Virus record (IMG/VR): IMGVR_UViG_3300022921_000002
Span: 62,001-126,000 of that record
Length of the DNA: 64,000 bases
Direction: 5' to 3' (one strand)
The notes beneath the pieces are model-generated. The model had not been told where the DNA came from, made no database searches, and saw only the letters and a list, made by a program, of their open reading frames with translations. How positions within the stretch are numbered: position 1 is the stretch's first letter; every line of letters begins with the position of its first letter. Both the position numbers and the translations under genes were made by a program. This document shows, piece after piece, positions 1 through 64,000 of the stretch.

Positions 1-481
1 CGTCAGGATCATCCGCAACAGTAACTTTGGTAACACGAGACATTTTTTGTCCATGAAGGTGTGTTTTCTGTAGCTCTTCACCACGTTCTAATCTGGAATG
101 ATGCGGTTGCCCTAAGTTTTCTGGTTGTTTTGCTCTACTGTTCAATTCAGGTTGTTCTGTTATTACACCCCAACCTTTTGTTTCAGGATTGATTTCTTCA
201 TTATATTGAGTAGGAACTGTTCCGATAATAATTGGTTGCTGTGCATCTCTACCATCAATAAACAAACCAAAAACGAAATCGTTTTCATCAGGAATTTGAT
301 TAAATAAGTCATTTACAAGGCAACTTGCCCATGGTAATGATTGAGTCGGAACTTTATCATTCAAACCATGTACTCCAAATGCTCTTACTTGAACTCGTCC
401 TTGCTTTTGTGGATCATCTCTATTCTCAATAACACCAATAAAGAATAAAGGTTCTCTTATGCCAACACCGTATGGGAACAT
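1..481 (-). CDS. gp5: Baseplate hub/tail spike gp5, N-terminal OB domain (partial; continues beyond position 1)
   Basis: Manual translation from ATG at 481 gives MFPYGVGIREPLFFIGVIENRDDPQKQGRVQVRAFGVHG...LPWA, matching the gp5 pattern FVGVVEDRxDPxKLGRVRVR. TAATG overlap with the upstream gene. Not in the ORF track. Confidence 0.85.
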   Translation of the reverse strand, partial: MFPYGVGIREPLFFIGVIENRDDPQKQGRVQVRAFGVHGLNDKVPTQSLPWASCLVNDLFNQIPDENDFVFGLFIDGRDAQQPIIIGTVPTQYNEEINPETKGWGVITEQPELNSRAKQPENLGQPHHSRLERGEELQKTHLHGQKMSRVTKVTVADDPD

Positions 482-1854
482 TAATCATTACTCCAATCAT
501 ATTTAACAAGCTCAAAGTTGGTCCGTACTTTATCGTTTTCCAATGTATGCTTGGTTGTAAATACAAGATACCTACCTGATAGCTGTTGATGGTTATTAGA
601 AGTACCTAAAGCATCAAATCCTTGAACTGTAAGATCAATTAATTGACCAGGCATAATATCCATTCGGCCTGTTAATGATGCCGATACTTTAGTGTTGTAT
701 AAATGGTGCCTGTATGCTATTCGGTTTGAAACTAAATCATCAAGTCTTTGGTCAGATGCCAATTCACGTGAAGTAGCATAAGGTCCGGTAAAATCACGGA
801 ATGCAAGAAACCGTGGACCGTTGTCAATTCTAAATGTTTCTTCAGCAAATTCTCTAGAATGTGGAAAATCAATTTGGCCTCTTCGTGCCTGAACTCCTGA
901 CATATCAACAAACTCAGCTTCTTCGGTATACTTATATGTTGATTCAGTATAGTTGTGGTTTAATATATCAACTACACAAACCGTACTTGCATATCCGCCT
1001 GATTTTATATCTTTACCAATATCACTACCTCTTGAATTAATAGTGATATATTCAATACGATTAAGTTGCTTTTCAGGTTCAGTAGGATCATATGTTGCAT
1101 TAGGTGAATAAAAGAATTTTTGTATTACGTCATCTGCTTCAACTGATTCTTTAATTAAATATTCATCAGTCACAAAAAAGTAATCAGTTAAATTTTCAAA
1201 GAAACGATAAGTCTGTGAATTTGCTTCACCATAAGCACGTCGAGCAAGGAACAACATTGTTTCCGACGGTGTGTAATGCGGGATAGCTAAATTGTTTAAA
1301 CCAATTGTAGGTTGTATTGTAAACTTTCGGCTTTCATTTGTTGCAAAATTAACTAATGGAAATTTAGCAGTACCATATGGGAATGTTCTGCTTCCTTCAT
1401 TTCTAACAGCAGTGCCAAGTGTTGCGAAATAATTTCTAAACGTATATTCAACAATTTGGTTTATTGATTTATTGGCAAACCCTTCTTCAACATCCGACGC
1501 AACGGCTGCCGAATAAGTAACTGCTGATATAAAATGAATATTATACCGAACACCATTCATACTTTCAGTAGGTACTAAATTATCAATACGAATAACCTGA
1601 CACGCCAAATCATATTCAGTATCAAGGTCGTGGGATACAATTTTTAAAATTAATTGTTCTTCGCCAAGTAATGGTGTCTTGTCAAGGAAACCAACGGTGT
1701 CTAGGACAGCGGCTACACCACTCCATGAAGTCATACCCATCGACTGATTGATTTCAATACCATCAATCATCCCGGCGATATTTTCATCAAGGTTTGTGTA
1801 TTTGTTTCTTAACGTAAATGAAACAATCGTATATGATGATGGATTAAATGCCAT
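481..1854 (-). CDS. Baseplate hub protein, gp27-like
   Basis: 457 aa, lies between gp53 and gp5; N-terminal ...SGVAAVLDTVGFLDKTPLLGEEQL and C-terminal LSGRYLVFTTKH resemble phage hub proteins. Confidence 0.65.
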   Translation of the reverse strand: MAFNPSSYTIVSFTLRNKYTNLDENIAGMIDGIEINQSMGMTSWSGVAAVLDTVGFLDKTPLLGEEQLILKIVSHDLDTEYDLACQVIRIDNLVPTESMNGVRYNIHFISAVTYSAAVASDVEEGFANKSINQIVEYTFRNYFATLGTAVRNEGSRTFPYGTAKFPLVNFATNESRKFTIQPTIGLNNLAIPHYTPSETMLFLARRAYGEANSQTYRFFENLTDYFFVTDEYLIKESVEADDVIQKFFYSPNATYDPTEPEKQLNRIEYITINSRGSDIGKDIKSGGYASTVCVVDILNHNYTESTYKYTEEAEFVDMSGVQARRGQIDFPHSREFAEETFRIDNGPRFLAFRDFTGPYATSRELASDQRLDDLVSNRIAYRHHLYNTKVSASLTGRMDIMPGQLIDLTVQGFDALGTSNNHQQLSGRYLVFTTKHTLENDKVRTNFELVKYDWSND

Positions 1855-2109
1855 TTATAGTTTTATACTTTTTACAAATTCTTCGGTTACTTGTGGTAAA
1901 TACTTTTTATCAATTAAAAAGATCTCACGTTTGTTTTCGTTTATTGCTCGTTCGTTATCCCAAATGCGCCAAGGTTTCCATTCTTCAGGAATAATACGTT
2001 TAATAATAATTTTACGACCTTGTTCTGTTCTGATAATAACTCGGTCTTCCTTACGAAGATAAATTGTTTCAAAACTTTCAGGTGTTAATTTGACTAGATC
2101 AACTGCCAT
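1855..2109 (-). CDS. Baseplate wedge gp53, C-terminal portion as a separate ORF
   Basis: WDNERAINENKREIFLIDKKYL resembles the gp53 C-terminal E..ENE.KR.I.ii motif; in frame with 2113..2487; own SD AGGGAGG at 2118-2124. Confidence 0.6.
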   Translation of the reverse strand: MAVDLVKLTPESFETIYLRKEDRVIIRTEQGRKIIIKRIIPEEWKPWRIWDNERAINENKREIFLIDKKYLPQVTEEFVKSIKL

Positions 2110-2112
2110 TTA

Positions 2113-2487
2113 TTAAACCTCCCTATACCAATAGATGATGTTTTCATCGTTATCTTCTTGTGTCCAATCGACTACATCATCACCAATCCTACCTGATACA
2201 TTACCGTATTTGTCAATTAAGAAATCTTTAAATTCTGCTTCCGACAACGGCCACTCATGGTAAGGATCCATTATATTGTTTGCCATATAAACGAGCCAAG
2301 TATAATCAACTGAACCGTAATAAAAATTAGCAATATCCTCAGCTCTTTCACCTTCACTAATTGTATATGGTAAATAAAGTAAAGGGTTTGTACTTACGTT
2401 ACGAACAAATTGATTTCTTCGTGTAATGTCACGTACCTGTTTACCTTCGTATGTTATAATTGGAAAATTTTCAAAATACTTTGCCAT
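2113..2487 (-). CDS. gp53: Baseplate wedge gp53, N-terminal LysM-like portion
   Basis: MAKYFENFP...YTISEGERAEDIANFYYGSVDYTWLVYMANNIMDPYHEWPL, typical gp53 signature. Confidence 0.85.
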   Translation of the reverse strand: MAKYFENFPIITYEGKQVRDITRRNQFVRNVSTNPLLYLPYTISEGERAEDIANFYYGSVDYTWLVYMANNIMDPYHEWPLSEAEFKDFLIDKYGNVSGRIGDDVVDWTQEDNDENIIYWYREV

Positions 2488-3470
2488 TAAGTTTCTCCTA
2501 CCGCATTAGCATCTGCACCGGCGCTAACACCATAATCATTCGCAGTTTGAATTTCGAGTTCTTGGAAGGTTAATGCTATTTGAACTGCTGATGGTTTACC
2601 ACCTTTCATAATGCTTGTCAATCCGCCAACTTGATAATTAACAGTAAACTGTGTAACCATTGAAGTTTTATATTGCATCCAATGAGTAGGATCAATTCCC
2701 AATAAAAAGATATCTACTGTTGAAGGATATGACAAGAATGCCTGTGTAAGACCAGCAAAATCTCGTGCTACAGGTAATGTCTTTTGTTTGAACCTTTCAA
2801 CAATCTTTTTAATCAAAATTGAATCAGATTTATTCGTTGGATATAAATCAAATGTCATATTATGAGTTCTTAAATCAACACCTTCAAACGATAGTGTTTC
2901 TCTTGGGTTAACAGTATTTCCTTGCACCGTATCAAGTGTTCTGCCAATGTCACCTGGCAATTTACTACGCAAAAGGTATTGTGCTGACTTGGCGGTATCA
3001 GCAAGGCTTGATCCCATAATCGCCGATCCTGCTGCATTAATAGACATATCCTCAGGTGCATTTCTACCCATACCCGCTCCTAATGACATTAGTAGTTGTG
3101 GTAGATCTGAAACTTTTGAATTGCCAAAATCACCAGATGCAGCAAATTCTCTTGCCGCAGTAGCAAGGTATTCCGTTGTTTTATTTCTTTCAAACCCATT
3201 AATTCTAAGGTTCGTATCATCCTGTAGTGTTGTGGGAAAAGGTAGTTCAATAGAATTAATTGATCTTAATTCACTACCTACAGCTCTCTGCCCAACTCTT
3301 TCACTACTTGCGTTTAATCCACCGCCTAGTGCAGTTTTAAAATCATAATCTTTAAAAACGAACAGAACCGAATGTGGTACAGGCGATGTTGGAAACGATA
3401 AATTACCTTGAGTGTTCTTATTGCGCCATGCATTTCTGTCCAGCTCTGGGCGAGTTGATGTTTTCGCCAT
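2487..3470 (-). CDS. gp48: Baseplate tail-tube cap gp48
   Basis: IELPFP, VNPRETLSFEGVDLRTHNMTFDLYP, YPSTV and LTFQELE motifs. Confidence 0.75.
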   Translation of the reverse strand: MAKTSTRPELDRNAWRNKNTQGNLSFPTSPVPHSVLFVFKDYDFKTALGGGLNASSERVGQRAVGSELRSINSIELPFPTTLQDDTNLRINGFERNKTTEYLATAAREFAASGDFGNSKVSDLPQLLMSLGAGMGRNAPEDMSINAAGSAIMGSSLADTAKSAQYLLRSKLPGDIGRTLDTVQGNTVNPRETLSFEGVDLRTHNMTFDLYPTNKSDSILIKKIVERFKQKTLPVARDFAGLTQAFLSYPSTVDIFLLGIDPTHWMQYKTSMVTQFTVNYQVGGLTSIMKGGKPSAVQIALTFQELEIQTANDYGVSAGADANAVGET

Positions 3471-3488
3471 TTGATTCGGTCCTTTTCT

Positions 3489-3496
3489 TATAAATA
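3489..3496 (+). promoter_or_regulatory. T4-type late promoter TATAAATA (gp4-gp2-gp54-gp26 operon)
   Basis: Exact TATAAATA 27 nt upstream of gp4. Confidence 0.8.
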
Positions 3497-3507
3497 GTTT
3501 ATGTTCT

Positions 3508-3515
3508 TATTTATA
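3508..3515 (-). promoter_or_regulatory. T4-type late promoter TATAAATA (gp48-gp53-gp27-gp5 operon)
   Basis: tatttata on the + strand, 38 nt upstream of the gp48 start. Confidence 0.8.
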
Positions 3516-3522
3516 TGGAAGT

Positions 3523-3987
3523 GTGAGCAGGATATTGGCGTATAGTGGTAGGTTTCGGCCGAAAAACCCGCAGAAATATAAAGGTGACCCCACAAAGATT
3601 ATTTATCGTTCGCTGTGGGAGTTTAAATTCTTTAGACACGTAGATAAACATCCTGATGTGATTTGGTGGCAAAGTGAAGAGGTTATTGTACCTTATAGAT
3701 CACCAATTGATGGGCGGTTGCATCGGTATTTTCCTGATGTGATTGTTAGGCAGAAAAAGCCTGACGGTAAGACCGAAACATTAATGATTGAAATTAAACC
3801 AAAGGCACAGACAAGGCCACCTGATATTCGTAATAAAAGTACACTCAAAGGTCGTGTATCAAAACGCTATTTGAATGAGGTTAAAACCTGGGGTGTTAAT
3901 GAAGCAAAGTGGAAAGCAGCACAAAATTTCTGTGCTGACCGCGGATGGAAATTTTTGATATATACTGAAGATCATTTAGGAGTTTAA
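3523..3987 (+). CDS. gp4: Head completion nuclease gp4 (TnsA-like)
   Basis: AYSGRFRPKNPQKYKGDPTKIIYRSLWE, RYFPD, IEIKP, NEAKWKAA; GTG or TTG start. Confidence 0.92.
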   Translation: MSRILAYSGRFRPKNPQKYKGDPTKIIYRSLWEFKFFRHVDKHPDVIWWQSEEVIVPYRSPIDGRLHRYFPDVIVRQKKPDGKTETLMIEIKPKAQTRPPDIRNKSTLKGRVSKRYLNEVKTWGVNEAKWKAAQNFCADRGWKFLIYTEDHLGV

Positions 3988-3989
3988 AA

Positions 3990-4598
3990 ATGGTAGCAAA
4001 ATTATTTGACGATATACTATTAAGAGGTATCCGTGAAGGGCAAATCCCTGCACGTACTGCAGGTGCCAGAGATTGGTATCGTCAGCAAGCCGCTACAGTT
4101 GGAAAAGGTGAAGCAAAAGGTGAAAAACTTATTCGTGAAGCCGGTAAAGAAAGATATGAAAACAGATTTAGGTTAGGCCATATGTATATGTTTGCATATG
4201 ATCCAAAGCACAAAAAGACATTACCATACTATGATAGGTTTCCACTTATATTTCCGATAAATAGAGCACAAGGTGGTTTTCTTGGTATCAATATGCATTA
4301 TTTGCCACCCACCTTAAGAGCAAAATTAATGGACCAACTATATACTGTTGCCTCCAATAAAAAATATGATGAGACTACTAAATTGAGGATTAGTTATGAC
4401 GTATTAAACGGAGCATCTAAGTTTAAGTTATTTGCACCTACGGTGAAACATTATTTAACAAAGCAGGTAAGAACGAGATTAGTATATATTAATCCTTCAG
4501 AATGGGATATTGCATTATTCTTACCGACACAAAAATTTGTTGGTGCCAAACAATCAAAAGTTTGGTCTGACTCAAGAAAAGCCGTAAGAGGAAGATAA
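3990..4598 (+). CDS. gp2: DNA end protector protein gp2
   Basis: YDPKHKKTLPYYDRFPLIF, GINMHYLPP, VKHYL motifs. Confidence 0.92.
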   Translation: MVAKLFDDILLRGIREGQIPARTAGARDWYRQQAATVGKGEAKGEKLIREAGKERYENRFRLGHMYMFAYDPKHKKTLPYYDRFPLIFPINRAQGGFLGINMHYLPPTLRAKLMDQLYTVASNKKYDETTKLRISYDVLNGASKFKLFAPTVKHYLTKQVRTRLVYINPSEWDIALFLPTQKFVGAKQSKVWSDSRKAVRGR

Positions 4599-5366
4599 AT
4601 GTCTTTTAACATATCAAAATTTAAATCAAATATGGACCGTTACGGTGGACCTGCTCATACCTCATTATTTGAAGTTCAAATCATACCACCTGGTGTTAGA
4701 ATTGAATCAGGATTAACACCAAGAGAACTTACATTCTTTTGTAAAACTGCCGCGGTACCAGGTTTAACTGTAAGAACAGAAACACTTGAACAGATTGGCC
4801 AATTGCCAAAACAGTTTCCCGTAGGAATGGATAACCAACAATTTAATACAATCTTTATGCTTGACTCCGACCATGCTGTTGTGAGTTATTTCCATTCATG
4901 GATACAGTCAGTTGTAAATTACGGTTCAAAAGGTGGAAGCTTTGCCGAGGTTGATGGGCAACTGCCGTATGAGGTGGGATACAAAGATGAGTATTCATGC
5001 CGAATGATTATCAAATATTATTCAACACGTGGCAAAATTGAAACTTATTATGAAACAATTCTTGACGGATGTTATCCAACAATCATTGGTGATATTGATT
5101 TGGCGTGGGAAAACAATGACAGCTTTGGCACATTACCTGTTGCGTTTGCATACGATCGCATTGCATTTAGTGGAGAAAAGGTTGGTTTGGTTGGAACACT
5201 TGAACGGTTTGGACGAGGTGCAGGATTGTTATCATTACTCGAATCAGTAGGAAGCATTGGTCAAACAATTCAACAAGGTTTAAGACCTGTTGGTATTCAA
5301 GATGCAATTAATAAGTTTACTAAAGTAAGAAGCGATTTCGATAATATATCAAAAATATTTAGATAA
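4599..5366 (+). CDS. gp54: Baseplate-tail tube initiator gp54 (gp19 family)
   Basis: MSFNISKFKS...GGPAHTSLFEV, FCKTAAVPG, YPTIIGDIDLAW, LPVAFAY. Confidence 0.75.
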   Translation: MSFNISKFKSNMDRYGGPAHTSLFEVQIIPPGVRIESGLTPRELTFFCKTAAVPGLTVRTETLEQIGQLPKQFPVGMDNQQFNTIFMLDSDHAVVSYFHSWIQSVVNYGSKGGSFAEVDGQLPYEVGYKDEYSCRMIIKYYSTRGKIETYYETILDGCYPTIIGDIDLAWENNDSFGTLPVAFAYDRIAFSGEKVGLVGTLERFGRGAGLLSLLESVGSIGQTIQQGLRPVGIQDAINKFTKVRSDFDNISKIFR

Positions 5367-5383
5367 TAAGAGAGAGATAAATT

Positions 5384-6085
5384 ATGACACTACCAAAAAT
5401 TGATTTGCCGATTTATGAGATGGAATTGCCATCAACCGGTGAAACTATCAAGTACCGTCCCTTCACGGTTAAAGAAGAAAAGATTCTATTAGTTGCTCAA
5501 GCATCTAAAGATAGTACACAAGAAATGGTTGCATCAAAGCAAATTGTAAATAACTGTTTGATTGACTATGATGTTAATAAATTAGCAATGTTTGATCTTG
5601 AGCTTATTCTATTAACATTGAGATCAAAATCCGTTGATAACTTAATTGAAATGCAGATCACTGATCCTGAGACAGAAGAAACTGTTGATATTTCAATTGA
5701 TTTAATGGACACTGAAATTATTAAAAATGATAAGCATACTAACAAAGTTAGGATCAATGAAGATTACACATTAATTTTAAAGTATCCTTCGATTGATGAG
5801 TATATTAAGATTACTGAAATGGACGAAGAGGATCCATTGGTATCATATCAAATTATGGTTTCCTGTTTGGATAAAGTTGCATCGGAAGATGAAGTTTATG
5901 AGTTTTCAAAGTATTCACAAAAAGAAATAGATCAATTCATGGAAGATGTGACAACCCCGGTCGTTGACGGTATTAGACTATTTTTTGAAACAATGCCAAA
6001 AATAAGACACACTAAAACATACAAGAATAAAAACGGTGACACTAAAAACTTTGTAATAGAAGGAATGCGAAGTTTTTTTACATAA
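5384..6085 (+). CDS. gp26: Baseplate hub assembly protein gp26-like
   Basis: MTLPKIDLPIYEMELPSTGETIKYRPFTVKEEKILL, LRSKSV, FFETMPK motifs. Confidence 0.88.
   Translation: MTLPKIDLPIYEMELPSTGETIKYRPFTVKEEKILLVAQASKDSTQEMVASKQIVNNCLIDYDVNKLAMFDLELILLTLRSKSVDNLIEMQITDPETEETVDISIDLMDTEIIKNDKHTNKVRINEDYTLILKYPSIDEYIKITEMDEEDPLVSYQIMVSCLDKVASEDEVYEFSKYSQKEIDQFMEDVTTPVVDGIRLFFETMPKIRHTKTYKNKNGDTKNFVIEGMRSFFT
6073..6079 (+). other. Candidate -1 ribosomal slippery site T TTT TTT linking gp26 to the gp51 frame
   Basis: AGT TTT TTT ACA TAA; the -1 frame TTT TTT TAC ATA ATG TTG is open into gp51; SD-like AAGGA at 6060-6064. Confidence 0.5.
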
Positions 6086-6249
6086 TGTTGTGCCATTCAT
6101 CACTGAGCGAATATTACCAAACGATGTTTGCTCTGGTACAACATCATAAGTATTCTATATCAGATATTGAAAGTTTGGTACCGTATGAAAAAGAATTATA
6201 TTTTACAATGTTAATTGAGTTCATGGAAAAGCAAAACGAGAATAGGTAA
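6085..6249 (+). CDS. gp51: Baseplate hub assembly catalyst gp51-like (54 aa)
   Basis: Manual translation MLCHSSLSEYYQTMFALVQHHKYSISDIESLVPYEKELYFTMLIEFMEKQNENR; TAATG overlap; below the ORF-track cutoff. Confidence 0.85.
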   Translation: MLCHSSLSEYYQTMFALVQHHKYSISDIESLVPYEKELYFTMLIEFMEKQNENR

Positions 6250-6254
6250 GAAAC

Positions 6255-8381
6255 ATGGCTAGAGAATATTCCAAAGATACAGAAGCAATCATTCAAAGGC
6301 TTAGGGATGAAGGTGACCTGATCCGTAATAGTGGAACAAATTCATTAAAATCAGTCAGTTCAAAACTCGACAAGTTTGGTGATGTTTTCAAATCAATTAA
6401 CAATGGAATACAAGCTCAAAGCGTAATGCTAAAGCAAGCACAAGGTATTGCGGAAGAACAATACGAGTACACAAAAAGACAACAGGAATTTGATGATTTA
6501 AAATCAGAAAAGCTTTCTGATGATACTCGTAAGAATGCCGAAGCCCGTGACGCAAAATTAATTGACGGTGTTACAAAAGCATTTAACTTAGGTAACCTTA
6601 CCAAATTACTTGCAGGTGGTGCAGGACTTGCTGCCGCAGGCCTTATAGGTAAAGGGTTTATGGATGAAAGATTTCCTAATGCATTTGACGGTATCAAAGA
6701 TACAGTAGCGGACTTGCGAGGAACTATTGACGGTATGAACCAGGCAGCCGCTGAATTAACACGAACCGTTAATGAAATAAAAACAGATATTCAAAAATTT
6801 AAAGATGCTGTACCATGGGAAGCCCTTGCGATCACACTTGCAGGACTTGCCCTTCTTCCATCAAGAGCAGGTCGGTTTGGCTTTGGTCTTGCCGCAGGTG
6901 CTGCTACTGGTGCATATAAAGTATTTAAGGGTGCAAGGCAAGGTGATGCTGGTTTAGCACAAGCGAAGGCAATTAAAGAAGCACAAGAGCGAGCAGCGAA
7001 AGAAGCAGCAGAAGCAGCGGCAAAAGAAGCAGCAGAAGTTGCAGCAAAGCAAGCAGCGGAAGCGGCGGCTAAGAAAGCAGCTCAAACTGCTGCATCTGAT
7101 GATAAGTTAATTGCTATCGCGGCGGAGCAGGCAGCAAAAGTTGCAAGTGAAGAAGCAGCAGAAGCAGCGGCAAAACGTACGGCGGCAATCTCAGCATCAG
7201 TCGCATTGCAACAAGCAGCATATGCTGATGCCGCTGGTCCTAATAGATATAGAATTCAACCACCGTCATTACCTCACCCTGGCAAAATGTTTACAGCACC
7301 GGGTCAAATGCCCGCGCCTAATATTAATATTACAGAAACACCTTCTGGTTTTATTTATCAAGATATGGATAATAATAATAGGTTTATGCCAAGGGATGTG
7401 GCGCAACAACGATTATCAGCTGCAGGATTTGGACCTGACGGTTTACCAAATTATGGTAAGGCGCCTCGACAACCACGTGTCGGCCCAAGGGGTGGGGATG
7501 CTGGTTTAGCAGAGGCACGAAGAATGTTGCAAGTTGGAGAAAAGCAGGGTGCAGAACTTTTAGCAAATGCTGACCGAGGTTTGATGAAAAAAATGGTAGC
7601 ATCTGAAACCACTAAAATCGCGGTAAAATGGATTCCCGCTGTTGGTGCAGTTATAGGTCTTGGGTTTGTAGCATATAGTCTTATAATAGGAGATTATACA
7701 ACCGCCGGTTTAGAATCAGTCGGTGTGGCAATGCCTAGTATTACTGGTATTGCTGCTGATATCGCCGCAGCTACTACTTCAATATTTTTCCATGTTGGAG
7801 GAGTAGGTCCTTATAACCAATTCAACCCAGCACACCGTGCACTGTATATGGAAATTGCTGCGATGTTACGAGATTCAGTTGATAAGTATATGGAAGATAA
7901 AGCAAGGGCAAGAGCAGAACGAGCAGCACAACCTTCCCAATGGGAACTCTTAGCAAGAGAAGCAGAAATTAAAGGTGGCAATGCTCGTATTGCAAGTCAA
8001 GCAACTTATTATGAAAAAAATGAAAGTGGAGGATTTTTGGGATTGCGCCGTTATTCAGTATTTAATGCTGCAGGACAATTTGTTCGTTATTCACGTACAA
8101 AACCTGAAGGTACTACATCTATGGATGGTTTCCGTATTAATCAAGCAAGGAATACTAGTTACCCATCAGCACAGCGCCAAATGGCACGAGCACAAATGGT
8201 TGCAGCAGGTGCAATAGGCACAGGCGGACAATATAACATCCATATGGGTGATACCGTTAACGCCCCAATGAATTATACTGAAGGTTCTAAGTCACAGGCA
8301 AATGTTAGAATGAACGGTACAAGTCTGCACGGCGGTGCTACCGATGATCCGTTTAATAATTTGCCACCAGGTATTAACTAA
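6255..8381 (+). CDS. Tape-measure/baseplate hub-like protein (gp29 position)
   Basis: 708 aa, helical and Ala-rich, directly after gp26/gp51; hydrophobic Gly/Ala segments. Confidence 0.55.
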   Translation: MAREYSKDTEAIIQRLRDEGDLIRNSGTNSLKSVSSKLDKFGDVFKSINNGIQAQSVMLKQAQGIAEEQYEYTKRQQEFDDLKSEKLSDDTRKNAEARDAKLIDGVTKAFNLGNLTKLLAGGAGLAAAGLIGKGFMDERFPNAFDGIKDTVADLRGTIDGMNQAAAELTRTVNEIKTDIQKFKDAVPWEALAITLAGLALLPSRAGRFGFGLAAGAATGAYKVFKGARQGDAGLAQAKAIKEAQERAAKEAAEAAAKEAAEVAAKQAAEAAAKKAAQTAASDDKLIAIAAEQAAKVASEEAAEAAAKRTAAISASVALQQAAYADAAGPNRYRIQPPSLPHPGKMFTAPGQMPAPNINITETPSGFIYQDMDNNNRFMPRDVAQQRLSAAGFGPDGLPNYGKAPRQPRVGPRGGDAGLAEARRMLQVGEKQGAELLANADRGLMKKMVASETTKIAVKWIPAVGAVIGLGFVAYSLIIGDYTTAGLESVGVAMPSITGIAADIAAATTSIFFHVGGVGPYNQFNPAHRALYMEIAAMLRDSVDKYMEDKARARAERAAQPSQWELLAREAEIKGGNARIASQATYYEKNESGGFLGLRRYSVFNAAGQFVRYSRTKPEGTTSMDGFRINQARNTSYPSAQRQMARAQMVAAGAIGTGGQYNIHMGDTVNAPMNYTEGSKSQANVRMNGTSLHGGATDDPFNNLPPGIN
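6993..7177 (+). repeat. Imperfect coding repeats encoding (A)AKEAAEAA-type Ala/Lys/Glu helix
   Basis: gcagcgaaagaagcagcagaagcagcggcaaaagaagcagcagaa... translating to AAKEAAEAAAKEAAEVAAKQAAEAAAKKAA. Confidence 0.75.
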
Positions 8382-9771
8382 ATATCTTTTTAATTTGGTT
8401 ATCAATTGCAGTTTGCGGATCATTAATATATTGGTTTATATTAAATAGATCTTTAAGCTCATTCAGGATTTCAATCCTTACTGAATCATTATCGTTAAAG
8501 TATTTAATTCTTTCATCAATATCCCACGCATTAGCGACTAACAATTTTTCTTGAATATGTTTAGGTATTTGTAAACAATCAGGATCATATTGTGGATCAA
8601 GAAATGGTACAATATCGGAATAGGCATATAGTACAGGTCTAAAGTTTAGTGAGTCATTAATTGACACGCATCTAAAAATCATTCCATACTTATATCTTTT
8701 TGTTTTATCATTGACCTCGGACGGAAGCAATGCTTCTTTATAATTTTTATGTTCTATAACATTATTATATAGTTCTGTAAATGCAGCAGTTTCTTTAAGA
8801 GTTGTTTCCGCTCGTTCTGATCTACCGTCCTTTGATTTATTAACACCATTCTTTCTTAATGGAATATAATAAGAACAATCATCGGATTTGACATCCTTTA
8901 GAAACTTATCCCAAATAAATCTCCTACTGCCTTTGTCCTGAAATAACGTACCGGCAAAAAACATATTATGAGTTTTCTTAACTTCATCATCAAAGAAACT
9001 ATCGAGTGTTTTTGGTTTAAATTTTTCATCATAGATAATATGCTGTAATTGTGATATATCAAGTTGTTGAAAGTTTCTTGTACCACGTGTATCATCGGCA
9101 AAATAAAACAGTTTCGTTTTAATTCCCATTTTATCAAAGTACGGTGTATAGATTGCAGGATCAATTGAAAAGGCAATCAATTCTTTATTCAATTTATTTA
9201 CTTTATTGATATATCCAATACACTCCATAAACCAAAAGTAATCTTTTGTACTAAACGCATATGGTGATACACGCTTATCCCAATTAGAAGTCATATCGGT
9301 ATTCATTTCATCAATTTTTTGCATTATATCAGAATCAGTACCAATATAATCAAAGAATTCGTTTTGCATATTATGTAGGAATTCAGAATAATCTTTACCA
9401 CAAAACTTTTGTAATGGCAGCCTAAAGAAATCATCAGTACCTAAAATGATGTGGTCAACAACAGGTAAATCAACAAAACTATCATCCAACCAAGAACGCA
9501 TTGTAATTGCATTCTTTTCCTTATAGTCAGGTCCGTTACCTTCTTTTCTTAAAAGACTATCGGTAGCACCACGTTGGAGTTCATAGTAATTATCAGTGAG
9601 GCCGCAACCTGCACCGATTGTAATAATATTATATTTGTCTTTAATGTTTTCTTTTACAATACGAGCTGGGCCGTAGATGTGCGTATAGGAATTATGATTT
9701 CCTTTATCCATAAAAATAACGGTTGGTTTACTCTCATCAATAATAAGATTACCCATCAATTTAAAAATCAT
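8374..9771 (-). CDS. GT-B glycosyltransferase resembling T4 beta-glucosyltransferase (putative DNA sugar transferase)
   Basis: C-terminal half (KKTHNMFFAG...NFRPVLYAYSDIVPFLD...LLVANAWDIDERIKYFNDNDSVRIEIL) parallels the T4 BGT C-domain as I recall it; also similar to 18713..19975. Confidence 0.5.
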   Translation of the reverse strand: MIFKLMGNLIIDESKPTVIFMDKGNHNSYTHIYGPARIVKENIKDKYNIITIGAGCGLTDNYYELQRGATDSLLRKEGNGPDYKEKNAITMRSWLDDSFVDLPVVDHIILGTDDFFRLPLQKFCGKDYSEFLHNMQNEFFDYIGTDSDIMQKIDEMNTDMTSNWDKRVSPYAFSTKDYFWFMECIGYINKVNKLNKELIAFSIDPAIYTPYFDKMGIKTKLFYFADDTRGTRNFQQLDISQLQHIIYDEKFKPKTLDSFFDDEVKKTHNMFFAGTLFQDKGSRRFIWDKFLKDVKSDDCSYYIPLRKNGVNKSKDGRSERAETTLKETAAFTELYNNVIEHKNYKEALLPSEVNDKTKRYKYGMIFRCVSINDSLNFRPVLYAYSDIVPFLDPQYDPDCLQIPKHIQEKLLVANAWDIDERIKYFNDNDSVRIEILNELKDLFNINQYINDPQTAIDNQIKKIFS

Positions 9772-9788
9772 TTATCACCTCACATAGT

Positions 9789-9814
9789 AAAAGAAAGGGA
9801 CCGAAGCCCCTTTC
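9789..9814 (-). terminator. Intrinsic terminator with C(UUCG)G tetraloop
   Basis: Minus strand GAAAGGGGC-UUCG-GUCCCUUUC followed by UUUU. Confidence 0.85.
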
Positions 9815-9823
9815 AGTCATTTT

Positions 9824-10042
9824 TTAATCTTTATTTGAGACAAACGAGTACATTTCTGTAGCTTTTTTCGTAAGTTCCTCGACTGAATATAACTCAGTCA
9901 TTTTTTGATATTCTTCAAATTGAATTTGTCCTAATTCAAACATCTTAGCTGCGTAATGATGGTTAGTTTCATGGATTTGATCCATATACTCTTTAGCCAT
10001 TTGCAACATATCGGCACGAATTTCAAAAGGATTTTTACTCAT
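9824..10042 (-). CDS. Hypothetical protein
   Basis: 72 aa, MSKNPFEIRADMLQMAKEY; coupled to the upstream ORF and followed by a terminator. Confidence 0.65.
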   Translation of the reverse strand: MSKNPFEIRADMLQMAKEYMDQIHETNHHYAAKMFELGQIQFEEYQKMTELYSVEELTKKATEMYSFVSNKD

Positions 10043-10251
10043 TATTTCATTACCTTAGCTGCGGTTTCACCAGACGCATTCATAAAATCAGCCATTGATT
10101 TCATAGCAACCTTTGAAAAAGCTGTTTGAGCTTCAATAAAAGCATGCAGTGGCGCAGACAATTTTTCGTCTTTTACCAATGTATCAACCATTGTTTTCTT
10201 TGTAGACTGAACATGGTCAATCCAGTAGTTAGTTGTAAAGTCGTTAAACAT
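10042..10251 (-). CDS. Small helical protein, possibly phasin-like
   Basis: Start reassigned to ATG 10251 (SD AGGAG); amphipathic 69 aa IDHVQSTKKTMVD...FIEAQTAFSKVAMKS. Confidence 0.4.
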   Translation of the reverse strand: MFNDFTTNYWIDHVQSTKKTMVDTLVKDEKLSAPLHAFIEAQTAFSKVAMKSMADFMNASGETAAKVMK

Positions 10252-10289
10252 TTTTGTTCTCCTGTGTGTGTTAAAAGGGCGACAAAGGT

Positions 10290-10508
10290 TCATCCTCCAC
10301 CTGCCCACTTTTTACTTGAACGATACCAATTTTTTTGGTTATGAATGCGTCCAAGTAATTCTTGTATCTCATGCATTTCAGCACGAGATTGTTCTGATGC
10401 ATTACCTTGAGCAATAGCTAATCCTCTACGACCAGCCTTTGCTCTTAGTGCTTGTTCTATTACTTCAATGTCTCTGACCGACAAATCAAATTTTTTGTTG
10501 GGTTTCAT
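10290..10508 (-). CDS. Hypothetical protein
   Basis: 72-aa ORF in a co-directional chain. Confidence 0.55.
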   Translation of the reverse strand: MKPNKKFDLSVRDIEVIEQALRAKAGRRGLAIAQGNASEQSRAEMHEIQELLGRIHNQKNWYRSSKKWAGGG

Positions 10509-10722
10509 TTAATATCTCTTTTGTAATTTTGTTTGCTGGCATACAAGCAACATTTAATATTGTATCGTTAAATCCTGCAACATCAATAACTTCTATTGCA
10601 AGCCTATCACTATTAGCAGGATTGTTGATATATTGTTTACATACGTTTTGCGTTTCAAAAGGTAAGCTCTTTAATGCAAAAGGTTCTGCTTCTAACATTG
10701 TAAAAACTATTAACCATTTCAT
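10486..10722 (-). CDS. Hypothetical protein
   Basis: 78 aa, hydrophobic N-terminus, two Cys; SD gagg. Confidence 0.55.
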   Translation of the reverse strand: MKWLIVFTMLEAEPFALKSLPFETQNVCKQYINNPANSDRLAIEVIDVAGFNDTILNVACMPANKITKEILNETQQKI

Positions 10723-10751
10723 GTCCTGTTACCTCTTAGCATTATCGGTAC

Positions 10752-10955
10752 TTATCTACTGGGCGTCACATACCCATAATAAGAGCGATAAATTTCAGCA
10801 AGTTCTTGTTGGTCAGTTGACTCTTGAATAATATAGTCTTCTTTATCAACTCGAGATCCGTCTGCGATTGCAATAGCATCCTCTAAACGTGATGCTAATG
10901 CAATAACTTCACCATCTTTTGATCTTATAATATGCATCAGTTCAGCCCAAAGCAA
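10752..10955 (-). CDS. Hypothetical protein
   Basis: ORF in a co-directional chain; true start may be MHIIRSK. Confidence 0.5.
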   Translation of the reverse strand: MLWAELMHIIRSKDGEVIALASRLEDAIAIADGSRVDKEDYIIQESTDQQELAEIYRSYYGYVTPSR

Positions 10956-11134
10956 GGTAAGATATTAACATTACAATAACGACCATATTCTTCAAGGCCA
11001 ACCATTGCCATTAGCATTAGTACCGGTAATACCGCAATCATAAAAATAATAATTGCAAACGCCCAGCCTAATCCTTTAGTTGTGCAATATTGTGTTTGTT
11101 CACTCATGCTCGCCACCATTCGCACGGCCATCAT
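10937..11134 (-). CDS. Small membrane protein
   Basis: One long TM segment GLGWAFAIIIFMIAVLPVLMLMAMV. Confidence 0.5.
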   Translation of the reverse strand: MMAVRMVASMSEQTQYCTTKGLGWAFAIIIFMIAVLPVLMLMAMVGLEEYGRYCNVNILPCFGLN

Positions 11135-11459
11135 ATTTACGGCCTGATTTTAAAATGTTGTTAAATGACTTAGGATTGTTTTCAGCTTGACGGAATGTCA
11201 CGGCTGTGATTGTAATACCACTAATAAGTAATAGGTGAAACGTGGCACTAAGACCGAAAGCAATATAGCTTCCTACCATTAGGGCAAAAATACCAGACCA
11301 AATAAAGAATAGACTCTGGAAGATCATATGTGCTACCATGGGGTCTAAGTTGCGTAGTGGTGATTTTTCGACTGTCATTACGCTGTCCCACATGTCTTTG
11401 GGAATAGCAGCTAGTGTTGAGATAGTAGTTGCCCAACCAATGGGTTTTACTTTTTTCAT
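11100..11459 (-). CDS. Membrane protein (2 TM)
   Basis: 119 aa, hydrophobic core AHMIFQSLFFIWSGIFALMVG; SD GGAG. Confidence 0.65.
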   Translation of the reverse strand: MKKVKPIGWATTISTLAAIPKDMWDSVMTVEKSPLRNLDPMVAHMIFQSLFFIWSGIFALMVGSYIAFGLSATFHLLLISGITITAVTFRQAENNPKSFNNILKSGRKYDGRANGGEHE

Positions 11460-11478
11460 ATTATTCTCCGTGTGTGTT

Positions 11479-11505
11479 AAAAGTCAAACCCAGTTAGGGT
11501 TTGAC
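11479..11505 (-). terminator. Intrinsic terminator
   Basis: Perfect 9-bp stem GTCAAACCC/GGGTTTGAC followed by TTTT on the minus strand. Confidence 0.8.
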
Positions 11506-11518
11506 CGTTATTAGAATC

Positions 11519-11546
11519 AATATAACATAGTTTATTATTTTGTCAA
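11519..11546 (-). promoter_or_regulatory. Sigma70-type promoter TTGACA-16-TATATT with extended -10 and adjacent GANTC
   Basis: Minus strand TTGACA aaataataaactatgt TATATT gattc; overlaps the region between hsp20 and its terminator. Confidence 0.55.
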
Positions 11547-11552
11547 TAGTAA

Positions 11553-12005
11553 TTATCCGTTGAGTTGTTCAACTGCAGATGCAGCATTATTAATAGCAAT
11601 TTTACGAGGCTTCTTTTCTTCGGGAATTACATTTTCTAACGAAATAGTTAGAATGCCGCTATCAAGTGTTGCACCGTTTACTACAATCGTATCCGATAAT
11701 GTAAAGGTCCTGCGGAAGTTACGTGCGGAAATACCACGGTGCAGGTAATCAGGTTCATCTTCTTTGGGAGATTGATTTCCATCAATAGTGAGTGTTCCAT
11801 CTCTCAATTCAATGTCCAAATCATCATAAGTAAAGCCTGCAATTGCTAACTGCAATTCATAGGTTTCATCTGACGTTTTGATAATATTATAAGGGGGATA
11901 GTTTGCTTGACTCGGTGTTTCTTGTCTCATCCTTTCAATCATTCGGTCAAAGCCGATGAAGAATGGATCATTTAACATAGACGTATCTAATCTGCGTGTA
12001 TTCAT
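11553..12005 (-). CDS. hsp20: Small heat-shock protein Hsp20/IbpA
   Basis: NYPPYNII, ELQLAIAGF, YLHRGISARNFRRTFTL, LDSGILTISLENVIPEEKKPRKI. Confidence 0.96.
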   Translation of the reverse strand: MNTRRLDTSMLNDPFFIGFDRMIERMRQETPSQANYPPYNIIKTSDETYELQLAIAGFTYDDLDIELRDGTLTIDGNQSPKEDEPDYLHRGISARNFRRTFTLSDTIVVNGATLDSGILTISLENVIPEEKKPRKIAINNAASAVEQLNG

Positions 12006-12011
12006 TTTGTT

Positions 12012-12062
12012 TCTCCTTAAATAAGCAAGATTAATATAAGGAACCCTTTACGGCATTCCTAT
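12012..12062 (-). promoter_or_regulatory. ROSE-like RNA thermometer in the hsp20 5' UTR
   Basis: UCUU(G)CUU-AUUU-AAGGAGA pairs the SD with a bulged G (UUGCU motif); second hairpin AGGAA/UUCCU upstream. Confidence 0.65.
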
Positions 12063-12069
12063 ACAGTAT

Positions 12070-12096
12070 ATATAATACATTTTTCTAAAATGTCAA
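12070..12096 (-). promoter_or_regulatory. Putative sigma70 promoter for hsp20
   Basis: TTGACA at 12096-12091 with a TATATA-like -10. Confidence 0.45.
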
Positions 12097-12105
12097 TGGT
12101 TTTAA

Positions 12106-12426
12106 TTAATTATTTTCAGTATAAGGCTGAAAATTACTTCCATTGGCAACCATGCAGGCAATACCATTAGGATATAATGAAACTAAAGTCCATGAACCTG
12201 TATCCTGATTAACCGTGAAAACAAATTCAGTTTTGATGGTTTGTCCTGAGGCATGAATATTCAATATTTGTCCATTAAACAATACCGGTTCATTATGCCT
12301 TTGAGAAATTGCGGCAATCTCTTGCATCGTGGCACAAGATTGCATTGCATAAAATGGTGGGTAATTTGATTCTTGGGCAACAGCGGGTGCCGCAAGTAGT
12401 GCTGTAAGTAGTGTTAGATATTTCAT
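12106..12426 (-). CDS. Exported hypothetical protein
   Basis: Signal peptide MKYLTLLTALLAAPAVA; Cys pair. Confidence 0.6.
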   Translation of the reverse strand: MKYLTLLTALLAAPAVAQESNYPPFYAMQSCATMQEIAAISQRHNEPVLFNGQILNIHASGQTIKTEFVFTVNQDTGSWTLVSLYPNGIACMVANGSNFQPYTENN

Positions 12427-12435
12427 ATCATCTTC

Positions 12436-12978
12436 CTATTCTCCAGTACTACCAAACCCTCCGTCTCTTTCGGTTTTTTGTTCTGGACGTTCTGTGGTTT
12501 CATTTAATTCAATGTTTGTTGTTGGTTCAATTAAACATTGAGCTAATCGCTCACCGTGCTCAATAGTAATAAGACTATCACTAAAATTCGTGAGCATTAT
12601 AAACGACTCCTCGACATAATCAGAATCAATTATGCCAACACCATTTGCCATGGCTAAACCTTTTTTAAGTGCAGTACCTGACCTAATATACATCTTCATA
12701 ACGTGACCTTTTGGTACGTCAAAGATTAAACCTGTAGGGACGAGTACTCTCATCTCTGGTGGTAGTTGAAAGGCATCAGGTTTTTGTCCAACACCTTTCA
12801 CTACAATATCCAACTTCTTGTTCCATGTATTGTAACCAACAAGTCTTTGTTTTTGTTCAATACAGGCTGCTATATCAAAACATGCCGATCCTTCTGTTGC
12901 GTATTCAGGCATCGTAGCACGCTCATTCATTTTATAAACATTCATATTATTTCTTTCCAATATTATATTTTGCTTCAA
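12436..12978 (-). CDS. dut: Trimeric dUTPase
   Basis: Motifs ACFD, RSG, GIIDSDY, RLAQ, RDGGFGSTG; true start may be ATG 12945. Confidence 0.95.
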   Translation of the reverse strand: MKQNIILERNNMNVYKMNERATMPEYATEGSACFDIAACIEQKQRLVGYNTWNKKLDIVVKGVGQKPDAFQLPPEMRVLVPTGLIFDVPKGHVMKMYIRSGTALKKGLAMANGVGIIDSDYVEESFIMLTNFSDSLITIEHGERLAQCLIEPTTNIELNETTERPEQKTERDGGFGSTGE

Positions 12979-13354
12979 GTATCCAATTATCTTTTTCTTT
13001 ATGTGAAAGAATTTTGATTTGGTTTAAAGGTGCAATTGGGTCTTGCGCCTTTTCAGTGTTCACAATATTAACCAAACCCCATTCTTCCAATAAGTTAACT
13101 ATTGTATTACGTCTTGCATTATCTTCTTCGATAAACGTGTCCTTTTTACCATCTAGGATAAACAATTCTTTAAAATGTAGAATTGCATAGCGACCTTGTT
13201 TATGTAGGATGTGGCAAGATTGGTATAATTTCTTTTCTTTACGAGATGAAATACCAATACGTGTGAGTGTTTCTTTGATTTTTAGAAAGCTGTCCTGCGT
13301 TGGTAGGGAAATTTCAATGCCTACTCCTCTAAAAATGTTTTCTTCAATTTGCAT
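12947..13354 (-). CDS. regA: Translational repressor RegA
   Basis: FLKIKETLTRIGI, LYQSCHILHKQGRYAILHFKELFILDG. Confidence 0.96.
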   Translation of the reverse strand: MQIEENIFRGVGIEISLPTQDSFLKIKETLTRIGISSRKEKKLYQSCHILHKQGRYAILHFKELFILDGKKDTFIEEDNARRNTIVNLLEEWGLVNIVNTEKAQDPIAPLNQIKILSHKEKDNWILEAKYNIGKK

Positions 13355-13425
13355 AACGATAGCACCTTTATTATTGTTATTATTTAGGCGATGCTCTCAT
13401 GACCATCCGAATATTTATCATTTTC

Positions 13426-13821
13426 TTACCCTCCTGTGCTCAATTTGGAATGTACCTCTTTGAGATCAGCGGTTGATAATGCTTTGAGATAGAGTTTAGC
13501 AATTGTTCTATTGCATTGGTATACTTCTTGAATGGCATCAAGGTCTTTGCTTTTATCAGCTTTTGGCCATTTGCTAAACCGTTTACGTTTACGCAATACA
13601 CCTCGGTAATATTGAAATTGCGCATCTTTGAATAAGTGTGCTCTTTGATTCATTTCGTTTGCGTGAAGAATGGAATCCTCAAAGTTAGTGAACCCACGGT
13701 TAACAATATATGGAACATATAGATTTTCCGCCATCTCAGGGTTTTCATGGTTTGCAATCAAATCATCTTTTGAAAATGAGGCTGCGTTCATAAAATCAAA
13801 AGGTGTTATTTCTTTGACCAT
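13426..13821 (-). CDS. gp62: Clamp loader small subunit gp62
   Basis: PFDFMNA, YVPYIVNRGF, ANEMN, RKRKRFSKW. Confidence 0.9.
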   Translation of the reverse strand: MVKEITPFDFMNAASFSKDDLIANHENPEMAENLYVPYIVNRGFTNFEDSILHANEMNQRAHLFKDAQFQYYRGVLRKRKRFSKWPKADKSKDLDAIQEVYQCNRTIAKLYLKALSTADLKEVHSKLSTGG

Positions 13822-14005
13822 TTAGGTTCTCCTCAAGGTCTTTAAGCATATCATCAAAGTCATCGGCACAATTTTGACATAGCTTTAGGTGTAACGGTCC
13901 ATCCGCGGTATCAATGTCAACACTGTAAATGTCTTTCTTATTAACAGTGCTTTCACAATTAAAACAAGTGTGCATACCTATAAGTTTTTTAATCCATTCA
14001 CTCAT
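13796..14005 (-). CDS. Small zinc-finger protein
   Basis: CFNC...CQNC pair in 69 aa. Confidence 0.6.
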   Translation of the reverse strand: MSEWIKKLIGMHTCFNCESTVNKKDIYSVDIDTADGPLHLKLCQNCADDFDDMLKDLEENLNGQRNNTF

Positions 14006-14955
14006 TTGAAACTCGTTTCTATCATAATTTCGGTTAAGAATGCAACCATGTTAACTTCAAGGTCAGCAACAAAGTTGGCCTTATACATATAGTCAGCAAG
14101 TGTTACAACAAAACCTGGCATTGATCTCATTTCAATTTTATCGTTTGACATATCATAGATACGACGGAACATCTCATTCATATCCTGGTCACTGTTTTTA
14201 GCAACCCATTTACGCATATTGGTAAAATCTTTTGCTTTGAGTAATTCAAACAGTGCATCCATTGATTCTTGTTTAAGATTAATAAAAATACCTTCATCAA
14301 TTTTACCCGAAGCTGCATATGATTGCAATTCAGTTAAAACACGACGGAAGTCAGGAAAATGTTTTTGGATTACTTTTGCAACTACCGCTTTATCGTGAGC
14401 GACGTTTTCAGTTTCAAGAATTGCCTCTACTCGTTTCATAAATTGCATCGCAAGTTTAGGACGGTCACTGGTTTCAATACTGAAATCAACTTCTGATAAA
14501 CGAGAACGGAGTGGTGCAATGATACGGTTTTTGAAGTTACACGTAAAGATGAAACCACAATTGGATGAGAATTCCTCAATAAAATTACGGAGTGCGGGTT
14601 GCACGTTAGCAGCATTTAGGTAATCTGCTTCATCAAAGATAACATATTTACGGCCGCCTTGAAGTGATACCGCTGACGCATATGTTGAAATATCATAGCG
14701 GAGGGTATCAATGTTTACGTTCAATGATCCGTTCTTAACAATATAGTCACAACCCATTTCTTCGAGCATTGCTTTTGCAATTGTTGTTTTACCAACACCT
14801 GGTCCACCACTCAATAACAGATTAGGAATACTATCATCAGATACGAATTTTTTAAACATATCTTTAGTTTTTTGCGGAAGGATTGTGTCTTCGATAACCT
14901 GAGGTCTATATCGTTCAACCCACAATACTTCATTTGCTTTTGCATCTACAGCCAT
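14002..14955 (-). CDS. gp44: Clamp loader large subunit gp44
   Basis: LWVERYRP, Walker A GPGVGKT, DEAD, SRL, FPDFRR. Confidence 0.96.
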   Translation of the reverse strand: MAVDAKANEVLWVERYRPQVIEDTILPQKTKDMFKKFVSDDSIPNLLLSGGPGVGKTTIAKAMLEEMGCDYIVKNGSLNVNIDTLRYDISTYASAVSLQGGRKYVIFDEADYLNAANVQPALRNFIEEFSSNCGFIFTCNFKNRIIAPLRSRLSEVDFSIETSDRPKLAMQFMKRVEAILETENVAHDKAVVAKVIQKHFPDFRRVLTELQSYAASGKIDEGIFINLKQESMDALFELLKAKDFTNMRKWVAKNSDQDMNEMFRRIYDMSNDKIEMRSMPGFVVTLADYMYKANFVADLEVNMVAFLTEIMIETSFK

Positions 14956-14978
14956 TTAATCACCATTTCATAATATAA

Positions 14979-15005
14979 AAAATAAGGTGGGGGCATTTCA
15001 CCCCC
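14979..15005 (-). terminator. Putative intrinsic terminator
   Basis: GGGGG/CCCCC stem with a downstream T-rich tail on the minus strand. Confidence 0.55.
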
Positions 15006-15012
15006 GAAGTTT

Positions 15013-15273
15013 TTACTGAACTTTGTCAGCGAGCGGTGCATCTGCTGGAACATTAGCAGGCGCATCCATAGGCATTTGGCCTTGAGGTGCTTCACCTTGT
15101 GGAGCGTTCTGTTGCAAAAACATTTCCAACTTGTTGCGGAGCATGCCTACTCCTGCTAATTCACGGCCTTCAATGCCGCCGCGGCGTGATACAACATCAA
15201 TCATTTGAACAACTGTTGCGATATCTTGTAGCGAGAGTTGTACCTTCTCTTGCTCTTGATTTTCGTTTTCCAT
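15013..15273 (-). CDS. Hypothetical protein
   Basis: 86 aa between gp45 and gp44; LSLQDIATVVQMIDVVSRRG. Confidence 0.65.
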   Translation of the reverse strand: MENENQEQEKVQLSLQDIATVVQMIDVVSRRGGIEGRELAGVGMLRNKLEMFLQQNAPQGEAPQGQMPMDAPANVPADAPLADKVQ

Positions 15274-15939
15274 TTAGGATCCTTTCTTATAAGTCGACTT
15301 TGTGTCAATTGCTACGTAATATGTAGCTTCATTACCTTTGAACTCAGAGATACCTTTACTTGAAAGCGTAACTTTGTAGTCCTGAGGTAGGAGTTTCAAA
15401 TTATCAGTCTTGATGATAATTTTGAATGTGTCGGGTGTTACACCGATTTCTACACCATAATCATCAGCTCTTTCGCTAGATGAGTCAATGGCTTTAAGAT
15501 AGCATTTGCCATCTTGTCCAACAAATGCAACTTCAGAGAACTGAAGCACACCTGCTGCTTTCACCACTGATTGGATATCTTCCCACGATACCGCCACTTC
15601 AACGTCAGCGTCTGTGATCTGAATTTCTTTCTCAGGTGGTGTATGAATCATAGAGATATCAGCAAACGCATAACGTGTGCGCTGTTTACCTTCTGTGATA
15701 ATAAAGTATTTATCATGGAATTCTACATCCGGATTTGAATGAAGTGACAAAATTGATAGAAATCTTGACAAATCATAGATACAAGCCTGTGATGGAATTT
15801 GATCTGGAATTGTTGCTGATGCAAGCAATGTTTTCTCAGGTGTGATTGTTTTCAATACACTACCTGGTTGCATCAAAATTGATTTATTAATAGTAGAGAA
15901 ACTCTTCAGAATAGTCAGAGTACGGTCAGAAAATTGCAT
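15274..15939 (-). CDS. gp45: Sliding clamp gp45
   Basis: MQFSDRTLTILKSFSTINKSI, IYDLSRFLS, NLKLLPQDYKV. Confidence 0.95.
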   Translation of the reverse strand: MQFSDRTLTILKSFSTINKSILMQPGSVLKTITPEKTLLASATIPDQIPSQACIYDLSRFLSILSLHSNPDVEFHDKYFIITEGKQRTRYAFADISMIHTPPEKEIQITDADVEVAVSWEDIQSVVKAAGVLQFSEVAFVGQDGKCYLKAIDSSSERADDYGVEIGVTPDTFKIIIKTDNLKLLPQDYKVTLSSKGISEFKGNEATYYVAIDTKSTYKKGS

Positions 15940-15962
15940 TATATAAGACTCCTGTCATTGTG

Positions 15963-16856
15963 TTATCTGTTTATTTTATTACGCTTTTGCCTTTTTGTCA
16001 ATGGCTTTTTTGCTTTTTGAGATGTTTTATCAGCAGTTAGTGGTGCACCGAGTGAACCGATGTGTGCCATTGAACCTTTGAATACATATGCTCCAATATG
16101 TTGCAACTGCATCCATGGGCAAGTCCAAATTCTTAATCCAATATCACGTGCTTTACGGCAGAAGAAGTAATCTTCCGATAGATACCGTTTTGATACTGGG
16201 TCAATCATACAATCAAAGAATGCGTGGATCATTGTTTTACCATCAAAGTTTTCAGTACGAACATGGTCAGGTTTATAACTCATCTCAGGATATGCTTCTT
16301 TCCATTTAATAAGTGTTTCACGTGGGATGAGCATAAATCCTGTACCTGCTTCTGCAACCTCCATTGGTTCACCGACATTAAATGTTGCCTGTCCTTGAAC
16401 CGGGTTCATAACATAATCAGCAGTATAGTTTTCTAATTCAAACGGATCTTTATCAGCACGACCTTCTTTGGCAGCACGTGCTACCTTTTCCCAAGCAATT
16501 GTTTTCTTTGGGTAAGGACCTGTTACGATATTATAATTCTCAGGATCTGAAATGTTAACCGCAAGCATTGCAAGAATATCTTTTGCATTGAAACCAATAT
16601 CAGAATCAATAAAGACCATGTGGGTGCATTCTGACCTTAGGAATTCATCAACACAATAGTTACGTGCTCGCTGTACAAGGCTTTCATTAAACAAATAATA
16701 AAACTTTACGGTGATGCCATTTGCAGCACACATCATAGCCAAATCTGTTGAAGCCTTTGTATATGAGCCAGCACATTGGGCACCATACATCGGACTTGCT
16801 ATGAAGAGGGAAAACTTTCGTAATTCCTCAACTGTTACTTCTATTTTATTACTCAT
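15963..16856 (-). CDS. GT-A fold (GT2-like) glycosyltransferase
   Basis: ESLVQRARN, DxD motif FIDSD, GTGFMLI, YLSEDYFFC, H in LQHIG. Confidence 0.75.
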   Translation of the reverse strand: MSNKIEVTVEELRKFSLFIASPMYGAQCAGSYTKASTDLAMMCAANGITVKFYYLFNESLVQRARNYCVDEFLRSECTHMVFIDSDIGFNAKDILAMLAVNISDPENYNIVTGPYPKKTIAWEKVARAAKEGRADKDPFELENYTADYVMNPVQGQATFNVGEPMEVAEAGTGFMLIPRETLIKWKEAYPEMSYKPDHVRTENFDGKTMIHAFFDCMIDPVSKRYLSEDYFFCRKARDIGLRIWTCPWMQLQHIGAYVFKGSMAHIGSLGAPLTADKTSQKAKKPLTKRQKRNKINR

Positions 16857-17479
16857 ATCATCTCCATATCATTTTCAGCTCGATGGATTGCCTGCAAACG
16901 CATAACATCCGCAAGAATATCCCATGAGCTATCGTGTTCTTTAAAATTATTTTCCCACACTTCTGTACTATTGATTGGACAAAAACCATTGATCTTTGGG
17001 AAATCCAATTTTGCATCAATATAAGTACGTGTATCTCGTATTCTCCAAAACTTTAGGTATTCTTCCATGTGTAGAAGTTTGTTTTGTGATTTAAACAAAC
17101 GACCTAGAATAATAGGATCAAACGTATTTGATCTTGACCACCAATATGTAATGTTTGGTTGGCTAATCAAATAATCCATAAACTCTGAACAGAACATTTC
17201 AACAGTTAAATCATTGGGTGTTGGTTTGATATGCCTACGCACCTCAGGACCTAGTGACTCCCACCAATTAACTGTTGATGCATCAACTTCATATCCATAC
17301 TTTTTAACCTGATTAACAACATCAAGTTTAAACCGTTTTGCTTTTACAACATCGTTGAAGTTGTATGGCTCATCAAGAAACTTATCCCAATTGAATACCA
17401 TAACCGAACAGTCGATTACAGCACATTTATTAGCATCCTTTCCGAATGTTTCGAAGTCAATTATAAGATCGTTTCTCAC
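16853..17479 (-). CDS. dexA: DexA-like 3'-5' exonuclease (DEDD)
   Basis: IIDFET, WSRSNTFD, WRIRDTRT, HDSSWDILAD. Confidence 0.8.
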   Translation of the reverse strand: MRNDLIIDFETFGKDANKCAVIDCSVMVFNWDKFLDEPYNFNDVVKAKRFKLDVVNQVKKYGYEVDASTVNWWESLGPEVRRHIKPTPNDLTVEMFCSEFMDYLISQPNITYWWSRSNTFDPIILGRLFKSQNKLLHMEEYLKFWRIRDTRTYIDAKLDFPKINGFCPINSTEVWENNFKEHDSSWDILADVMRLQAIHRAENDMEMI

Positions 17480-18699
17480 GCAAAGAACTCCTCTAATGTA
17501 GGTTGATTACTTGTACCTCGGACATCCATTTCTGTCTTTTCAGTATGATTATTCTGACGCAAATAGTTTGTTTCAGACATAGGTAGTTCACCGTTAAGGA
17601 ATTTTGCAATCTGCAAGTGCATATCACGAGATGTTGGTACAGGAACATTTTGGGCAATGTGGTTCATAGAAGTCATTCCATTAAGCAACTCAAAATCATC
17701 AGGGAAACCCATCAAATACAATGCTTCACGGATTGTTAGTGAACGGTCATAGTGCGGATGTACTGTGTCTGCAAGGTTACGTCCAATAACAGCATTCATA
17801 CAATCATCAAACACATGGACTGATGCATCCCAAACGCCCAAACCTTGAGCAAACTTTTTGATGGCATGGTCAGTTACGTGTATCCCACGTGTATGTCCTG
17901 TCTCGTGCATCCATTTATTTGCCTCTTGAATTTTACCTGATTTGTTTACATATCCAAATGCCGTTGCCGCAATCTCACGGATAACTTGACGTGCTGTCAT
18001 ATTTGATCCTGGTGGTAGCATTGCTTCAACAAAATTATAATAAGGTTCATCCATTAGGTTTTTGTTTACAATCAAATCTTGGTGTAGTGCATCATCTTTG
18101 ACATCGTTTACATATTCATCAAATCTACGACGTGGGCGTTTATGCCAATCCATAATAGGTGCAGTTTCTGATTTCCAACCAATAGCAAAGGTACGGTCAC
18201 GTGCTTGTGGAATACCATGATATTTTGTTGATGTTTTATATAATGTCATACTATAACCTGCTTTGCTGCAAATGTCAAATAGTTTATCTGCTACAGGTCG
18301 ACCTTTATTAGTAAATAGTGCAGGAGCGTTTTCAACAATAATAGCTTTGGCTTCAAACCTATTAATACCTTCTTTAAAAACTTCGTACATCCATTCGTTC
18401 TTTTCACAACCTGCACCTTTTGCGTCAGGCGCTTTTGCAGTATTCAATTGTGACAATGCAGCACAAGGTGGTGTACCGCTGACAACATCAAGTGATCTTT
18501 TTGCGGCTTCAGGAATCATTGTATAGGCAATATCTCGACCTTTTGTTACATTCTGATAGTTAACATAGTGACTATCGTTTGCTCCAAAGTCAGGATAGGA
18601 ATAGATTGTTTCAGGTGGCTTGCCGAATGCTTTTTCCGCTCCTAGCATTTGACCGCCGATTAGTGGAATGATTGGAGCCCAGGTAATTTCTTTGTTCAT
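17476..18699 (-). CDS. C5-cytosine DNA methyltransferase-like protein with atypical motif I
   Basis: PPC (IV), VENAP (VI), PQARDR (VIII), LTIREALYLMGFPDDF (IX), IAQNVP (X); motif I reads IIPLIGG. Confidence 0.8.
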   Translation of the reverse strand: MNKEITWAPIIPLIGGQMLGAEKAFGKPPETIYSYPDFGANDSHYVNYQNVTKGRDIAYTMIPEAAKRSLDVVSGTPPCAALSQLNTAKAPDAKGAGCEKNEWMYEVFKEGINRFEAKAIIVENAPALFTNKGRPVADKLFDICSKAGYSMTLYKTSTKYHGIPQARDRTFAIGWKSETAPIMDWHKRPRRRFDEYVNDVKDDALHQDLIVNKNLMDEPYYNFVEAMLPPGSNMTARQVIREIAATAFGYVNKSGKIQEANKWMHETGHTRGIHVTDHAIKKFAQGLGVWDASVHVFDDCMNAVIGRNLADTVHPHYDRSLTIREALYLMGFPDDFELLNGMTSMNHIAQNVPVPTSRDMHLQIAKFLNGELPMSETNYLRQNNHTEKTEMDVRGTSNQPTLEEFFA

Positions 18700-18712
18700 A
18701 ATATATCCTTAT

Positions 18713-19975
18713 TTAAAAAAATGCTTCGAGTGTTGCTGGTTTTTGAACTTCATATCCAGTTAAATCAGGTCTCTTATAGTTACTGTCAAATGCGGTGAAG
18801 ATTTTATCATTAATAAAACTACCATCATAATATTCAGGTTTAAGAACAGCTTTACGCAATTCGTAGATTGTTTGCTCATATGCCAATTTGTTATCAATAA
18901 GATATTGAAGATTTTTATGGAATTCTTCAGGTGTTTTTGGGCGCAAGATCTCAGGAATAGGTGTGTGACCTTGCATATCATATGACGGATGTAAGAATGG
19001 AATAACACCAGCATGGATCATTTCAATATACTTTGACGTTACCCAACCTTCTTTAATAGGAATGATAAATGTAAACTTAACATCCTGTAGTTTGTTCTGC
19101 AATTGTTTTAAATGCATTGATCCTTTAAAACGATTATCTCCTTTTGCATTATTACCCCATTTGCCATAGATCTCAACATCATCAAATTTGTCGAGTACCC
19201 ATTCCTTCAGGAGTTTATAACGTGATGGTTTGCCTTCATTAAGAACAACCATGAAGTCAGTGTTACGATTAGTATTTACTTCTTCTGTATATTCGTAATC
19301 AACACAGAATGCTGTTTCCATTGCAGCGTATTCACAGTTAACAGGAATGTCTTGCCGTGATTGATCTTCAATGCTTTTAATTGGATGAGCAGTATAGGTA
19401 TAGTCATATTGGCTCAAACCTTTAAACGGTAGGTGCATAAAGTCACGTGCTTGCCGCATTGTGTATCGAGGATCATTGATAACTTCAACATAATGTGGCT
19501 TACATTCATTTAGCCAAAAAGTCAACGGTGTAACATACCATTTTGTCATATCAAGAACAAATGCTGGTTTGCCATCATCGTTTTCTTCACGAACCTTTTT
19601 CATCTTTTCGGGAATACTTACGTTACCGATTTGACCTACCATCATTACCGTGGCATCAAGCGTGATATTATTTTCTTCAAAATATGTTTTAATCCACCAA
19701 AAATACCGATCAGTTGGTACTCTTTCAATTTTCATTTCTGCCCAAATATCAATAACATTATTATAAGGAAACAGATCTGCTTTATCCGTTTCAGTTAATG
19801 AAGCGAAGTCAGATCTTCCTACAATATAAAATATTTTATCAGGGTTGTTGTTTGCAATAGCACGAAGAACACAAGATGCCTCATTGTCACCACCGACAGG
19901 AGAATATTTGTTTGTCCTTAGCTTTACTGATTTACCAATTTTGGCAAAGGCAATATGTTTCATAATTAAGTCCAT
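18713..19975 (-). CDS. GT-B glycosyltransferase, T4 beta-glucosyltransferase-like (putative hmC sugar transferase)
   Basis: MKHIAFAKIG N-terminus, DVEIYGKW, KFTFIIP...TSKYIEMIHAGVIPFLHPSYD; next to sugar-activation genes. Confidence 0.6.
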   Translation of the reverse strand: MDLIMKHIAFAKIGKSVKLRTNKYSPVGGDNEASCVLRAIANNNPDKIFYIVGRSDFASLTETDKADLFPYNNVIDIWAEMKIERVPTDRYFWWIKTYFEENNITLDATVMMVGQIGNVSIPEKMKKVREENDDGKPAFVLDMTKWYVTPLTFWLNECKPHYVEVINDPRYTMRQARDFMHLPFKGLSQYDYTYTAHPIKSIEDQSRQDIPVNCEYAAMETAFCVDYEYTEEVNTNRNTDFMVVLNEGKPSRYKLLKEWVLDKFDDVEIYGKWGNNAKGDNRFKGSMHLKQLQNKLQDVKFTFIIPIKEGWVTSKYIEMIHAGVIPFLHPSYDMQGHTPIPEILRPKTPEEFHKNLQYLIDNKLAYEQTIYELRKAVLKPEYYDGSFINDKIFTAFDSNYKRPDLTGYEVQKPATLEAFF

Positions 19976-20328
19976 TCCATAGTTTTAACGAATTGCTCGG
20001 GAGTTATTGCTTTATCGTCAATATAGTAAACACCGTATGGTTTACCCCAAACAATTTCATCATAAGGAACGTCGTACTTTTTTAGCCAATCGACTGTAAT
20101 CTGTCCGACGTCTTCAATAATTTTATTTATGTCACCGCCATGAGTTAACATTCTGCGTGCTGTATGTAGCACAATCCGATAACCTTTTGACTTTGCCTTT
20201 TGCAGACTTTTAATCATAGGTTCATTTGGTAGAGCCATAGCATACTTCTGTTCTGATTCTTTTTGGTTATGTCTAGGGTAACATATAGTATCGTCTATGT
20301 CAACTACAATTGTTTCTTGCGTACTCAT
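19966..20328 (-). CDS. HAD-family phosphatase (capsule biosynthesis EcbF/BcbF-like)
   Basis: VVDIDDTI, LHTARRM, VPYDEIVWGKP, YYIDDKA. Confidence 0.85.
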   Translation of the reverse strand: MSTQETIVVDIDDTICYPRHNQKESEQKYAMALPNEPMIKSLQKAKSKGYRIVLHTARRMLTHGGDINKIIEDVGQITVDWLKKYDVPYDEIVWGKPYGVYYIDDKAITPEQFVKTMEWT

Positions 20329-21775
20329 TAATATAATCTCTCATTCTTTGTTGTCTGTCTTCGCAGTCATAATGAAGTTTAATACAAGTTGCGATTAACA
20401 GTGCACCGCCATCTATGATTTCGTCATAATCATTAGGAAAGTACTCTTTAATTAATTCAGAAAAACATTCCCGAACCGCTGTGGGGTATTTATGCCCCGT
20501 AACTAGTTCGTTATATCCATGATATAGGTCGTGTGACAATTTGCACATATCATAAAGGTAATCACCACCGATACCTATATAATCACCATAAGATCCTCGT
20601 GGATCCAATAATGTAAAAGCATCATTATATGGGTTATACAGAATGTTGCCAAAGTGCAAATCACCGTGCATAGCATCAACAGGTTTTGCCTTTTTCAGAC
20701 AGCGTTCCGCAACATTTCGGTAATACGGACTATCAGTTTCTAATCGTTCTTCTGTTTTATCAATCCACATCTTTTTTGCATTGTCAGGAAAATTGGCAGT
20801 AAACTCAAGAGTTGGCTTACGATGAAAATGGTTTGACATTGTAACTATAACTCTTTCAATCAAATACCGTATAGTACTTTTTGATATGTCCTCATGAGCA
20901 AATAGATCAGATAGCAGAATGCCTGACTCATAGGACATGGTCAGGGAATAATCATCTTTTAATACTTTAGGAATGAGCATGCTTTGAATAGGTGACAGTG
21001 ATGTATACCAATTCTTTTCATTCATAATAGTTCTTGTGGCAAAACTGTTATTTGCATTTGGAATCTTTGTAATCATATTGAGATCGGCATGATATTCAAA
21101 CGAATTAAACTCACGTGCCTTTAGTGTCAACAATGTAGCACAAGTTTTATGGTATGAGGCAATATCACCAATATCATACCACAATTCTGTACTTACGTTA
21201 TTAAAGTTACCATAATCTTCAAGTGCATCCGAGATATCATATCCTTTGCTATCACAAAAAGCAATGGATGCAGTTTGACCACACTTAAAGCTGTATAGAC
21301 CTACGAGTGCGGTTGCGTTATCAATGTTTTCTTTTGGTTTATTGTAATATTTTTCACCATCCCACATACACCAAGCAAAGTGATCTTCAACTTGTTTTGT
21401 TAAAAGGAAGTCTGTACCCAACGGCATATTTTCTTCAAGGATAATTGCGTCACCCAACCAAACAACAAGAGGACATTCCCAATTACCCAAATTTTCAATA
21501 CCAACAGCAATAGCGTCACGAGGTCCATTTAGTGATCCTTGTTTTACACATTTAATATTTTTATATTTTGATTTTTCAACCCAGTCACGAATATCATTAT
21601 GCTTACCATCAACAATAACGATCTGCCCAACTTGATCAGCATTCTTATAAATTGATTCAATAATATATTCAATAGTAGGTTTACCGTGGACACGGATCAT
21701 AGCCTTGCTACAATTTGCTGTTAGCGGTTTAAGGCGTGTTGCTTCTCCTGCCGCTGGTATCACTACATTTATCAT
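20300..21775 (-). CDS. Fused sugar nucleotidyltransferase plus APH/choline-kinase-like domain
   Basis: N-terminal IPAAGEATRL, WLGD, WYDIG; C-terminal HGDLHFGNIL, LDPRG. Confidence 0.8.
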   Translation of the reverse strand: MINVVIPAAGEATRLKPLTANCSKAMIRVHGKPTIEYIIESIYKNADQVGQIVIVDGKHNDIRDWVEKSKYKNIKCVKQGSLNGPRDAIAVGIENLGNWECPLVVWLGDAIILEENMPLGTDFLLTKQVEDHFAWCMWDGEKYYNKPKENIDNATALVGLYSFKCGQTASIAFCDSKGYDISDALEDYGNFNNVSTELWYDIGDIASYHKTCATLLTLKAREFNSFEYHADLNMITKIPNANNSFATRTIMNEKNWYTSLSPIQSMLIPKVLKDDYSLTMSYESGILLSDLFAHEDISKSTIRYLIERVIVTMSNHFHRKPTLEFTANFPDNAKKMWIDKTEERLETDSPYYRNVAERCLKKAKPVDAMHGDLHFGNILYNPYNDAFTLLDPRGSYGDYIGIGGDYLYDMCKLSHDLYHGYNELVTGHKYPTAVRECFSELIKEYFPNDYDEIIDGGALLIATCIKLHYDCEDRQQRMRDYINEYARNNCS

Positions 21776-22409
21776 AATTTAATCTCCACTCGTCGTATTC
21801 ATCTTCAAGGTTAACCCATTGTGGTTTACATAGACCTGACCAACTATGTCTCTTGTCCCAAACAAACCACGCATATGCAATCATACCACCAATCTGATGT
21901 TTCTTTTCAATCGGCTCAATAGAATCCTTTTTGAATTGAACTCGGTCCGATAAAAATATTATATCACTAGGAGGGTGGTTTGTAAACAACTTTTTTCGTT
22001 TTTTTCCTTCTAAAAAGGTTAAACGTAGAAACATTGCTACATAATCATATTCACCTATCCATTTTTCCGCCATCTTTCGTGGTAAGTCTTTATGATATGG
22101 TGGGTTTGTCACTACTCCATCAAAACCTGTTGGCTTTTGCAATTCCATTGCGTCATAAGAAGTATTTATGCTACATAAAGAATCGGAATATTCATTGAGA
22201 TCATAACTTAAAACATTGTGACCATTCCGCGCAAGCTCAACCGAAATGTTACCACGACCTGCGCATGGTTCAACTATATCTCTTGGTGGTTTACAATACT
22301 TTGTGAGAACGAATGTTGCAAGTGGAGGTGTTGGGTAAAAATCATTCGTTCTTCGGTTAGGGTCATCTTTCTTGACCCCAACATAGACATCGGTTAAACT
22401 ATTAGCCAA
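21729..22409 (-). CDS. N6-adenine (or N4-cytosine) DNA methyltransferase
   Basis: DFYPTP, EPCAGRGNI, VVTNPPY. Confidence 0.85.
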   Translation of the reverse strand: MANSLTDVYVGVKKDDPNRRTNDFYPTPPLATFVLTKYCKPPRDIVEPCAGRGNISVELARNGHNVLSYDLNEYSDSLCSINTSYDAMELQKPTGFDGVVTNPPYHKDLPRKMAEKWIGEYDYVAMFLRLTFLEGKKRKKLFTNHPPSDIIFLSDRVQFKKDSIEPIEKKHQIGGMIAYAWFVWDKRHSWSGLCKPQWVNLEDEYDEWRLNYDKCSDTSGRRSNTP

Positions 22410-22905
22410 GGTGTGTTACCAAAATACCTGCCTCTTTAAACATAGGCGCAGATTGCGTGGTCCATAAGTCAACCCATTTCTCGGGTGTGTTGTATGTTGC
22501 TTCGCGGATTACAACTCGGCGAATACCGGATTGAATAATAAGTTTAGTACAGTCAGGACACACTGGCAATCCGTGGACATATATTGTTGCATTCTTTAAT
22601 GAAACACCAGAATACAAAGCATTCATCAAAGCATTAGTTTCCGCATGGACAATCCGTGGGTATTTTTCATCTCGGTTTTCTAAACGCTCAATACTATCTT
22701 CAATACCTTTTGGAAAACCATTATAACCAGTAGCAAGAATACGTCGTTCGTCATTTACACAAACAGCACCAATCTGACTCGACGGATCTTTACTCCATTT
22801 AGAAATTGTTTCAGCCAATTCCATAAATCGCTTATCCCATTTGAGTTGACGTTCATCTTCCTCACGGTATTTTCGACTTATAAATCTATCATATGGTTCT
22901 TGCAT
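22402..22905 (-). CDS. cd: dCMP deaminase
   Basis: SKDPSSQIGA, GYNGFPKG, HAETNA, PVCPDC. Confidence 0.92.
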   Translation of the reverse strand: MQEPYDRFISRKYREEDERQLKWDKRFMELAETISKWSKDPSSQIGAVCVNDERRILATGYNGFPKGIEDSIERLENRDEKYPRIVHAETNALMNALYSGVSLKNATIYVHGLPVCPDCTKLIIQSGIRRVVIREATYNTPEKWVDLWTTQSAPMFKEAGILVTHLG

Positions 22906-24143
22906 TACATACCTCGAATAGCAATAGTTGAATTTAAACCACCAAACGCAAAGTTATTACTGATTGCAACATCAACCTTCTTTTCCTTTGCGGTATTTGG
23001 TACGACGTCAAGATCACATTCAGGATCAGGTTCTTCATAATTAATTGTTGGTGCAATAATGCCATCGTTTACTGCCATAATTGCCGCAAGTAATTCAACT
23101 GCACCTGTTCCGCCAATACAATGTCCGTGCATAGATTTGGTTGAACTTACACTCAATTTATGAGCATGGTCACCGAATGTTTGTTTGATAGCATCAATTT
23201 CAGTTCTATCATTTGGAACTGTGCCTGTACCATGAGCATTTATATAATCAACTTGTTCTGGGTTAATTGATGCATCTTTGAGGCATTTTTTCATTGATCT
23301 AATCAATCCTGAAACTTCAGGCATCACAAGATCACTTGAGTCTGCAGTACACGCCGCACCTAATACTTCACAGATGATATTTGCACCACGATTTTTAGCA
23401 TGCCAATATTCTTCAAAGACAAATACACCTGCGCCTTCACCGTGAACAATACCTTGACGCCCAAGAGAAAACGGTCGACAGTAACCTGGGCTTACAACGC
23501 GCAAACCTTCCCATGCTTTCATTCCTGATAGATTTAGAATTGCTTCTGAACCACCTGTCAGCATAACAGGAGCCATACCGTATTTAACCATATGGAATGC
23601 TTGTGTCATTGCGTGGTTAGCAGAAGCACATCCTGACGTTACAGTAAATGATGGACCTTTGATATTATGTTCCATTGAGATATGGCAAACAGGAGCATTA
23701 CCCATAACACGTGGAATAATAAAAGGATTAGCACGGCGTTTTGGATTATCAGATGCAAAGTAATTATGATATGTCCGTTCCCAGGTTTCAGCGCCACCAC
23801 TACCGTTACCCATAATAATACCTGCTTCCTCAGCAAGTTCACCATCAAATTCTAAACCTGATTGTTCTACTGCCTCGCGGGCTGCAAGTATATTGAGTTG
23901 TGTAAACCTATCAAAGATTGCAATTTGCATTCTTGTCCAATGGTCTTTTTCATCATAGCCTTTAATTTGGCCACCACGAGTGTAGCGCATATTTTGAATT
24001 TCTATGATGTTTTGGAGTTCGCTAATGCCGTCGGTGCCTTCGGCCATTGCTTTCATTGTATCTTGGGCAGTCCATCCTAAAGAATTTATAGTGCCCATGC
24101 CTGTAATAACAACACGGTTAGTCTGTCTTGTTGAGCTCATCAA
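22905..24143 (-). CDS. fabF: Beta-ketoacyl-ACP synthase II, FabF/NodE-like
   Basis: RVVITGMG; catalytic Cys in TSGCASANHA; His in INAHGTGT and KSMHGH; NNFAFGG; KAWEGLRV segment typical of NodE-like paralogues. Confidence 0.93.
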   Translation of the reverse strand: MMSSTRQTNRVVITGMGTINSLGWTAQDTMKAMAEGTDGISELQNIIEIQNMRYTRGGQIKGYDEKDHWTRMQIAIFDRFTQLNILAAREAVEQSGLEFDGELAEEAGIIMGNGSGGAETWERTYHNYFASDNPKRRANPFIIPRVMGNAPVCHISMEHNIKGPSFTVTSGCASANHAMTQAFHMVKYGMAPVMLTGGSEAILNLSGMKAWEGLRVVSPGYCRPFSLGRQGIVHGEGAGVFVFEEYWHAKNRGANIICEVLGAACTADSSDLVMPEVSGLIRSMKKCLKDASINPEQVDYINAHGTGTVPNDRTEIDAIKQTFGDHAHKLSVSSTKSMHGHCIGGTGAVELLAAIMAVNDGIIAPTINYEEPDPECDLDVVPNTAKEKKVDVAISNNFAFGGLNSTIAIRGM

Positions 24144-24321
24144 TTAATGTTTTCCTTTTTTCACTACCCATTGCTCCATCAAAAAGTGATTTGGCAGAAG
24201 TCATAAGACAACTGCCGAGCATTAGGATTTCTTCATTATCATCACACATCATAATAAGCCGATCTAATTCAGAATTAAAATAAGTCATTCTTTTTACAAC
24301 GTGGCGTGCGGAATGTGGCAT
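24118..24321 (-). CDS. Hypothetical protein
   Basis: 67-aa ORF coupled to its neighbours. Confidence 0.5.
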   Translation of the reverse strand: MPHSARHVVKRMTYFNSELDRLIMMCDDNEEILMLGSCLMTSAKSLFDGAMGSEKRKTLIDELNKTD

Positions 24322-24593
24322 TACTCTTCAACAAGCTCCACTGAAATAACTTTCTTTACTTTAATACCATCCCACCGATCCTTGCGGATATCGTAACAAC
24401 CAGTATGAGAAGGTGTCAACACAGGTGGATTGTTTATGCGGCCGCGCTTGTTTGGCATATCAGGAATTAGTTCAGGCTTGAGTGTGTAATGCTTACTGCG
24501 TGTACCAGTTTTATCATTACGTTCCCAGGTGACAAGGCATTCGCCTTCCTGTAATTTAGCTTTAAATGCTGCTTTACTCCATGTCCCTAGCAT
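24321..24593 (-). CDS. WYL-like/Sm-like small protein
   Basis: KLQEGECLVTW...YTL...YDIRKDRWDGIKVKKV resembles the DUF2693/WYL_2 pattern. Confidence 0.45.
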   Translation of the reverse strand: MLGTWSKAAFKAKLQEGECLVTWERNDKTGTRSKHYTLKPELIPDMPNKRGRINNPPVLTPSHTGCYDIRKDRWDGIKVKKVISVELVEE

Positions 24594-24810
24594 CGGATTC
24601 TCCTATCATTCGTTTTTCCATATTTTCTTTTACGTCCATTACTTTTTCATTTTCAATTATATTAATAATGATATTAGTAATGTCTAAATCTTTTTGTAGG
24701 AAAGACATTTTGGTTTTTATTTTTTCAATCTGTGCTCGATAAAATTCAAGCTCTTTTTCTTTTCTGAGTTTTGTCTCGATAACATCTGATATTCGTATTA
24801 ATTTACTCAT
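24574..24810 (-). CDS. Coiled-coil hypothetical protein
   Basis: 78 aa, heptad-rich. Confidence 0.55.
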   Translation of the reverse strand: MSKLIRISDVIETKLRKEKELEFYRAQIEKIKTKMSFLQKDLDITNIIINIIENEKVMDVKENMEKRMIGESDARDME

Positions 24811-24818
24811 GGATATAT

Positions 24819-25517
24819 TTATACAACAAGATCAAAATGACGTTCGTATACGTGCAAGTTCATCACTTGCCATGTCAGCATGCCTTTTTCAATAGTAAAG
24901 TGTTTATTACCAGGAAGCTCACAACGGCTGTTCCATCGAGTAACAAGTTGATCCATTAGGTATTGAGCCCATGCGTAATCATTCTTGTAACCAAATACAA
25001 CATCATTAGAACGCATTTGCGATACCATATGTAGAATACCATCACGGATATAGAATGTTTGAGCGTTGGTACAAATGAAATCAGACTTACCGTTTTCATC
25101 AAACTCAACCCAGATAGATGGACGATTGTAAACCATTTGAGCACGACGGCTGTCAGGATTACGCCACAGTTCATCAAAAGCATTTTCAAATTGATTGAAA
25201 TACTTTGGTGAATTTACAAGGTGACCGTAGTTTGAATTGATTTCACCGTTTGGATCAGCAGCATATTGCCATGCCGCAGGTGGTTCTTTAGATGGTCCGT
25301 AAATATCATTAATATTTGTTGAACCTGATTTGTACCATTCCAATTCTGATTCAATATAACTTTGACTTGGTTTACCAAAGATTGCTGGTTCAGTTGCAAG
25401 AAAGTTTGCACCGATTAATTCAATAGTACGTTGGCCTGTTTTATCAATAGTGAATGCTTCATCTTTAAGCTCACCTTTGAAAAACTCACGGATATCATAT
25501 ACGCTATCAATTCTCAT
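24819..25517 (-). CDS. gp42: dCMP hydroxymethylase (T4 gp42 family)
   Basis: DKTGQRTIELIGANF, ELEWY, GEINSNYG, NPDSRR, DFICT, MRSNDVVFGYKNDYAW (Asp at the dCMP-specificity position), LHVYERHF. Confidence 0.93.
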   Translation of the reverse strand: MRIDSVYDIREFFKGELKDEAFTIDKTGQRTIELIGANFLATEPAIFGKPSQSYIESELEWYKSGSTNINDIYGPSKEPPAAWQYAADPNGEINSNYGHLVNSPKYFNQFENAFDELWRNPDSRRAQMVYNRPSIWVEFDENGKSDFICTNAQTFYIRDGILHMVSQMRSNDVVFGYKNDYAWAQYLMDQLVTRWNSRCELPGNKHFTIEKGMLTWQVMNLHVYERHFDLVV

Positions 25518-26014
25518 GCGAATGTCCTTTTATAGTTTGACTTGTCTATTTCTTTAATTCTATTATACAACGGTTCGTTATTAATGTCAATAATTTTATT
25601 AAATGTTTCGAGCGCAAATCCTGCGGTATGCCTATTGTCTCGTTTGTTTTGAATAACTCTAAACCTACGTTGACCAGGTGGAGGTGCTTCCCATAATGTA
25701 ACAAGCTTTGATCCAGGCCGTGGGTTTTGAACAATAATCCATCGGTCGGCATTTAAACACTTATCAAGTTGATTACTTACGGCACCACCTTTAGTTGTTG
25801 TAATCGGAACAGTAAATGCCTCATACGTTTCCATGTTAGGTACTTTAAAATGGTAATAAATTGTTTGGAATTTAACTTCGGCATGTCTGCCGTCAATCAT
25901 CATATCCTTTGACATATCAAACGGATCTTCCGACATTTCAACTTTGCAATTTTGCATTTCAAAGTATTCTTTTACAATACGTTCACCTAATTTACCTAAC
26001 CGTTCTATGCTCAT
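25514..26014 (-). CDS. PD-(D/E)xK nuclease-like protein
   Basis: GKLGERIV...D-MMIDGRHA-EVK pattern. Confidence 0.55.
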   Translation of the reverse strand: MSIERLGKLGERIVKEYFEMQNCKVEMSEDPFDMSKDMMIDGRHAEVKFQTIYYHFKVPNMETYEAFTVPITTTKGGAVSNQLDKCLNADRWIIVQNPRPGSKLVTLWEAPPPGQRRFRVIQNKRDNRHTAGFALETFNKIIDINNEPLYNRIKEIDKSNYKRTFA

Positions 26015-26322
26015 TTTTTAAACCTATCATCAGTATCAATTGGATCAGACTCAATTGTTGTCATAACAAGAATCATCATTTGAGTTAAGGCATGAGACAA
26101 ATGTGGCAAACCTGATTCAGGATCTTGATCTTCACCTGACATATATGCTAACAAATGACGCTGAATAGATGAGTAATGACGAGAGACAGGAAACTTTTCA
26201 ATGTCTTGTCGCCAATTGTTTTCACCGTACTTTTCAGCACCAAAACCAAATACCTTTGCTGCTTCGATAATAGCTTCAGGTGGAACTAAATGGATTTTGG
26301 GTTTGTCATTATCATACTTCAT
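26011..26322 (-). CDS. DUF5664 dATP/dGTP diphosphohydrolase-like protein
   Basis: KYDNDKP, GAEKYGENNW, RHL, DPESGLPHLSHA. Confidence 0.88.
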   Translation of the reverse strand: MKYDNDKPKIHLVPPEAIIEAAKVFGFGAEKYGENNWRQDIEKFPVSRHYSSIQRHLLAYMSGEDQDPESGLPHLSHALTQMMILVMTTIESDPIDTDDRFKK

Positions 26323-26842
26323 TACGAGAGCCTCTGCCTTTTATTTGAGAATTGAGTAGTGGCTGATAATGGTCAATAGATGCATCTTCAATTAATGGAG
26401 CAATCTTTAAGTCATAATCAGCGGTGTTAATGTATTTTATCACAACATCCATAGTTTGTAAACCATTTTCTTTTAGATATTGTCTATATTTTCTACCTGT
26501 TACTTCATGGTGTGAGTCAGGTTTAGTAAACGAACTGCGGTGATTGCCTATCCGTGCATGGATTGAAGAAGTCTTACCATCCGTTTTGCCAATATAAAGT
26601 ATTTTACCTGTGGATTTTTCTTGCCACATATAAACACCTTTATGTTCAAATGCAGCTATGCGCCTACCGTGATTACAGCGACGCAATGGAGTTACAATAT
26701 CAGCTTTATATTCTGTCTTATAACCATGCTCTATGATTTGTAAACAGACTTCACCGTATTCTATGGCTTCCTCCCAATACTCTTCAATATTGGAAAGAAT
26801 TTTATCTTGCAGCAAAGCCGCAAGGTCATCAAGTTTTGACAT
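26312..26842 (-). CDS. GIY-YIG endonuclease
   Basis: GVY...LYIGKT, conserved R (HARIGNH), E (LIEDA) and N (PLLN). Confidence 0.8.
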   Translation of the reverse strand: MSKLDDLAALLQDKILSNIEEYWEEAIEYGEVCLQIIEHGYKTEYKADIVTPLRRCNHGRRIAAFEHKGVYMWQEKSTGKILYIGKTDGKTSSIHARIGNHRSSFTKPDSHHEVTGRKYRQYLKENGLQTMDVVIKYINTADYDLKIAPLIEDASIDHYQPLLNSQIKGRGSRNEV

Positions 26843-26854
26843 AACGTCAGTCCT

Positions 26855-27016
26855 TTATGATTTGTGGTTACGATCCTGTAACCCAATCTTTTTAGCACCT
26901 TTATTCCAGGCACCTGATTTACCACGCCATGTTTTGAAGCGTTTCTTTGACGGTTCACATTTTGTAATGGAACCGCCTTCAGAGACAAACTTTTTTACAA
27001 GATCTTTATAATCCAT
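26855..27016 (-). CDS. Small basic protein (53 aa)
   Basis: Manual translation MDYKDLVKKFVSEGGSITKCEPSKKRFKTWRG...; TAATG coupling. Confidence 0.55.
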   Translation of the reverse strand: MDYKDLVKKFVSEGGSITKCEPSKKRFKTWRGKSGAWNKGAKKIGLQDRNHKS

Positions 27017-27309
27017 TATGAATAATCCCGGATGTAAACGTCGTAATGAGTTGCATTTTCAGCAGGTGTGTCATAAGCCCAAGAATTTTTGCGAGGACCG
27101 CGAGGACGAATACGAAGTCCTTGTGTTTTTTGGTTAAAAATACAAAATCTGCGGGCACGTTTGATAAAACCGTTGCGTTCAACAAGTATTTTTTTAAGGT
27201 TTGCAATCTCAGGATCATCAAGAGATTTACAAGTAAAACGATAGTCAGAAGAAGAGCGGTTTTTGTAAGTTACATAAGCCATGATATAGTTCCTTTTCAT
27301 TTGATACAA
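27016..27309 (-). CDS. Early hypothetical protein
   Basis: First ORF downstream of the early promoter at 27312. Confidence 0.6.
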   Translation of the reverse strand: MYQMKRNYIMAYVTYKNRSSSDYRFTCKSLDDPEIANLKKILVERNGFIKRARRFCIFNQKTQGLRIRPRGPRKNSWAYDTPAENATHYDVYIRDYS

Positions 27310-27311
27310 TC

Positions 27312-27340
27312 AATATAACTGATTCTAAAGCATTTGTCAA
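27312..27340 (-). promoter_or_regulatory. Early promoter TTGACA-17-TATATT with TAGAATCAGT spacer (copy 1)
   Basis: Consensus boxes, 17-nt spacer, motif repeated five times in the window. Confidence 0.85.
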
Positions 27341-27354
27341 TAGTTAATTTGAAA

Positions 27355-27516
27355 TTAAATCAAATTAAGTAGACCTGCTGTACCTAAAAACAAAATTAAA
27401 CCTGTTAATGACCATGCCAATACTTCTAACTCAGCACCAACTTTTTTGTCATCCACAATATATGCACCAAACAGTCCACCTGCAATCATACCTGCTATAA
27501 TAAAAACTACTTCCAT
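27355..27516 (-). CDS. Small membrane protein (53 aa)
   Basis: Manual translation MEVVFIIAGMIAGGLFGAYIV...; SD AAGGAG. Confidence 0.5.
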   Translation of the reverse strand: MEVVFIIAGMIAGGLFGAYIVDDKKVGAELEVLAWSLTGLILFLGTAGLLNLI

Positions 27517-27519
27517 CGC

Positions 27520-27759
27520 TTACTCCTTAAGTTGGAATTTTGAACTAAATCCAACCGCGTCTTGTTTATATTCAAAAAAGAATGTATCTTCATATACATC
27601 TGTAAATTTTCGGTGCACCCATTGCTGTTTATGCAATTGCACTTTGCACCATTGAGTGGCTGCCCACCTATTATCCGAATGAATGGCAACGGCGTAAAAA
27701 TTACCGCTGCTCATCCATCGTTGTTTATGATCTGCTATTTCTTGTGGCGTCATACCCAT
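27520..27759 (-). CDS. Hypothetical protein
   Basis: 79-aa ORF in an early chain. Confidence 0.6.
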   Translation of the reverse strand: MGMTPQEIADHKQRWMSSGNFYAVAIHSDNRWAATQWCKVQLHKQQWVHRKFTDVYEDTFFFEYKQDAVGFSSKFQLKE

Positions 27760-28151
27760 TCCTTATATTCAACAATACCCAACAGATCTTCAATTAATTT
27801 CTTACCATATTTAGTAAACAAAATTCCTTGTTCCCATACAAAATGCTCAACATCTTGACTATGATAAAAGGTTTCTTGACCAGTAATCCAACTTAATGCT
27901 GTTTTACGGTCACCGGCACCAAGGCTGATAACATCTTGAACGCGTGCTTCAAACTTTGCAACATCTCGTTCTTCCTGAGATTTTGTTTCAGCCATTTGGA
28001 TATCAAGGGCACGGCAATACTCATCCCACGTTTTTTGTTTTTCCGCAGGTGTACAGTTATTCCAATCATCCCAATATGCACCACGAGGTCTATAACCATA
28101 AACTTCTTTGTGTAAATCTGAAATACAATCATCTGAATATGTATAAGTCAT
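27750..28151 (-). CDS. Early hypothetical protein
   Basis: Start reassigned to MTYTYSDD (SD AAAGGAG); the ORF-track start lies inside the promoter. Confidence 0.7.
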   Translation of the reverse strand: MTYTYSDDCISDLHKEVYGYRPRGAYWDDWNNCTPAEKQKTWDEYCRALDIQMAETKSQEERDVAKFEARVQDVISLGAGDRKTALSWITGQETFYHSQDVEHFVWEQGILFTKYGKKLIEDLLGIVEYKEWV

Positions 28152-28176
28152 TGTTTGCTCCTTTGTTGATGATTCC

Positions 28177-28205
28177 AATATAACTGATTCTAAACCAAAT
28201 GTCAA
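28177..28205 (-). promoter_or_regulatory. Early promoter with TAGAATCAGT spacer (copy 2)
   Basis: TTGACA-17-TATATT; a second GANTC at 28171-28175. Confidence 0.85.
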
Positions 28206-28236
28206 TAGGAAACATCATTTTTTAGTAGATAAATCT

Positions 28237-28265
28237 ATGATAACACAGCTATGATAGTCTGTCAA
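28237..28265 (-). promoter_or_regulatory. Tandem sigma70 promoter TTGACA-17-TATCAT
   Basis: Extended -10 TG present. Confidence 0.6.
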
Positions 28266-28292
28266 CAAAATAAATAAGACATGGAGGAGTAA

Positions 28293-28394
28293 ATGAAACT
28301 AAAGTATAGAATCAAGTTCTTTATGTCTAAATTAAAGTTTTGGAAAAAAGGAAGTTACGGTAAAGGTACGTTCATCTACGAAGATGATGATTAG
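28293..28394 (+). CDS. 33-aa basic peptide with acidic tail
   Basis: MKLKYRIKFFMSKLKFWKKGSYGKGTFIYEDDD; strong SD GGAGGAG; upstream AATAAATA late-like box. Confidence 0.55.
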   Translation: MKLKYRIKFFMSKLKFWKKGSYGKGTFIYEDDD

Positions 28395-28986
28395 GTTCAT
28401 AATTAAATGTTTTGATATCTCTTTCATACCAATCTCCTATATCATTTATAAGCTTAGGAGTCCAAAGATTAGGGTAATCGCCTGTGACATTATACTTTTC
28501 TTGTAGTTCAACGCTGAAATAGTTTTTTACATCTTTCTTTAAAGTCTCAGTTTTCATCACATGGCACATTATTTTCCCATCATCGTTAGTAATGTGGTCT
28601 AATTGATTATGCCAATGAAGATGTGGTCTGTGCCATGTGAACGGCATTTCTATAAGTCTGTGCCTATCTTCAATAAATGCCTCAAAGCTTGAAAGATCAG
28701 TACCATGAACCTCATAATCTCTTGTCTTTGCATGCCAATAGCGAGAAGCTGTTCTCTGCCATGGATTTCTTACAACAGCAAATGCTTCAAACTTATCTCT
28801 ATATTCTGGGTAAAGGTCTTTCCATCTACTATGCTCAGCTCCTGGATATCCAATAACTTTTAAGCCCTGAATATAATCATAGTCTTTTAATTTATCTACA
28901 GTGTTAATGATAATTTGAGACTTTAGTGCGTTGCAATATCTTATAGAGAACCCACCTGTCTTTGGAATATGAATAAAAATTTTCAT
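28372..28986 (-). CDS. Sulfotransferase (Sulfotransfer_2 family)
   Basis: PAPS-binding motifs FIHIPKTGG and VRNPWQR. Confidence 0.85.
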   Translation of the reverse strand: MKIFIHIPKTGGFSIRYCNALKSQIIINTVDKLKDYDYIQGLKVIGYPGAEHSRWKDLYPEYRDKFEAFAVVRNPWQRTASRYWHAKTRDYEVHGTDLSSFEAFIEDRHRLIEMPFTWHRPHLHWHNQLDHITNDDGKIMCHVMKTETLKKDVKNYFSVELQEKYNVTGDYPNLWTPKLINDIGDWYERDIKTFNYEPNHHLRR

Positions 28987-29438
28987 AATCTATATACTGC
29001 GTATGCATTTTCTCCGTGTTTAAATGTCATCCACTCAGTCATACGAATGAACCCAAACTCTTCAGCATGAGAAAATGTAGGCCTACGAGGTAAACACCAT
29101 AAAAACTCACAACCTTCTCTTCTTCCTTGGTCTGCCACAGCTTGCCACATTATTTGAGATAACTTTTGTCTTCTATAATCTTCATCTACCCACACTCCAC
29201 GTCCTCTATAATAAGTTTCTGAAGTCTTGTGTCCTGAGTTTGAAGCTATAAGTTTATCTCCGTCATACAAGCCCCAGTAGGTGGCTTTATATTTTGTAAA
29301 TATTTCTTTATTGTTTCCAAGTTCAGGAAAAGTCATATCAGAAATATAATAGTGCTCATTCCCAGGCCACAACTTGTCCCAGGCTTCTTTAATCTGTTCT
29401 TTGGTTATTTCTCTAAGCTGATAATTCTGCATAGTCAT
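28983..29438 (-). CDS. GNAT acetyltransferase
   Basis: RGVWVDEDYRRQKLS acetyl-CoA motif. Confidence 0.8.
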   Translation of the reverse strand: MTMQNYQLREITKEQIKEAWDKLWPGNEHYYISDMTFPELGNNKEIFTKYKATYWGLYDGDKLIASNSGHKTSETYYRGRGVWVDEDYRRQKLSQIMWQAVADQGRREGCEFLWCLPRRPTFSHAEEFGFIRMTEWMTFKHGENAYAVYRL

Positions 29439-29961
29439 TCAGTACATTTACTACAAGGTGTATTCTATCTTCTTTACTTGAATTGAAGGCAGTGTGCTTT
29501 AACATAGTATTGGTTAAATACCACGTGTCTTGTTTGAGATGCATAATCTCATCATCTATAACCATAAAGCATCCTTCCTGTGTTTTTACAGGATAGTGTA
29601 TTCTTATTTGAGAATCAGTATGCCATGATAAACAAGTAAACGGTAAAGATTTCATTAATCTGACTCTACCGATTTTATATCTTTCATTCAACATATTATA
29701 AACAGTTTCAAGTACGGTGCCACGGAACACTGAGCACACGGTGTTGAAATCTTGTTCCTTGAGTTCTGTTTCTCGCAATGGTACTATAGTCTGACCATTT
29801 TTATAAACCTTTTTTGACCAATCATATTTCAAACTACCACATGCCATCTTTGTGTTATCAGGTGCATCCGATGTAGTTGTAATACCGATCTGTGTTTGAC
29901 CATCCCATTCAATATGATCTAATGTAAATGGCGGTAATTCTAATTCAGTAAAATTTTTCAT
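29413..29961 (-). CDS. Aspartyl/asparaginyl beta-hydroxylase-like 2OG-Fe(II) oxygenase
   Basis: RVRLM, WHTD, RIHYP, HTAFN, RIHLV. Confidence 0.75.
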   Translation of the reverse strand: MKNFTELELPPFTLDHIEWDGQTQIGITTTSDAPDNTKMACGSLKYDWSKKVYKNGQTIVPLRETELKEQDFNTVCSVFRGTVLETVYNMLNERYKIGRVRLMKSLPFTCLSWHTDSQIRIHYPVKTQEGCFMVIDDEIMHLKQDTWYLTNTMLKHTAFNSSKEDRIHLVVNVLNDYAELSA

Positions 29962-30650
29962 GGTTCAATCACAAGAAAAGGATATTCTAATTCGTGTACG
30001 ATTTGAATAGTACCACCAAGATGGCCTAATACGAACGGTGGTCTATACATTGTCAAAAATGTTTGGCATGGAGTATTATTTGCTTGTATCTGATCTCGTA
30101 TCAATACATTGTTATCGGTAAGATAAGCTATGTTTGTATCGGTCTCATTCTCTAAGTTACGTATATCAATACTTGACCCATCTCTTTCAACACGTGCCTT
30201 ATAAAACCTATCAAGTAATTTTGTACTATTCGTTCCGATAAGACTGATGATGATTTTCTTATAGGTAAATGTTTCTTTCATCCACCGAACGGTTTGTTTG
30301 AACTCATTAAAATCTGTATGGGTAAATACACTAAACGCAAAAATAATATCTTGCTTTGTATTGATATTGGGAAACGGTTCGTCGAGATTACCAGTCTGAT
30401 TATAAACTTTATTATATTTGTTATAGTGAAAAAAGTTAGCATCAGGATAATTTTTTGCACCAACATCCAATGCACCTTTATCAACATCAACACAAGTATA
30501 GTTACTTTGTTTGATTGGAAAATTATCAAACGATAATAGGTTACCTTGATTGCCACCCCAATCTAAAAATGTTGTTGTACTTGATAAATCATCAACCTCT
30601 AAAAGGCTGTTAAGACTGATTACCGATTTTTCTACCGGGTATAAATCCAT
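29958..30650 (-). CDS. Class I SAM-dependent methyltransferase
   Basis: FLDWGGNQG, CVDVD, FSVFTH. Confidence 0.75.
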   Translation of the reverse strand: MDLYPVEKSVISLNSLLEVDDLSSTTTFLDWGGNQGNLLSFDNFPIKQSNYTCVDVDKGALDVGAKNYPDANFFHYNKYNKVYNQTGNLDEPFPNINTKQDIIFAFSVFTHTDFNEFKQTVRWMKETFTYKKIIISLIGTNSTKLLDRFYKARVERDGSSIDIRNLENETDTNIAYLTDNNVLIRDQIQANNTPCQTFLTMYRPPFVLGHLGGTIQIVHELEYPFLVIEP

Positions 30651-31344
30651 AATCCCAATCTCCCCATATTAATTTGCGTTCACCACAAGACCAACATACA
30701 CCACACGGTTTTTCTGTGTCAGGTATATTAGTACAGCATGACCTCGTTTCCTGCAACAAATCAAATAAATCAAATCTCCTGTAGATTGACGCAACAAACC
30801 TTTTATCAACATTTGCAAATGGAGAATAGTATGGATATCCAAATCTATCAATTGTAATAGGAATATCGTTTTCATTCCGTATACCAATCATTGGATCACA
30901 TTCTTTCCAAAGATTAATATGCGTACCATCTTTTAATTCAATGTCAACATCAAATCGAGGGTTAGCTGTATTACCGCCAATAAGCATATCATACTCACCA
31001 CGGCCAAACACTTCTTTTTGATATTTATGTAGGTGAGAGTCGTTATAATCATCACCGTAGACTGTATGGTGAGACAAGATGTTGTGGTAATCAAACTTGC
31101 TAATCATATATTCAATGATGTTGGCAGACCTTCGTGCCTGCCATCTATACCGCTTGTCAAAGGCTAGAGTAAGGCATCCAATCGTTGTATCGTGTCGGTT
31201 ATTTTCCGTTAAGTATTTGATTAGTAAATAAAAAACCAATGCCGAATCAGCACCACCGCTTAAATTAAAAAGTATTCTTTTACATTCTAACGGTATTTCA
31301 AAGCTTATAGATTGACCAAACTCATCCTCAAGATACATCATCAA
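30610..31344 (-). CDS. QueC-like PP-loop ATPase
   Basis: LSGGADS and TRSCC...PCGVCWSC Zn motif. Confidence 0.7.
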   Translation of the reverse strand: MMMYLEDEFGQSISFEIPLECKRILFNLSGGADSALVFYLLIKYLTENNRHDTTIGCLTLAFDKRYRWQARRSANIIEYMISKFDYHNILSHHTVYGDDYNDSHLHKYQKEVFGRGEYDMLIGGNTANPRFDVDIELKDGTHINLWKECDPMIGIRNENDIPITIDRFGYPYYSPFANVDKRFVASIYRRFDLFDLLQETRSCCTNIPDTEKPCGVCWSCGERKLIWGDWDYGFIPGRKIGNQS

Positions 31345-32161
31345 TCCACTTGTTTATCGCTGCACCGAGGTTTATTTGTCCTTTTGCATCAGGATGAGAG
31401 TCAAGTTCTGAAATTTTACTTTCTGCTGATATCCATTTACCACCAATCTCTTTCCATACAGGCCAACCATATACTTCAACAGGTTTGATCTTTTCAACTT
31501 TTGCAAATGCCTCGCCTGAGATTAATTCGTTTAAAATTGCCTTAGTTAAAAAACAATTCTCAACTCTTTCATCAATCATTAAGTTAAAAACTTTCCATTC
31601 CTTGGGGTGCTTTTGTCTAAAGTTATCGAGGTACCACCACCAGTAATCGGATGTAAACGGCCATATTGGGACATCAGATTGAAATATATTTAATTTAATA
31701 TTAAGTTTACGGCATAACATAATTACCTTCTCAATATAAAACAACGTGTTTTCTAATATAGGTATAGGTCCGTCGAGTGCTAATGGCAATGTATGTAAAC
31801 CCATTAAGTATTCAGCGCTTGAGTTATCTTTTCTGAATTTCTTTTCAGAATTAGATTCCATTGCAAACACCTCCCACCTTTTACAAGGCATTATTCTGCG
31901 CCTACCTAATTGCAATCTTGACCAATCGGTAAGTTGCCAACAAATGTGTGATGGAGGATCATCTGATAATACCGCGTCCATTATTTCAATATAAGCATAC
32001 TCATTTGAACTACCAGATCTACCTTTATTAACGGCAGGCAATCCCAAATGCTTTCCAACATATTCTGGCCATTTCGGCCATGAGCAATCAAGTTCTTCAT
32101 GCTGAAAAGAAAAGTAATTGTGGTCAGTCCAACTACATCCTACTGCAAGCAAATAACTCAT
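31328..32161 (-). CDS. SGNH/GDSL hydrolase-like protein
   Basis: GCSWT block I, GRSGSSN, DSHP block V. Confidence 0.65.
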   Translation of the reverse strand: MSYLLAVGCSWTDHNYFSFQHEELDCSWPKWPEYVGKHLGLPAVNKGRSGSSNEYAYIEIMDAVLSDDPPSHICWQLTDWSRLQLGRRRIMPCKRWEVFAMESNSEKKFRKDNSSAEYLMGLHTLPLALDGPIPILENTLFYIEKVIMLCRKLNIKLNIFQSDVPIWPFTSDYWWWYLDNFRQKHPKEWKVFNLMIDERVENCFLTKAILNELISGEAFAKVEKIKPVEVYGWPVWKEIGGKWISAESKISELDSHPDAKGQINLGAAINKWIDDVS

Positions 32162-33930
32162 TACATTATCAACCCAAAGTTTTTAGAAATAAAGTGTATG
32201 AATTGAAGTTCTTTAAACTTTATGTTTGTTTCTAACTCATGCTTTCTTTGTTTAAAATGGCGGTTGGTTGGATCATAGGCAGCCAGCTTAGTAGTATCGT
32301 GTTTGAAATGCCATTTCTCTTGTAGGCGCATTACAGGTACATTATTGATCTTAGTCTTATATGACATTATAGTTTCATTATCGTGTCCAAATGATCTACG
32401 GATCTCCTCAGTATACATTGAGAATTCCTTAACCTCATCCATTAAATCTAACAATTCATCAATGCCACCAAAATAATCAAGTTGTTCCATAATCTTTCGG
32501 CTTGACATCATAATCCCAGTATTGAATACCCAATTGTCACCATCAAGATCTTCCTCTGCCAACAATGCGTGCGCATTCCAATACTTTGCTTGGGGATTAC
32601 GGAAATCTTTATTATAATTTTTGAAATATAATGGATCTCTTACATTAACTCCTGCTTCATACGCGGTGTTTACATCACAACAAAATCCTTGTTCTGCTCT
32701 CAAATAATTAAACGCATCAAACTTATCAGCAAAATATACATCGTAATCAATATACAAAACTAAATCATAATCGTGAGTTAATTTATCAAGTAACCAAACT
32801 TTATATAGATTAATAATATTGTATTCTGTTAGTTGTGGAAATCTTGCCGCAAATGTTTCGTATTGCTCATCACGCCCAAACTGAATAAATTCTGCACCGC
32901 ATAGATCTGCATAATCTCGGTGGTTTTTATCTAACTTATCTTTAAATTCTGCAAGCCGTTGTTTAACACGGAGACTTTTCGGAACATCATCATCGGATGG
33001 ACCACGAGGATTGTCAAGACGTTCGTCAGGTATTTCAATATAAATTGAATAGATACATTTAGTTTTATCGTTAAAGAAATGATTGAACTTTTTATTAATA
33101 AAATGAGCAACCTTAATCTCATCCCAATCAACAGTTATAAGATCATCGGATACAATGTAATGCCATTCTCTATCCATCAAAACATACGGGATATTGAATT
33201 CTTCCATAATCCATGAAAACAATGATTCGTTGTTTGGATAATAATACATTCTCAAATAAGTACTATTAACACCCATAAGATTATCGTGCTTTATTTGATT
33301 AATCTTTTTTATGCCTTTTTTAATTCTTGCGATATACTTGATCTTTTTGATGTGTTCAGACTTGCCAACCATAATACCTGTATTCATCACATGGCAATCA
33401 AACTTATCATTAAGTAGATCTCTTGTGATATGGTATTTTAATGTTGGGTTACGCACGCCAATTTCTTGAAAGACAACTTCATTAATGTTTCTATTCAATA
33501 TCTTTTCATCTTGATCTTTAATATGAATGCCTTTACTCAAATCCAATTCATCAAACATATTCTCATCGGTATTGAATACCACATCCATATCAATATACAT
33601 TACTTCATCATATTCTTCAGCAAGTTTGGCAAATAAGTGATGTTTATATAAGTTAACCTTTGTAAACTCAACGTCGTGCTCGACAACAAAGTCTTTCATT
33701 GTGTTATGGAATAATTTAAATTCTACACCAATTTTATCGGCATAATCTTTTTTGTTGTCAATCAGTTTATCCCAATAATCTTTTTGCTGTTCGTGTGACC
33801 AATGATTAACATTCCATGCATCATCTTCACGACTAATATCATCCCAAACTGTAAATATAATTCGTTTCATATACCAATCACCATATATCTTTGATATTGA
33901 GCATTCTCCGGTGTAGTAAATCCTGACCAA
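32161..33930 (-). CDS. Tandem two-domain GT-A glycosyltransferase
   Basis: Two repeats: K..L...YIDMDV...MNTGIM and K..L...YIDYDV...FNTGIM. Confidence 0.75.
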   Translation of the reverse strand: MVRIYYTGECSISKIYGDWYMKRIIFTVWDDISREDDAWNVNHWSHEQQKDYWDKLIDNKKDYADKIGVEFKLFHNTMKDFVVEHDVEFTKVNLYKHHLFAKLAEEYDEVMYIDMDVVFNTDENMFDELDLSKGIHIKDQDEKILNRNINEVVFQEIGVRNPTLKYHITRDLLNDKFDCHVMNTGIMVGKSEHIKKIKYIARIKKGIKKINQIKHDNLMGVNSTYLRMYYYPNNESLFSWIMEEFNIPYVLMDREWHYIVSDDLITVDWDEIKVAHFINKKFNHFFNDKTKCIYSIYIEIPDERLDNPRGPSDDDVPKSLRVKQRLAEFKDKLDKNHRDYADLCGAEFIQFGRDEQYETFAARFPQLTEYNIINLYKVWLLDKLTHDYDLVLYIDYDVYFADKFDAFNYLRAEQGFCCDVNTAYEAGVNVRDPLYFKNYNKDFRNPQAKYWNAHALLAEEDLDGDNWVFNTGIMMSSRKIMEQLDYFGGIDELLDLMDEVKEFSMYTEEIRRSFGHDNETIMSYKTKINNVPVMRLQEKWHFKHDTTKLAAYDPTNRHFKQRKHELETNIKFKELQFIHFISKNFGLIM

Positions 33931-34538
33931 AATACTCTTGTTAAACCCAATGATTTTTCAAATTCTTCAATACTGTTATGAGTATTAATGTGCTCAGCTT
34001 CATTATGAAAGTTATTACTTTGAAAGCATACAATGCAATTTGGTTTCTTAAGGCGGATAATCATTTCAATATCCTCCTGTTCCATATGCTCACAACTTGT
34101 ATTAATAATGAGTTGAAAATTTTCTGCGCGTTCAATAAAATAATCTATTGCATCATCATGCTTCCAATGAATATTTTGGCAATGCTCAATATCTTTGTGT
34201 AGCATAGGACCGTATATTTCACATTGGTAATCTGAATCAACATTCCATACCGCAACATCATTATCGAGATGTTCTTTCATTAATAATCCGGCAATACCAT
34301 ACCATGCACCCATAACTAAAACGTGCTCAATCGGCCCGTCTCGTAGAAAGGTTTCATCGTTTACAAATTCTTTGAGGTTTTCAACCAGCCATTGCTTACT
34401 TGTTGTTTGGCTAGGATTAACGGCAGTCATAATATCGAGTGAACGGTATAAATCTACATTAGGATTATACTTTGACTCAACATATATTTCTTCAATTATT
34501 TTAAGAGCATTTTTATAAAGTGTTTCTAGGTAATTCAT
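33867..34538 (-). CDS. SAM-dependent methyltransferase-like protein
   Basis: SKQWL, VLVMGAWYG, VDSD, INTSCEHM. Confidence 0.65.
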   Translation of the reverse strand: MNYLETLYKNALKIIEEIYVESKYNPNVDLYRSLDIMTAVNPSQTTSKQWLVENLKEFVNDETFLRDGPIEHVLVMGAWYGIAGLLMKEHLDNDVAVWNVDSDYQCEIYGPMLHKDIEHCQNIHWKHDDAIDYFIERAENFQLIINTSCEHMEQEDIEMIIRLKKPNCIVCFQSNNFHNEAEHINTHNSIEEFEKSLGLTRVFWSGFTTPENAQYQRYMVIGI

Positions 34539-35130
34539 ATTTCATTCCATTATACATATCAATTGGTGCAGTGCCATTATAAGGATTGGCAATTGAGTTT
34601 ACTAATCCGTGTTCAAACGTATTAAATTCAATACCTTCATGGACAAGAAAACGATCTATACCTGCGTACTTTCTCATAAAGTAATCTTTATTTGACATAA
34701 AGTGATCCCAGATATGATTCTGTTCACCAGCAGTCCATGTGATTACTGAACTATTTATGTGAACATCATAAGCATGAGGTGCCATGTATAAATCGTCTTT
34801 CCAATAATCTTTAATGATTGTTAACCCATCCCAATTCAACCATGGGCGCGGATCAGCTTTAATATCCATGTCTAAATCAAAGAATAAACATTTACCTCTG
34901 ACTGGAAAATCTTTACTAAACATTGCAAGTTTATTCCACCAAAATCTAAGTGATGGTTTTTTGAAACATGGAATACACTCAATCTCAACATTCAACGGAT
35001 TATCAGTATAGCACAAGTATTGAGAATTAGGATAGTATTCTCGTAGCTGATCTCTCAATCTGTTAACGTGTTCAGGGTCGTACTTGTCACCATGTTTCAC
35101 AAATATAATATTATCGGTCATTAATTGCAT
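34513..35130 (-). CDS. GT8-like glycosyltransferase
   Basis: KHGDKY, WWNKL, FFDLD, INSSV. Confidence 0.75.
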   Translation of the reverse strand: MQLMTDNIIFVKHGDKYDPEHVNRLRDQLREYYPNSQYLCYTDNPLNVEIECIPCFKKPSLRFWWNKLAMFSKDFPVRGKCLFFDLDMDIKADPRPWLNWDGLTIIKDYWKDDLYMAPHAYDVHINSSVITWTAGEQNHIWDHFMSNKDYFMRKYAGIDRFLVHEGIEFNTFEHGLVNSIANPYNGTAPIDMYNGMKYELPRNTL

Positions 35131-36211
35131 TCCTCAATAAGTTCATAATTTTTGTAACTGCATTCCTGCTATTACGGTTAGACAGGTTTAATATTTTTAG
35201 TCTATTCATTATATCTTCTAATACATCTTTTGATAACAAATTAATATTCCAATTTTCAGTATGCTGCCGTCCTGCTCTATCATATGCATTTATAAACGCG
35301 CCAAAACCATTCCACTCCGCATATTTAAAAAACAAATCAATATTTTCGGCATTGACTTTCATAAGAGTTGAATTAACTTTAATGTTTTCAGGACCTAATA
35401 CATCTTTAAACTTTTGAATGTTATCCATTGTTTCATTATACTTACCGCCAATTCTAATCATATCATATTCCGATTCAACAACAGTATCTAATGAAACTGA
35501 AAGACTAATGTTGTTTTCTTGGCACATCCTTAAAACTTTTTTATTAAATACACTACCGTTAGTACAGATTTGTACTCTCATCTCAGGATTAATGTCGGCA
35601 ATCAACGCACAAAGTTTATATAATGCTTTATGAGAAAACGGTTCTCCACCAACAAATCTTATCTCTTTTAGGTGTGGAATAAACTCGACAAACTGTTCAA
35701 GCAATTGTTCTAGGTTTTCATCATTATCAAACACGTTTGGATCATATTGTTTAAGATCTTTATCGCGTCCTAACATATGTTTTGATGATAATTCGCCAAA
35801 GCACATTGGGCACGCCATATTACACAGATTACTAATTTCAAATTCAAAAACTCTAGGCCATGAGTTAGCATCCATTGCGTGTTCTAATCTATCTCTGCCA
35901 ACATTATAATCATATTCAATAATAGGTGGTGTTTCACCTTTATCAATTCTTTTTTGACAAGCAGCCTGACAACCTGCACTTAATTTATTCTCAAGGAAGT
36001 CATCTTTATAAGTGTTGTTTAATTCACCAAACCAATAATCTTTTAAACCAAACTGATCTTTTTTCCATATTTTCATTTTACGGCTAAAGCAGCAAGGATG
36101 CATCCCGCCGTTTCTTCTTATTCGCATATGATTAAATGCGGCATAGCATGAGATAATTTTATGTTCTTCGGGTATAGTTCGTTTACTTTGAAATAAATCC
36201 CACTTATTCAT
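35111..36211 (-). CDS. Radical SAM protein with N-terminal twitch/SPASM-like cluster
   Basis: CNMACPMC (CX3CX2C), GGEP; N-terminal C...PCC...C. Confidence 0.9.
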   Translation of the reverse strand: MNKWDLFQSKRTIPEEHKIISCYAAFNHMRIRRNGGMHPCCFSRKMKIWKKDQFGLKDYWFGELNNTYKDDFLENKLSAGCQAACQKRIDKGETPPIIEYDYNVGRDRLEHAMDANSWPRVFEFEISNLCNMACPMCFGELSSKHMLGRDKDLKQYDPNVFDNDENLEQLLEQFVEFIPHLKEIRFVGGEPFSHKALYKLCALIADINPEMRVQICTNGSVFNKKVLRMCQENNISLSVSLDTVVESEYDMIRIGGKYNETMDNIQKFKDVLGPENIKVNSTLMKVNAENIDLFFKYAEWNGFGAFINAYDRAGRQHTENWNINLLSKDVLEDIMNRLKILNLSNRNSRNAVTKIMNLLRNAINDR

Positions 36212-37415
36212 TATCTTTGTATTCCTTCAAATATGGAGCCAAATCCCATATGTCTTCATTATTTTCACGTGCCACTAAACAAAAGTCAATCCATTCAACC
36301 ATTCTTTCTTGTATCTCTGCCTTTTCGCCATTCCATTCTTCTTCTTGTGGTACAACACTTAATACGTTATTAGTATTACTCAAATCAAGTTTTGGGTTTC
36401 GCCAATAAAATTTATCGACTTGTTCAAATTTAGAATTAAGATATTCAAATAGTTTATCAATACCTTCTTTTTGGTGATGATCCTCTAACCAAACAGGTGA
36501 ACAATATTTTGGAAATGTAACAAGGTTTGCCATACTTACACGAGGCACACCAGGTACATCAATAAAGTAATCAATCAATTCTGGTAAGTGCATCCAATTA
36601 TAAATTGAGACCGTTGCAACAACTATTACGATGCGTCCTTCGACAGCGTGGTACCGATTGATATTATTTATTGTGCGTTCAAAGTTACCGCCACGGATCC
36701 AATCATATGTTTCGTGTACTCCATCAATACTTGCTTGAATGTGTACTTCTTCAATCTGATGTAAAATATCAATAACAGTATTAGTAACCAATTGAAAGTT
36801 AGTACAAATCTCAACACGGCATTTAGGATTTGTTTCCGCAACCTTTTTCAATATTTTTATATTGTTTGGGTCAGCAAATGGTTCACCACCTTTAATGGTT
36901 AGGTGCTGTAAATGTGGAACAAGATCAAGTACCTTATCAACATCGGCGTCAGTCATCTTATACATATCAGTGTGGAATTTATGATTTTGGTTTCGCCAAT
37001 CTAAACCAGACTCCACCGCCATTTTTTCATATGGTGCCCACTTTGACGAATACTTACCTGAACAGGTTACGCACATTTGGTTACAGATATTACTTGTTGT
37101 AAGCTCAAGAAACCTTATTGGTGTTACCTCAGCGGCAACGTCTTCTTCATATGTTGGAAATTTAAAACGGTTGTAAGTATCAAACCGAGCAAGGCGCCCT
37201 GCATCCCAATGGCGCCAACAGACATCACATTGAGGCGGGAATTTCTTTTCTTTAAAATCTGCACGGATTTGGTTGTATATATCACCGTTAAAGAACTCAG
37301 TTAAATCAGGAACATCTTTAATATGTGATACCGCAGTGTTATCACCGGCACAGCATAAGACAATTTCTCCAATAGGATTGATTGTCAATCCAGTTTCAGG
37401 TACCATACATTTCAT
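36204..37415 (-). CDS. Radical SAM protein with N-terminal twitch/SPASM-like cluster
   Basis: CNQMCVTC, GGEP; N-terminal C...LCC...CDVC. Confidence 0.9.
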   Translation of the reverse strand: MKCMVPETGLTINPIGEIVLCCAGDNTAVSHIKDVPDLTEFFNGDIYNQIRADFKEKKFPPQCDVCWRHWDAGRLARFDTYNRFKFPTYEEDVAAEVTPIRFLELTTSNICNQMCVTCSGKYSSKWAPYEKMAVESGLDWRNQNHKFHTDMYKMTDADVDKVLDLVPHLQHLTIKGGEPFADPNNIKILKKVAETNPKCRVEICTNFQLVTNTVIDILHQIEEVHIQASIDGVHETYDWIRGGNFERTINNINRYHAVEGRIVIVVATVSIYNWMHLPELIDYFIDVPGVPRVSMANLVTFPKYCSPVWLEDHHQKEGIDKLFEYLNSKFEQVDKFYWRNPKLDLSNTNNVLSVVPQEEEWNGEKAEIQERMVEWIDFCLVARENNEDIWDLAPYLKEYKDNE

Positions 37416-37420
37416 AATAA

Positions 37421-38008
37421 TTAATCCAATACTGTGTTGATAATAGAGATTGCCTCAGTAATTTTAGTTGAGCGTCGGATTTTAGATTTGATTTCTTTTG
37501 GTGCCTTTTTAATTATATCTTGTTCTAATGACCATAGTTTAAATTTAAATACTGCTTCTTTATTAGTATTGTTATCAAGGATATATTCAAACGCAACATT
37601 ATCAACCTTATTCGTTTTCATTTTAAATGCTTGGTCCAACGTTGTCAAGTCATCTTTTGTTTTCTCAAGGTCCACACGTTTTGTATGTAGATCTTTAAGT
37701 ACACGTGCCTTTTCTTTTTCAAGTTCTTCAATACCAAGGATCTCCCTTGCCCTCATATTAACACGTGTATTGAACTCACGAGAATAACGACGTTTAAATT
37801 CTACCGTGTCATCAAGAATTGATTCTTCATCCCATCCTTCTTCAATCAATGCTTTATAATCTGCGCTATCGGGATTGTTTTCAATAACGTGAGCAACTTT
37901 AGTGTCGCCATCCTCGAATATAATCTCAATTGTATTATAACCTTCATCTATATAATGTGCTTCAATTACCTTACCACTAAACACTGACATCTTCATCACC
38001 CTCATCAA
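37421..38008 (-). CDS. Hypothetical protein (paralogue of 37977..38486)
   Basis: VFSGKVIEAHY...DYKALIEEGW...SREF...FKFKLWSLE. Confidence 0.7.
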   Translation of the reverse strand: MMRVMKMSVFSGKVIEAHYIDEGYNTIEIIFEDGDTKVAHVIENNPDSADYKALIEEGWDEESILDDTVEFKRRYSREFNTRVNMRAREILGIEELEKEKARVLKDLHTKRVDLEKTKDDLTTLDQAFKMKTNKVDNVAFEYILDNNTNKEAVFKFKLWSLEQDIIKKAPKEIKSKIRRSTKITEAISIINTVLD

Positions 38009-38486
38009 TAGCTTGTTGGATTATACCTAACGTGCTCAAAATTGTTTTACTTTTACGAATATCTCGTTTTAATTTTGAATCACTGTCTTTAATAAAAGGC
38101 AATTCCAACGCCCATAATTTAACTTTAAATATTTCTTCTTTACTTGTATTGTTATCCATAATAGCTTCATACTTATCAAGACCCATTGTTTTGAGTTTTT
38201 TCTCAGCCTTCATACTTTGACTAATAATTAAATGCTTTGCCTGGGCATTAACAAATGTTGCAAATTCTCTACTTGTTCTCTGTTTATATTCTGCAGTTGA
38301 ATCGAGGAGTCTATCTTTTGTCCATCCTTCTTCAACCAGATCAATATAATCAGGATTATCGGTATCATCTGCGGGAAGGTGGAATACGTGCTCTTTGCCA
38401 TCATCGTCAAGCCATTTGACAAAAATAGTATCGTAGTTGTTACTGATATAATACGCTGTAACTATGCGTTTGCTAAATACTGCCAT
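37977..38486 (-). CDS. Hypothetical protein (paralogue of 37421..38008)
   Basis: VFSKRIVTAYY...DYIDLVEEGW...SREF...FKVKLWALE. Confidence 0.7.
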   Translation of the reverse strand: MAVFSKRIVTAYYISNNYDTIFVKWLDDDGKEHVFHLPADDTDNPDYIDLVEEGWTKDRLLDSTAEYKQRTSREFATFVNAQAKHLIISQSMKAEKKLKTMGLDKYEAIMDNNTSKEEIFKVKLWALELPFIKDSDSKLKRDIRKSKTILSTLGIIQQAIDEGDEDVSV

Positions 38487-38501
38487 AATATATTCACTTT
38501 C

Positions 38502-39545
38502 TTATGATTTTACAATTCTTAAATAATATGTTTCTCTTGTTTGTGTTACACCGCTTGGAAATTCTTGAGTACGATAATCATCGGTATTGACAAATCTTGT
38601 TTGGTAACCGTCATCTGATTCACCTGATAGATATGTATCCGCCATACCCGTACCACGTTGCAGCCCATCACCTGTATATGTCGAGTCAGTGATTTCATAT
38701 GTGATCTTATAACCATCAACAGTACGAGCAACAAGGTTGATTTCATATGAAAGCATATCTTGGAATTCTTCCAACGTATATGTTTGCACTGATCCATCGG
38801 CGGCGGCGTAACATGGAATTTTTACACCAAATTCTGTCCCATCACTCGAGACATTAATTTCGCTAACGGCATTCTTTATGTATAGATAATAAGTGTTTAC
38901 AATAAAATAAATGTCACGGTCATAAAAAGGTTCGCCAATCTGATCTCCAGGTGTGACATCATAACCGCCAGTTATATCATATTTTGAATCTTGGAAAACT
39001 GAACGTGTTCCTACTTGAGTAAAACCAGATTCAGCACCTGTACCAATTTTATATGTGCCTTGCTGATTATCGCCAACAGCTTGGAATGCCATTTCGTTAA
39101 TCGTAGGATAAATGTATGTGTCACGGAAATCCTCACGAGACATAGAACGCAAATTAGCATCACTATCAACGTATAACGGATATCGGTGTGTTTCTTCTGA
39201 TATTGGATATGTTGGCTCAGTTATAGAATTAAATCTTTGTTTAATACCACGCCAAGGTGTTGTAACTAATTCAATGTCAGGTGTTTCCGCAGGAGTGTCA
39301 AAATTTGTTATGTCGGTGGTATCTTCGCCTGCTTTATAACGTGTATCCGTAATAGTACCAATAATATCAGGATCATTAGCAAACTGTGTAAACGGGTTTA
39401 ATACATATAACTCAACTGCGGGGTTTAGTGCATATTGCCGTGCTGCTTCACGTCGCCAAAACGATTGTTCTAGGGATGGTGATTCTCGAAACGATAACAC
39501 ACCGTTAGTGTCAACTGAAACATAGGCTGCTGTGCGTGCGGTCAT
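38502..39545 (-). CDS. Putative virion structural protein (paralogue of 39779..40774)
   Basis: Thr/Asp-rich; DFRDTYIYPTI, GTYKI, YRTQEFPSG; late promoter upstream. Confidence 0.6.
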   Translation of the reverse strand: MTARTAAYVSVDTNGVLSFRESPSLEQSFWRREAARQYALNPAVELYVLNPFTQFANDPDIIGTITDTRYKAGEDTTDITNFDTPAETPDIELVTTPWRGIKQRFNSITEPTYPISEETHRYPLYVDSDANLRSMSREDFRDTYIYPTINEMAFQAVGDNQQGTYKIGTGAESGFTQVGTRSVFQDSKYDITGGYDVTPGDQIGEPFYDRDIYFIVNTYYLYIKNAVSEINVSSDGTEFGVKIPCYAAADGSVQTYTLEEFQDMLSYEINLVARTVDGYKITYEITDSTYTGDGLQRGTGMADTYLSGESDDGYQTRFVNTDDYRTQEFPSGVTQTRETYYLRIVKS

Positions 39546-39757
39546 TAATCATCACTTCCACAGTAAAATGTTTTAAGAACGGTACCGTCTGAAGCTTTAA
39601 CTTCAAACTTGTGATCCTTGGCAACCACACCAGAGTTAATTGTCGCGGTTGTAATTTTTTGGTTAATGATGGTAGACGTTCCTGCGTCAATATCGGCAAT
39701 GTTTTCTAAATGCCGAGTATCATCAATAACTATGCTAGTTCCTACTTTTAATGGCAT
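39545..39757 (-). CDS. Small virion/fibre protein (paralogue of 40787..40972)
   Basis: LKVGTSIVIDD...LKTFYC. Confidence 0.6.
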   Translation of the reverse strand: MPLKVGTSIVIDDTRHLENIADIDAGTSTIINQKITTATINSGVVAKDHKFEVKASDGTVLKTFYCGSDD

Positions 39758-39775
39758 CCTTGCCTCCTATGAATT

Positions 39776-39783
39776 TATTTATA
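39776..39783 (-). promoter_or_regulatory. Late promoter TATAAATA
   Basis: tatttata 19 nt upstream of the 39757 start. Confidence 0.7.
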
Positions 39784-40774
39784 TTTTTCTAATACGAAGA
39801 CCATATGAAATTAGATTTGTCGGTGAACCAACCGGGAATTCTTGAGTACGATATAAGTCATTACCTGTTGTTCCAACTTGTCTTGTTGTATAACCTGCTG
39901 CTGATGTTCCGTCAAGAATCGTGTCATTCATCAATGTACCTTTGAGTGTAAGAGGACTTGAACTACTTGTAAGGCTATATTGAATTTCATTTCCTGTAGA
40001 ATCAGACGCAATGTGTTTTAACTCACCGAGAATTAAAGCATCAAATGCCGCAACAGTATATTGTCTAATATCTCCATTTGTGTCAATATAAAAAGGTGGT
40101 TCATATGCTACCGCCGACGTATTAACTTTATGTAAGTAATACTGATTAATAATGATTGGCTGATCTTCATTCTCAGGAATACCACCTGACGTATAAACTG
40201 CAGAATCAGCACGCCTATCAATAAACACGGGGTTGGCATTTTGGAGTGTTGCACCTGTAACACTATTTGTTGCCGCAATAAAATATGTACCACCTTGGTC
40301 CGCGGTTTCACCTGAAGAAACAAGTGCATCAATTGTAGGAATAATAAACGTATCTCTAAAATCAGCTTTGGTCATTGCTCTAATTCCGAGTGATCCTGTC
40401 CCAACTGCATATACAGGAAACGCAAGGTTTTCATCAGTATACGTAGGTGCTGCTGCTAAAGTATAATCAACTTGTAATGTAGTATAGGTAACTTCTTCAC
40501 TACCTGTATCAGGTGTGGCTGCCTCAGATGCATAGTTAGCAACAGTAGAAGGACCGTTTTCTGTTGCCGCTCCAGCTGTCCTACGAGTATCAATCATACT
40601 ACCCATATTACCACCACTTGCAACACGAGAAACTGTAACTACTTCATCGTTTGCTAATAGGTGTGCTGCATTTTGAAATATGGCTTGCAGATCTGTACTT
40701 GACATTTCAGTAAGTCTTGTCACTGCAGTATTGGAATTTGCTTCATCCCAATATAATGGTAACCTTGCTGTCAT
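39779..40774 (-). CDS. Putative virion structural protein (paralogue of 38502..39545)
   Basis: DFRDTFIIPTI, GTYFI, YRTQEFPVG. Confidence 0.6.
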   Translation of the reverse strand: MTARLPLYWDEANSNTAVTRLTEMSSTDLQAIFQNAAHLLANDEVVTVSRVASGGNMGSMIDTRRTAGAATENGPSTVANYASEAATPDTGSEEVTYTTLQVDYTLAAAPTYTDENLAFPVYAVGTGSLGIRAMTKADFRDTFIIPTIDALVSSGETADQGGTYFIAATNSVTGATLQNANPVFIDRRADSAVYTSGGIPENEDQPIIINQYYLHKVNTSAVAYEPPFYIDTNGDIRQYTVAAFDALILGELKHIASDSTGNEIQYSLTSSSSPLTLKGTLMNDTILDGTSAAGYTTRQVGTTGNDLYRTQEFPVGSPTNLISYGLRIRKI

Positions 40775-40786
40775 TTTATTGTCCTT

Positions 40787-40972
40787 TTATAAGGCGCAAT
40801 AATACGCAGCAATAATTGTGCCTGCCGCATTATAAACTGTTAGAACATTTGCTTGGTTTTTAATTGAGTTATTAATCGCGGTATCAGTTGTTGTATCTGT
40901 GCTTGCCACGTTTTTTAACTGTAACGCATTATCAATTACTTCGGTGCCTGCTACTTGAATCGCCATCTTCAT
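40787..40972 (-). CDS. Small virion/fibre protein
   Basis: AIQVAGTEVID...IAAYYC. Confidence 0.6.
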   Translation of the reverse strand: MKMAIQVAGTEVIDNALQLKNVASTDTTTDTAINNSIKNQANVLTVYNAAGTIIAAYYCAL

Positions 40973-41003
40973 CTCCTTTGACTATTAGCAATCTTATTAG
41001 TTT

Positions 41004-41015
41004 TATTTATAAATA
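41004..41015. promoter_or_regulatory. Palindromic bidirectional late promoter TATTTATAAATA
   Basis: Contains TATAAATA on both strands between divergent genes. Confidence 0.8.
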
Positions 41016-41066
41016 TTCTCAGTGAGTTATTTGCTATGTTACTGATTTTTTCACAGGAGCTATTAT

Positions 41067-41438
41067 ATGGCTTATGTCAACGCCTTTGGAGTGGAGATGA
41101 AAACTATGGCAAAGAAAGAAATAACAGTTGATGCTGAAGCAGCAGCTGCACTCGACACAAATAATGACGGTCATATCTCGGCAGAAGAGCTGAGTATGGA
41201 GTTGGAATTTAAACGCAAGCGCCTTGAAGATCAAGATGCTCAACGAGATGCAATGCGTAAAATGACTTGGTTTGCATTGTTTGGAATGTTATTGTACCCA
41301 GTAGGTATTGCTATAACATCATGGTTAGGATTAGATGAAGCATCAGGATTAATTGGAGATATTGCACCGACATATTTTGTTGCAATTTCTGCACTTGTTT
41401 CTGTTTTCTTTGGTGCTAACGCATACAGTAGTAAGTAA
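41067..41438 (+). CDS. EF-hand plus 2-TM holin-like protein
   Basis: Canonical loop DTNNDGHISAEE; two TM helices; late promoter; second in-frame start at 41106. Confidence 0.6.
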   Translation: MAYVNAFGVEMKTMAKKEITVDAEAAAALDTNNDGHISAEELSMELEFKRKRLEDQDAQRDAMRKMTWFALFGMLLYPVGIAITSWLGLDEASGLIGDIAPTYFVAISALVSVFFGANAYSSK

Positions 41439-41441
41439 AAC

Positions 41442-41476
41442 AAAAATAGGGAGGCTAACTTAATAACCTCCCTATT
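41442..41476. terminator. Hairpin terminator between convergent units
   Basis: 10-bp stem AATAGGGAGG/CCTCCCTATT; T-tail on the minus strand. Confidence 0.7.
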
Positions 41477-41567
41477 ACTCGGGTCTTGTATGTGGACTTC
41501 GGGCTGTGTGTTACACCTCTCCCAGGCTGTCCCTACCTATCTGGTTTTCACGTCACCAGAATTCCTT

Positions 41568-41634
<67 letters not shown>

Positions 41635-41644
<10 letters not shown>

Positions 41645-41802
41645 TTTCTTGTTATAAGATCAAGAACAATGCTCAACTCATATATTGATTTATCTAAAAC
41701 TAAATGAGCAGTTTTATCATCATTCTTTTTCTTTTCTTCGCGAAGAAACTCTAACCTTACCTTTATATAGTTTTCTGCTTCAGGTTTGTTTCCTCTACGC
41801 AT
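41635..41802 (-). CDS. Small hypothetical protein between tRNAs (55 aa)
   Basis: MRRGNKPEAENYIKVRLEFLREEKKK...; SD AAGGA; stop overlaps the tRNA-Pro 5' end. Confidence 0.5.
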
Positions 41803-41819
41803 AATATATCCTTTTTATT

Positions 41820-41893
41820 TGGCAAGGGTGGTAGGAATCGAACCCACACCAACGGGTTTGGAATCCGTTGTACTGCCATTATACTACACCCTA
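41820..41893 (-). tRNA. tRNA-Trp(CCA)
   Basis: Cloverleaf with TTCCAAA anticodon loop, GTGGG-TTCGATT-CCTAC T-arm, G discriminator and CCA; mismatches at pairs 1-72 and 31-39. Confidence 0.88.
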
Positions 41894-41901
41894 TCAAACT
41901 C

Positions 41902-42277
41902 CTTAATACTGAATAGTAGTCTTAACTTAGTCCCTCACCAGGATTTTACGGGTTCGGTTGCTAGCACCTACCTACCTGTTACGTTTCTTTGCTCGTACTA
42001 TGCAGTATTAAGAAGTTTTCGTGGGAGGGACTTTCTGCAGTGCCCCTCCCCTTATTTGCATTTTACGTATGCAACAACCGACTGGGTTTTTTTACGGTAC
42101 CAGTTCTTTTTACCGACCTATATGTCCGACGCGCCTCGAACCACATATAGGGTTTGCTTGGGTACGTTCGACGTGATTGTCAGGCTTTCCCCGTGTGCCT
42201 AATAAAGAATGAGTTCGTTACCGTCATGCTTTTTTACCCGAAGGTGATAGCGTCGTGGCCTATTCCTCATTCCTTAT
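41902..42277 (-). ncRNA. Candidate structured non-coding RNA(s)
   Basis: At least six helices, a C(UUCG)G tetraloop, no credible minus-strand ORF; starts right after an early promoter. Confidence 0.55.
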
Positions 42278-42283
42278 ATAAAC

Positions 42284-42312
42284 AATATAACTGATTCTAT
42301 AGTAAATGTCAA
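42284..42312 (-). promoter_or_regulatory. Early promoter with TAGAATCAGT spacer (copy 3)
   Basis: TTGACA-17-TATATT driving the ncRNA/tRNA block. Confidence 0.85.
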
Positions 42313-42315
42313 TAG

Positions 42316-43026
42316 TTATTTGAAGTTTTTTTGTTTCCAAAACATTTTTTTGTACCGATCTACCCACATTGTTGCTAGTTTATTAACAAACTTTTTATGT
42401 GCGGATTGGTCTATATGATGTTGTTCAGATTTCCATGATTCTCTTTTAAAAGGAATAACTTGTACAAGTGGTGTTCCTTTTTTAATTATAACAGGTCGAC
42501 CTGTAAAGTTTCTAAAAAAGAATGGCAAGTTAACTTGATTGTTTTTATACTCATCGGTATCAACAATTGCTGTTTGGAAATAAACACCACTTAATTGTAA
42601 CGTAGGATCATTTAACATTGGTGTAAATAAACAACTATAACCTGGTGGTGTTTCAATTATAAAATGTTGATTGTATTTGAGTACCATTGCAGGTTCAGTG
42701 AAATACGGATGGCCGTTAACTTGATTAGTATTGTGGTCGGTAATTAAATTTTCCAAACCGTCATTTGACCATGAGGCTTCCCATTTGGGTTTATCATTTT
42801 CAATAGAACCGACAAGCATAAGATCACAGTGTGCAGTAATGGTATAACCTGCAGTCATTGCGTCAAGAAACGGAATACATTTTTTGACGGACCCAATTTG
42901 TACTCCTTCTATAACAGGAGATATCTTTTTAAACCAACTTGGTATTGTTTTGACTGCAGGTTTCGGATATTCACTTGCATCGGATAAAAACTCATCAACT
43001 GAAAATTTAATCCGTTTATCTTTCAT
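42316..43026 (-). CDS. Hypothetical protein, possibly dUTPase-like beta fold
   Basis: KKCIPFLDAMTAGY, IETPPGYSCLF, IKKGTPLVQVIPFKRE. Confidence 0.5.
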   Translation of the reverse strand: MKDKRIKFSVDEFLSDASEYPKPAVKTIPSWFKKISPVIEGVQIGSVKKCIPFLDAMTAGYTITAHCDLMLVGSIENDKPKWEASWSNDGLENLITDHNTNQVNGHPYFTEPAMVLKYNQHFIIETPPGYSCLFTPMLNDPTLQLSGVYFQTAIVDTDEYKNNQVNLPFFFRNFTGRPVIIKKGTPLVQVIPFKRESWKSEQHHIDQSAHKKFVNKLATMWVDRYKKMFWKQKNFK

Positions 43027-43039
43027 AATATAATATCCT

Positions 43040-43504
43040 TTATTTTTTCATTTTAGCGGCTGCTTTATCAACTTCCTCTTGTGATACAACACCTTCAGAT
43101 AACAGACGTGCTCGGTTTGTGTTATGAGCTGCTTGTGTGTCATCTTTTGATCCACCTGTATATGGTACAGCATGACCTTCACTAATCATAATAGCAGTTA
43201 CCATACGACCATCTTCAGCAATAAAATCACCGAGGATACGACCAAACTTACCCTTCATATCTTCACCGTCTTTTGCAGCAAATGTTTTAAGTGTAGTTGT
43301 TTTGCCAAGGATGCCTTTTAGTCTATTCTTTGCGGCTAATCCAAATACCTTTTCAACCTTATCGGATGTGCGTGACTCAGGAGTATCAATACCCATAATA
43401 CGTACTCGCTCATCTTTCATCCAAATACCAAATCCTAGATCAATGTCTACATCCACTGTATCACCGTCCACGATTTTAGTTACGTGTGCTTTATATTCAT
43501 ACAT
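43040..43504 (-). CDS. Thermonuclease (SNase-like)
   Basis: IVDGDT, RVRIMGIDTPE, GKFGRIL. Confidence 0.88.
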   Translation of the reverse strand: MYEYKAHVTKIVDGDTVDVDIDLGFGIWMKDERVRIMGIDTPESRTSDKVEKVFGLAAKNRLKGILGKTTTLKTFAAKDGEDMKGKFGRILGDFIAEDGRMVTAIMISEGHAVPYTGGSKDDTQAAHNTNRARLLSEGVVSQEEVDKAAAKMKK

Positions 43505-43563
43505 TCTTTGATTCCTTTTATGATTTAAGAGCTCAAAGAATTATAATATAAGTTGCTCAGGTA

Positions 43564-43872
43564 TTATTTATTAAGTTCAAACCGTTCTTCGACGTGCTCA
43601 ATACAAGCAGCAATGATATGGCCGATAGTCGGTTCACTATCAATCCATAATCTAACCGCATAGTTATCAATATCAACGTCAGGAAAGAACTTCTCCTCAG
43701 CTGCCATGATGAAATATAGTACACCCATAGAATCCATAATATCATCAAGTGCTGATTCTAAAGTAATGTCATCACGTCTGTAGTCATCTTTCAAGTATTC
43801 AAGTGCCCAATCATACATTTGTTCAAGAGGTGGGCCGCCATATTTTGTAACCATATCCAATTCCTTATTCAT
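43564..43872 (-). CDS. Acyl carrier protein, NodF-like
   Basis: ITLESALDDIM-DS-MGVLYFIMAAEEKF keeps the ACP DS-x7-MAxEExF register; acidic, 102 aa. Confidence 0.7.
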   Translation of the reverse strand: MNKELDMVTKYGGPPLEQMYDWALEYLKDDYRRDDITLESALDDIMDSMGVLYFIMAAEEKFFPDVDIDNYAVRLWIDSEPTIGHIIAACIEHVEERFELNK

Positions 43873-43880
43873 CTGTATCT

Positions 43881-43909
43881 ACTATATCAAACTTTATTTA
43901 CTTTGTCAA
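43881..43909 (-). promoter_or_regulatory. Sigma70 promoter TTGACA-17-TATAGT for the ACP gene
   Basis: Consensus boxes immediately upstream of 43872. Confidence 0.65.
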
Positions 43910-43921
43910 CAACTTTTGCCT

Positions 43922-43929
43922 TATAAATA
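43922..43929 (+). promoter_or_regulatory. Late promoter TATAAATA heading the curli operon
   Basis: Exact match 21 nt upstream of 43950. Confidence 0.8.
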
Positions 43930-43949
43930 ACCGTAGAGGAGTATTAATT

Positions 43950-44228
43950 ATGGATTTTTTAACGCTTGTTGGTGATGTAGGTTTCCCTATTGCTGGTGCC
44001 CTAGCTGCCGGTGTATTTGTATTTATCACACTTAAGTTTATCCTTGCAAGCGTTACTGACACTGTAAATTCCCTCAAAAATATTATGACGGGTTTGGACA
44101 ACCGAGTTCAGACTATGAATAACGATTTAGTGAAAATTGATGCCCTTTTAAGTTATGCTCTAAATGTTAAACCAAACATTGACCGCATAGCTGCAAATGA
44201 AGGCAAGGATGATGCAAGGAGAGATTAA
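43950..44228 (+). CDS. Small membrane protein (paralogue of 44588..44968)
   Basis: GDVGFPIAGA...LDNRVQTMNNDL. Confidence 0.7.
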   Translation: MDFLTLVGDVGFPIAGALAAGVFVFITLKFILASVTDTVNSLKNIMTGLDNRVQTMNNDLVKIDALLSYALNVKPNIDRIAANEGKDDARRD

Positions 44229-44398
44229 TGCTTTGGAAAGATTTACTATTAATGAAATTTAAAAATGGTTTTCGCATTCTCAATAACGACGATGATAAAT
44301 TTTTTGTTATTGACGACGTGAAACTAAATATCGGTGACATTTATCGAGTTGGCCCAAACGGTTACTTCGAGTTAATTGAAGAAGGACCGCCGCTATGA
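44228..44398 (+). CDS. Small hypothetical protein (56 aa)
   Basis: Manual translation; TAATG and ATGA coupling on both sides; resembles 44395..44586. Confidence 0.6.
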   Translation: MLWKDLLLMKFKNGFRILNNDDDKFFVIDDVKLNIGDIYRVGPNGYFELIEEGPPL

Positions 44399-44586
44399 TG
44401 TGGATGGAATATGCGATTAATCAAGCTGGAAAAAACTTTGAAATAAAAGGTGACTGGCCCGGAGAGGTTATGGGAAAACTAAAAGACGGTACGGATAAAG
44501 AATATTATCTATACAAACCAGGCGATAAGTTTATAGTTAATGAAGATGGTTGGTTGATGCATCACGGAAACATTAACGAGGAATAA
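44395..44586 (+). CDS. Small hypothetical protein
   Basis: YKPGDKFIVNEDGWL, compared with LNIGDIYRVGPNGYF in the preceding ORF. Confidence 0.6.
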   Translation: MMWMEYAINQAGKNFEIKGDWPGEVMGKLKDGTDKEYYLYKPGDKFIVNEDGWLMHHGNINEE

Positions 44587-44587
44587 T

Positions 44588-44968
44588 ATGGAATTTGACA
44601 TTGCAGGAGCCATAAGTGAATATGGATTTCCTATAGTTGCGGCTTTTGGAATGGGCTATTTTATATTTTTTATATGGAAATGGGTTACGGAAGTAATTGA
44701 TCCGGTCCTAGGTGAAGCGATGTTTACTTTGATTAAATTAGTAGATCGTGTACGTATGCTTGATAATGATATGATTAGACTTAATAGCAAGTTATCTATG
44801 GTACTTGAATATAGGTCAAAACTAAATCCTAAGCGACAAGATGAGTTGCATAGGTTGGTTGCCGAATATCAGGCAGGTAGTAAAGCGTTTAATTCAACTG
44901 GGGTTGTAGATGAAGAAAATATTAACAATAGTGGCGGTGATGATGCCGGCACAGGTAATAGCAAGTGA
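44588..44968 (+). CDS. Small membrane protein (paralogue of 43950..44228)
   Basis: SEYGFPIVAA...LVDRVRMLDNDM. Confidence 0.7.
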   Translation: MEFDIAGAISEYGFPIVAAFGMGYFIFFIWKWVTEVIDPVLGEAMFTLIKLVDRVRMLDNDMIRLNSKLSMVLEYRSKLNPKRQDELHRLVAEYQAGSKAFNSTGVVDEENINNSGGDDAGTGNSK

Positions 44969-45371
44969 ATTAGTTTGGGGATTTAAATCTCCCGCTTTTC
45001 ATTATGGTAATGGATATTCAACTCACGTTTTGTCGGTTGAACAACTTTCTCACAACAGAAAACAAGATTATAAAGACGAGCAACAACGTATTGCCGATGA
45101 ACTTGAGCGAGAAGCAGAAAATACTACTTTAGCCAAATTCCTTCGCAACGTAGAGTCAAGAATTTACGCTACGTTATCCAAACAAATGGTTGATGCTATG
45201 TTTGCCGATTGTGGCGACAGTTGTTCCAACAGCGGTTCAACTGACCTTGAAGATAATACGATTGCTTGGTTAAGAGACCCGGTAACAGGTTCTATCACAT
45301 TAACGATTACCGAAGCAGATGGTAGTACTACTGAAATCACAATACCAGGTGCTGGGGAGTTTAATTTCTAA
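44910..45371 (+). CDS. csgF: Curli assembly protein CsgF-like
   Basis: Signal peptide then ELVWGFKSPAF...EQ (CsgF N-terminus); directly upstream of csgG. Confidence 0.75.
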   Translation: MKKILTIVAVMMPAQVIASELVWGFKSPAFHYGNGYSTHVLSVEQLSHNRKQDYKDEQQRIADELEREAENTTLAKFLRNVESRIYATLSKQMVDAMFADCGDSCSNSGSTDLEDNTIAWLRDPVTGSITLTITEADGSTTEITIPGAGEFNF

Positions 45372-46184
45372 ATGAGATTTTTACCCTTCATACTAATATT
45401 CTTTTTAAGTGCCTGCGCAACACCCGGAAGTTTGAAAGTTTTAGGTGACCTTGATAAATCTCCAACATTATCAGGAAGTCCTATTGATGATAGATTACTC
45501 GCCGTTCCTGAACTGTCAGGTCCAAAGATTACAATTGCAGTTTATGAATTTGCCGATAAGACAGGTCAAAGAAAGACGAGTTCCAACTCATCATTATCAA
45601 GTGCCGTAACTCAAGGTGCTGAGGTTTGGGTAATTAAAGCATTACAAGATGTGGGCAATCAAACATGGTTTGAGGTAGTTGAAAGAGTTGGCATTGATAA
45701 TCTAATTAAAGAAAGACAGCTTATTCGCCAAACGCGTGAAGTATATGAAAAAGAAAAAGAAAAAGGCCCGACACCTTTACAGCCAATGTTATTTGCCGGC
45801 TTATTACTTGAAGGTGGTGTTGTAGGTTATGACTCCGATACCGCGGCCGGTGGAGTAGGTGCAAGATTCCTAGGAGTCGGAGCCTCAACAGAATATAGAG
45901 TTGATACAGTAACAGTTGTTATGAGACTTGTGAGTGTTAATTCAGGAAAGGTGTTAATGAGTATCGCAACTGAGAAATCAATTGCAAGTTACAGATCTTC
46001 AACCGATGTATTTAAATTTATTGATTTAGGACAAGAAAATATTGAGGTTGAAAATGGGTATTCCGTAAATGAACCTGTGAACTATGCAGTAAGGGCTGCA
46101 ATAGAACAGGGTGTGATAGAATTGGTTAAAGACGGGGTCGATAAGGGATTATGGTCGTATAAAATAAAAGAGATAAGAGGATAG
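45372..46184 (+). CDS. csgG: Curli secretion channel CsgG
   Basis: Lipobox FLSAC, IAVYEFADKTGQRK, AVTQGA, WFEVVER, EGGVVGYD, EPVNYAVRAAIE. Confidence 0.93.
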   Translation: MRFLPFILIFFLSACATPGSLKVLGDLDKSPTLSGSPIDDRLLAVPELSGPKITIAVYEFADKTGQRKTSSNSSLSSAVTQGAEVWVIKALQDVGNQTWFEVVERVGIDNLIKERQLIRQTREVYEKEKEKGPTPLQPMLFAGLLLEGGVVGYDSDTAAGGVGARFLGVGASTEYRVDTVTVVMRLVSVNSGKVLMSIATEKSIASYRSSTDVFKFIDLGQENIEVENGYSVNEPVNYAVRAAIEQGVIELVKDGVDKGLWSYKIKEIRG

Positions 46185-46186
46185 AA

Positions 46187-46924
46187 ATGAAGCATTTCAT
46201 ATTTTTGATTATGATGATGTTTGGTTCTGCAGCCTATGCCAACGATATCTACATTACACAAAGCGGTGACAATTTAGATTTAGACATAACACAAGATGGG
46301 CAAGATAACGAATTCGGTGATAGTACCACTGATGCAACTTTGACGGGTGATACAATGACTTTTAATATCACCCAAACAGGTGATTTTAACAAGATTGACG
46401 TTATCATTGATGGTAACAACTACACAGGTACTTGGGCATTTACAGGTGACGATAACACTGTTGATATGACTTGTGATTCCGCATCAGGTTTGAATTGTGA
46501 AACAGTTCAGGTTGATGTTACTGTTATAGGTGATGATTCTGACTTTAAGATTTACATTGGTGAAACAGCAGATGCCGATAGTTTAGTTGCTGACTTTACT
46601 GTTACAGGTGATGGTAACGCATTTTATCTTGATGCTGATGGCACAAATCAGAATTTTGATGTTAATGTTAATTCAAGCGCAACATTACTTACAGCAGGTA
46701 CAGATCGTACACATTTAACTTACGATGTTAATGCTGATAGTGCCGGTAACTTGATTGCTATTGACAGCACAGGAGATGGTGATGTTAATGGGCATGAAGT
46801 AGATCTTACAGTTACTGGTGGCGGCGGAGATTTTATTATTGTTCAAAGCGGTATTTACGATAATCTCGTAAACGCAACTTTCAGTGGAGATTCAGCAAAT
46901 GTTCAAATTACACAATCTGATTAA
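46187..46924 (+). CDS. Curlin-repeat-like secreted protein
   Basis: Signal peptide; NDIYITQSGDNLDLDITQDGQDN and repeated xQ/TxGDxN units; very acidic. Confidence 0.7.
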   Translation: MKHFIFLIMMMFGSAAYANDIYITQSGDNLDLDITQDGQDNEFGDSTTDATLTGDTMTFNITQTGDFNKIDVIIDGNNYTGTWAFTGDDNTVDMTCDSASGLNCETVQVDVTVIGDDSDFKIYIGETADADSLVADFTVTGDGNAFYLDADGTNQNFDVNVNSSATLLTAGTDRTHLTYDVNADSAGNLIAIDSTGDGDVNGHEVDLTVTGGGGDFIIVQSGIYDNLVNATFSGDSANVQITQSD

Positions 46925-48069
46925 TGAAATTTCATACTATTGGCTTCATTGCCATTCTGCTGATACCGAGCTTATGCTTTGGCGCTGTAGATGAAGATGC
47001 GGGGGCAATCGGTGAATTTTCAGGATCAGGAGTCATTGAGCGTGGGAGAGATGTTATTGATGGTGGCCAAGGTGTTGGGGTGCAACCCATGGATACCGCC
47101 GTCACAGCAAAAGGCCGAATGCGAATCGACTTTATTGATGATACGAGAGTCGATATTACCGAACACGCAAGGTTAGTAATTGATGATTTCGTTTATGACC
47201 CAAATGCTGGGACTGGTAAGCTGGGATTACGTGCGACATTGGGAACAGTACGCTATGCGTCTGGAGCAATTGCAAAGAACAGCAGAAGAAACGTCAGCAT
47301 CAAAACACCGTCAGCAACGATAGGTGTACGTGGTACTGATTTCGTTATGGTGGTTGATGAAATAGGTGGCACGATGGTGACATTATTACCATCGTGTTCC
47401 ATCGACTCCCTCGGAAAAACCAATTGCGTGACCGGTGAAATTTCAGTTGAGTCTGACACCGGGTTTGTTATTATGAATAAAGCATTTCAGGCAACAATAG
47501 TAAAAAGCAGATGGACAAAACCAACTAAGCCATTATTATTGGCGCTTAATGAAAGTGACATAACAAACCTTTTGATTTTAAGAAAGAAAAAACCTTTATT
47601 TGAAGAAGATGGGCAACCATTAGAACAAATGACGGATTTCCTAGATATAGATTTCTTAAATTTTGACGGTTTGGATGTTGATATTTTATCCGATAGTATT
47701 AAAGACATATGGTTAACAGAGTTTGATTTAAGAGATAGTGATTATTATCTCGGTGAACTACTACACGACATGGTTGAACAATTAAACATTGCTTTAATGC
47801 GAAGACTTATGGGTGAATTAGATGCACAGAATGCCGAGTTCTTTAATTTCAGAGAAGAAGGTTATGATCCTGTAACAAGAATTACTTTAAACAGAGAAGA
47901 TCCTAGTTGGATTTTTGAAAGAGACGATAGTGGTTATTATCACCACCTAAGAATATATGTGGAGCAGCAATATGGATATACGATTAATATCCAACAACAG
48001 GACGAGTATGTTTGGGATTACCGTCTTGGCGTTGGTAATAATAATATTGACATCATCCAAATCAAATAG
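46924..48069 (+). CDS. FecR-domain protein
   Basis: Signal/TM segment, DDTRVDITEHARLVID, GTVRYASG, IKTPSATIGVRGTDF. Confidence 0.88.
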   Translation: MKFHTIGFIAILLIPSLCFGAVDEDAGAIGEFSGSGVIERGRDVIDGGQGVGVQPMDTAVTAKGRMRIDFIDDTRVDITEHARLVIDDFVYDPNAGTGKLGLRATLGTVRYASGAIAKNSRRNVSIKTPSATIGVRGTDFVMVVDEIGGTMVTLLPSCSIDSLGKTNCVTGEISVESDTGFVIMNKAFQATIVKSRWTKPTKPLLLALNESDITNLLILRKKKPLFEEDGQPLEQMTDFLDIDFLNFDGLDVDILSDSIKDIWLTEFDLRDSDYYLGELLHDMVEQLNIALMRRLMGELDAQNAEFFNFREEGYDPVTRITLNREDPSWIFERDDSGYYHHLRIYVEQQYGYTINIQQQDEYVWDYRLGVGNNNIDIIQIK

Positions 48070-48850
48070 TGGACCAAATGAAGTTTATATGTATCAAACA
48101 GGTGACGACTTTACGTTAACTATCACCCAAGATGGCAGTCAGAATTATATAACTGGTGTAAGTGGACAGACTAAAGGTATTGAAGGTGACAACAATACGG
48201 TTGATATGGTACAAATAGGACAGTATCATGGTATCGCAGGAATGTTAGATGGTGATAACAATAACATAGATTTTTATCAAGGTGGCGGTGGTGACAGCGG
48301 AATGATTACTGCAATGGTAACAGGTAATAATAATGACCTGGTGGTGTGGCAAGGTAAGCATCCTGATGGTACAACTGACTTGTCAGAAGGCGGTGACCAC
48401 ACTGCAACGGTTACCATTACTGGTGATTATAATGATATTAAGGCCGGACAAACTGATCAAGGACAAATTAATCAAACTTATGGTAGGCATGAATTAACCG
48501 CAGAAATTACCGGTGATAGCAATGATGTTGGAATGACACAAAAAGGAAATCAAAAGCATACATTGGACCTTGATATTTCTGGTGATGGTAATGATGTTAC
48601 AACTTATCAGCATGGTAATGGCGGACAAAAAACTGCAACCATTGAAGTTTCTGGCAACTATAACGTAATTGATGTAAACCAACGTGGAACAAATTCAGCG
48701 TCAGCAACCATTTCAGTAGAAAGCATATATGGTCCTGCCTATAATGTAACACTTAGCCAACAAACCGACACTTCTGCTAAATCATTTTCTTTAAGTGGTG
48801 TATGTAATGATCCAAATGGATGTGTCGTAAGTGTCGAGCAACACAACTAG
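47957..48850 (+). CDS. Second curlin-repeat-like secreted protein
   Basis: More than eight Q-x-G-x-x-N / GDxN repeats; true start probably 47975 or 48008. Confidence 0.7.
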   Translation: MWSSNMDIRLISNNRTSMFGITVLALVIIILTSSKSNSGPNEVYMYQTGDDFTLTITQDGSQNYITGVSGQTKGIEGDNNTVDMVQIGQYHGIAGMLDGDNNNIDFYQGGGGDSGMITAMVTGNNNDLVVWQGKHPDGTTDLSEGGDHTATVTITGDYNDIKAGQTDQGQINQTYGRHELTAEITGDSNDVGMTQKGNQKHTLDLDISGDGNDVTTYQHGNGGQKTATIEVSGNYNVIDVNQRGTNSASATISVESIYGPAYNVTLSQQTDTSAKSFSLSGVCNDPNGCVVSVEQHN

Positions 48851-48858
48851 GAGAAGTA

Positions 48859-48969
48859 ATGGATACAGTCGTCGCGTTTTTCATAGCAGGATTTTTTACA
48901 GCATTCGGTTGGTGGGCAGCAAACAAAATAACAACCCAAATTGATACACATATTGAGCAGGCTGAGTAA
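48859..48969 (+). CDS. 36-aa membrane peptide
   Basis: MDTVVAFFIAGFFTAFGWWAANKI...; SD AGGAG; TAATG coupling. Confidence 0.55.
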   Translation: MDTVVAFFIAGFFTAFGWWAANKITTQIDTHIEQAE

Positions 48970-49331
48970 TGGATTTAATTTTAAGTTTGGCTTTGTCAAC
49001 ACATTTGGGTCTTTCTCAAGATTATAATGAAATTCATCCTCATATAAGATTAACTAATGATAAATATATCGCAGGCGCATATTATAACAGCGTCGAAAAA
49101 TTGAGTGTATACTCAGGAATAAAATATAGTTATGGTGATATTGCAATAGAAGGAGGTGTGGCTACAGGCTATAGGCCACATCCAATAGCTCCTTATGGTA
49201 GGGTAACCTACGATTACGTGGATAATATAAGATTATTTGGGACTACGGCATTTGAATCCGACGGCTCTGCAGCTCGAGGAGGAATTGTATTAGGAATAGA
49301 ATTTATACTAAATCCACGGGAGAAGCAATGA
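48969..49331 (+). CDS. Small outer-membrane beta-barrel-like protein (PagP-like pattern)
   Basis: YNE.HP, AYYNS...S.Y.G, GVATGY...P motifs; alternating beta strands. Confidence 0.45.
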   Translation: MDLILSLALSTHLGLSQDYNEIHPHIRLTNDKYIAGAYYNSVEKLSVYSGIKYSYGDIAIEGGVATGYRPHPIAPYGRVTYDYVDNIRLFGTTAFESDGSAARGGIVLGIEFILNPREKQ

Positions 49332-51322
49332 AACATTTACTATTAACAACTGCATTAGTCATACCAAGCTGGGCTATTGCTGATACTTCGAGTTTACAAA
49401 CATCATCTCACGGTTTACTTGAGAACCAATGGGTTAAAGCTGGCATTAATAAAGACTCAGGCACATTTGGCTCTGGCGGAAGTACATCACCGGGCCTGTT
49501 ATTTGATCCTGAAGGTTCGGGTACATTTAATTCTAGTTATGATTATCTGACGCCTGGCTCGCCGTTTGACGGACAAGCACTAAAGGTAGATGGCACAAAT
49601 AAAGCAAATAATAATACAGGCTCAAAAACTATCGTTGACTCTGACGGTTTAACAGACGGCACAGACAGCATGACTTGGAGTGGTGATGTTGATGTTGATG
49701 GCGGTACATGGAATGTTGAAAATACATTTACATTAGAAGATAATAAACCATACATTGATGTTGAAACAAAAATTACCGCAGGTTCTGATGCTGATACTGT
49801 AGCATATGGTAAATTTATTGACCCAGACTCACAAGGTATGCCGGGAGATAGTTCATCAACAGATAACGTACTTGGGTATTCAGGTGTTCCTGATACAAAC
49901 ATTGCCTTTTCAGAAGCAACTGTTTCAAAGTATGCATTAGGTGTTTATTCAACGGATACAAACACTACTGCAGGCGTCAATGGTTGGTCATCAGAAGCAG
50001 ATGGATATAACGGAACAAGTTATACAGATGCCGAAGGCAATGCTGTCAATTACGGCAATTCAGATGATACTATTGGTATTAGTTGGTCTTGGACTGGTGT
50101 ATCAACAGGCGACATTCTTACAGCAAAATATGCTTATATCTTCGGCCCATCAGCGTTTGATGCACTTGATGATGCAGTAGATGGTGGAGCAGGCGGTGGT
50201 ACTCCTGGTGAATTACCTACAGGGTGGTCACTTGATGATGTTGGATCAGCAACAGATGCTGCCGAAAGCGGCGGAGCACCAACAGTTGTAAGTACCGCAA
50301 CCGAAACTATTACTTCAACATCAGAAGCAATAAGCACAACACTACCTGTTTTAACTGGTGCAATCACAACGCATGACTCATCTACAGCTGACGGTGTTCA
50401 AACTATTGACCGTGAAACTACTACGACTGTAACAACACCGATGGATGTAACAACCACAAGCTTTGTTAGAACTACTGATACTATGAGTGACGGCAGCGAA
50501 GTTGTTACAGACGGTACTCCAACATCAACTACAGTTGTTCGTAATGATGCTGTTGTAACTGTAACTGATCCAGGTTCATTCGTTGGACGTATGGATCAAG
50601 CATCGCAATTAATCGGATTAAATACTCATCGCAATTTAAATATAGCTGATGGCGTATCAGTAGGTCGCATTAACCATTCGATGGGTGATAACTACGAAGC
50701 AACATCAACGGTGGTTGGTCTTGGTCACACACTTGTAACCGACGATGCGTTAAGACTAAGCCTAGGTATTAATAGAATTGATACTGAAATGTCAGAAGGC
50801 GGCGATGGTGAAATAATAACAAACGCTGTGTCTGCTGAATTAGGAAAGGCAATAGAAGATAAAGACATTACCGTCGTAGGACGAGTAAACATGGCTAAAT
50901 CTGATATTGAATATTCAAGAACAATCGGTACTTTTTCTGCGGCAGGTGAAACATCAGCTTCTGACGTTTCTGCTGGGCTAACAATTGAAAAATCAACTGG
51001 TTCTGTTAGACCTTTCGGTGGATTAACTATCGGAAAATCAAGCACTGATGGATGGACTGAAACCGGAGATGTTCAAGCTGTTTTAACTCATGATGAAGCA
51101 GACGCTACATACAGATATGGTACAATAGGTTTCAATATTGATGAAGGACCAATTACCGCTACATTTAGTAAAAACATTGGCGACAATGATGCCACTAATA
51201 TAAGAATTGGTTTTGAACAAGAAATAAATGAATATGCTATTGTCGGTGTAGATTATAATAGAACTTTGGATGAAGATAATTCAAGCAATTATTTCTCAGC
51301 AGGTATCAAGATACGGTTTTAA
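49328..51322 (+). CDS. Autotransporter-like outer-membrane protein
   Basis: Signal peptide, acidic passenger, Thr-rich linker, C-terminal amphipathic strands ending SAGIKIRF. Confidence 0.65.
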   Translation: MKHLLLTTALVIPSWAIADTSSLQTSSHGLLENQWVKAGINKDSGTFGSGGSTSPGLLFDPEGSGTFNSSYDYLTPGSPFDGQALKVDGTNKANNNTGSKTIVDSDGLTDGTDSMTWSGDVDVDGGTWNVENTFTLEDNKPYIDVETKITAGSDADTVAYGKFIDPDSQGMPGDSSSTDNVLGYSGVPDTNIAFSEATVSKYALGVYSTDTNTTAGVNGWSSEADGYNGTSYTDAEGNAVNYGNSDDTIGISWSWTGVSTGDILTAKYAYIFGPSAFDALDDAVDGGAGGGTPGELPTGWSLDDVGSATDAAESGGAPTVVSTATETITSTSEAISTTLPVLTGAITTHDSSTADGVQTIDRETTTTVTTPMDVTTTSFVRTTDTMSDGSEVVTDGTPTSTTVVRNDAVVTVTDPGSFVGRMDQASQLIGLNTHRNLNIADGVSVGRINHSMGDNYEATSTVVGLGHTLVTDDALRLSLGINRIDTEMSEGGDGEIITNAVSAELGKAIEDKDITVVGRVNMAKSDIEYSRTIGTFSAAGETSASDVSAGLTIEKSTGSVRPFGGLTIGKSSTDGWTETGDVQAVLTHDEADATYRYGTIGFNIDEGPITATFSKNIGDNDATNIRIGFEQEINEYAIVGVDYNRTLDEDNSSNYFSAGIKIRF

Positions 51323-51758
51323 ATCTCGGTAACACCACACCGCATTGTTCCATAATCTTATAGAGTGTAAGTAATGCTTCGCACTCAAATTCATGGTAGG
51401 TTTTTTGATTTAAAACAATTGTATCTAATTCAGGAATGTCCATAGGGGCTATTACAATCTTATGAGGTAATAGCCCGCCGACATTAACAAGTCCTTCGAC
51501 AATAGGAGAGTTTGCTCTTGTTGTAATACCGATGATACAGTCAGCAAAAGTTCCGTATTCATATATCCATCTTTTATGCCAACCCTCATCACCACCCAAG
51601 GCGGTTAGGTGAATAGCATCAGGTGCAAAGCAATGTTTGCCAAGATGCCTTGTCATATCAGATGCAGCGTGTTGAGCAATAGCAAGGTTTCCGCCATTGC
51701 CTACAATAGCAATCTTTGGTGAATGAGATATTTTTTTAATAAGATTAAGATCTATCAA
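51306..51758 (-). CDS. SIS-domain phosphosugar isomerase (GmhA-like)
   Basis: IAIVGNGGNLAIAQHAASD, TALGGD, TYHEFE. Confidence 0.75.
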   Translation of the reverse strand: MIDLNLIKKISHSPKIAIVGNGGNLAIAQHAASDMTRHLGKHCFAPDAIHLTALGGDEGWHKRWIYEYGTFADCIIGITTRANSPIVEGLVNVGGLLPHKIVIAPMDIPELDTIVLNQKTYHEFECEALLTLYKIMEQCGVVLPRFKTVS

Positions 51759-52434
51759 GGTATTCCTCCACTAATTTTATATCGTCTGGTACATCAACCG
51801 CAGGTGTACGTTCATTAATCATATATGGTATAACATCAACCATTCCTATGAATGCTAATGTGTCTAGTCCTTTATGTGCATATACTAATTCTTGATCATA
51901 TTCTGGAAAATGCATAATTGTACCAAGATCATATGCATATAAGCCATTAATACCAACAAGATTAGGACTATCAATTAATTCACGGTCAGGTGTTCGTGTT
52001 AAGTAAACAATTTTCCCATTGCTGATAACAGCCTTAACTACGTTTACATTACTTCTTTCTTCATCGGTTAATGGATAACAACACTGAACCATTTCAGCAT
52101 TTGTTTCAAACATTTTACGAATGATTCCAGATATCATTTCAGGTGTAACACACGGTTCATCACTTTGTAAATTCACAATATAATCAGCATCAGTTTGAAT
52201 AACCGCCTCAGCAACTCGTGAAGTACAAGTGTTGTGAATCTTTTTTGTTTTAATAAGATTAGGCGCCCATATGCTGTCGTATTCGTCAGCAGCTACATAT
52301 ACTTTATTAATATCTGCGCAAGCGTTCGCGTTATCAATACAATGATTAAGAACAGATTTACCGTTTACTTCGGCAAATATTTTGCTTGGGAAACGAGTTG
52401 ATCCTGTTCTTGCTGGTATAATACAATCAATCAT
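51745..52434 (-). CDS. kdsB: CMP-Kdo synthetase KdsB-like cytidylyltransferase
   Basis: IIPARTGSTRFPSK, HNTCTSRV, IVNLQSDEP, VKAV, GLYAY, VDVPDDI. Confidence 0.8.
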   Translation of the reverse strand: MIDCIIPARTGSTRFPSKIFAEVNGKSVLNHCIDNANACADINKVYVAADEYDSIWAPNLIKTKKIHNTCTSRVAEAVIQTDADYIVNLQSDEPCVTPEMISGIIRKMFETNAEMVQCCYPLTDEERSNVNVVKAVISNGKIVYLTRTPDRELIDSPNLVGINGLYAYDLGTIMHFPEYDQELVYAHKGLDTLAFIGMVDVIPYMINERTPAVDVPDDIKLVEEYLDRS

Positions 52435-53269
52435 TTAATATATTCCTTATTTCCTCGGGTTTCAAATATGATATAGTTGAATACTCGATAGGTGCGGATA
52501 CAGCTTCATTTCTGAATTGTAATATTTTGTTTGGGCTGATACCCATAAATCCCCACGTGTCGGGTAAGTTATCATAATAGTGAGTATATTTGGTTGTCGG
52601 TGTTCCCGTCATTCCTGCGGTGTAATAAGTACCGCCGTCATAACTAAAATGGTGTGTGGTTGATAACAATATATCATAGATTTCTTCCATTGTCAAGGAG
52701 TAATGAATAAATTTTACACCATACCCAAACTCGTGAGCAATTTTAGTTATGTTCGGTAATATTGTTTTTTCTTTTTCCATTAATCCGCCGATCCGTCGCT
52801 TTGACATTAACGGTTCAGATTTATGAATTGAAACGAATTTACCTTTCTTATTCCATTGTTTTTTAAACGGCCATAATTGATTTACCGTCCAAGGTGTTGC
52901 AACTGTCTGCTTTTGTTCGTACCGATATATGCTTACAATCATACCATTCTTAGGAGGTAGCATATTATTAAGAAACCATTTCATAACATCATATGAGGTT
53001 TCGGCATTACTAGGTTTACGTTTAAATGGATTGATAAATTGTTCAGGCCACATAATAGAAACACGATATGGGCCTTGTGCATAGTCTTCATCTGACATTA
53101 ATTGTGCTTTAAAGAAAACATCACTTAATAAACACATAATAGTGCAGTGAGCATGGGCTGTATCAGCACAAAAACGTACTATGTGGGATGATGTTGGCAG
53201 TGAAATGCTTTTATTATTTTCACAACCTATATAAATAGTTTCAATTAGATTTGCCATGATATAATCCAT
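52427..53269 (-). CDS. Possible GT9 (heptosyltransferase)-like glycosyltransferase
   Basis: LTMEEIYDILLSTTHHFSYDGGTYYTAGMTGTPT resembles the GT9 D-S-G-x-x-H-x-A...P motif. Confidence 0.5.
   Translation of the reverse strand: MDYIMANLIETIYIGCENNKSISLPTSSHIVRFCADTAHAHCTIMCLLSDVFFKAQLMSDEDYAQGPYRVSIMWPEQFINPFKRKPSNAETSYDVMKWFLNNMLPPKNGMIVSIYRYEQKQTVATPWTVNQLWPFKKQWNKKGKFVSIHKSEPLMSKRRIGGLMEKEKTILPNITKIAHEFGYGVKFIHYSLTMEEIYDILLSTTHHFSYDGGTYYTAGMTGTPTTKYTHYYDNLPDTWGFMGISPNKILQFRNEAVSAPIEYSTISYLKPEEIRNILND
53230..53237 (+). promoter_or_regulatory. Late promoter TATAAATA (Cys-rich peptide/cyclase/lipase operon)
   Basis: Exact match inside the 5' end of the opposite-strand gene. Confidence 0.65.
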
Positions 53270-53280
53270 TAATAAAATAA

Positions 53281-53288
53281 TATTTATA
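53281..53288 (-). promoter_or_regulatory. Late promoter TATAAATA (GT9/KdsB/SIS cassette)
   Basis: tatttata 12 nt upstream of 53269. Confidence 0.7.
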
Positions 53289-53300
53289 AGGAGTATAAGA

Positions 53301-53423
53301 ATGATAGGTCAAGAGAGATTTTGTAAAAAGTGTGGTCACCGCTGCCACTGTTATGCATCAGACTGTAAAGAATGTGTCAATGATGTTTGCACAAGCTGTG
53401 ATTGTAAGAAAGATAAAGAATGA
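53301..53423 (+). CDS. Cys-rich metallothionein-like peptide (40 aa, 9 Cys, 2 His)
   Basis: MIGQERFCKKCGHRCHCYASDCKECVNDVCTSCDCKKDKE; SD AAGGAG; ATGA overlap with the cyclase. Confidence 0.7.
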   Translation: MIGQERFCKKCGHRCHCYASDCKECVNDVCTSCDCKKDKE

Positions 53424-55462
53424 AAAATATTTTATTATCTCCTATATGGAGCATATTATTGTTAGGGTTACTTGCTTGGCTGCATACTATTAATCCTTCA
53501 TTCATTGAAAGTTTAAGATTACGGTATTTTGACCAGCTTATTGTAAATCAAGAGGTTGTCCCAAATAACATTTATTCAGTAAACATTGATGAAGATGCAA
53601 TAACCGAATATGGACAATGGCCATTTCCTAGACAAGTATACTCAGAATTTATTATAGATCTGTACAATAGAGGTGCAGGTCTTGTTGTTTTAAATATTCT
53701 TATGTCTGAACCTGATAGATCCGGCGGAGATGAAGACCTTGCTATAACTATGCAGCAAGTACCAATAATTTTAACCATGCTTGGAGCTGAGGAGAACAAA
53801 AATGAAGCGATTAATCCAGGAGCCTCTATTATTAATAGCGATTATATTTCTCTCATTCCAAGTGTACCTGGGATTATCGCTAACATCAATGAGCTTGAAA
53901 CTAATGCAGTGGGGTCAGGAATCATCAACACATTCCCAGAGATCGACGGGGTTACCCGCAGAGCACCGTTGGTATTCGAGTCCGGGGGGAACCTCTTCCC
54001 TAATGTCACCCTTGAGGTATTGCGAGTCCTTGCCGGAGACCCATCCTTCCAAATCAAGTTGTCGCCGCTCGGGGTTGATAAATTAAGAATACCACAATTT
54101 GGAATGATACCAACAAATGAGGTTGGCGAGGTATGGATAGATTGGTCTCAAGGTTATCAATCAGAATCAATAATGAATTTGCCAGATGATTTAGGAGGTG
54201 CTGTAGTATTTGTTGGACCAACAGCTGCAGGTACTATTCAACCGATTTCAACTGCGGTTGGTGGAGTATATCCACAAGAAATACAAGCAGCAATGCTTGG
54301 TACTGTATTTAATGAGTCAAACATCACACGTCACGCCGATGCAAAAGCATGGGGTGAACTGGCTGCTCTAATTGTAGCAGGGCTATTAATAATTGGTTTA
54401 TCCTATTGGACTTTTATAGGCATCGGCGCATTCGTATTAACGATTGGCGGCTTTATAGGAGGGTCTATCTATGTATTCCAAAGTTCAAATTTACTTATTG
54501 ACGGCATCACTATTTCTGTTATGCTGTTCCTTGTTGGTAGTTTACGATATATTGTAAAATTCGTAGACGAGTTTTTACAGAAACAAGCAATCAAAAAACA
54601 ATTCGCGGGTTACGCTTCACCAACGGTTGTTAAGTTATTACAAGAAAATCCGTCGTTAGTTAAGGATGGGCAAAAGAAAGACGTATCAATAGTATTCAGT
54701 GACCTTCGCGGTTTTACTCCTTTAGGAGAAAGCTTTGGCGATGATGTTAAAGGCTTAACGGAGATTATGAATGGTTATATGGATGCAATAACCGAACCAG
54801 TATTAGATGCCAATGGCATGATTATTAAGTATATCGGCGATGCTTCAATGCATATTCACAACGCACCGATAGATGATCCTGACCACCCACGAACCGCGGT
54901 GCAAGTGGCTTTCAAAATGCTGAAAGCAGTGGAGAAATTTAATGTGGCACTTCAAAGAAGTAACCGGCCGCCAGTGGGCATGGGTGCTGGTATTAATTCT
55001 GGCCTGGGTTACATTGGGGAGATGGGTAGTAGTAAGCGGCACAGCTACGACATACTTGGGGATGCTGTATCAACAGCAGCAAGAATTGAGTCTAAATGTA
55101 AAGAATATGGAATGGTACTCCTCATTGGAGAAGAAACGCAACGCCACACAGCTGATGAATTCTTTTACCTCAAGATCGACGACTTGGCAGTCAAAGGTAA
55201 ATCGGTAGGAATTGGAATTTGGACAGCACTTGATGATGTAAAACAACCATGGTATGCAGCACAGAAAAAACACCAAGAAATGTTTGCTGCGTATCAAGCA
55301 CAAGATTTTGATAAAGCTATTGAACTATGTGATATATTACATGGCCACTTTGATAATAAAATGGACGGATATTATGATATGTGGAAAGAAAGATGTGAAT
55401 ATATGAAAACACAAGACCTTCCAGAAGATTGGAACGGCGTATTTATTGCGACCACAAAATGA
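53420..55462 (+). CDS. CHASE2-domain class III adenylate cyclase
   Basis: CHASE2 (GQWPFPR, DGVTRR, YPQEIQA), three TM helices, cyclase motifs FSDLRGFT, KYIGDA, GINSG, GDAVSTAARIES. Confidence 0.92.
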   Translation: MKNILLSPIWSILLLGLLAWLHTINPSFIESLRLRYFDQLIVNQEVVPNNIYSVNIDEDAITEYGQWPFPRQVYSEFIIDLYNRGAGLVVLNILMSEPDRSGGDEDLAITMQQVPIILTMLGAEENKNEAINPGASIINSDYISLIPSVPGIIANINELETNAVGSGIINTFPEIDGVTRRAPLVFESGGNLFPNVTLEVLRVLAGDPSFQIKLSPLGVDKLRIPQFGMIPTNEVGEVWIDWSQGYQSESIMNLPDDLGGAVVFVGPTAAGTIQPISTAVGGVYPQEIQAAMLGTVFNESNITRHADAKAWGELAALIVAGLLIIGLSYWTFIGIGAFVLTIGGFIGGSIYVFQSSNLLIDGITISVMLFLVGSLRYIVKFVDEFLQKQAIKKQFAGYASPTVVKLLQENPSLVKDGQKKDVSIVFSDLRGFTPLGESFGDDVKGLTEIMNGYMDAITEPVLDANGMIIKYIGDASMHIHNAPIDDPDHPRTAVQVAFKMLKAVEKFNVALQRSNRPPVGMGAGINSGLGYIGEMGSSKRHSYDILGDAVSTAARIESKCKEYGMVLLIGEETQRHTADEFFYLKIDDLAVKGKSVGIGIWTALDDVKQPWYAAQKKHQEMFAAYQAQDFDKAIELCDILHGHFDNKMDGYYDMWKERCEYMKTQDLPEDWNGVFIATTK

Positions 55463-55764
55463 TTAGAACTTTATTTGAAATGTTCTTTAAAAATTATATT
55501 GATGAACAAATAGACAAACGGTTCACGGAGAATATGATTGAAAGATACTGGGCTCAAAGACAGAATGAAACATCAAGACGACTTCAACAAGCAAGAGATC
55601 GCTACAAGATTGATTATCCGCCTTCCCATGAGGCCGAGCAAGATATGTCCGAGCCCAAAGTATTGTCCAGTGGTGACTTACGATGGGACGACGCCAAATC
55701 CCGAGTACAAACAAAAACCACTACATCTTCGTTAAAAGATAAACTAAAGGGGATTAACAAATGA
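55429..55764 (+). CDS. Hypothetical protein
   Basis: ORF in the operon; true start probably MIRTLF. Confidence 0.5.
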   Translation: MERRIYCDHKMIRTLFEMFFKNYIDEQIDKRFTENMIERYWAQRQNETSRRLQQARDRYKIDYPPSHEAEQDMSEPKVLSSGDLRWDDAKSRVQTKTTTSSLKDKLKGINK

Positions 55765-56501
55765 TAGAAAAATGCGCAACTATGGCTCAGTGTGCTCAAA
55801 TAGCATATATGGACGGTAAAGAAGCAAAAGCTGAATATAAAAAGTTAGGTTATACACAACATAAATTTATTGAAAAGGATGGTGCTCAGGTACACCTTAT
55901 TCAGAATAAGAACGAAATTGTTTTATGTTTCCGTGGTACAGAGCCTGGTGAATTTTCTGATATTAAAGCAGATCTAAATGCTATGCCCGACAAAGCAAAC
56001 AACGGATCAGGTCTTGTCCATAACGGTTTTCAAACAGAAGTTGATAAAGTATGGGTTGCAATTGAAGCAGCATTGGCAAAGGCAAAACCTAAAGACCTAT
56101 TCATATGCGGACATTCATTAGGTGGTGCAATGGCAACAATTGCAACATCTCGTTTGGCTGATGGTCCTTGGAATCCTGTGGCATTATATACATATGGATC
56201 ACCGAGAGTTGGTACTCGTAAATTCGTCAAGAGTTTTAAAAATGTTACTCACTATCGCCATGTCAACAATAATGATTTGGTAACAACTGTACCGTTTGCA
56301 CTTATTGGCTATAGACATCATTGCCCACCACGTTATATTAATTACTACGGTAATATTAGAAAAATGTCGAAGTGGCAAAGAATTAAAGACAAGTGGCGCG
56401 GCCGTTGGAGAGCATTGAAAAAAGGTATGCCTTTTGATGGTGCATATGACCACGGTATGAACCATTACTGCAAATACACGGAGCAAAATAATGATAGATA
56501 G
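55761..56501 (+). CDS. Class 3 lipase
   Basis: FRGT, VHNGF, GHSLGGA, YGSPRVG, DLVTTVP, DHGM. Confidence 0.9.
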   Translation: MIEKCATMAQCAQIAYMDGKEAKAEYKKLGYTQHKFIEKDGAQVHLIQNKNEIVLCFRGTEPGEFSDIKADLNAMPDKANNGSGLVHNGFQTEVDKVWVAIEAALAKAKPKDLFICGHSLGGAMATIATSRLADGPWNPVALYTYGSPRVGTRKFVKSFKNVTHYRHVNNNDLVTTVPFALIGYRHHCPPRYINYYGNIRKMSKWQRIKDKWRGRWRALKKGMPFDGAYDHGMNHYCKYTEQNNDR

Positions 56502-56793
56502 AATGCTAGAAGACACGTTATGGATCTACACCGCAATTGGCGGATCCATAATTGGCGCAGTTGTACTTGCATATTTGAGTACAACACGCATTGGACTATG
56601 GGGCTATGCTAAATTTGATTTGATGATTGATTACTTAGTTGAGCGCTGGGGTTTAACCTGGCTTGAACAACCTGAAGACGCATGGCGAAAGAAGTATCCA
56701 AAAATCACTCAAAAGATTGATGATATGGAGCGCCGGCTAAATGCCGTTGAAGCAAAAGCTGGTGTTAAAATCCTAGGAGGAAAAAAGAAATGA
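56491..56793 (+). CDS. Membrane protein with coiled-coil tail
   Basis: N-terminal TM, WRKKYPKIT...ERRL. Confidence 0.6.
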   Translation: MIDRMLEDTLWIYTAIGGSIIGAVVLAYLSTTRIGLWGYAKFDLMIDYLVERWGLTWLEQPEDAWRKKYPKITQKIDDMERRLNAVEAKAGVKILGGKKK

Positions 56794-56948
56794 ATTGGAT
56801 TAAAAACAGACTTAAGGAAAGAACAACTTGGGACGGCTGTGCTTTGGTAGCACTCGGTATGTTGGTTCTCTTCATGGCACCATTAGCAAAAATTGCTGCA
56901 GGCATTGCAATTGCCTGGGGCGCTTGGACAATTTGGAAATCTGAATAA
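56790..56948 (+). CDS. Small 2-TM holin-like protein (52 aa)
   Basis: MNWIKNRLKERTTWDG + two TM helices; SD AGGAGG. Confidence 0.55.
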   Translation: MNWIKNRLKERTTWDGCALVALGMLVLFMAPLAKIAAGIAIAWGAWTIWKSE

Positions 56949-56949
56949 G

Positions 56950-57705
56950 TTAAGCTTTCCGCCAATGTTCAAATGAAGGCAGTGTTCTACTATATTCGGC
57001 GACATTTGGTTTTCTTACAATCATAACATCTCCTGCCACACAAAACCTACTTAGTTTTAAATCAGTTTTTGTTTTGAAACTTTGGAGGCCAGGTCCATCG
57101 TCACCTTCCTGTGCAACAATATCATGGTTAAGGTTTGATGGAAATACTAGTAGAACACCGTCCTTTACTGGGAATTGCCATGTTCTTGCATTTGCATAAG
57201 TCCAATTCCCACCCACGTGTTCGCCAAAGAATTTTGAATAGGGCTCATTAGGATGAGCATCACGTGGATCATAGAATCTAATATCACGGTGCCTTTGAAT
57301 ATTTACGTGTGGATAATACACCCATGAGATATGATTCTCAGCATGGTTATGGATATTTATGGATGCTTTATCGGTTATATTAAAGAATGCTTTTGTTATA
57401 AACAAATCAATCTTCATTCGGTTCACACCGATTGTCTCAAGGTACAGGTTTAAACAGTTTGGTAATACTACATCAAACCATTCCGCTAATGCAGGATCAT
57501 TGTGTACTTTCTCATAACCGATAAAGTCATGAGATACACCACTTTCCTTTGAATGTCTAAGATAAGCGTCAAACCACATATCTTTTTCTTTTTGAGTTAC
57601 AGGTTTTCTAACTTCTGTAATTGTTGTTGGAAAAATAAAGTGATTTTGAAATTCACCTTCTTGAGTTGTCGGAAACTTTTCCTCATATCTAAATTGATTT
57701 GCCAT
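56950..57705 (-). CDS. 2OG-Fe(II) oxygenase (TIGR02466-like)
   Basis: HNHAENHISWVYY, LLVFPSNLNH. Confidence 0.75.
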   Translation of the reverse strand: MANQFRYEEKFPTTQEGEFQNHFIFPTTITEVRKPVTQKEKDMWFDAYLRHSKESGVSHDFIGYEKVHNDPALAEWFDVVLPNCLNLYLETIGVNRMKIDLFITKAFFNITDKASINIHNHAENHISWVYYPHVNIQRHRDIRFYDPRDAHPNEPYSKFFGEHVGGNWTYANARTWQFPVKDGVLLVFPSNLNHDIVAQEGDDGPGLQSFKTKTDLKLSRFCVAGDVMIVRKPNVAEYSRTLPSFEHWRKA

Positions 57706-58573
57706 GCTTTCCCATTTCTAACTTATACTGATCGTGGCACATATCACCAAGCGATTTTGTCAGGTTACATAATTTTGATGGATTATCAACTATAGATTTA
57801 ACAGCATCACCGGCACGACGGCCGACAATTTTTCTATTCATTGATTTACCGGTAATTTTTTCCATAGTATCTAAGACTTCGTGGACAGTCCATCCTTGAT
57901 TACTTCCGAGGCATTCGTATGGAGTATTGGATGGTCCAGATATAGCAGCGTTGAGTAAAGAATTACAGAGATCGTTAACGTGAATGTAATCACGTACACA
58001 AGTCCCATCCCGTGTTTCATAATCATCTCCATATACTTCTACGTGTTGCCGTATGCCTGCAGCAACTTCCGCTCCAATTCTAATGAGGTGAGAACTATCC
58101 CCAAGCTGACGATTAATACCATCACTCCCACTAACATTAAAGAAACGAAAAATAGTGTACCCATCAGCTTTCTCCTTTATAATATCTTCAGCACCAACTT
58201 TTGAGCGAGCATATGGTGATGCCATTTCAAAAGCCGATGATGTAGATGCGAATATGAAATTATCAGTACGTAATTTTTGAACCGCATTGAGCGTACCCAT
58301 TGTATTGATACGATAATATGCTGATGGTTCTTTTAATGATTGTGGAACAATACTACGGCCTGCAAGGTGAACTACTGCATCACCCCAACCCATAAGCCAA
58401 TGATCCATAATATCCTGTACCCAAAACTTGTCACAGTATTTAGAAACATCATTGCTTTCGCCATGGAAATTGTTATCAAACCCATGGACTTCATATCCAT
58501 GTTCTTTTGCCAACCGACAAAAATGTGATCCGATATAACCGGACGCACCTGTCACTAATAACTTCATAACCAT
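57689..58573 (-). CDS. galE: UDP-glucose 4-epimerase
   Basis: TGASGYIGSH, ASTS, YARSK, RFFNV, DGTCVRDYIHV. Confidence 0.9.
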   Translation of the reverse strand: MVMKLLVTGASGYIGSHFCRLAKEHGYEVHGFDNNFHGESNDVSKYCDKFWVQDIMDHWLMGWGDAVVHLAGRSIVPQSLKEPSAYYRINTMGTLNAVQKLRTDNFIFASTSSAFEMASPYARSKVGAEDIIKEKADGYTIFRFFNVSGSDGINRQLGDSSHLIRIGAEVAAGIRQHVEVYGDDYETRDGTCVRDYIHVNDLCNSLLNAAISGPSNTPYECLGSNQGWTVHEVLDTMEKITGKSMNRKIVGRRAGDAVKSIVDNPSKLCNLTKSLGDMCHDQYKLEMGKHGKSI

Positions 58574-58581
58574 ACTAATAT

Positions 58582-58788
58582 TTATGTAAAGTACTTATCC
58601 AACATATCAAGTACATCCTGGTATTTTGCAATTTCAAGGATTTCTGTTTCCATTGCTTCAAATACGTCGGGGTGTTCACCTACACCTGCTGGGTTATTAA
58701 GATAAACTTCAACATTATACTTATGCTTATCAATATGACCTCTTGCGTGTGAGCGTAGTGCTTCTATTGTGTATTCTTGATGAATCAT
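58582..58788 (-). CDS. Hypothetical protein
   Basis: NVEVYLNNPAGVGEHPDV, 68 aa. Confidence 0.7.
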   Translation of the reverse strand: MIHQEYTIEALRSHARGHIDKHKYNVEVYLNNPAGVGEHPDVFEAMETEILEIAKYQDVLDMLDKYFT

Positions 58789-58797
58789 AATATTCTC

Positions 58798-59091
58798 CTA
58801 TACAATTAAGCTTGATTGTGGTGTAACCAAACCACTCGTCATTTGTCGGTATGCGTTAGCAACCTCTTCATTTGTTTTAACTACTAATGAAATGTTATAT
58901 AATACACATTCCTTAGGATCTTGTTCACCTGTCATAGCAATTCCATTTGAAAAACCCATACCTTGTTCACTCATTGTGAGGAACCTAGGATTTTTTAGCT
59001 CAACTGTTGAGCCATCTTGTGATATTAGTTTACCTACGTATTCACCGTTTTGTGTAATTACTGTTACAATATCATTAGCTTTAAATGCCAT
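58798..59091 (-). CDS. Small Sm-like beta protein
   Basis: Start reassigned to MAFKAND; GEYVGKL...ELKNPR. Confidence 0.55.
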   Translation of the reverse strand: MAFKANDIVTVITQNGEYVGKLISQDGSTVELKNPRFLTMSEQGMGFSNGIAMTGEQDPKECVLYNISLVVKTNEEVANAYRQMTSGLVTPQSSLIV

Positions 59092-59272
59092 CTTTTTCAC
59101 CTTTATAAATGCAAATTGCTTGTTGACCTGCTTCAAAATAACCATCGCCTTTACCAACGTCAGAACTTAGATCTTCACGTGCATAAAAGCACTCATACAT
59201 ATTAGTATGTTTGCTGACAAGTTCTACGTAAGGTATTTCATCGTACATATATACGAACACTAAAACCCACAT
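59081..59272 (-). CDS. Hypothetical protein
   Basis: MWVLVFVY...CFYARE...AIC. Confidence 0.5.
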   Translation of the reverse strand: MWVLVFVYMYDEIPYVELVSKHTNMYECFYAREDLSSDVGKGDGYFEAGQQAICIYKGEKDGI

Positions 59273-59287
59273 TGTTATTCCTTTATT

Positions 59288-59365
59288 TGGTGATCTCTGT
59301 AGGACTCGAACCTACGACCTAGTGCTTAGAAGGCACTTGCTCTAATCCTGCTGAGCTAAGAGACC
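59288..59365 (-). tRNA. tRNA-Arg(TCT)
   Basis: Cloverleaf: GGTCTCT/AGAGATC acceptor, AGTGC-CTTCTAA-GCACT anticodon arm, TTCGAGT T-loop, CCA. Confidence 0.97.
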
Positions 59366-59841
59366 TATCTTTGAAAATTAAGAACGTATCGTTTACCGTC
59401 AATAAAAAATCTAATCGTCGAGTGCGAATACACGTCGGCGTTTACGGTATCTCGATATTCAACAACATCACATTGTTCAGTCCATTCATAACCAACAATA
59501 CGTTGTTGTGTTTTTGGTCGTGATCCTTGATCTGCACCAACCAATCCTCCAATTACCGCGCCGACTGCTGCACCATCATCGTTACCTGATACTCCTTTAC
59601 CTAGGATACCTCCGATAATCATACCTGCAAGAGCACCACCTGCGGCATCACCTTGGGATTGTACCGTCTCGTAAATCGGTACTTTCACATCATTACAAAC
59701 GAGCTTTTCAACAATCTGAACGGAACGTGCTTGCTTTGTATGGTCAAACACTCTCACGTTAGTCGGAGTTTCGTTTGCAAAGACTGGTGTTGCAACAGTC
59801 AGCGCGGTTAGAAATACTAAATTTTTCATTTTATTATCCAA
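59365..59841 (-). CDS. Glycine-zipper 2TM exported protein
   Basis: Signal peptide; GGALAGMIIGGILG...GAAVGAVIGGLVG. Confidence 0.75.
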   Translation of the reverse strand: MDNKMKNLVFLTALTVATPVFANETPTNVRVFDHTKQARSVQIVEKLVCNDVKVPIYETVQSQGDAAGGALAGMIIGGILGKGVSGNDDGAAVGAVIGGLVGADQGSRPKTQQRIVGYEWTEQCDVVEYRDTVNADVYSHSTIRFFIDGKRYVLNFQR

Positions 59842-60058
59842 TCAATCTTTTAGCATAACGAACGGTCATTAGTTGTGCTTCACTAAGACCTTTCATAGAT
59901 GCAGTTTCAGCAAGATGCTCACCTACATCCGAAAAGGAATTCAGGATAGGTAACGGAATGTTCATAAATTCACCTGATTCAGATGCCCACATCATTTTAC
60001 GGCCAAAGGATGAAACGATTTTTTGTGCGGCAGTTTGTTCAAAGAATGTAATGTTCAT
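59834..60058 (-). CDS. Early hypothetical protein
   Basis: First ORF after the promoter at 60086; SD AAGGA. Confidence 0.6.
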   Translation of the reverse strand: MNITFFEQTAAQKIVSSFGRKMMWASESGEFMNIPLPILNSFSDVGEHLAETASMKGLSEAQLMTVRYAKRLIG

Positions 60059-60085
60059 AGATAGTTTCCTTTATTTGATTATTCC

Positions 60086-60114
60086 ATAATAACTGATTCT
60101 AAAGCATTTGTCAA
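60086..60114 (-). promoter_or_regulatory. Early promoter with TAGAATCAGT spacer (copy 4)
   Basis: TTGACA-17-TATTAT; spacer identical to copy 1. Confidence 0.85.
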
Positions 60115-60530
60115 TGGTTAATTTCAATTATTTTAACAAATTCTGTAATTAATTCTTTAGATTTTTCACGTGCCTCAGTTTCCCACCAACAAGTTTCGTA
60201 TTCTGTGTCAGTTTGTAATGCAGCATTAAGATCATCAAACTCATATTGTTTAACGTGAACAAGCTCGTGAGCAATGGTTGAAAATATTTCCGTGATATTA
60301 CGATTAATGGTTTTTACCAAAATCAGATAATAACCTTTTTCTATATCAACACATATACCATTGCCTTCGAGCTCATCCTCAGCTTCGAGGACGATTTGCT
60401 CTGGGAACACGTTTAGATTGTTACAACAAAATGCAACAAACTTTTTTACCAGATCTTCATTATCAAGATTAGTTTTAATCATCATCTTCGTAATCAAAGT
60501 CTTCAAGGTATTCGTTATATTCTTCTTCAA
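60111..60530 (-). CDS. HExxH metallopeptidase-like protein
   Basis: TIAHELVHVKQY...WWETEA; true start probably 60485. Confidence 0.7.
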   Translation of the reverse strand: MKKNITNTLKTLITKMMIKTNLDNEDLVKKFVAFCCNNLNVFPEQIVLEAEDELEGNGICVDIEKGYYLILVKTINRNITEIFSTIAHELVHVKQYEFDDLNAALQTDTEYETCWWETEAREKSKELITEFVKIIEINH

Positions 60531-60981
60531 TGCTAAAATGTTCTAGCAAATCATCAGGAATTTCATCAATTGACGAACGGTCTTCCAAATTATATTCGTA
60601 ATACTCGTCTTCCATTGTTTCAGAATTAAATTGCCCAACAAACCCAATGCCTGACTCCCAATATTTCAAATCAACAGAACAGTCTTTGTTAAGGGTGGCG
60701 AATGTTTCCAATGCGGTGATTGGTGGACCCCATGCAGAATCGACAGTACCAACAATACGAAGTGTATTAGCGTTTACAACATCAAGTTCTAGGTTCTCAG
60801 GATCAACATCCCATTTAGTACCCCATGCTTCAAGCTGGTCACCGATTCCGATTGATTCATCTTCCTTAAGAGGTACGAGTTGTTGAAGTAAACCACCTTG
60901 ATCTTGAGCCTTTTCAAAAATCTCAGTGATTAAATCAGTCGGTCCGCTTATTTCAATATCATTCATACACCAATTGGGCAT
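60475..60981 (-). CDS. YubB/DUF1281 ferredoxin-like domain protein
   Basis: MPNWCMN, WGTKWD, SAWGPP, YWESGIGF. Confidence 0.7.
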   Translation of the reverse strand: MPNWCMNDIEISGPTDLITEIFEKAQDQGGLLQQLVPLKEDESIGIGDQLEAWGTKWDVDPENLELDVVNANTLRIVGTVDSAWGPPITALETFATLNKDCSVDLKYWESGIGFVGQFNSETMEDEYYEYNLEDRSSIDEIPDDLLEHFSIEEEYNEYLEDFDYEDDD

Positions 60982-61006
60982 GCTGTTTCTCCTTTGTTAT
61001 TATGTT

Positions 61007-61035
61007 ATTATAACTGATTCTATTTTGAATGTCAA
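61007..61035 (-). promoter_or_regulatory. Early promoter with TAGAATCAGT spacer (copy 5)
   Basis: TTGACA-17-TATAAT. Confidence 0.85.
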
Positions 61036-61436
61036 TAGGATTTAAAGCAATCAAACATAATCTTTTCTAATTCGAAGGCTTCTTGTTCCCATGGTGAATT
61101 ATAATAATCACCATCAAATGTTTTACCATACCAACGTGACGGTTTCTTACCGATACCTGAAACAAGCTCACCTTTTAGGTATTGTTTAACGTGTACCATT
61201 TCATGGAAGAAAGTAGTGAGGATCTGGTCTTGCTGGTTTTTTCCATCAATATAAACACACAGCTCAAGATCCTCAGGGTCGTATTCAACATAACCAAAAC
61301 AATCATTATCGAACTCACCATTAAATAACACTTCCATTTCACCTTCGATTTCAAGGAACTCTGATGCAAACGCAACAGCACGGTCCATCATGGCATCAGG
61401 TATTTTTGCTGGTTTATCATATGAGACATAAAACAT
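61032..61436 (-). CDS. HExxH metallopeptidase-like protein
   Basis: TFFHEMVHVKQY...PWEQEA. Confidence 0.72.
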   Translation of the reverse strand: MFYVSYDKPAKIPDAMMDRAVAFASEFLEIEGEMEVLFNGEFDNDCFGYVEYDPEDLELCVYIDGKNQQDQILTTFFHEMVHVKQYLKGELVSGIGKKPSRWYGKTFDGDYYNSPWEQEAFELEKIMFDCFKSY

Positions 61437-62776
61437 TATGCCACCTCTTTAAGATCAAGCTCAAATTGTTTCTTTGCAGTTGTATTGTTCCAATACCGCA
61501 AATCAGTTTCAGCTTCTTTGATTTCCTTGGCAAGCTTTTGTACCATTTCATCAGTTAGGCTCATAATGTTAATTGCGAGTAACTTATCAGCATCTTCTGG
61601 TAATGCTGAGGTGACATTAAGGATTTGCTCGGCGACATCTTTTTTCTTGCGGTTCTTGAATACAATTTTATCATCAAGTACTGCTTGGATGAATTCCATT
61701 TTAACACGTAACCAACGTGCTAATTCGATTGCTTCTTGTTTACGCAATTCAATACGAGCATTGAGAATACCCAAACGGTAATCACAAAAATCTTTAATGA
61801 GATCAAGTTCATTTTTGTACTCACGGAGTTTACCATTAAAATCAATAACAGTAATATTTTCGGTGAGTGGCTTTGATAATTTGAACTTACGATATATTTT
61901 ATCGTTATCCCAATCTGAACTACCTTTTTGTTTTAATTTAACATCAAAACGAAAACCAGTTTTATCACATAAATCTTCATATGATACAATGTCACCATCT
62001 TCCTCAAGTTTATCGAGAACCTTAACGTAACCTTCACGGTCAAAACCGTATGGTACTTCAGTGATTGTCATTGTTGTTTTGGTTGGTTTACTGAAAACAC
62101 CATTAACAGAATACTTATCTTCGATAGAATCATATGTAACTGTACCATTGAAATCAGGAAAGGACACTGGAAGTCTTCTCGATATGTTACCACTCGACAA
62201 GTATTCATCGCAAGCACGAGAGAGATCGTTTTTTGATCGCGGAAGAATGTTTGTTGCGAAACCAGTTGCAATTCCTTTAGTTCCATTTGCCAATACCAAA
62301 GGAATAACTGGCAGGTAGAATGCTGGCGGCTCATGCTCAGGATCATTATGTTCAGGTGACAATTCCAAATCTTTGATATATGTTTTGAAATTTTCATGGA
62401 CACGAGTATATACATAACGTGCCGCACCAGGTTCTTGAACAAGTCGAGTACCAAATGACCCACGGCCTTCAACTAAACAAATATTGTTATTCCATGTTGC
62501 TGCCATCAATTGACCGGCACCTGCCGCTGATGTTTCACCGTGGTTGTAGCCGTAATCAGAAATGATACCAGCAACAGCAGATACCTTTTTGAAATCTGAT
62601 TTAGAGTTTAGCAATGAGGAGTACAAATAAAACCGTTGTACTGGTTTCAACCCATCAATCATATTTGGGATTGCTCTCGACTCAACCGTATACATTGCAA
62701 ATGATAACCATTCGTTTTTAGCAACGGCGCTAATTGGGTATTGGTGTTGATCTTCAACAAAATCTAAAACGCTCAT
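61436..62776 (-). CDS. gp52: DNA topoisomerase II subunit gp52 (GyrA/ParC-like)
   Basis: RAIPNMIDGLKPVQR, YNHGETS, GAARYVY (catalytic Tyr), GIATGFAT. Confidence 0.96.
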   Translation of the reverse strand: MSVLDFVEDQHQYPISAVAKNEWLSFAMYTVESRAIPNMIDGLKPVQRFYLYSSLLNSKSDFKKVSAVAGIISDYGYNHGETSAAGAGQLMAATWNNNICLVEGRGSFGTRLVQEPGAARYVYTRVHENFKTYIKDLELSPEHNDPEHEPPAFYLPVIPLVLANGTKGIATGFATNILPRSKNDLSRACDEYLSSGNISRRLPVSFPDFNGTVTYDSIEDKYSVNGVFSKPTKTTMTITEVPYGFDREGYVKVLDKLEEDGDIVSYEDLCDKTGFRFDVKLKQKGSSDWDNDKIYRKFKLSKPLTENITVIDFNGKLREYKNELDLIKDFCDYRLGILNARIELRKQEAIELARWLRVKMEFIQAVLDDKIVFKNRKKKDVAEQILNVTSALPEDADKLLAINIMSLTDEMVQKLAKEIKEAETDLRYWNNTTAKKQFELDLKEVA

Positions 62777-62800
62777 AGTAATTCCTTTATGATTCTATCC

Positions 62801-62829
62801 ATTCTACAACATTAAACCTGGTTTGTCAA
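62801..62829 (-). promoter_or_regulatory. Sigma70 promoter TTGACA-17-TAGAAT for gp52, with GANTC at 62791-62795
   Basis: Consensus boxes. Confidence 0.7.
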
Positions 62830-62964
62830 CCGATAATTACAGTACACCATCCAACCTTCATAAGCAAAGTATGCCATGATGGGTCCAATGAATGGTGCAA
62901 AGAATAGGTTGAGCATTATCCATGCAAACAAAATAGCTAACAATATGTCATACCATAAAATCAT
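62812..62964 (-). CDS. Small membrane protein (50 aa)
   Basis: Manual translation MILWYDILLAILFAWIMLNLFFAPFIGP...; ATGA overlap with the topoisomerase stop. Confidence 0.5.
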   Translation of the reverse strand: MILWYDILLAILFAWIMLNLFFAPFIGPIMAYFAYEGWMVYCNYRLTNQV

Positions 62965-64000
62965 GCGAACATATACTCCTTACGCAAGGTTGAGTCTTTA
63001 CCGAACATCATTTGGAATACTGATGCATCATCAACCGTAACCGTATCATAAACCGGTTTATTAATAATGGTATCATATTCATCTTCGGTCAAGCTGCCTA
63101 GGCCTTTGATATAACGGTGCTTCCAATTTGTTTGTTCTTGTTTGAACTTTGAAGCATCTTCATATGTGTAGAACCATTTAATGTCTTTGCCTTTAGTTGA
63201 AATCATAATTGGAGTACGTGTGATTTTAACACGTTTCTCAGATAACAACCGCGGCCAAAATTTGTAAAAGAATGCAATCAGCAACGGACTGATGTGGCCA
63301 ATACCATCGTGGTCAGCATCGGTTAATGTTGCAATTGATTCATATGACATATTATCAATAGAATTTGGATTGTTAATGTCGAGGTTTAGAACCGCAACCA
63401 ATTCTGACAATTCTTTGTTCTTTAGCACATCCGCAGGTTTCATATCCCACGTGTTCATAATAACACCACGCAATGGATATGCACCAACCGTATCAGGATC
63501 ACGTACTTTGAGTAAGAAACCCATTGCCGAGTCACCTTCAACAATTTTCAGTGTTGAGTTTGGTTTGTTAGCAGAGATGTGCTTTGCAACTTTGACTTTT
63601 CTCAAATTCTTTTGAGCAATTGTAGCGGCACGTTTATCAGCAGCCTGTTTCTTTGCAAGCTGTGCTTCGATAATTGGTTCAATAATTGACGGTGTTGCCA
63701 TGATCTTACGAGCAAAGAATAAAGCATCTTTTACGTTTGCTTCTGTGTAGTGTTCTTTGACATTACCCATTGGGTTTGTTAACCGTTCCTTTGTTTGAGA
63801 ATCAAACTTTGGATTGGTGAAGTTTCGAGCAAACATAACCATGGTCAAACCATTTTTAATTGTCATATTACCGACTTCAATACGGTGTTTCCGTTTAATC
63901 ATAACAGCCAATTGAGTAATTACGTTATGCATTATCCAATCAACATAAGTACCACCTTGACGAGTATTCACACCATTAACAAATGAGTTTGAACGGAACC
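62961..64000 (-). CDS. gp39: DNA topoisomerase II large subunit, fused gp39+gp60 (partial; start beyond the window)
   Basis: FDSQTKERL, TOPRIM EGDSA, PLRG, DADHDG, RYIKGLGS in one open frame. Confidence 0.95.
   Translation of the reverse strand, partial: FRSNSFVNGVNTRQGGTYVDWIMHNVITQLAVMIKRKHRIEVGNMTIKNGLTMVMFARNFTNPKFDSQTKERLTNPMGNVKEHYTEANVKDALFFARKIMATPSIIEPIIEAQLAKKQAADKRAATIAQKNLRKVKVAKHISANKPNSTLKIVEGDSAMGFLLKVRDPDTVGAYPLRGVIMNTWDMKPADVLKNKELSELVAVLNLDINNPNSIDNMSYESIATLTDADHDGIGHISPLLIAFFYKFWPRLLSEKRVKITRTPIMISTKGKDIKWFYTYEDASKFKQEQTNWKHRYIKGLGSLTEDEYDTIINKPVYDTVTVDDASVFQMMFGKDSTLRKEYMFA

What the first reader, a model, noticed from the sequence alone, without database searches (positions are those of the whole stretch)
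43564..43909. NodF-like acyl carrier protein with its own promoter, a candidate partner for the FabF/NodE gene 20 kb away
Seen: a 102-aa acidic protein with DSMG at the phosphopantetheine Ser, the MAAEEKF helix in ACP register, and a C-terminal LW...TIGHII segment reminiscent of NodF (DSLG...AW...IGDVV as I recall it). It has a dedicated TTGACA-17-TATAGT promoter. Inference: a split NodE/NodF-like module. No phosphopantetheinyl transferase is in the window, so host AcpS would be needed.
Basis: partly seen in the sequence, partly recalled or inferred. Interest (0 to 1): 0.6.

Follow-up and report, generated by a model that had tools for sequence, protein, structure and literature searches.

The report
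Divergent phage acyl carrier protein homolog
A small acidic gene in an uncultured marine T4-like phage is a real but very divergent acyl-carrier-protein homolog with its own early-type promoter; it does not look like a dedicated partner of the phage's FabF-like ketosynthase, and phage ACP homologs of unknown role are already known.

Summary
One correction: translation most likely starts at Met7 (ATG at 43854), giving 96 aa, not 102.

The protein fails Pfam PP-binding. Other evidence places it in the ACP/PCP carrier superfamily:
- A profile comparison with true ACPs gives 95.5% probability, with Ser aligned on Ser.
- Two clade relatives hit NCBIfam AcpP models (E down to 1e-6).
- An AlphaFold model (pLDDT 93) is a four-helix bundle whose nearest solved structures are almost all ACP/PCP chains (Z up to 9).
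- Asp47-Ser48 is invariant and sits at the N-terminus of helix II.

The family is tiny: three clades, all in marine T4-like phage contigs. The whole 221-kb phage genome has no PPTase, so a host enzyme would have to modify the Ser.

The NodE/NodF-module idea is not supported. The ketosynthase is an intact FabF type. In a related phage that keeps the ACP-like gene, the ketosynthase is cleanly absent from an otherwise collinear neighbourhood. The genome also lacks FabD, FabG-like, FabA/Z, adenylation and MBOAT genes.

The only constant neighbour is a downstream SNase nuclease gene, but that nuclease occurs widely without the ACP-like gene.

Verdict: an orphan, probably host-activated carrier protein with unknown cargo. 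It is a new member of a known kind.

The parts
43564..43854 (-). ACP-like carrier protein CDS, 96 aa from Met7 (the maximal ORF runs to 43872, 102 aa). The candidate phosphopantetheine site is Ser48 in ORF numbering, Ser42 from Met7.
   Evidence: ORF and translation. Start refinement. Homology to ACPs. Fold. dN/dS 0.13.
43862..43866 (-). Shine-Dalgarno-like AAGGA, 7 nt upstream of the Met7 ATG
   Evidence: Read from the sequence. Conserved in L001 and L010, whereas the upstream ATG is out of frame in L010.
43881..43909 (-). Sigma-70-like promoter TTGACA-17-TATAGT with TG extension, of the early/host-RNAP type
   Evidence: Scan. Conservation of the hexamers with a diverged spacer. Genome-wide enrichment of such sites.
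43040..43504 (-). SNase-family nuclease gene, 59 nt downstream on the same strand. It is the only neighbour conserved next to the ACP-like gene in all three clades.
   Evidence: Pfam SNase and phrog_452. Synteny.
42316..43026 (-). 236-aa protein of unknown function (phrog_7084), third gene of the apparent transcription unit
   Evidence: A second promoter-like site follows at 42312..42284, ahead of the tRNA genes.
22905..24143 (-). It is the only other FAS II component in the genome.
   Evidence: Pfam and NCBIfam. Catalytic residues aligned to 1j3n. Absent at the syntenic site in G005.

Best explanation
The gene encodes a free-standing carrier protein of the ACP/PCP superfamily. It belongs to a very divergent lineage confined to a small group of uncultured marine T4-like myophages.

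It is transcribed early by host RNA polymerase from its own sigma-70-type promoter, as the first gene of a short unit: ACP-like, SNase nuclease, a 236-aa protein of unknown function.

Inferred mechanism: a host phosphopantetheinyl transferase (AcpS or Sfp type) converts Ser48 to the holo form. The protein then carries acyl groups as thioesters and feeds host-type fatty-acid or lipid enzymes. In this phage lineage those enzymes may include the phage's own FabF-like ketosynthase, but the carrier is not a dedicated partner of it.

Shown here: homology, predicted fold, the conserved Asp-Ser, the promoter, purifying selection and the phyletic pattern.

Inferred only: the modification, the cargo and the partner enzymes.
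For: Homology:
- The family profile against the PDB gives 85 hits at E<=1, nearly all ACPs; the best is 2ehs at E 0.002.
- hhalign against two PF00550 ACPs gives 95.5% probability, with Ser on Ser.
- Family members P0004 and P0005 hit NCBIfam AcpP models at E 1.2e-6 and 1.9e-4. They are linked to the window protein at E 4.6e-7 and at 1e-23 to 1e-31.

Fold:
- The AF2 model has pLDDT 92.9, with helix II starting exactly at the Ser.
- The top 50 Foldseek PDB hits are all ACPs, TM 0.5-0.7.
- An exhaustive VIA-align search gives Z 9.0 to T. maritima ACP, and nearly all of the top 50 are carrier proteins.
- The nearest ESM Atlas clusters are all PF00550.
- A first model built without true ACPs in the alignment had the same helix order and the same ACP top hits, at low confidence.

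Other support:
- D47 and S48 are invariant across clades that are only 32-38% identical.
- The protein is acidic, pI 4.2.
- The promoter and Shine-Dalgarno site are conserved.
- dN/dS is 0.13.
- The genome encodes an intact FabF-like ketosynthase and no adenylating loader.
- JGI pipelines already label relatives 'acyl carrier protein'.
Against: - P0001 has no PF00550 hit, and P0005 scores 12.6 bits against a 20.8-bit cut-off.
- Two acidic helix-II positions that, from general knowledge of E. coli ACP, contact AcpS and FAS enzymes (D38, E41) are Gly50 and Tyr53 in this clade. Recognition by host AcpS and Fab enzymes is therefore uncertain.
- The genome has no PPTase, FabD, FabG-like or FabA/Z.
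- The high-confidence model used an alignment that included two true ACPs, which may bias it.
Confidence: 0.55

Rival explanations
1. One reading: a dedicated NodF-like carrier that works specifically with the FabF/NodE-like ketosynthase at 22905-24143, as a split two-gene module making a special fatty acid.
For: Both genes are in the same genome and on the same strand. They are the only two FAS II-type components present. The ketosynthase is catalytically intact. In four near-identical viral contigs the two genes co-occur.
Against: They lie 20 kb apart, with many unrelated genes and promoters between them. In the related phage G005, which has the ACP-like gene, the ketosynthase neighbourhood is collinear but the ketosynthase is exactly missing between the homologs of 24321-24593 and 22402-22905; PF00109 finds nothing in that 56-kb contig. 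The ketosynthase scores best with FabF models, and no NodE-type signal was seen. No NodF-specific similarity was found. The contigs that do co-occur are the same phage species, so they are not independent.
Confidence: 0.1
2. A carrier for a phage-specific pathway other than fatty-acid elongation, for example acylation or other modification of envelope components. It would be served by still-unrecognised phage enzymes in the surrounding variable region.
For: The gene sits at the edge of a variable region rich in envelope and host-interaction genes: the curli CsgF/CsgG operon, a class 3 lipase, an epimerase/dehydratase, a 2OG-Fe oxygenase and twitch radical SAM enzymes. In the other clades it is translationally coupled to different upstream genes: an NAD-dependent epimerase/dehydratase in L039, and 442-aa plus 181-aa unknowns in L021/L022. 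Specialised type II ACPs and PCPs score as well structurally as FAS ACPs.
Against: No known loading enzyme is in the genome: AMP-binding and MBOAT are absent, and the only alpha-oxoamine synthase is a 5-aminolevulinate synthase. The upstream genes of the other clades are absent from this genome, so no partner is conserved.
Confidence: 0.2
3. Not a working carrier. Instead, an acidic ACP-fold protein that regulates or inhibits the adjacent SNase nuclease, or acts as a decoy that titrates host ACP-binding proteins.
For: The ACP-like gene is followed by the SNase gene at a constant 55-60 nt in all three clades, although the upstream genes differ. The protein is small and very acidic, as many nuclease inhibitors and DNA mimics are (the comparison is general knowledge).
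Against: In the 80 best of more than 579 related SNase loci in viral contigs (59-76% identical), none has an ACP-like ORF within 2.5 kb, and the upstream neighbours are highly variable. In phage Melnitz the nuclease sits in the baseplate module without such a gene. So the nuclease does not need it. The invariant Asp-Ser at the helix II N-terminus is what a carrier needs, not what an inhibitor needs.
Confidence: 0.1

Closest known systems
Bacterial type II FAS acyl carrier protein (AcpP; PF00550, TIGR00517)
   Same: Collinear four-helix architecture. Asp-Ser at the N-terminus of helix II. A near-identical IMAAEE(K/E)F helix II core. Acidic pI. Comparable size: P0004 has 79 aa, the window protein 96.
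   Different: It scores below every curated threshold. The loop before the Ser is 2 residues shorter, there is a 2-residue F/Y-P insert after helix II, and helix III is 4 residues longer with an invariant Arg-x-Trp-Ile. The helix II positions equivalent to D38 and E41 are Gly and Tyr. It has an N-terminal extension and lies in no fab operon.
Phage-encoded ACP homologs (for example in Erythrobacter phage vB_EliS-R6L, Vi01-like phages, phiCbK-like phages and flavobacterial jumbophages)
   Same: Free-standing carrier-domain proteins in phage genomes without a phage PPTase, with function stated as unclear (PMC5463345, PMC3220722, PMC13573597). They also appear as structural neighbours in the viral model library.
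   Different: There is no detectable sequence relationship to them: no PHROG hit and no tblastn hit among 50,697 phage records. Those proteins are generally recognised by PF00550; this family is not.
NodF (rhizobial nodulation ACP), paired with NodE
   Same: A specialised stand-alone ACP of about 90 aa that works with a FabF-like ketosynthase.
   Different: nodF and nodE are adjacent and co-transcribed. Here the two genes are 20 kb apart and the ketosynthase is dispensable in a relative. No NodF-specific match was found in the sequence or fold searches.
DltC / AlmF aminoacyl carrier proteins
   Same: DltC was the best single-sequence PDB hit, aligned over residues 18-77 with DS(F/M)G and the later Trp in register. 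It had the highest identity among the structural hits, 24%.
   Different: The E-value is only 0.42. The required partners are missing from the genome: adenylating ligase (AMP-binding) and MBOAT.

Membership tests
ACP/PCP carrier-protein superfamily (PF00550 PP-binding) | Match to the Pfam PP-binding model above the gathering score (20.8 bits) | tested here: not met
   P0001, P0002 and P0003 give no hit at E<=10. P0005 scores 12.6 bits and its L021 variant 13.3 bits. A six-frame search of the genome with PF00550 finds nothing.
ACP/PCP carrier-protein superfamily (PF00550 PP-binding) | Statistically supported homology to bona fide carrier proteins | tested here: met
   hhalign of family profile A3 against two PF00550 ACPs: 95.5% probability, E 1.4e-8. 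Profile against the PDB: best E 0.002, and hits almost exclusively ACPs. P0004 against NCBIfam ACP NF002150: E 1.2e-6, nearly full length.
ACP/PCP carrier-protein superfamily (PF00550 PP-binding) | Four-helix bundle with a long loop between helices I and II | tested here: met
   Prediction only. AF2 gives pLDDT 92.9 with helices at 10-25, (36-39), 42-56, 64-73 and 77-95. VIA-align gives Z 9.0 / 3.5 A / 81 residues to 1vku, and the top 50 are almost all carrier proteins. Foldseek's top 50 are all ACPs. The alignment used included two true ACPs.
ACP/PCP carrier-protein superfamily (PF00550 PP-binding) | Conserved Ser in an Asp-Ser-hydrophobic motif at the N-terminus of helix II | tested here: met
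   D47-S48-M49 is invariant D-S in all five or six family members. The Ser is the first residue of helix II in the model and aligns with the ACP Ser.
ACP/PCP carrier-protein superfamily (PF00550 PP-binding) | 4'-phosphopantetheinylation of that Ser | not testable with these tools
   This needs mass spectrometry. No PPTase (PF01648) is in the 221-kb genome, so a host enzyme would be required.
AcpP of type II fatty acid synthesis (TIGR00517) | Score above the NCBIfam trusted cut-off (70.45 bits) | tested here: not met
   P0001's only hit is NF002150, at 11.9 bits and E 0.21. P0004 scores 24.6 bits and P0005 21.3 bits on TIGR00517.
AcpP of type II fatty acid synthesis (TIGR00517) | Acidic helix II recognition residues (E. 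coli D35, D38, E41, E47, E48) used by AcpS and Fab enzymes | tested here: inconclusive
   Alignment A5 shows the equivalents of D35, E47 and E48 kept. D38 is Gly50 and E41 is Tyr53 in the window clade; the P0005 clade keeps the Asp and has Asn at the E41 position. The role of these residues is from general knowledge.
AcpP of type II fatty acid synthesis (TIGR00517) | Genomic association with fab genes | tested here: not met
   The only fab-type gene is a FabF-like ketosynthase 20 kb away. FabD, FabG-like and FabA/Z are absent.
NodF/NodE module | Carrier gene adjacent to and co-transcribed with its dedicated ketosynthase, and the two inherited together | tested here: not met
   The genes are 20 kb apart with separate promoters. 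The ketosynthase is precisely absent at the syntenic site in the ACP-like-bearing relative G005.
NodF/NodE module | Specific sequence or structural affinity to NodF rather than to ACPs in general | tested here: inconclusive
   No NodF entry is among the 60 best PDB profile hits or the 50 best structural hits. I could not confirm that a NodF chain is in the representative libraries.
DltC/AlmF aminoacyl carrier systems | Partner adenylating ligase (DltA/AlmE, AMP-binding) and transferase (DltB, MBOAT) | tested here: not met
   PF00501 and PF03062 find nothing in the genome.

The most novel reading that the evidence does not exclude
The ACP-fold protein and the SNase nuclease form a functional pair that has stayed together through 60% sequence divergence. 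For example, the (acyl-)phosphopantetheinylated carrier could gate or target the early nuclease, coupling host DNA degradation to the lipid or CoA state of the infected cell. That would be a non-biosynthetic, regulatory use of a carrier protein in a phage, similar in principle to mitochondrial ACP-LYR signalling.
Probability: 0.07. Interest if true: 0.7.

Novelty: new member of a known kind. Interest (0 to 1): 0.3.

Why it matters
Phage genomes repeatedly carry stand-alone ACP homologs whose role is unknown (PMC5463345, PMC13573597).

This one defines a very divergent lineage specific to marine T4-like phages. Standard domain models miss it. An exhaustive search of 1.84 billion representative proteins found only two relatives.

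It sits in a phage that also carries a FabF-like ketosynthase, a class 3 lipase and other envelope-related auxiliary genes. If the Ser is modified by the host and loaded with acyl chains, that would give a handle on how such phages retune host lipid metabolism.

The practical value here is a corrected annotation: the start codon, the family assignment, and no dedicated ketosynthase pairing. As a discovery it is modest.

Tried and rejected
- **Complex prediction.** Ketosynthase plus ACP-like protein (residues 7-102): no answer, ipSAE 0.09 and 0.08, controls not run. This is not evidence either way.
- **Phage record searches.** megablast of 4 kb and tblastn of the protein against 50,697 phage records gave no match.
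- **Family scans.** PHROGs gave nothing below E 0.1. Pfam gave only a chance-level DUF3541 match.
- **ESM Atlas by features.** The top clusters are unnamed; PP-binding clusters appear only at ranks 11 and 15, so this is a lead only.
- **First AF2 model.** With 4 sequences the model had pLDDT 59, and Foldseek E-values were >=1.2 although the hits were ACPs.
- **Metagenome contigs.** A ketosynthase search on metagenome contigs, including a 151-kb contig of the P0005 clade, was not possible because those records are not held.
- **Upstream genes of the P0005 clade.** The 442-aa and 181-aa genes have no Pfam family and no homolog in this genome.
- **Melnitz.** The small ORF upstream of the Melnitz nuclease is unrelated to the family.
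- **Alpha-oxoamine synthase.** I considered an acyl-ACP-using enzyme after a PF00155 hit, but it is a 5-aminolevulinate synthase.
- **Intergenic region.** The ACP-SNase spacer shows no conserved motif beyond an A/T-rich stretch and a Shine-Dalgarno site. Small, non-homologous hairpins occur in the other clades.

Full report
**What is there**

The window is bases 62001-126000 of a 221,447-bp IMG/VR virus record that CheckV rates as complete. It carries T4-type replication genes: the gp45 clamp and gp44 clamp loader. The nearest cultured relatives by gp44 share only 51-57% identity: Stenotrophomonas phage DLP6, Methylophilales phage Melnitz and cyanomyophages. It is therefore an uncultured marine T4-like myophage.

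The flagged ORF is at 43564..43872 on the minus strand (102 aa).

The promoter TTGACA-17-TATAGT lies at 43909..43881 on the minus strand. It has a TG extension and is the best-scoring site in a 6-kb scan.

**Start codon and promoter**

The -10 hexamer ends 8 nt before the first ATG, which has no Shine-Dalgarno.

I aligned the upstream region with two related contigs:
- Both promoter hexamers are conserved while the spacer differs.
- In the 75%-identical relative (L010) the first ATG is out of frame.
- A conserved AAGGA precedes the second ATG (Met7, 43854) by 7 nt.

The relative's protein also begins at the position of Met7. I therefore take the product to be 96 aa.

The promoter is not a special feature of this gene. 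The genome has 54 TTGACA-N16-18-TAnnnT sites against 16.1 +/- 4.5 in Markov simulations, including a repeated promoter family. This fits a T4-like early, host-RNAP class of promoters; that reading rests on general knowledge of T4.

The gene is real. dN/dS is 0.13 against L010, and the protein recurs on 97 contigs in its 92%-identical form.

**Is it an ACP?**

Curated models fail:
- No Pfam PP-binding hit.
- No PHROG hit.
- Only a chance-level NCBIfam ACP match at E 0.21, although it is in the right register.
- A six-frame PF00550 search of the genome is blank.

The family is tiny:
- An exhaustive phmmer search over 1.84 billion representatives found two relatives.
- A profile word search added one more clade.
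- Scans of viral and metagenome contigs found only these three clades.

The evidence for homology nevertheless converges:
- A profile of the family against all PDB sequences returns 85 hits at E<=1, almost all ACPs. The best is Aquifex ACP at E 0.002, with the Ser on the Ser.
- hhalign of the family profile against two genuine PF00550 ACPs gives 95.5% probability.
- The shorter relatives hit NCBIfam AcpP models on their own: P0004 at E 1.2e-6 over nearly its full length, and P0005 at E 1.9e-4.
- An eight-sequence alignment is collinear from helix I to helix IV. Its family-specific indels are a loop before the Ser that is shorter by 2 residues, an F/Y-Pro insert after helix II, and a helix III that is 4 residues longer and carries an invariant Arg-x-Trp-Ile.

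Asp47-Ser48 is invariant across clades that share only 32-38% identity.

**Fold**

The first AF2 model, from four family sequences, had pLDDT 59. It already showed the ACP helix order, and its top Foldseek hits were ACPs, though not significantly.

With the eight-sequence alignment the model reached pLDDT 92.9 and pTM 0.82, and helix II starts at the Ser. Its neighbours are:
- Foldseek against the PDB: the top 50 are all ACP chains, TM 0.5-0.7 and rmsd 2.5-3 A.
- An exhaustive VIA-align run over 48,161 chains: Z 9.0 to T. maritima ACP, and nearly all of the top 50 are ACP, PCP, ArCP or DltC carriers.
- ESM Atlas shape search: only PF00550 clusters.
- The viral model library: many phage 'acyl carrier' or 'carrier domain' proteins.

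Caveat: the second alignment contained two true ACPs, which can pull the model toward their fold. Z values of 8-9 are also middling for helical proteins. The weight rests on the agreement of the sequence and structure evidence.

**Partners and context**

The genome has none of the following:
- PPTase (PF01648)
- Adenylating loader (PF00501)
- MBOAT
- FabD, FabG-like SDR or FabA/Z

The only PF00155 enzyme is a 5-aminolevulinate synthase, at 559 bits against a 338.55-bit cut-off.

The gene at 22905-24143 is a FabF-like ketosynthase. TIGR03150 scores 410 bits, below its 494-bit cut-off. The protein is 42% like Thermus FabF, and the catalytic Cys, both His, the Lys and the gating Phe all align. 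A fabF gene has been noted before in freshwater pelagimyophages (PMC7029224).

The decisive test of the proposed module is phyletic. In G005, a 56-kb contig of the P0005 clade that carries the ACP-like gene, the ketosynthase neighbourhood is collinear gene for gene. It runs from the thymidylate-synthase-like gene through two small ORFs, the dCMP deaminase, a methyltransferase-like gene and the nucleotidyltransferase. The homolog of 24321-24593 is followed after 19 nt by the homolog of 22402-22905, with no ketosynthase between them. PF00109 finds nothing in that contig.

The ketosynthase is thus a lineage-specific indel, and the carrier gene exists without it at that site. The contig is only about 27% of a genome, so a ketosynthase elsewhere in it is not excluded.

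The contigs where the two genes do co-occur are near-identical copies of the same phage, so they are not independent.

**The constant neighbour**

In all three clades the ACP-like gene is followed after 55-60 nt by an SNase-family nuclease gene that is 67-72% identical. The upstream genes differ between clades:
- Window clade: its own promoter, facing a curli operon.
- P0005 clade: two unknown genes.
- P0004 clade: an overlapping NAD-dependent epimerase/dehydratase gene.

This raised the idea of a nuclease regulator. However, the nuclease is widespread: more than 579 related loci were found in viral contigs. In the best 80, none has an ACP-like ORF within 2.5 kb, and the upstream neighbours vary widely. 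In Melnitz the nuclease lies in the baseplate module.

The nuclease therefore does not need the carrier. The adjacency is most simply a two-gene block inherited vertically at the edge of a variable region.

**Conclusion**

The ACP call is supported at superfamily level, with the defining Ser in place.

The NodF/NodE reading is not supported. The most likely mechanism is a host-activated holo-carrier that plugs into host-type lipid metabolism, possibly but not exclusively with the phage FabF. Modification, cargo and partners remain inferences.

Phage ACP homologs of unclear function are already on record (PMC5463345, PMC3220722, PMC13573597). JGI pipelines already name two relatives 'acyl carrier protein'. 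I therefore rate this as a new, very divergent member of a known kind, of modest interest.

Noticed in passing
window 44910-48850 (+): A curli-type (type VIII secretion) cluster, divergent from the ACP-like gene: CsgF (44910-45371), CsgG lipoprotein (45372-46184), a curlin-repeat protein (46187-46924), a FecR-domain protein (46924-48069) and a further curlin-like ORF. It is conserved in all related contigs. Such clusters have been described in pelagimyophages and in the OM43 phage Melnitz (PMC7029224, PMC9004378).
   Followed up: partly
window 53420-55462 (+): A 680-aa protein with a CHASE2 sensor domain fused to an adenylate/guanylate cyclase catalytic domain. A phage-encoded membrane cyclase could manipulate host cyclic-nucleotide signalling or defence.
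   Followed up: no
window 55761-58573: A class 3 lipase (55761-56501, +) is 75% conserved in the P0005-clade phages. Beside it lie a 2OG-Fe(II) oxygenase (56950-57705, -) and an NAD-dependent epimerase/dehydratase (57689-58573, -). Together with the ketosynthase and the ACP-like gene, these give the region a lipid and envelope theme.
   Followed up: partly
G000:C1:172945-174141 (outside the window; L044:1366-2562): The phage encodes a full-length 5-aminolevulinate synthase (TIGR01821, 559 bits, over its cut-off). It lies directly after a ribonucleotide-reductase-like gene and before a DUF454 membrane protein. It would be a haem-pathway auxiliary gene of the C4 route (from general knowledge, the alphaproteobacterial one).
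   Followed up: partly
window 17476-25517 (-): A run of nucleotide- and sugar-metabolism genes: a thymidylate-synthase-like gene (24819-25517), dCMP deaminase (22402-22905), a methyltransferase-like gene (21729-22409, phrog_799), a sugar-1-phosphate nucleotidyltransferase with a kinase-like C-terminus (20300-21775), a HAD phosphatase (19966-20328), a 420-aa unknown and a C5-cytosine-methylase-like gene (17476-18699). This looks like a DNA base-hypermodification cluster. The FabF-like ketosynthase is inserted into it in this lineage only.
   Followed up: partly
window 35111-37415 (-): Two adjacent twitch-domain radical SAM proteins (NF033640: 209 bits, over its cut-off, and 150 bits). They are conserved in the related clade, with further unknown genes on either side.
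   Followed up: no
genome-wide, e.g. window 42312-42284 (-), 27340, 28205 and 60114 (-): A repeated sigma-70-like promoter family, TTGACATTTGGTTTAGAATCAGTTATATT and close variants, with at least 10 copies. It suggests a shared early-promoter cassette.
   Followed up: partly
window 43950-44228 and 44588-44968 (+): Two paralogous small membrane proteins (both phrog_18771) open the operon that leads into the curli genes.
   Followed up: no
window 43040-43504 (-) and loci L045-L124: The SNase-family nuclease is extremely widespread in marine viral contigs: more than 579 loci at about 59-76% identity, with highly variable neighbours, as expected of a mobile or frequently relocated gene.
   Followed up: yes
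window 41067-41438 (+), 41568-41893 (-): An EF-hand-containing membrane protein is conserved across the clades. Next to it lie tRNA-Pro(TGG) and tRNA-Trp(CCA), driven by a second consensus promoter and followed by a strong terminator-like hairpin at 41476-41445.
   Followed up: no

What the first reader, a model, noticed from the sequence alone, without database searches (positions are those of the whole stretch)
43922..48850. Late-promoter curli (type VIII secretion)-like operon with two curlin-like substrates
Seen: TATAAATA, four small genes, csgF, csgG, curlin-like protein 1, FecR and curlin-like protein 2, all tightly coupled. Both curlin-like proteins have signal peptides and Q-x-G-x-x-N type repeats. 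No csgE or csgC is visible. Known: CsgG/CsgF secrete and nucleate amyloid curli; csgF/csgG genes have been noted in SAR11 and OM43 myophages, with function unresolved. Inference: late expression of a full export-plus-subunit set suggests the infected cell builds a surface fibre or pore (aggregation, receptor masking, or outer-membrane breach at lysis). Here it occurs in a phage whose host looks more Rhodobacterales-like.
Basis: partly seen in the sequence, partly recalled or inferred. Interest (0 to 1): 0.72.

Follow-up and report, generated by a model that had tools for sequence, protein, structure and literature searches.

The report
Phage curli secretion module, already described
A large marine T4-like phage carries a complete, late-expressed set of genes for exporting curli-type surface fibres; the gene set is real and intact, but the same module was already described in SAR11 and OM43 phages in 2022 and its role remains untested.

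Summary
A TATAAATA motif at 43922 is followed by nine tightly coupled + strand genes. These are four small proteins, CsgF, the CsgG lipoprotein, curlin-like protein 1, a FecR-domain protein and curlin-like protein 2. CsgE and CsgC are absent from the whole 221-kb phage genome.

The motif behaves as a T4-type late promoter here. About 25 of the 32 genome copies are intergenic, and one sits 45 nt upstream of the major capsid gene.

Curlin 1 is the weaker call by Pfam. It models as a beta-solenoid whose best solved match among 48,161 chains is a curli CsgA fibre subunit.

The module is not new. Wittmers et al. 2022 described "HK"-CsgF-CsgG-CsgA/B-FecR-CsgA/B-adenylate cyclase in pelagiphages, and the GenBank records of Melnitz and HTVC008M annotate it.

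Four things are specific to this case:
- The host phage is a 221-kb salt-marsh phage with a phiM12-like capsid.
- The operon runs on past the finding into a small membrane protein, a small OMP-like protein and a type Va autotransporter.
- That insertion pushes the CHASE2 adenylate cyclase 4.5 kb downstream.
- The so-called HK proteins have no kinase domains.

Function is still inferred, and the Rhodobacterales host claim could not be supported.

The parts
43922..43929 (+). T4-type late promoter motif TATAAATA, 28 nt upstream of the first ATG of the operon
   Evidence: Positional enrichment across the genome, and the same motif 45 nt upstream of gp23. A TATAAATA lies 7-30 nt upstream of the first small gene or of CsgF in about 35 of the 82 related loci examined.
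43950..44228 (+). Small bitopic membrane protein s1 (92 aa): N-terminal transmembrane helix plus coiled coil. This is the "HK" of Wittmers et al.
   Evidence: phrog_18771 at 3.5e-30. No HisKA or HATPase_c domain; only weak DUF948. 75% identical to the Melnitz homologue. Co-occurs with s4 in 32 of 32 loci with enough flank.
44228..44398 (+). Small soluble protein s2 (56 aa), function unknown
   Evidence: No family match. Homologues at 66-83% identity lie next to the module in many related loci.
44395..44586 (+). Small soluble protein s3 (63 aa), function unknown
   Evidence: No family match. Homologues lie next to the module in many related loci.
44588..44968 (+). Small bitopic membrane protein s4 (126 aa), a paralogue of s1
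   Evidence: phrog_18771 at 5.8e-28. BLASTP against s1 gives 4e-11. Its nearest Atlas clusters are viral only.
44910..45371 (+). CsgF homologue with a signal peptide
   Evidence: PF10614, 45 bits against a cut-off of 25.8. phrog_35372 at 7e-48. The N-terminal F-K-N/S-P-x-F...G-x-G-Y-S-x-H-V-L motif is nearly invariant in 56 viral homologues.
45372..46184 (+). CsgG outer-membrane lipoprotein channel (lipobox L-S-A-C)
   Evidence: PF03783, 170 bits. 174 bits to the solved E. coli CsgG 3x2r/4uv3. The constriction loop is conserved, with Leu in place of E. coli F56 in 93% of 63 viral homologues.
46187..46924 (+). Curlin-like protein 1 (245 aa, signal peptide): the conserved member of the pair
   Evidence: PF07012 scores 19-22 bits, borderline. 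The family profile's two best PDB hits are curli subunits 8c50 (E 0.0027) and 8enq (E 0.0067). The AlphaFold2 model has pLDDT 84 and is all-beta. Its best solved match among 48,161 chains is Pontibacter CsgA 8c50, Z 17.6. A curlin-like gene directly follows CsgG in 73 of 73 loci.
46924..48069 (+). Periplasmic FecR-domain protein (381 aa): signal peptide, no anti-sigma domain
   Evidence: PF04773, 35.9 bits. In the AlphaFold2 model the N-domain 27-205 is confident. Foldseek matches the PupR C-terminal cell-surface signalling domain 6ovk at E 8.5e-5. Present in 58 of 58 loci.
47972..48850 (+). Curlin-like protein 2 (about 292 aa; start may be 47957, 47972 or 48008): the variable member of the pair
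   Evidence: PF07012, 47.5 bits with 4 repeat matches. 7-8 repeats of 22-24 aa. Homologous to curlin 1, BLASTP 1e-10, with a shared N-terminal motif. A conserved C-terminal Cys pair across relatives. Present in 46 of 54 loci.
48859..48969 (+). Small transmembrane protein (36-49 aa), tightly coupled downstream of curlin 2
   Evidence: No family match.
48969..49331 (+). 120-aa protein with a weak match to a PagP-like outer-membrane family
   Evidence: phrog_3600 at 1.2e-8. No Pfam or NCBIfam match.
49328..51322 (+). Type Va autotransporter-like outer-membrane protein (664 aa: signal peptide, Thr-rich passenger, C-terminal beta-barrel ending in Phe)
   Evidence: The C-terminal 300 aa score PF03797 at 31.3 bits against a cut-off of 26. 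In the nearest Atlas cluster, which is viral, 55% of members carry PF03797. Homologues lie downstream of curlin 2 in L023 (45% identity, before the cyclase) and in L073 (42%, where the locus ends before any cyclase).
53230..53237 (+). Second TATAAATA, 190 nt upstream of the cyclase gene
53420..55462 (+). CHASE2-sensor adenylate/guanylate cyclase. It is part of the module but here separated from curlin 2 by a 4.5-kb insertion.
   Evidence: PF05226, 111.8 bits, and PF00211, 61.5 bits. It directly follows curlin 2 in Melnitz and HTVC008M. Present in 32 of 32 loci with enough flank.

Best explanation
This is a member of the viral type VIII (curli-type) secretion module already known from pelagiphages. 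Here it sits in a 221-kb T4-like salt-marsh phage.

**Proposed mechanism**
1. The string of genes from 43950 to at least 48850, and probably to 51322, is transcribed late in infection from a T4-type late promoter.
2. All core products are exported by Sec.
3. CsgG is lipidated and forms the outer-membrane channel. CsgF docks in it through its conserved N-terminal peptide.
4. The two homologous, Asp/Asn/Gln/Gly-rich curlin-repeat proteins pass through it. Outside the cell they fold into beta-solenoid units that stack into surface fibres.
5. Curlin 1 is conserved and always present. It is more likely the CsgF-proximal nucleator or anchor. Curlin 2 varies in length and is sometimes absent. It is more likely the elongating or outermost subunit.
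6. The FecR-domain protein is a soluble periplasmic protein, not an iron regulator. Together with the CHASE2 adenylate cyclase it probably forms an envelope-to-cytoplasm signalling branch that reports on the secretion machine or the envelope.

**Likely net effect.** The surface of the dying cell and its debris is remodelled: coated, aggregated or receptor-masked. The autotransporter, the PagP-like protein and the LPS-sugar genes inserted in the same place fit this.

**Shown:** gene content, homology, export signals, the fold of curlin 1, conservation of the module, and promoter-motif behaviour.

**Inferred:** export through CsgG, fibre formation, the division of labour between the two curlins, FecR-cyclase coupling, and the benefit to the phage.
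For: **Homology of the parts.** CsgG and CsgF score above the Pfam cut-offs. CsgG scores 174 bits to the solved E. coli CsgG.

**Conserved functional sites.** The CsgG constriction loop and the CsgF N-terminal peptide are nearly invariant in 63 and 56 viral homologues.

**Curlin 2.** Curlin_rpt 47.5 bits, with 7-8 repeats of 22-24 aa.

**Curlin 1.** The family profile's two best PDB hits are the two solved curli subunits. The AlphaFold2 model (pLDDT 84) best matches CsgA 8c50 at Z 17.6 in an unbiased scan of 48,161 chains.

**The two curlins are related.** BLASTP gives 1e-10, and they share an N-terminal motif directly after the signal peptide.

**Export.** Signal peptides or a lipobox are present on all five core proteins.

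**Module conservation in IMG/VR loci.** CsgF 76/76, a curlin directly after CsgG 73/73, FecR 58/58, curlin 2 46/54, cyclase 32/32, s1+s4 32/32.

**Late promoter.** About 25 of the 32 TATAAATA copies are intergenic in a 95%-coding genome. One lies 45 nt upstream of gp23. A gp33-like co-activator is present. The motif recurs upstream of the module in about 35 related loci.

**FecR domain.** It matches the periplasmic signalling domain of PupR. FecR-domain genes lie next to or within about 1.6 kb of CHASE2 cyclases in 16 of about 70 bacterial loci from several phyla. A FecR-domain gene also sits next to a CHASE2 kinase in the Burkholderia biofilm operon (PMC5192318).

**Literature.** Wittmers et al. 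2022 describe the same module and detect its transcripts at sea (PMC9599517).
Against: - No experiment exists for any viral curlin. Buchholz et al. saw no clumping of Melnitz-infected cells (PMC9004378).
- Foldseek found no significant match for the curlin 1 model. In the VIA scan, generic beta-helices follow closely (Z 14-16), and the CsgA match has a high rmsd of 8.7 A.
- Curlin 1 is borderline for Pfam Curlin_rpt at 19-22 bits. Curlin 2 scores only 19 bits against the E. coli CsgA equivalog model, whose cut-off is 160.
- The CsgE gate/adaptor is absent.
- CsgG constriction residues differ from E. coli: Y51, N55 and F56 become Ser, Ser and Leu.
- Transcription of this operon was not shown. 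RNA-library contigs of 40-53 kb span both strands, so DNA carry-over cannot be excluded.
- The FecR x CHASE2 complex prediction gave no verdict.
- Late expression leaves little time for fibres to act before lysis.
Confidence: 0.6

Rival explanations
1. Lysis-timing pore (Buchholz et al. 2022). CsgG, with or without CsgF, has been repurposed as a gated outer-membrane pore or pinholin-like device that helps trigger or time lysis. The curlin-like proteins are irrelevant or vestigial. The two small bitopic membrane proteins could then be holin/antiholin-like partners.
For: - The operon has a late promoter.
- There is no CsgE gate.
- No T4-type holin (PF11031) or T4 lysozyme (PF00959) was found in the 221-kb genome.
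- s1 has a weak holin PHROG hit at E 0.008. s4 has weak holin and PspB-like look-alikes in the Atlas, which are leads only.
- The hypothesis is published (PMC9004378).
Against: - The premise of that paper, that csgA and csgB are absent, does not hold. Two curlin-repeat genes are conserved with the pore: 73/73 and 46/54 loci. They are annotated in the authors' own GenBank record.
- CsgG is an outer-membrane lipoprotein, so it cannot depolarise the inner membrane.
- The CsgF N-terminal docking peptide is under strong conservation. This argues for a canonical CsgG-CsgF complex.
- The same module occurs in podoviruses.
Confidence: 0.12
2. Secreted or periplasmic non-amyloid beta-solenoid proteins. 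The two curlin-like proteins are acidic, possibly Ca2+-stabilised, monomeric adhesins or surface-coat proteins. They use CsgG for export, or stay in the periplasm, and do not polymerise into curli fibres.
For: - Curlin 1 is 16% Asp and only 4% Gln.
- VIA matches include a Ca2+-dependent beta-helical antifreeze protein and the RsaA S-layer protein, at Z 11-13.
- The conserved Cys pairs in both proteins are unusual for E. coli curlins.
- No clumping was seen in Melnitz cultures.
Against: - The best structural and best sequence matches are to curli subunits solved as fibres. One of them, Pontibacter CsgA, is equally Asp-rich.
- The pair of related subunits and the presence of CsgF mirror the nucleator/subunit logic of curli.
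Confidence: 0.15
3. Open uptake channel. Without CsgE, the CsgG pore serves mainly to let small molecules (cofactors, siderophores, nutrients) into the infected cell. FecR and the cyclase sense them.
For: - CsgE is absent.
- The hypothesis was raised by Zaragoza-Solas 2020 and Wittmers 2022.
- A FecR-domain protein is present.
Against: - It does not explain two conserved secreted curlin proteins, or CsgF.
- The FecR-domain protein lacks the anti-sigma domain, and no TonB-dependent transducer partner was seen in the region.
- A late promoter is an odd time to import nutrients.
Confidence: 0.05

Closest known systems
Viral T8SS (curli) module of pelagiphages: Wittmers et al. 2022 mSystems (PMC9599517); Zaragoza-Solas et al. 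2020 (PMC7029224); GenBank records of Pelagibacter phage HTVC008M (KC465899) and Methylophilales phage Melnitz (MZ577097)
   Same: - Same genes in the same order: two small membrane proteins ("HK"), CsgF, CsgG, curlin, FecR, curlin, CHASE2 adenylate cyclase.
- Protein identities to Melnitz and HTVC008M range from 32% to 75%.
- Same lack of CsgE, CsgC and CsgD.
   Different: - The carrier is a 221-kb phage from salt marsh. Its gp23 is slightly closer to Sinorhizobium phages phiN3 and phiM12 (72.8%) than to Melnitz (69%) or HTVC008M (68%).
- The cyclase is displaced 4.5 kb by an insertion. The insertion carries a small transmembrane protein, a PagP-like protein, an autotransporter and three opposite-strand sugar/LPS genes.
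- Two extra small genes sit between the two membrane proteins.
Bacterial curli system (E. coli csgBAC-csgDEFG; solved CsgG-CsgF 6l7a/6si7; CsgA fibres 8enq, 8c50)
   Same: - CsgG shows clear homology to the solved E. coli protein (174 bits, E 2.6e-50), and the CsgF N-terminal motif is retained.
- There are two related curlin-repeat subunits with Q-x-G-x-x-N-type repeats of about 22 aa.
- Curlin 1 has a beta-solenoid model.
   Different: - CsgE, CsgC and CsgD are absent.
- The constriction has Ser/Ser/Leu instead of Tyr/Asn/Phe.
- The curlins are longer (245 and about 292 aa), very acidic and carry conserved Cys pairs.
- A FecR-domain gene lies between the two subunit genes.
- The module is phage-borne and driven by a late promoter.
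FecR-domain protein plus CHASE2 sensor pairs in bacteria (for example the Burkholderia BiofilmReg operon, PMC5192318)
   Same: A secreted FecR-domain protein is encoded near a membrane sensor with a periplasmic CHASE2 domain. This holds in 16 of about 70 bacterial loci here and in the published operon.
   Different: - In the phage the pair is embedded in a curli operon.
- In this window the two genes are 5.3 kb apart.
- The output domain is a cyclase, not a histidine kinase.
- Direct binding was not supported or refuted.

Membership tests
Type VIII (curli) secretion system | CsgG-family outer-membrane lipoprotein channel | tested here: met
   PF03783, 170 bits. 174 bits, E 2.6e-50, to the solved E. 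coli CsgG. L-S-A-C lipobox.
Type VIII (curli) secretion system | CsgF accessory protein with an N-terminal peptide that docks in the CsgG barrel | tested here: met
   PF10614, 45 bits against a cut-off of 25.8. The F-K-N/S-P-x-F motif aligns with E. coli F-R-N-P-N-F (the E. coli motif is from my own knowledge). It is nearly invariant in 56 viral homologues. Docking itself was not tested.
Type VIII (curli) secretion system | Secreted subunits built of curlin repeats | tested here: met
   Curlin 2: PF07012, 47.5 bits, 4 matches. Curlin 1: 19-22 bits, borderline. Its profile's two best PDB hits are 8c50 and 8enq, and its model best matches 8c50 at Z 17.6.
Type VIII (curli) secretion system | CsgE periplasmic adaptor/gate and CsgC chaperone (gammaproteobacterial type) | tested here: not met
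   No PF10627 or PF10610 match at E<=1 in the whole genome. These proteins are also missing from many non-gammaproteobacterial curli loci according to the literature cited. Their absence therefore excludes the E. coli type, not T8SS as such.
Type VIII (curli) secretion system | CsgG-dependent export and extracellular amyloid polymerisation of the subunits | not testable with these tools
   This needs expression, Congo red/ThT assays and EM.
E. coli CsgA / CsgB equivalogs | Score above the NCBIfam equivalog cut-off | tested here: not met
   Curlin 2 scores 19 bits against a cut-off of 160 for CsgA. Curlin 1 has no hit. Neither protein can be named CsgA or CsgB.
Viral T8SS module (Wittmers et al. 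2022) | Gene set and order: small membrane proteins, CsgF, CsgG, curlin, FecR, curlin, adenylate cyclase | tested here: met
   The cyclase is present but displaced by a 4.5-kb insertion.
Histidine kinase (the label given to the small upstream proteins) | HisKA and HATPase_c domains | tested here: not met
   The proteins are 92 and 126 aa. Each has one transmembrane helix plus a coiled coil. No kinase domain is found in Pfam even at E<=10, and NCBIfam gives no hit.
FecR-type anti-sigma regulator | Periplasmic FecR / cell-surface-signalling domain | tested here: met
   PF04773, 35.9 bits. Foldseek matches the PupR CCSSD 6ovk at E 8.5e-5 and 4m0n at E 1.7e-4.
FecR-type anti-sigma regulator | N-terminal cytoplasmic anti-sigma domain followed by a transmembrane helix | tested here: not met
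   The FecR domain starts at about residue 27, directly after a signal peptide. There is no room for an anti-sigma domain.
T4-type late promoter | TATAAATA placed shortly upstream of late genes, with late-transcription factors present | tested here: met
   About 25 of 32 copies are intergenic, with P about 1e-26. The motif lies upstream of gp23. A gp33-like gene sits at genome 146684-146872. gp55 was not searched for. Timing of transcription was not measured.
Type Va autotransporter (the 664-aa downstream protein) | Signal peptide, passenger region, C-terminal autotransporter beta-domain | tested here: met
   PF03797 scores 31.3 bits against a cut-off of 26 on the C-terminal 300 aa. The protein has a signal peptide and a terminal Phe. 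Atlas neighbours carry PF03797.

The most novel reading that the evidence does not exclude
The module is more than a fibre exporter. It is a self-contained envelope sensor-and-effector circuit. The periplasmic FecR-domain protein reads the state of the CsgG/curlin secretion machine or of the outer membrane, and passes it to the CHASE2 cyclase. The resulting cAMP reprograms the host late in infection. The obligatory pair of small bitopic membrane proteins, which are PspB- or holin-like, links this to inner-membrane integrity and the timing of lysis. Bacterial FecR-CHASE2 pairs, and the curlin-FecR-curlin triad seen without a nearby CsgG in an alphaproteobacterial MAG (L093), would then be cellular relatives of the two halves of the circuit.
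Probability: 0.12. Interest if true: 0.7.

Novelty: new member of a known kind. Interest (0 to 1): 0.35.

Why it matters
Viral curli modules are widespread in the ocean. Wittmers et al. 2022 found them at every GOV2.0 station, at about 0.1% of assembled viral proteins. What they do is still unknown.

This case adds four modest points:
- The module is not confined to SAR11 and OM43 phages of about 140 kb. It also sits in a 221-kb salt-marsh T4-like phage with a rhizobiophage-like capsid.
- It is preceded by a motif that demonstrably marks late genes in this genome.
- The junction between curlin 2 and the cyclase is a hot spot that collects further outer-surface genes. This favours a surface-remodelling role over a lysis-pore role.
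- The published "HK" and "iron regulator" labels are not borne out at domain level.

It does not open a new experimental route. Cultured phages (HTVC008M, Melnitz) already carry the module.

Tried and rejected
- **Foldseek on the curlin 1 model.** Searches against PDB and AlphaFold/Swiss-Prot gave nothing significant (best E 0.1-0.2). Only the exhaustive VIA scan ranked CsgA first.
- **phmmer of curlin 2 against PDB sequences.** No hit.
- **Complex prediction.** The CHASE2 periplasmic domain (residues 26-312) against the mature FecR-domain protein (residues 21-381), using matched alignments, gave no verdict with a score of 0.00. This is no evidence either way.
- **Expression check.** Three metatranscriptome libraries hold 98-99% of the region's sampled words. 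Their contigs are 40-53 kb long and cross divergent genes at flat depth. DNA carry-over or whole-genome transcription cannot be told apart. A fourth library gives only patchy low-depth pieces. Transcription is therefore not shown.
- **Raw TATAAATA count in the window.** It is at chance level. Only the positional test is informative.
- **Terminator and sigma-70 scans of the region.** Both were at chance level. One strong sigma-70-like promoter points the other way, at 43909-43881.
- **Host assignment.**
  - MAG labels of related contigs are mutually inconsistent: Rhodobacteraceae, Legionellales, Pirellulales, Polynucleobacter, Pelagibacter, Flavobacteriaceae, Luteolibacter. These are probably mis-binned phage contigs.
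  - Megablast of 24 kb against cultured phages found only a tRNA-Pro.
- **A CsgG next to the bacterial curlin-FecR-curlin triad (L093).** None was found on that contig. The only match in that MAG is weak and interrupted, on another contig.
- **Rejected: curlins as virion parts.** Their Sec signal peptides argue against this.
- **Rejected: the FecR protein as an iron regulator.** It has no anti-sigma domain.

Full report
**1. What is there**

The window is bases 62001-126000 of a 221,447-bp IMG/VR virus record judged complete. It is a T4-like phage. It has a gp23 capsid gene (PF07068, 483 bits). Its nearest cultured relatives by gp23 are Sinorhizobium phages phiN3 and phiM12 (72.8%), then Melnitz (69%) and HTVC008M (68%).

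The + strand carries an unbroken string of genes whose junctions are overlaps or gaps of at most 2 nt:

| Coordinates | Product | Key evidence |
|---|---|---|
| 43950-44228 | s1, 92 aa | phrog_18771 |
| 44228-44398 | s2, 56 aa | no family match |
| 44395-44586 | s3, 63 aa | no family match |
| 44588-44968 | s4, 126 aa | phrog_18771 |
| 44910-45371 | CsgF | Pfam 45 bits, cut-off 25.8 |
| 45372-46184 | CsgG | Pfam 170 bits |
| 46187-46924 | curlin-like 1 | Curlin_rpt 19-22 bits |
| 46924-48069 | FecR-domain protein | Pfam 35.9 bits |
| 47972-48850 | curlin-like 2 | Curlin_rpt 47.5 bits, 4 repeat matches |

- CsgG scores 174 bits (E 2.6e-50) against the solved E. coli channel and starts with an L-S-A-C lipobox.
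- CsgF, both curlins and the FecR protein start with hydrophobic signal peptides.
- CsgE and CsgC are absent from all six frames of the whole genome.

**2. The promoter**

TATAAATA at 43922-43929 lies 28 nt before the first ATG, with a GAGGAG ribosome-binding site between them. Counting the motif in the window says nothing (9 found, 8.8 expected). Position does.

- About 25 of the 32 genome copies lie in the 5% of the genome that is non-coding (P about 1e-26).
- Most lie 13-83 nt upstream of a same-strand start.
- One lies 45 nt upstream of the major capsid gene.
- The genome encodes a gp33-like late co-activator.
- The motif recurs 7-30 nt upstream of the first small gene or of csgF in about 35 of the 82 related loci examined.

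The same intergenic region holds a near-consensus sigma-70-type promoter pointing the other way (43909-43881). The spacer therefore looks like a divergent early/late promoter region.

Timing itself was not measured. RNA libraries from salt-marsh samples contain the region. However, their assembled contigs are 40-53 kb long and cross both strands at flat depth, so transcription is not demonstrated.

**3. Are the two proteins curlins?**

Curlin 2 is clear. It scores above the Pfam cut-off and has 7-8 repeats of about 22-24 aa with the pattern G-D-x-N-x-h-x-h-x-Q-x-G.

Curlin 1 was the weak point, so I tested it further.
- I aligned 35 viral homologues. The invariant columns are the Q, G and N positions of the repeat.
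- The family profile, searched against all PDB sequences, ranked the two solved curli subunits first and second: Pontibacter CsgA 8c50 at E 0.0027 and E. coli CsgA 8enq at E 0.0067.
- The AlphaFold2 model (pLDDT 84, pTM 0.80, all-beta) was aligned to 48,161 representative PDB chains. It matched 8c50 best, at Z 17.6 with 22% identity, ahead of generic beta-helices at Z 14-16.
- Foldseek found nothing significant.

The two curlins are homologous (BLASTP 1e-10). They share a motif directly after the signal peptide, N-[DE]-[IV]-Y-x-x-Q-x-G-D...I-T-Q-D-G-x-x-N, which is also kept in most curlin 2 relatives. Curlin 2 relatives vary from 226 to 503 aa and keep a C-terminal Cys pair. Curlin 1 relatives are uniform, at about 200-255 aa. 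Neither reaches the E. coli CsgA or CsgB equivalog models, so I do not name them A or B.

**4. This is a known module**

The phage collection returned Melnitz and HTVC008M. Their GenBank records already annotate CsgF, CsgG, curlin-associated repeat protein(s), a FecR domain protein (annotated as such in Melnitz only) and an adenylate cyclase, in the same order.

- Zaragoza-Solas et al. 2020 reported the cluster.
- Buchholz et al. 2022 argued in their text that csgA and csgB are missing, and proposed a lysis pore.
- Wittmers et al. 2022 explicitly described HK-CsgF-CsgG-CsgA/B-FecR-CsgA/B-adenylate cyclase in podo- and myoviral pelagiphages. They showed its global distribution and metatranscriptome signal. 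They also discussed sibling capture, superinfection exclusion and import.

A scan of IMG/VR found 116 CsgG relatives. In the 80 loci fetched, wherever the contig reaches far enough, the counts are as follows:

| Gene | Loci with it / loci long enough |
|---|---|
| CsgF | 76/76 |
| A curlin directly after CsgG | 73/73 |
| FecR | 58/58 |
| Curlin 2 | 46/54 |
| Cyclase | 32/32 |
| Both small membrane proteins | 32/32 |

The CsgG constriction loop and the CsgF N-terminal peptide are nearly invariant across these loci. In E. coli that peptide docks in the CsgG barrel (my own knowledge). This conservation argues against the idea that the viral CsgG and CsgF have drifted apart.

**5. What differs here**

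First, the operon does not stop at 48850. Three further genes are tightly coupled to it:
- a 36-49-aa transmembrane protein;
- a 120-aa protein with a PagP-like PHROG hit;
- a 664-aa protein whose C-terminal 300 aa match the autotransporter beta-domain above the cut-off (31.3 bits against 26), and whose Atlas neighbours are viral autotransporter-like proteins.

Three opposite-strand genes follow: a GmhA-like protein, a CMP-sugar cytidylyltransferase and an unknown. Only then come a second TATAAATA (53230) and the CHASE2 adenylate cyclase at 53420-55462.

In relatives the same curlin 2-cyclase junction holds variable small genes. The autotransporter recurs downstream of curlin 2 in two divergent loci, L023 and L073. 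A 92%-identical relative (L085) lacks it. The junction is an insertion hot spot that here collects outer-surface genes.

Second, the "HK" proteins are two paralogous bitopic membrane proteins of 92 and 126 aa with no kinase domain.

Third, the "FecR" protein is a signal-peptide-bearing periplasmic protein.
- Its N-domain matches the cell-surface-signalling domain of PupR.
- It has no anti-sigma domain.
- A disordered linker and a small C-terminal beta domain follow the N-domain.

**6. FecR and the cyclase**

A profile of the viral FecR proteins was used to scan one genome per bacterial species.
- Full-length matches were all phage-type modules inside MAGs of unrelated taxa. These are most simply mis-binned phage contigs.
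- True bacterial matches covered only the FecR domain.
- In 16 of about 70 such loci, from Alphaproteobacteria, Deltaproteobacteria, Myxococcota, Omnitrophota and Spirochaetales, the FecR-domain gene lies next to or within about 1.6 kb of a CHASE2 cyclase. None has CsgG nearby.
- A published Burkholderia biofilm operon pairs a LysM-FecR protein with a CHASE2 kinase.
- One alphaproteobacterial MAG contig (L093) has curlin-FecR-curlin without CsgG.

I therefore read the viral module as a curli exporter fused to a FecR-CHASE2 signalling pair. A direct-binding prediction gave no verdict.

**7. Mechanism and rivals**

The best reading (confidence about 0.6) is late, Sec- and CsgG/CsgF-dependent export of two curlin-repeat subunits. 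They build beta-solenoid fibres on the infected cell, as part of a wider remodelling of the outer surface. The cyclase branch reports on the envelope.

The lysis-pore rival (0.12) draws some support:
- the late promoter;
- the missing CsgE;
- the absence of a T4-type holin or lysozyme family in the genome;
- weak holin-like hints for the small membrane proteins.

Against it, its published premise, that no fibre genes are present, is wrong, and CsgG is an outer-membrane protein.

A non-amyloid secreted beta-solenoid (0.15) and an uptake pore (0.05) remain possible.

**8. Host**

The Rhodobacterales suggestion could not be supported.
- G+C across the window is 33-42%.
- The samples are salt-marsh and seawater.
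- The one Rhodobacteraceae label comes from a MAG bin that also holds a second, unrelated phage contig at very different coverage.
- The capsid affinity to rhizobiophages hints at an alphaproteobacterial host, no more.

**9. Verdict**

This is a real, intact, well-conserved system and a correct observation. It is a new member of a kind described in 2022, with some case-specific features. Function is still open. Interest is moderate to low for novelty. The underlying biological question remains attractive.

Noticed in passing
window 48859-51322 (+): Three genes are translationally coupled to curlin 2: a small transmembrane protein, a 120-aa PagP-like protein and a 664-aa type Va autotransporter-like protein. 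Homologues of the autotransporter lie downstream of curlin 2 in two divergent phage loci, L023 and L073. Phage-encoded autotransporters appear to form sizeable viral-only clusters in the Atlas.
   Followed up: partly
window 51306-53269 (-): A convergent three-gene block: a GmhA-like sugar isomerase (weak match), a CTP_transf_3 cytidylyltransferase (83 bits) and a 280-aa unknown. It has its own TATAAATA at 53288-53281, 19 nt upstream. These are likely LPS or surface-sugar modification genes inserted inside the curli module.
   Followed up: partly
window 55761-56501 (+): A class-3 lipase (PF01764, 83 bits) lies just downstream of the cyclase. Lipase homologues also lie within a few kb of the module in several related loci (L012-L018, L023, L026).
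   Followed up: no
window 43040-43909 (-): A divergent gene set (a 102-aa unknown and a staphylococcal-nuclease-like protein) sits behind a near-consensus sigma-70 promoter, TTGACA-17-TATAGT with an upstream TG, at 43909-43881. It is back to back with the late promoter of the curli operon.
   Followed up: no
window 41568-41893 (-): tRNA-Pro(UGG) and tRNA-Trp(CCA) genes. The tRNA-Pro is 87-93% identical to tRNA-Pro genes of unrelated Sinorhizobium, Aeromonas and Cronobacter phages.
   Followed up: no
L085-L092, L095 (genome contigs): Complete or near-complete phage-type curli modules sit in MAGs labelled Rhodobacteraceae, Legionellales, Pirellulales, Polynucleobacter, Pelagibacter, Flavobacteriaceae and Luteolibacter. 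One Rhodobacteraceae bin holds two different phage contigs at coverages 5.4 and 64. This looks like phage contigs mis-binned into MAGs, and it is a trap for host prediction.
   Followed up: partly
L093:8024-10835: An alphaproteobacterial MAG contig with cytochrome c genes carries curlin-like, full-length FecR-like (39% identity) and curlin-like genes in a row, with no CsgG or CsgF on the contig. It is a possible cellular relative of the viral curlin-FecR-curlin core.
   Followed up: partly
phage records ON529851-ON529860: Brevundimonas jumbo phages of about 350 kb encode a distant CsgG-like protein (26-28% identity). This is outside the pelagiphage-type module. Their context was not examined.
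   Followed up: no
window 48553-48647 (inside curlin 2): Assemblies of several salt-marsh runs split into alternative short contigs here, with 1-2 differences (for example A>G at 48617). This points to strain-level variation in a curlin 2 repeat.
   Followed up: no
whole genome G000: No T4-type holin (PF11031) or T4 lysozyme (PF00959) family match was found anywhere in the 221-kb genome. The lysis genes of this phage are unidentified. Other lysin families were not searched.
   Followed up: partly

What the first reader, a model, noticed from the sequence alone, without database searches (positions are those of the whole stretch)
53420..55462. Phage-encoded trans-envelope signalling: FecR protein plus CHASE2 adenylate cyclase
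Seen: an intact 680-aa receptor cyclase (periplasmic CHASE2, three TM helices, class III domain with both metal Asp residues and the ATP-specifying Lys in KYIGD). The transition-state Asn is replaced by Ser (GDAVSTAAR). A FecR-domain gene sits inside the curli operon 5 kb upstream on the same strand. Known: FecR-domain and CHASE2-cyclase genes are frequent bacterial neighbours. Inference: a circuit that senses an outer-membrane or periplasmic event (curli assembly, superinfection) and makes a cyclic nucleotide late in infection, to time lysis, reprogram CRP-family regulons or interfere with cyclic-nucleotide immunity.
Basis: partly seen in the sequence, partly recalled or inferred. Interest (0 to 1): 0.7.

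Follow-up and report, generated by a model that had tools for sequence, protein, structure and literature searches.

The report
Phage curli-module CHASE2 adenylate cyclase
A large T4-like marine phage carries an intact membrane sensor enzyme that probably makes cyclic AMP and always travels with phage curli-secretion genes and a secreted FecR-domain protein; this gene set was already described in SAR11 and OM43 phages, so this is a new example rather than a new kind of system.

Summary
ORF 53420-55462 (+) is an intact 680-aa protein with one N-terminal TM helix, a complete periplasmic CHASE2 domain, three more TM helices and a class III cyclase domain. Both metal Asp residues, the Lys/Asp adenine-type pair and the transition-state Arg are present. 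The transition-state Asn is Ser551.

The genome is a 221-kb T4-like virus. CsgF, CsgG, two curlin-repeat proteins and a FecR-domain protein lie 5-8 kb upstream on the same strand.

Co-occurrence is very strong. All 40 related viral loci with enough flank carry csgG, FecR and the cyclase. Phages Melnitz and HTVC008M carry them contiguously.

This module, including FecR and the cyclase, was published by Wittmers et al. 2022 (PMC9599517), so it is a new member of a known kind.

The "FecR-type trans-envelope signalling" reading is only partly supported. The FecR protein is secreted and has no anti-sigma domain or membrane anchor. The phage has no ECF sigma factor, no STN transducer and no cNMP-binding protein.

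New details:
- Ser551 plus Asp544 mark one largely viral clade under purifying selection.
- An autotransporter and a PagP-like gene sit inside the module.
- A reversed three-gene sugar cassette splits the cyclase from the operon.
- The cyclase has a T4-late-promoter-like box and a translationally coupled 40-aa Cys-rich peptide.

Function remains untested.

The parts
43922..43929 (+). TATAAATA box (T4 late-promoter consensus) 21 nt before the first gene of the + strand block that holds the curli module
   Evidence: The count in the window is not above chance (9 found, 8.8 expected), so the case rests on position only. A gp55-like late sigma factor is present in the genome.
43950..44228 (+). Small protein of phrog_18771, first of two paralogues
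   Evidence: PHROG hit E 3.5e-30. A homologue-built HMM also matches it.
44588..44968 (+). Small TM plus helical protein of phrog_18771, second paralogue. It is probably what Wittmers et al. call 'HK'. No histidine-kinase domain was detected.
   Evidence: One TM at residues 12-30. No Pfam or NCBIfam hit. PHROG hit E 5.8e-28. Its homologue sits either before csgF or downstream of the cyclase on the minus strand in related loci.
44910..45371 (+). CsgF homologue with a signal peptide
   Evidence: Pfam CsgF E 1.5e-11; N-terminal hydrophobic segment.
45372..46184 (+). CsgG curli pore lipoprotein (lipobox LSAC)
   Evidence: Pfam CsgG E 5.7e-50; sequence.
46187..46924 (+). Secreted curlin-repeat-like protein 1
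   Evidence: Weak Pfam Curlin_rpt hit (E 0.0014, below cut-off). Homologous to the Melnitz 'curlin associated repeat protein'. Signal peptide visible.
46924..48069 (+). Secreted FecR-domain protein. Layout: signal peptide, FecR-fold beta domain at about 27-193, disordered linker, helix, C-terminal beta domain.
   Evidence: Pfam FecR E 1.1e-8. phrog_37870 E 1.5e-90. AF2 model pLDDT 75. The N-domain matches PupR 6ovk and BDI_1681 4m0n. The only hydrophobic segment is residues 1-24. Cys158 and Cys168 are nearly invariant. dN/dS about 0.11-0.12.
47957..48850 (+). Curlin-repeat protein 2. The true start is probably the internal Met before the hydrophobic segment.
   Evidence: Pfam Curlin_rpt E 1.7e-12. 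Weak CsgA NCBIfam hit. Hydrophobic segment at residues 14-37.
48969..49331 (+). Small PagP-like, probably outer-membrane, protein. It recurs between curlin 2 and the cyclase.
   Evidence: phrog_3600 E 1.2e-8. Homologues found in 24 distinct loci.
49328..51322 (+). Autotransporter-like protein. Layout: signal peptide, beta-sandwich passenger, Thr/Ser-rich linker, helix plus 12-strand C-terminal barrel ending in Phe.
   Evidence: AF2 model pLDDT 71.5. Foldseek matches NalP, EstA, AaaA, EspP and BrkA translocators, with TM-score by target 0.53-0.69. Recurs in the same position in 23 distinct loci.
51306..53269 (-). Three-gene cassette on the opposite strand (SIS/GmhA-like 150 aa, CTP_transf_3 cytidylyltransferase 229 aa, unknown 280 aa). 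It separates the cyclase from the operon.
   Evidence: Pfam and NCBIfam hits. Present only in the near-identical loci L002-L005.
53230..53237 (+). TATAAATA box 64 nt upstream of the small ORF and cyclase. A second box on the minus strand (53281-53288) faces the 280-aa gene.
53301..53423 (+). 40-aa Cys/His-rich peptide gene with an AAGGAG-type ribosome site. Its stop overlaps the cyclase start (ATGA).
   Evidence: Sequence read. tblastn finds conserved copies (CxxCGHxCHC...CxxCxNDVCxxCxC) in more than 25 loci, either directly upstream of the cyclase or 1.5-3.5 kb downstream on the minus strand.
53420..55462 (+). Receptor-type class III nucleotidyl cyclase. Layout: TM1, periplasmic CHASE2, TM2-4, cyclase domain (417-595), conserved ~80-aa C-terminal tail.
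   Evidence: phrog_35576 E 7e-171. dN/dS 0.125 against L004.
55761..56793 (+). Class 3 lipase/esterase (246 aa) and a 100-aa TM protein. Both often follow the cyclase in related loci.
   Evidence: Pfam Lipase_3 E 1.9e-23. phrog_21992. Co-occurrence in L004, L006, L007, L010, L012, L015, L017 and L019.

Best explanation
The gene encodes a functional inner-membrane receptor cyclase. It is the last member of the envelope module that T4-like marine phages of the pelagimyophage/Melnitz group carry. That module runs: two small membrane proteins, CsgF, CsgG, curlin-repeat protein, secreted FecR-domain protein, second curlin-repeat protein, optionally a PagP-like protein and an autotransporter, then the CHASE2 cyclase.

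Shown: the domain architecture, the catalytic residue set (Asp428, Asp474, Lys470, Asp544, Arg555, with Ser551 at the Asn position), purifying selection, and invariable linkage of csgG, FecR and the cyclase in related phages.

Inferred mechanism:
1. The phage expresses the module from T4-type late promoters.
2. The secreted FecR-domain protein acts in the periplasm as a co-sensor or ligand-presenting partner of the CHASE2 domain. This follows from the conserved FecR-domain/CHASE2 gene pairs of bacteria. It does not act as an anti-sigma factor.
3. The cyclase dimer converts ATP to cAMP in the cytoplasm in response to an envelope cue linked to the phage-built curli and surface apparatus.
4. Because the phage has no cNMP-binding protein, the signal must act on host cAMP receptors.

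In this phage a reversed sugar-nucleotide cassette has cut the cyclase off from the operon. The cyclase is probably served by its own late-type promoter and is translationally coupled to a conserved 40-aa Cys-rich peptide.
For: Architecture and residues. Ser551 and Asp544 are present in 60 of 61 phage sequences of 49-100% identity, and the other catalytic residues in all 61. Among 141 representatives, the Ser/Asp combination occurs in only six: the window, P0121-P0123, P0127 and P0166. P0127 sits in a phage-like contig with a curli cluster, and P0166 lies on a 3.9-kb contig next to a FecR-domain gene. On the 82-row tree the 12 Ser-type rows form one side of a branch with support 99. dN/dS is 0.125 for the cyclase and about 0.11-0.12 for FecR. 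Linkage. Bacterial FecR-domain/CHASE2 neighbourhood: and PMC9239204, PMC5192318, PMC5498481. The module including FecR and the cyclase is published, with reported metatranscriptome expression of the viral curli components and FecR (PMC9599517). The FecR fold with no anti-sigma or TM parts. No cNMP-binding domain in the phage. Late sigma factor and TATAAATA boxes before the module and before the cyclase.
Against: No activity, product or ligand has been measured for any member of this family. The transition-state Asn is missing. From memory of Yan et al. 1997 (not checkable here; one search found nothing), the same Asn-to-Ser change lowers kcat of mammalian cyclase 30-100-fold. A physical FecR-CHASE2 contact is not shown: the complex prediction gave no answer. 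TATAAATA is not more frequent in the window than chance, so the promoter assignment rests on position only. The metatranscriptome contigs cover both strands evenly and cannot be told apart from carried-over DNA. The host and its cAMP receptors are unknown.
Confidence: 0.6

Rival explanations
1. The protein is a catalytically crippled pseudo-cyclase. Loss of the transition-state Asn abolishes useful turnover, and the protein serves as a membrane receptor or scaffold for the curli apparatus, or as a nucleotide-binding sensor.
For: Ser replaces the conserved Asn. 133 of 141 representatives of CHASE2 cyclases keep Asn.
Against: The other five catalytic residues are invariant or nearly so across 61 phage sequences down to 35% identity, which is unexpected if catalysis were lost. 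Ser itself is fixed and co-varies with Asp544 in one clade. dN/dS is 0.06-0.125. Ser can still donate a hydrogen bond.
Confidence: 0.15
2. The Ser551/Asp544 clade makes a product other than cAMP (cGMP, a pyrimidine cyclic nucleotide or a linear product), so its targets are not CRP-type cAMP receptors.
For: The clade changed two active-site positions together relative to its Asn/Ser(Thr) relatives. It also has GDASMH where relatives have GDCIMA.
Against: Lys470 plus Asp544 is the canonical adenine-specifying pair of class III adenylyl cyclases (established knowledge; alignment). No residue typical of guanylyl cyclases (Glu/Cys) is present.
Confidence: 0.1
3. This is classical FecR-type cell-surface signalling: the FecR protein relays an outer-membrane transducer signal across the inner membrane to a sigma factor, and the cyclase is a bystander.
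For: A Pfam FecR domain, and a fold match to the PupR C-terminal signalling domain.
Against: The protein has no N-terminal anti-sigma domain and no membrane anchor beyond a signal-peptide-like segment. There is no STN-domain transducer above cut-off. The only sigma-like gene is a gp55-type late sigma factor.
Confidence: 0.03
4. The cyclase is an independent auxiliary gene that merely sits in the same hypervariable island as the curli genes and has no functional link to them or to FecR.
For: In this window it is separated from the operon by 4.5 kb that includes three genes on the other strand. It seems to have its own promoter. Bacterial relatives are almost never next to csgG, with 1 case among about 65 loci.
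Against: Linkage is 40 of 40 in csgG-centred viral loci. The genes are contiguous in Melnitz, HTVC008M and L086. FecR-domain genes are adjacent to bacterial CHASE2 cyclases independently of curli (PMC9239204).
Confidence: 0.1

Closest known systems
Pelagiphage T8SS (curli) module with FecR and adenylate cyclase (Wittmers et al. 2022, PMC9599517). Cultured examples: Pelagibacter phage HTVC008M gp014-019 and Methylophilales phage Melnitz gp99-104.
   Same: It has the same gene set and order: small membrane proteins, CsgF, CsgG, curlin, FecR, curlin, cyclase. The cyclase is 49% identical to Melnitz gp104 and 35% to HTVC008M gp019. It has the same T4-like phage background.
   Different: The genome is 221 kb rather than about 140-147 kb. 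The cyclase is split from the operon by a PagP-like gene, an autotransporter and a reversed three-gene sugar cassette. The main text of the paper does not mention CHASE2, the Asn-to-Ser variant or the Cys-rich peptide. HTVC008M keeps the canonical Asn and has Ser at the substrate position.
Bacterial CHASE2 receptor adenylate cyclases with neighbouring FecR-domain genes. Examples: Sinorhizobium meliloti CyaD1/CyaD2/CyaK with Clr (PMC5498481), and the Campylobacterota cluster of CHASE2 cyclase, phosphodiesterase, FecR-domain protein and TPR protein (PMC9239204).
   Same: The architecture is the same: TM, CHASE2, three TM helices, class III domain. A secreted FecR-domain protein is encoded nearby in about two thirds of the bacterial loci examined.
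   Different: Identity is at most about 31%. The bacterial proteins have Asn at the transition-state position and Ser or Thr at the substrate position. They have no curli genes beside them, apart from 1 locus of about 65. A phosphodiesterase and a CRP-like receptor are encoded by the same genome, whereas the phage has no cNMP-binding protein.
Burkholderia 'BiofilmReg' operon: secreted LysM/FecR protein plus CHASE2 histidine kinase (PMC5192318).
   Same: A secreted FecR-domain protein is paired with a CHASE2 sensor, and the system is linked to biofilm and surface behaviour.
   Different: The output is a histidine kinase and response regulator, not a cyclase, and it is a bacterial chromosomal system.
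FecR/PupR anti-sigma regulators of cell-surface signalling (PDB 6ovk).
   Same: The periplasmic FecR-fold beta domain matches (Foldseek probability 1.0, TM-score by target about 0.5).
   Different: There is no cytoplasmic anti-sigma domain, no TM anchor, and no ECF sigma factor or TonB-dependent transducer partner.
Solved class III cyclases, for example Spirulina CyaC (1wc0) and Pseudomonas CyaB (3r5g).
   Same: The catalytic domain aligns over residues 417-606 with E 1e-17 to 1e-19. The metal Asp pair, Lys and Arg are conserved.
   Different: Ser replaces Asn1146 of CyaC, and Asp sits where CyaC has Thr1139.

Membership tests
Class III nucleotidyl cyclase (PF00211) | Profile match above the curated threshold | tested here: met
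   61.5 bits against a cut-off of 21.9, residues 417-595. 44 PDB cyclases matched.
Class III nucleotidyl cyclase (PF00211) | Two metal-binding Asp residues | tested here: met
   Asp428 and Asp474, invariant in 61 phage sequences and 141 representatives.
Class III nucleotidyl cyclase (PF00211) | Substrate-specifying pair (Lys plus Asp/Thr/Ser for ATP) | tested here: met
   Lys470 and Asp544.
Class III nucleotidyl cyclase (PF00211) | Transition-state Asn and Arg | tested here: not met
   Arg555 is present, but the Asn position is Ser551. Ser is conserved in 60 of 61 phage homologues, and 133 of 141 representatives have Asn.
Class III nucleotidyl cyclase (PF00211) | Cyclase activity and product | not testable with these tools
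   Needs an enzyme assay or cya complementation.
CHASE2 sensor proteins (PF05226) | Full-length CHASE2 profile match flanked by one N-terminal and three C-terminal TM helices | tested here: met
   111.8 bits, profile positions 6-254 of 257. Hydropathy segments at 3-24 and 308-382.
FecR-type anti-sigma / cell-surface signalling regulators | Periplasmic FecR domain | tested here: met
   Pfam FecR 35.9 bits against a cut-off of 24. Fold match to PupR 6ovk and 4m0n.
FecR-type anti-sigma / cell-surface signalling regulators | N-terminal cytoplasmic anti-sigma domain and a single TM anchor | tested here: not met
   The protein starts with a signal-peptide-like segment (residues 1-24). The FecR domain begins at about residue 27, and there is no other hydrophobic segment.
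FecR-type anti-sigma / cell-surface signalling regulators | Cognate ECF sigma factor and TonB-dependent transducer with an STN domain | tested here: not met
   The only Sigma70_r2 hit in the 221-kb genome is a gp55-type late sigma factor. The STN hit is 14.9 bits, below the cut-off, inside a 1585-aa ORF. Host genes could not be examined.
Phage T8SS/curli module (Wittmers et al. 2022) | CsgF, CsgG, curlin-repeat protein(s), FecR and an adenylate cyclase on one strand in a phage genome | tested here: met
   Homology to the Melnitz and HTVC008M modules.
Phage T8SS/curli module (Wittmers et al. 2022) | Histidine kinase gene(s) preceding csgF | tested here: inconclusive
   Two small phrog_18771 proteins precede csgF. 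No Pfam or NCBIfam kinase domain was detected in the one scanned.

The most novel reading that the evidence does not exclude
The largely viral Lys/Asp/Ser/Arg clade may be a functionally distinct cyclase with altered regulation or product. Together with the secreted FecR-domain protein, the CsgG/CsgF pore, curlin fibres, a phage autotransporter and a coupled Cys-rich peptide, it would form a phage-installed envelope sensory organ. That organ would report a surface event (superinfection, cell-cell contact or fibre assembly) to the cytoplasm late in infection, for example to set the time of lysis. This would be a cyclic-nucleotide counterpart of T4 lysis inhibition.
Probability: 0.12. Interest if true: 0.75.

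Novelty: new member of a known kind. Interest (0 to 1): 0.35.

Why it matters
Phage curli/T8SS modules are widespread in ocean viromes (PMC9599517), and their function is unknown. The cyclase is the only component with a predictable cytoplasmic output, which makes it the most tractable route to finding out what the module does. This window adds several useful details:
- The cyclase is a CHASE2 receptor paired with a secreted FecR-domain protein, and that FecR protein is not of the anti-sigma type.
- A largely viral, selectively maintained active-site variant (Asn to Ser, with Asp at the substrate position) separates the Melnitz-type clade from the HTVC008M type.
- The module can also carry an autotransporter and a PagP-like protein.

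These points sharpen the experiments to run, but they do not change the category of the finding.

Tried and rejected
- Complex prediction of CHASE2 (residues 23-312) with FecR (21-381). The single-sequence version scored 0.00, and the tool says it gives no answer, so I do not use it as evidence.
- Metatranscriptome evidence. Three salt-marsh RNA libraries hold the locus at depth 30-78, but as long contigs that cross genes on both strands. Transcription cannot be separated from DNA carry-over.
- Generic sigma-70 promoter and terminator scans over 43.5-57 kb gave counts no different from shuffles.
- TATAAATA count enrichment: none. Only the positions are suggestive.
- Literature check of the Asn-to-Ser mutant of mammalian cyclase (N1025S). 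Nothing was found in the searchable library, so the statement rests on memory.
- Host inference from MAGs that contain near-identical phage contigs (L091-L099). These are phage contigs binned into MAGs. The cNMP-binding search in three such MAGs says nothing reliable about the host.
- NCBIfam gave no named family for the cyclase.
Full report
**1. What is at the coordinates**

The ORF at 53420-55462 on the + strand is open for 680 codons.
- Pfam finds a complete CHASE2 domain (residues 20-323, E 5e-32, profile positions 6-254 of 257) and a class III cyclase domain (Guanylate_cyc, residues 417-595, E 1e-16).
- Hydropathy shows one N-terminal hydrophobic segment (3-24) and a block at 308-382 that resolves into three helices.
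- The predicted topology is therefore: N-terminus in, CHASE2 in the periplasm, cyclase domain in the cytoplasm.
- About 80 residues after the cyclase domain are also conserved among relatives.

**2. Catalytic residues**

phmmer alignments to solved cyclases (Spirulina CyaC 1wc0/1wc1 and the phytochrome-cyclase fusion 6fht) assign the residues:

| Role | Residue | Motif or equivalent |
|---|---|---|
| Metal ligand | Asp428 | FSDLRGFT |
| Metal ligand | Asp474 | KYIGD |
| Substrate-specifying | Lys470 | – |
| Substrate-specifying | Asp544 | aligned to Thr1139 of CyaC |
| Transition state (Asn position) | Ser551 | aligned to Asn1146 of CyaC |
| Transition state | Arg555 | – |

**3. Surroundings and origin**

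The same strand carries the following genes upstream:

| Coordinates | Gene |
|---|---|
| 43950-44228 and 44588-44968 | two small proteins of phrog_18771 |
| 44910-45371 | CsgF |
| 45372-46184 | CsgG (lipobox) |
| 46187-46924 | curlin-repeat-like protein |
| 46924-48069 | FecR-domain protein |
| 47957-48850 | second curlin-repeat protein |

The window is bases 62001-126000 of a 221,447-bp virus record that CheckV estimates as complete. The genome has a T4-type clamp loader, topoisomerase II, baseplate tail-tube cap and a gp55-type late sigma factor. 'Phage-encoded' is therefore right.

**4. Already known**

- Methylophilales phage Melnitz has CsgF, CsgG, curlin, FecR, curlin and an 'adenylate/guanylate cyclase' as contiguous genes gp99-104.
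- Pelagibacter phage HTVC008M has the same set as gp014-019.
- The cyclases are 49% and 35% identical to the window's protein.
- Zaragoza-Solas et al. 2020 described the curli genes but not the cyclase. The Melnitz paper does not discuss the cyclase either.
- Wittmers et al. 2022 (PMC9599517) explicitly report FecR, a 'histidine kinase' and an adenylate cyclase as parts of the pelagiphage T8SS cluster. They give phylogenies pointing to an alphaproteobacterial origin and report metatranscriptome expression of the viral curli components and FecR.
- The main text of that paper does not mention CHASE2 or the active-site variant.

**5.

- The cyclase has 254 relatives in IMG/VR, and 80 loci were fetched. 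Every locus with enough upstream flank has CsgF, CsgG and FecR 2-8 kb upstream on the same strand. The one exception is L080, where the cluster lies downstream on the other strand.
- Starting instead from CsgG, all 40 loci with at least 9 kb downstream carry both FecR and the cyclase. The cyclase begins 2.0-7.2 kb after csgG, and the window has the longest gap.
- The refutation condition is clearly not met.

**6. What separates the cyclase from the operon here**

- Two + strand genes recur at this position in many relatives.
  - A 120-aa PagP-like protein (phrog_3600, E 1e-8).
  - A 664-aa protein whose AF2 model (pLDDT 71.5) has a beta-sandwich passenger, a linker, and a helix plus 12-strand barrel. 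It matches the NalP, EstA, AaaA, EspP and BrkA translocators, so it is a phage autotransporter.
- Three minus-strand genes follow: a SIS/GmhA-like gene, a CTP_transf_3 cytidylyltransferase and an unknown gene. They occur only in near-identical loci (L002-L005), so they are a recent insertion.
- The divergent gap at 53.2-53.3 kb holds one TATAAATA box on each strand.
- A 40-aa Cys/His-rich ORF (53301-53423) has a good ribosome site, and its stop overlaps the cyclase ATG.
  - The peptide is conserved in more than 25 loci, always within a few kb of the cyclase.
- TATAAATA is not over-represented in the window (9 found, 8.8 expected). Five of the nine boxes lie 12-64 nt upstream of a start codon on the same strand, including one 21 nt before the first gene of the curli-bearing block. 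With a gp55-like sigma factor present, late transcription is a reasonable inference, but it is not shown.

**7. The FecR protein is not a FecR-type transducer**

- It begins with a signal-peptide-like segment and has no other hydrophobic stretch.
- The AF2 model (pLDDT 75) shows a beta domain at 27-193, a disordered linker, a long helix and a second beta domain.
- The first beta domain matches the PupR C-terminal signalling domain (6ovk) and BDI_1681 (4m0n).
- Two nearly invariant Cys residues fit an extracytoplasmic location.
- There is no anti-sigma domain. The genome has no ECF sigma factor and no STN-domain transducer above cut-off.

Secreted FecR-domain proteins are nonetheless conserved genomic partners of CHASE2 sensors.
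- About 43 of about 65 bacterial relatives of this cyclase, mostly Alphaproteobacteria at 31% identity or less, have a FecR-HMM hit within 8 kb, often directly adjacent. Only one has csgG nearby.
- The literature reports the same pairing in Campylobacterota (PMC9239204), Burkholderia (PMC5192318) and Sinorhizobium (PMC5498481).

The best reading is a periplasmic co-sensor for CHASE2. A complex prediction gave no answer either way.

**8. The Asn-to-Ser change**

- Ser551 and Asp544 are present in 60 of 61 phage sequences spanning 49-100% identity. The other catalytic residues are invariant.
- HTVC008M has the canonical Asn and has Ser at the substrate position.
- Among the 141 full-length sequences of the best 150 representatives from a search of 1.84 billion proteins, 133 have Asn and 135 have Ser or Thr at the substrate position.
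- Only six combine Ser551 with Asp544: the window, P0121-P0123, P0127 and P0166.
  - P0127 lies in a phage-like contig carrying Thy1, then CsgF, CsgG, an unnamed 239-aa gene, FecR and the cyclase.
  - P0166 lies on a 3.9-kb contig next to a FecR-domain gene. Its viral origin is not established.
- On a FastTree of 82 sequences, the 12 Ser-type rows form one side of a branch (support 99). They are sister to Asn-type sequences from phage-like contigs.
- dN/dS is 0.125 against a 92%-identical homologue, and lower but with saturated dS against more distant ones.
- The variant therefore arose once and is maintained by selection, which argues for function rather than decay. Whether it changes rate, regulation or product cannot be decided here.

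**9. Output**

The phage has no cNMP-binding domain, so any cyclic nucleotide must act through host proteins. The host is unknown. MAG contigs carrying near-identical genes are binned phage contigs. RNA libraries from salt marsh contain the locus, but they cannot prove transcription.

**10. Verdict**

The system is a new member of a published kind. It adds several incremental features: the CHASE2 assignment, the largely viral active-site variant, the autotransporter and PagP-like additions, the split operon with its own late-type promoter, and the coupled Cys-rich peptide.

Noticed in passing
window 53301-53423 (+): A 40-aa Cys/His-rich peptide gene (pattern CxxCGHxCHC...CxxCxNDVCxxCxC) is translationally coupled to the cyclase through an ATGA overlap. 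It is conserved in more than 25 related viral loci, either directly upstream of the cyclase or 1.5-3.5 kb downstream on the opposite strand. It has no PHROG hit.
   Followed up: partly
window 49328-51322 (+): A phage-encoded autotransporter-like protein with a signal peptide, a beta-sandwich passenger, a Thr/Ser-rich linker and a helix plus 12-strand barrel. It matches the NalP, EstA and AaaA translocators and recurs inside the curli-cyclase module of many relatives.
   Followed up: yes
window 48969-49331 (+): A 120-aa protein with a PagP-like PHROG hit (phrog_3600, E 1e-8). It usually lies just before the autotransporter gene in related loci and may be a small outer-membrane barrel.
   Followed up: partly
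window 51306-53269 (-): A reversed three-gene cassette (SIS/GmhA-like gene, CMP-sugar-type cytidylyltransferase, unknown 280-aa gene) is inserted between the module and the cyclase. It is present only in near-identical relatives. Together with the 2OG-Fe(II) oxygenase and NAD-dependent epimerase genes at 56950-58573 (-), it looks like a surface-sugar modification set.
   Followed up: partly
window 55761-56793 (+): A class 3 lipase/esterase and a 100-aa TM protein follow the cyclase here and in several relatives. The TM protein has a weak, sub-threshold XhlA-like hit. A role in envelope breakdown or lysis is possible but untested.
   Followed up: no
window 43950-44228 and 44588-44968 (+): Two paralogous small membrane/helical proteins (phrog_18771) precede csgF. 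In many related loci one copy lies downstream of the cyclase on the minus strand. They are probably the 'histidine kinases' of Wittmers et al., but no kinase domain is detectable with Pfam or NCBIfam.
   Followed up: partly
window 3489-3515, 24816, 39776, 41004-41015, 43922, 53230, 53281: All nine TATAAATA boxes in the window lie at or near gene boundaries, and two pairs form divergent arrangements. This is consistent with T4-type late promoters, although the total count equals chance expectation.
   Followed up: partly
window 35111-37415 (-) and 17476-18699 (-): There are two adjacent radical-SAM proteins and a DNA methyltransferase. tRNA genes are also present: Pro and Trp at 41568-41893 and Arg at 59288-59365.
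   Followed up: no
window 59365-59841 (-): A 158-aa protein with glycine-zipper outer-membrane-protein motifs (Gly-zipper_Omp, and weakly TraT-like). It is another envelope-targeted phage protein close to the module.
   Followed up: no
L086 10348-10749 (related phage-like contig): In a distant relative, the gene two positions downstream of the cyclase has a weak Pfam Tad3 hit. It is absent from the window.
   Followed up: no
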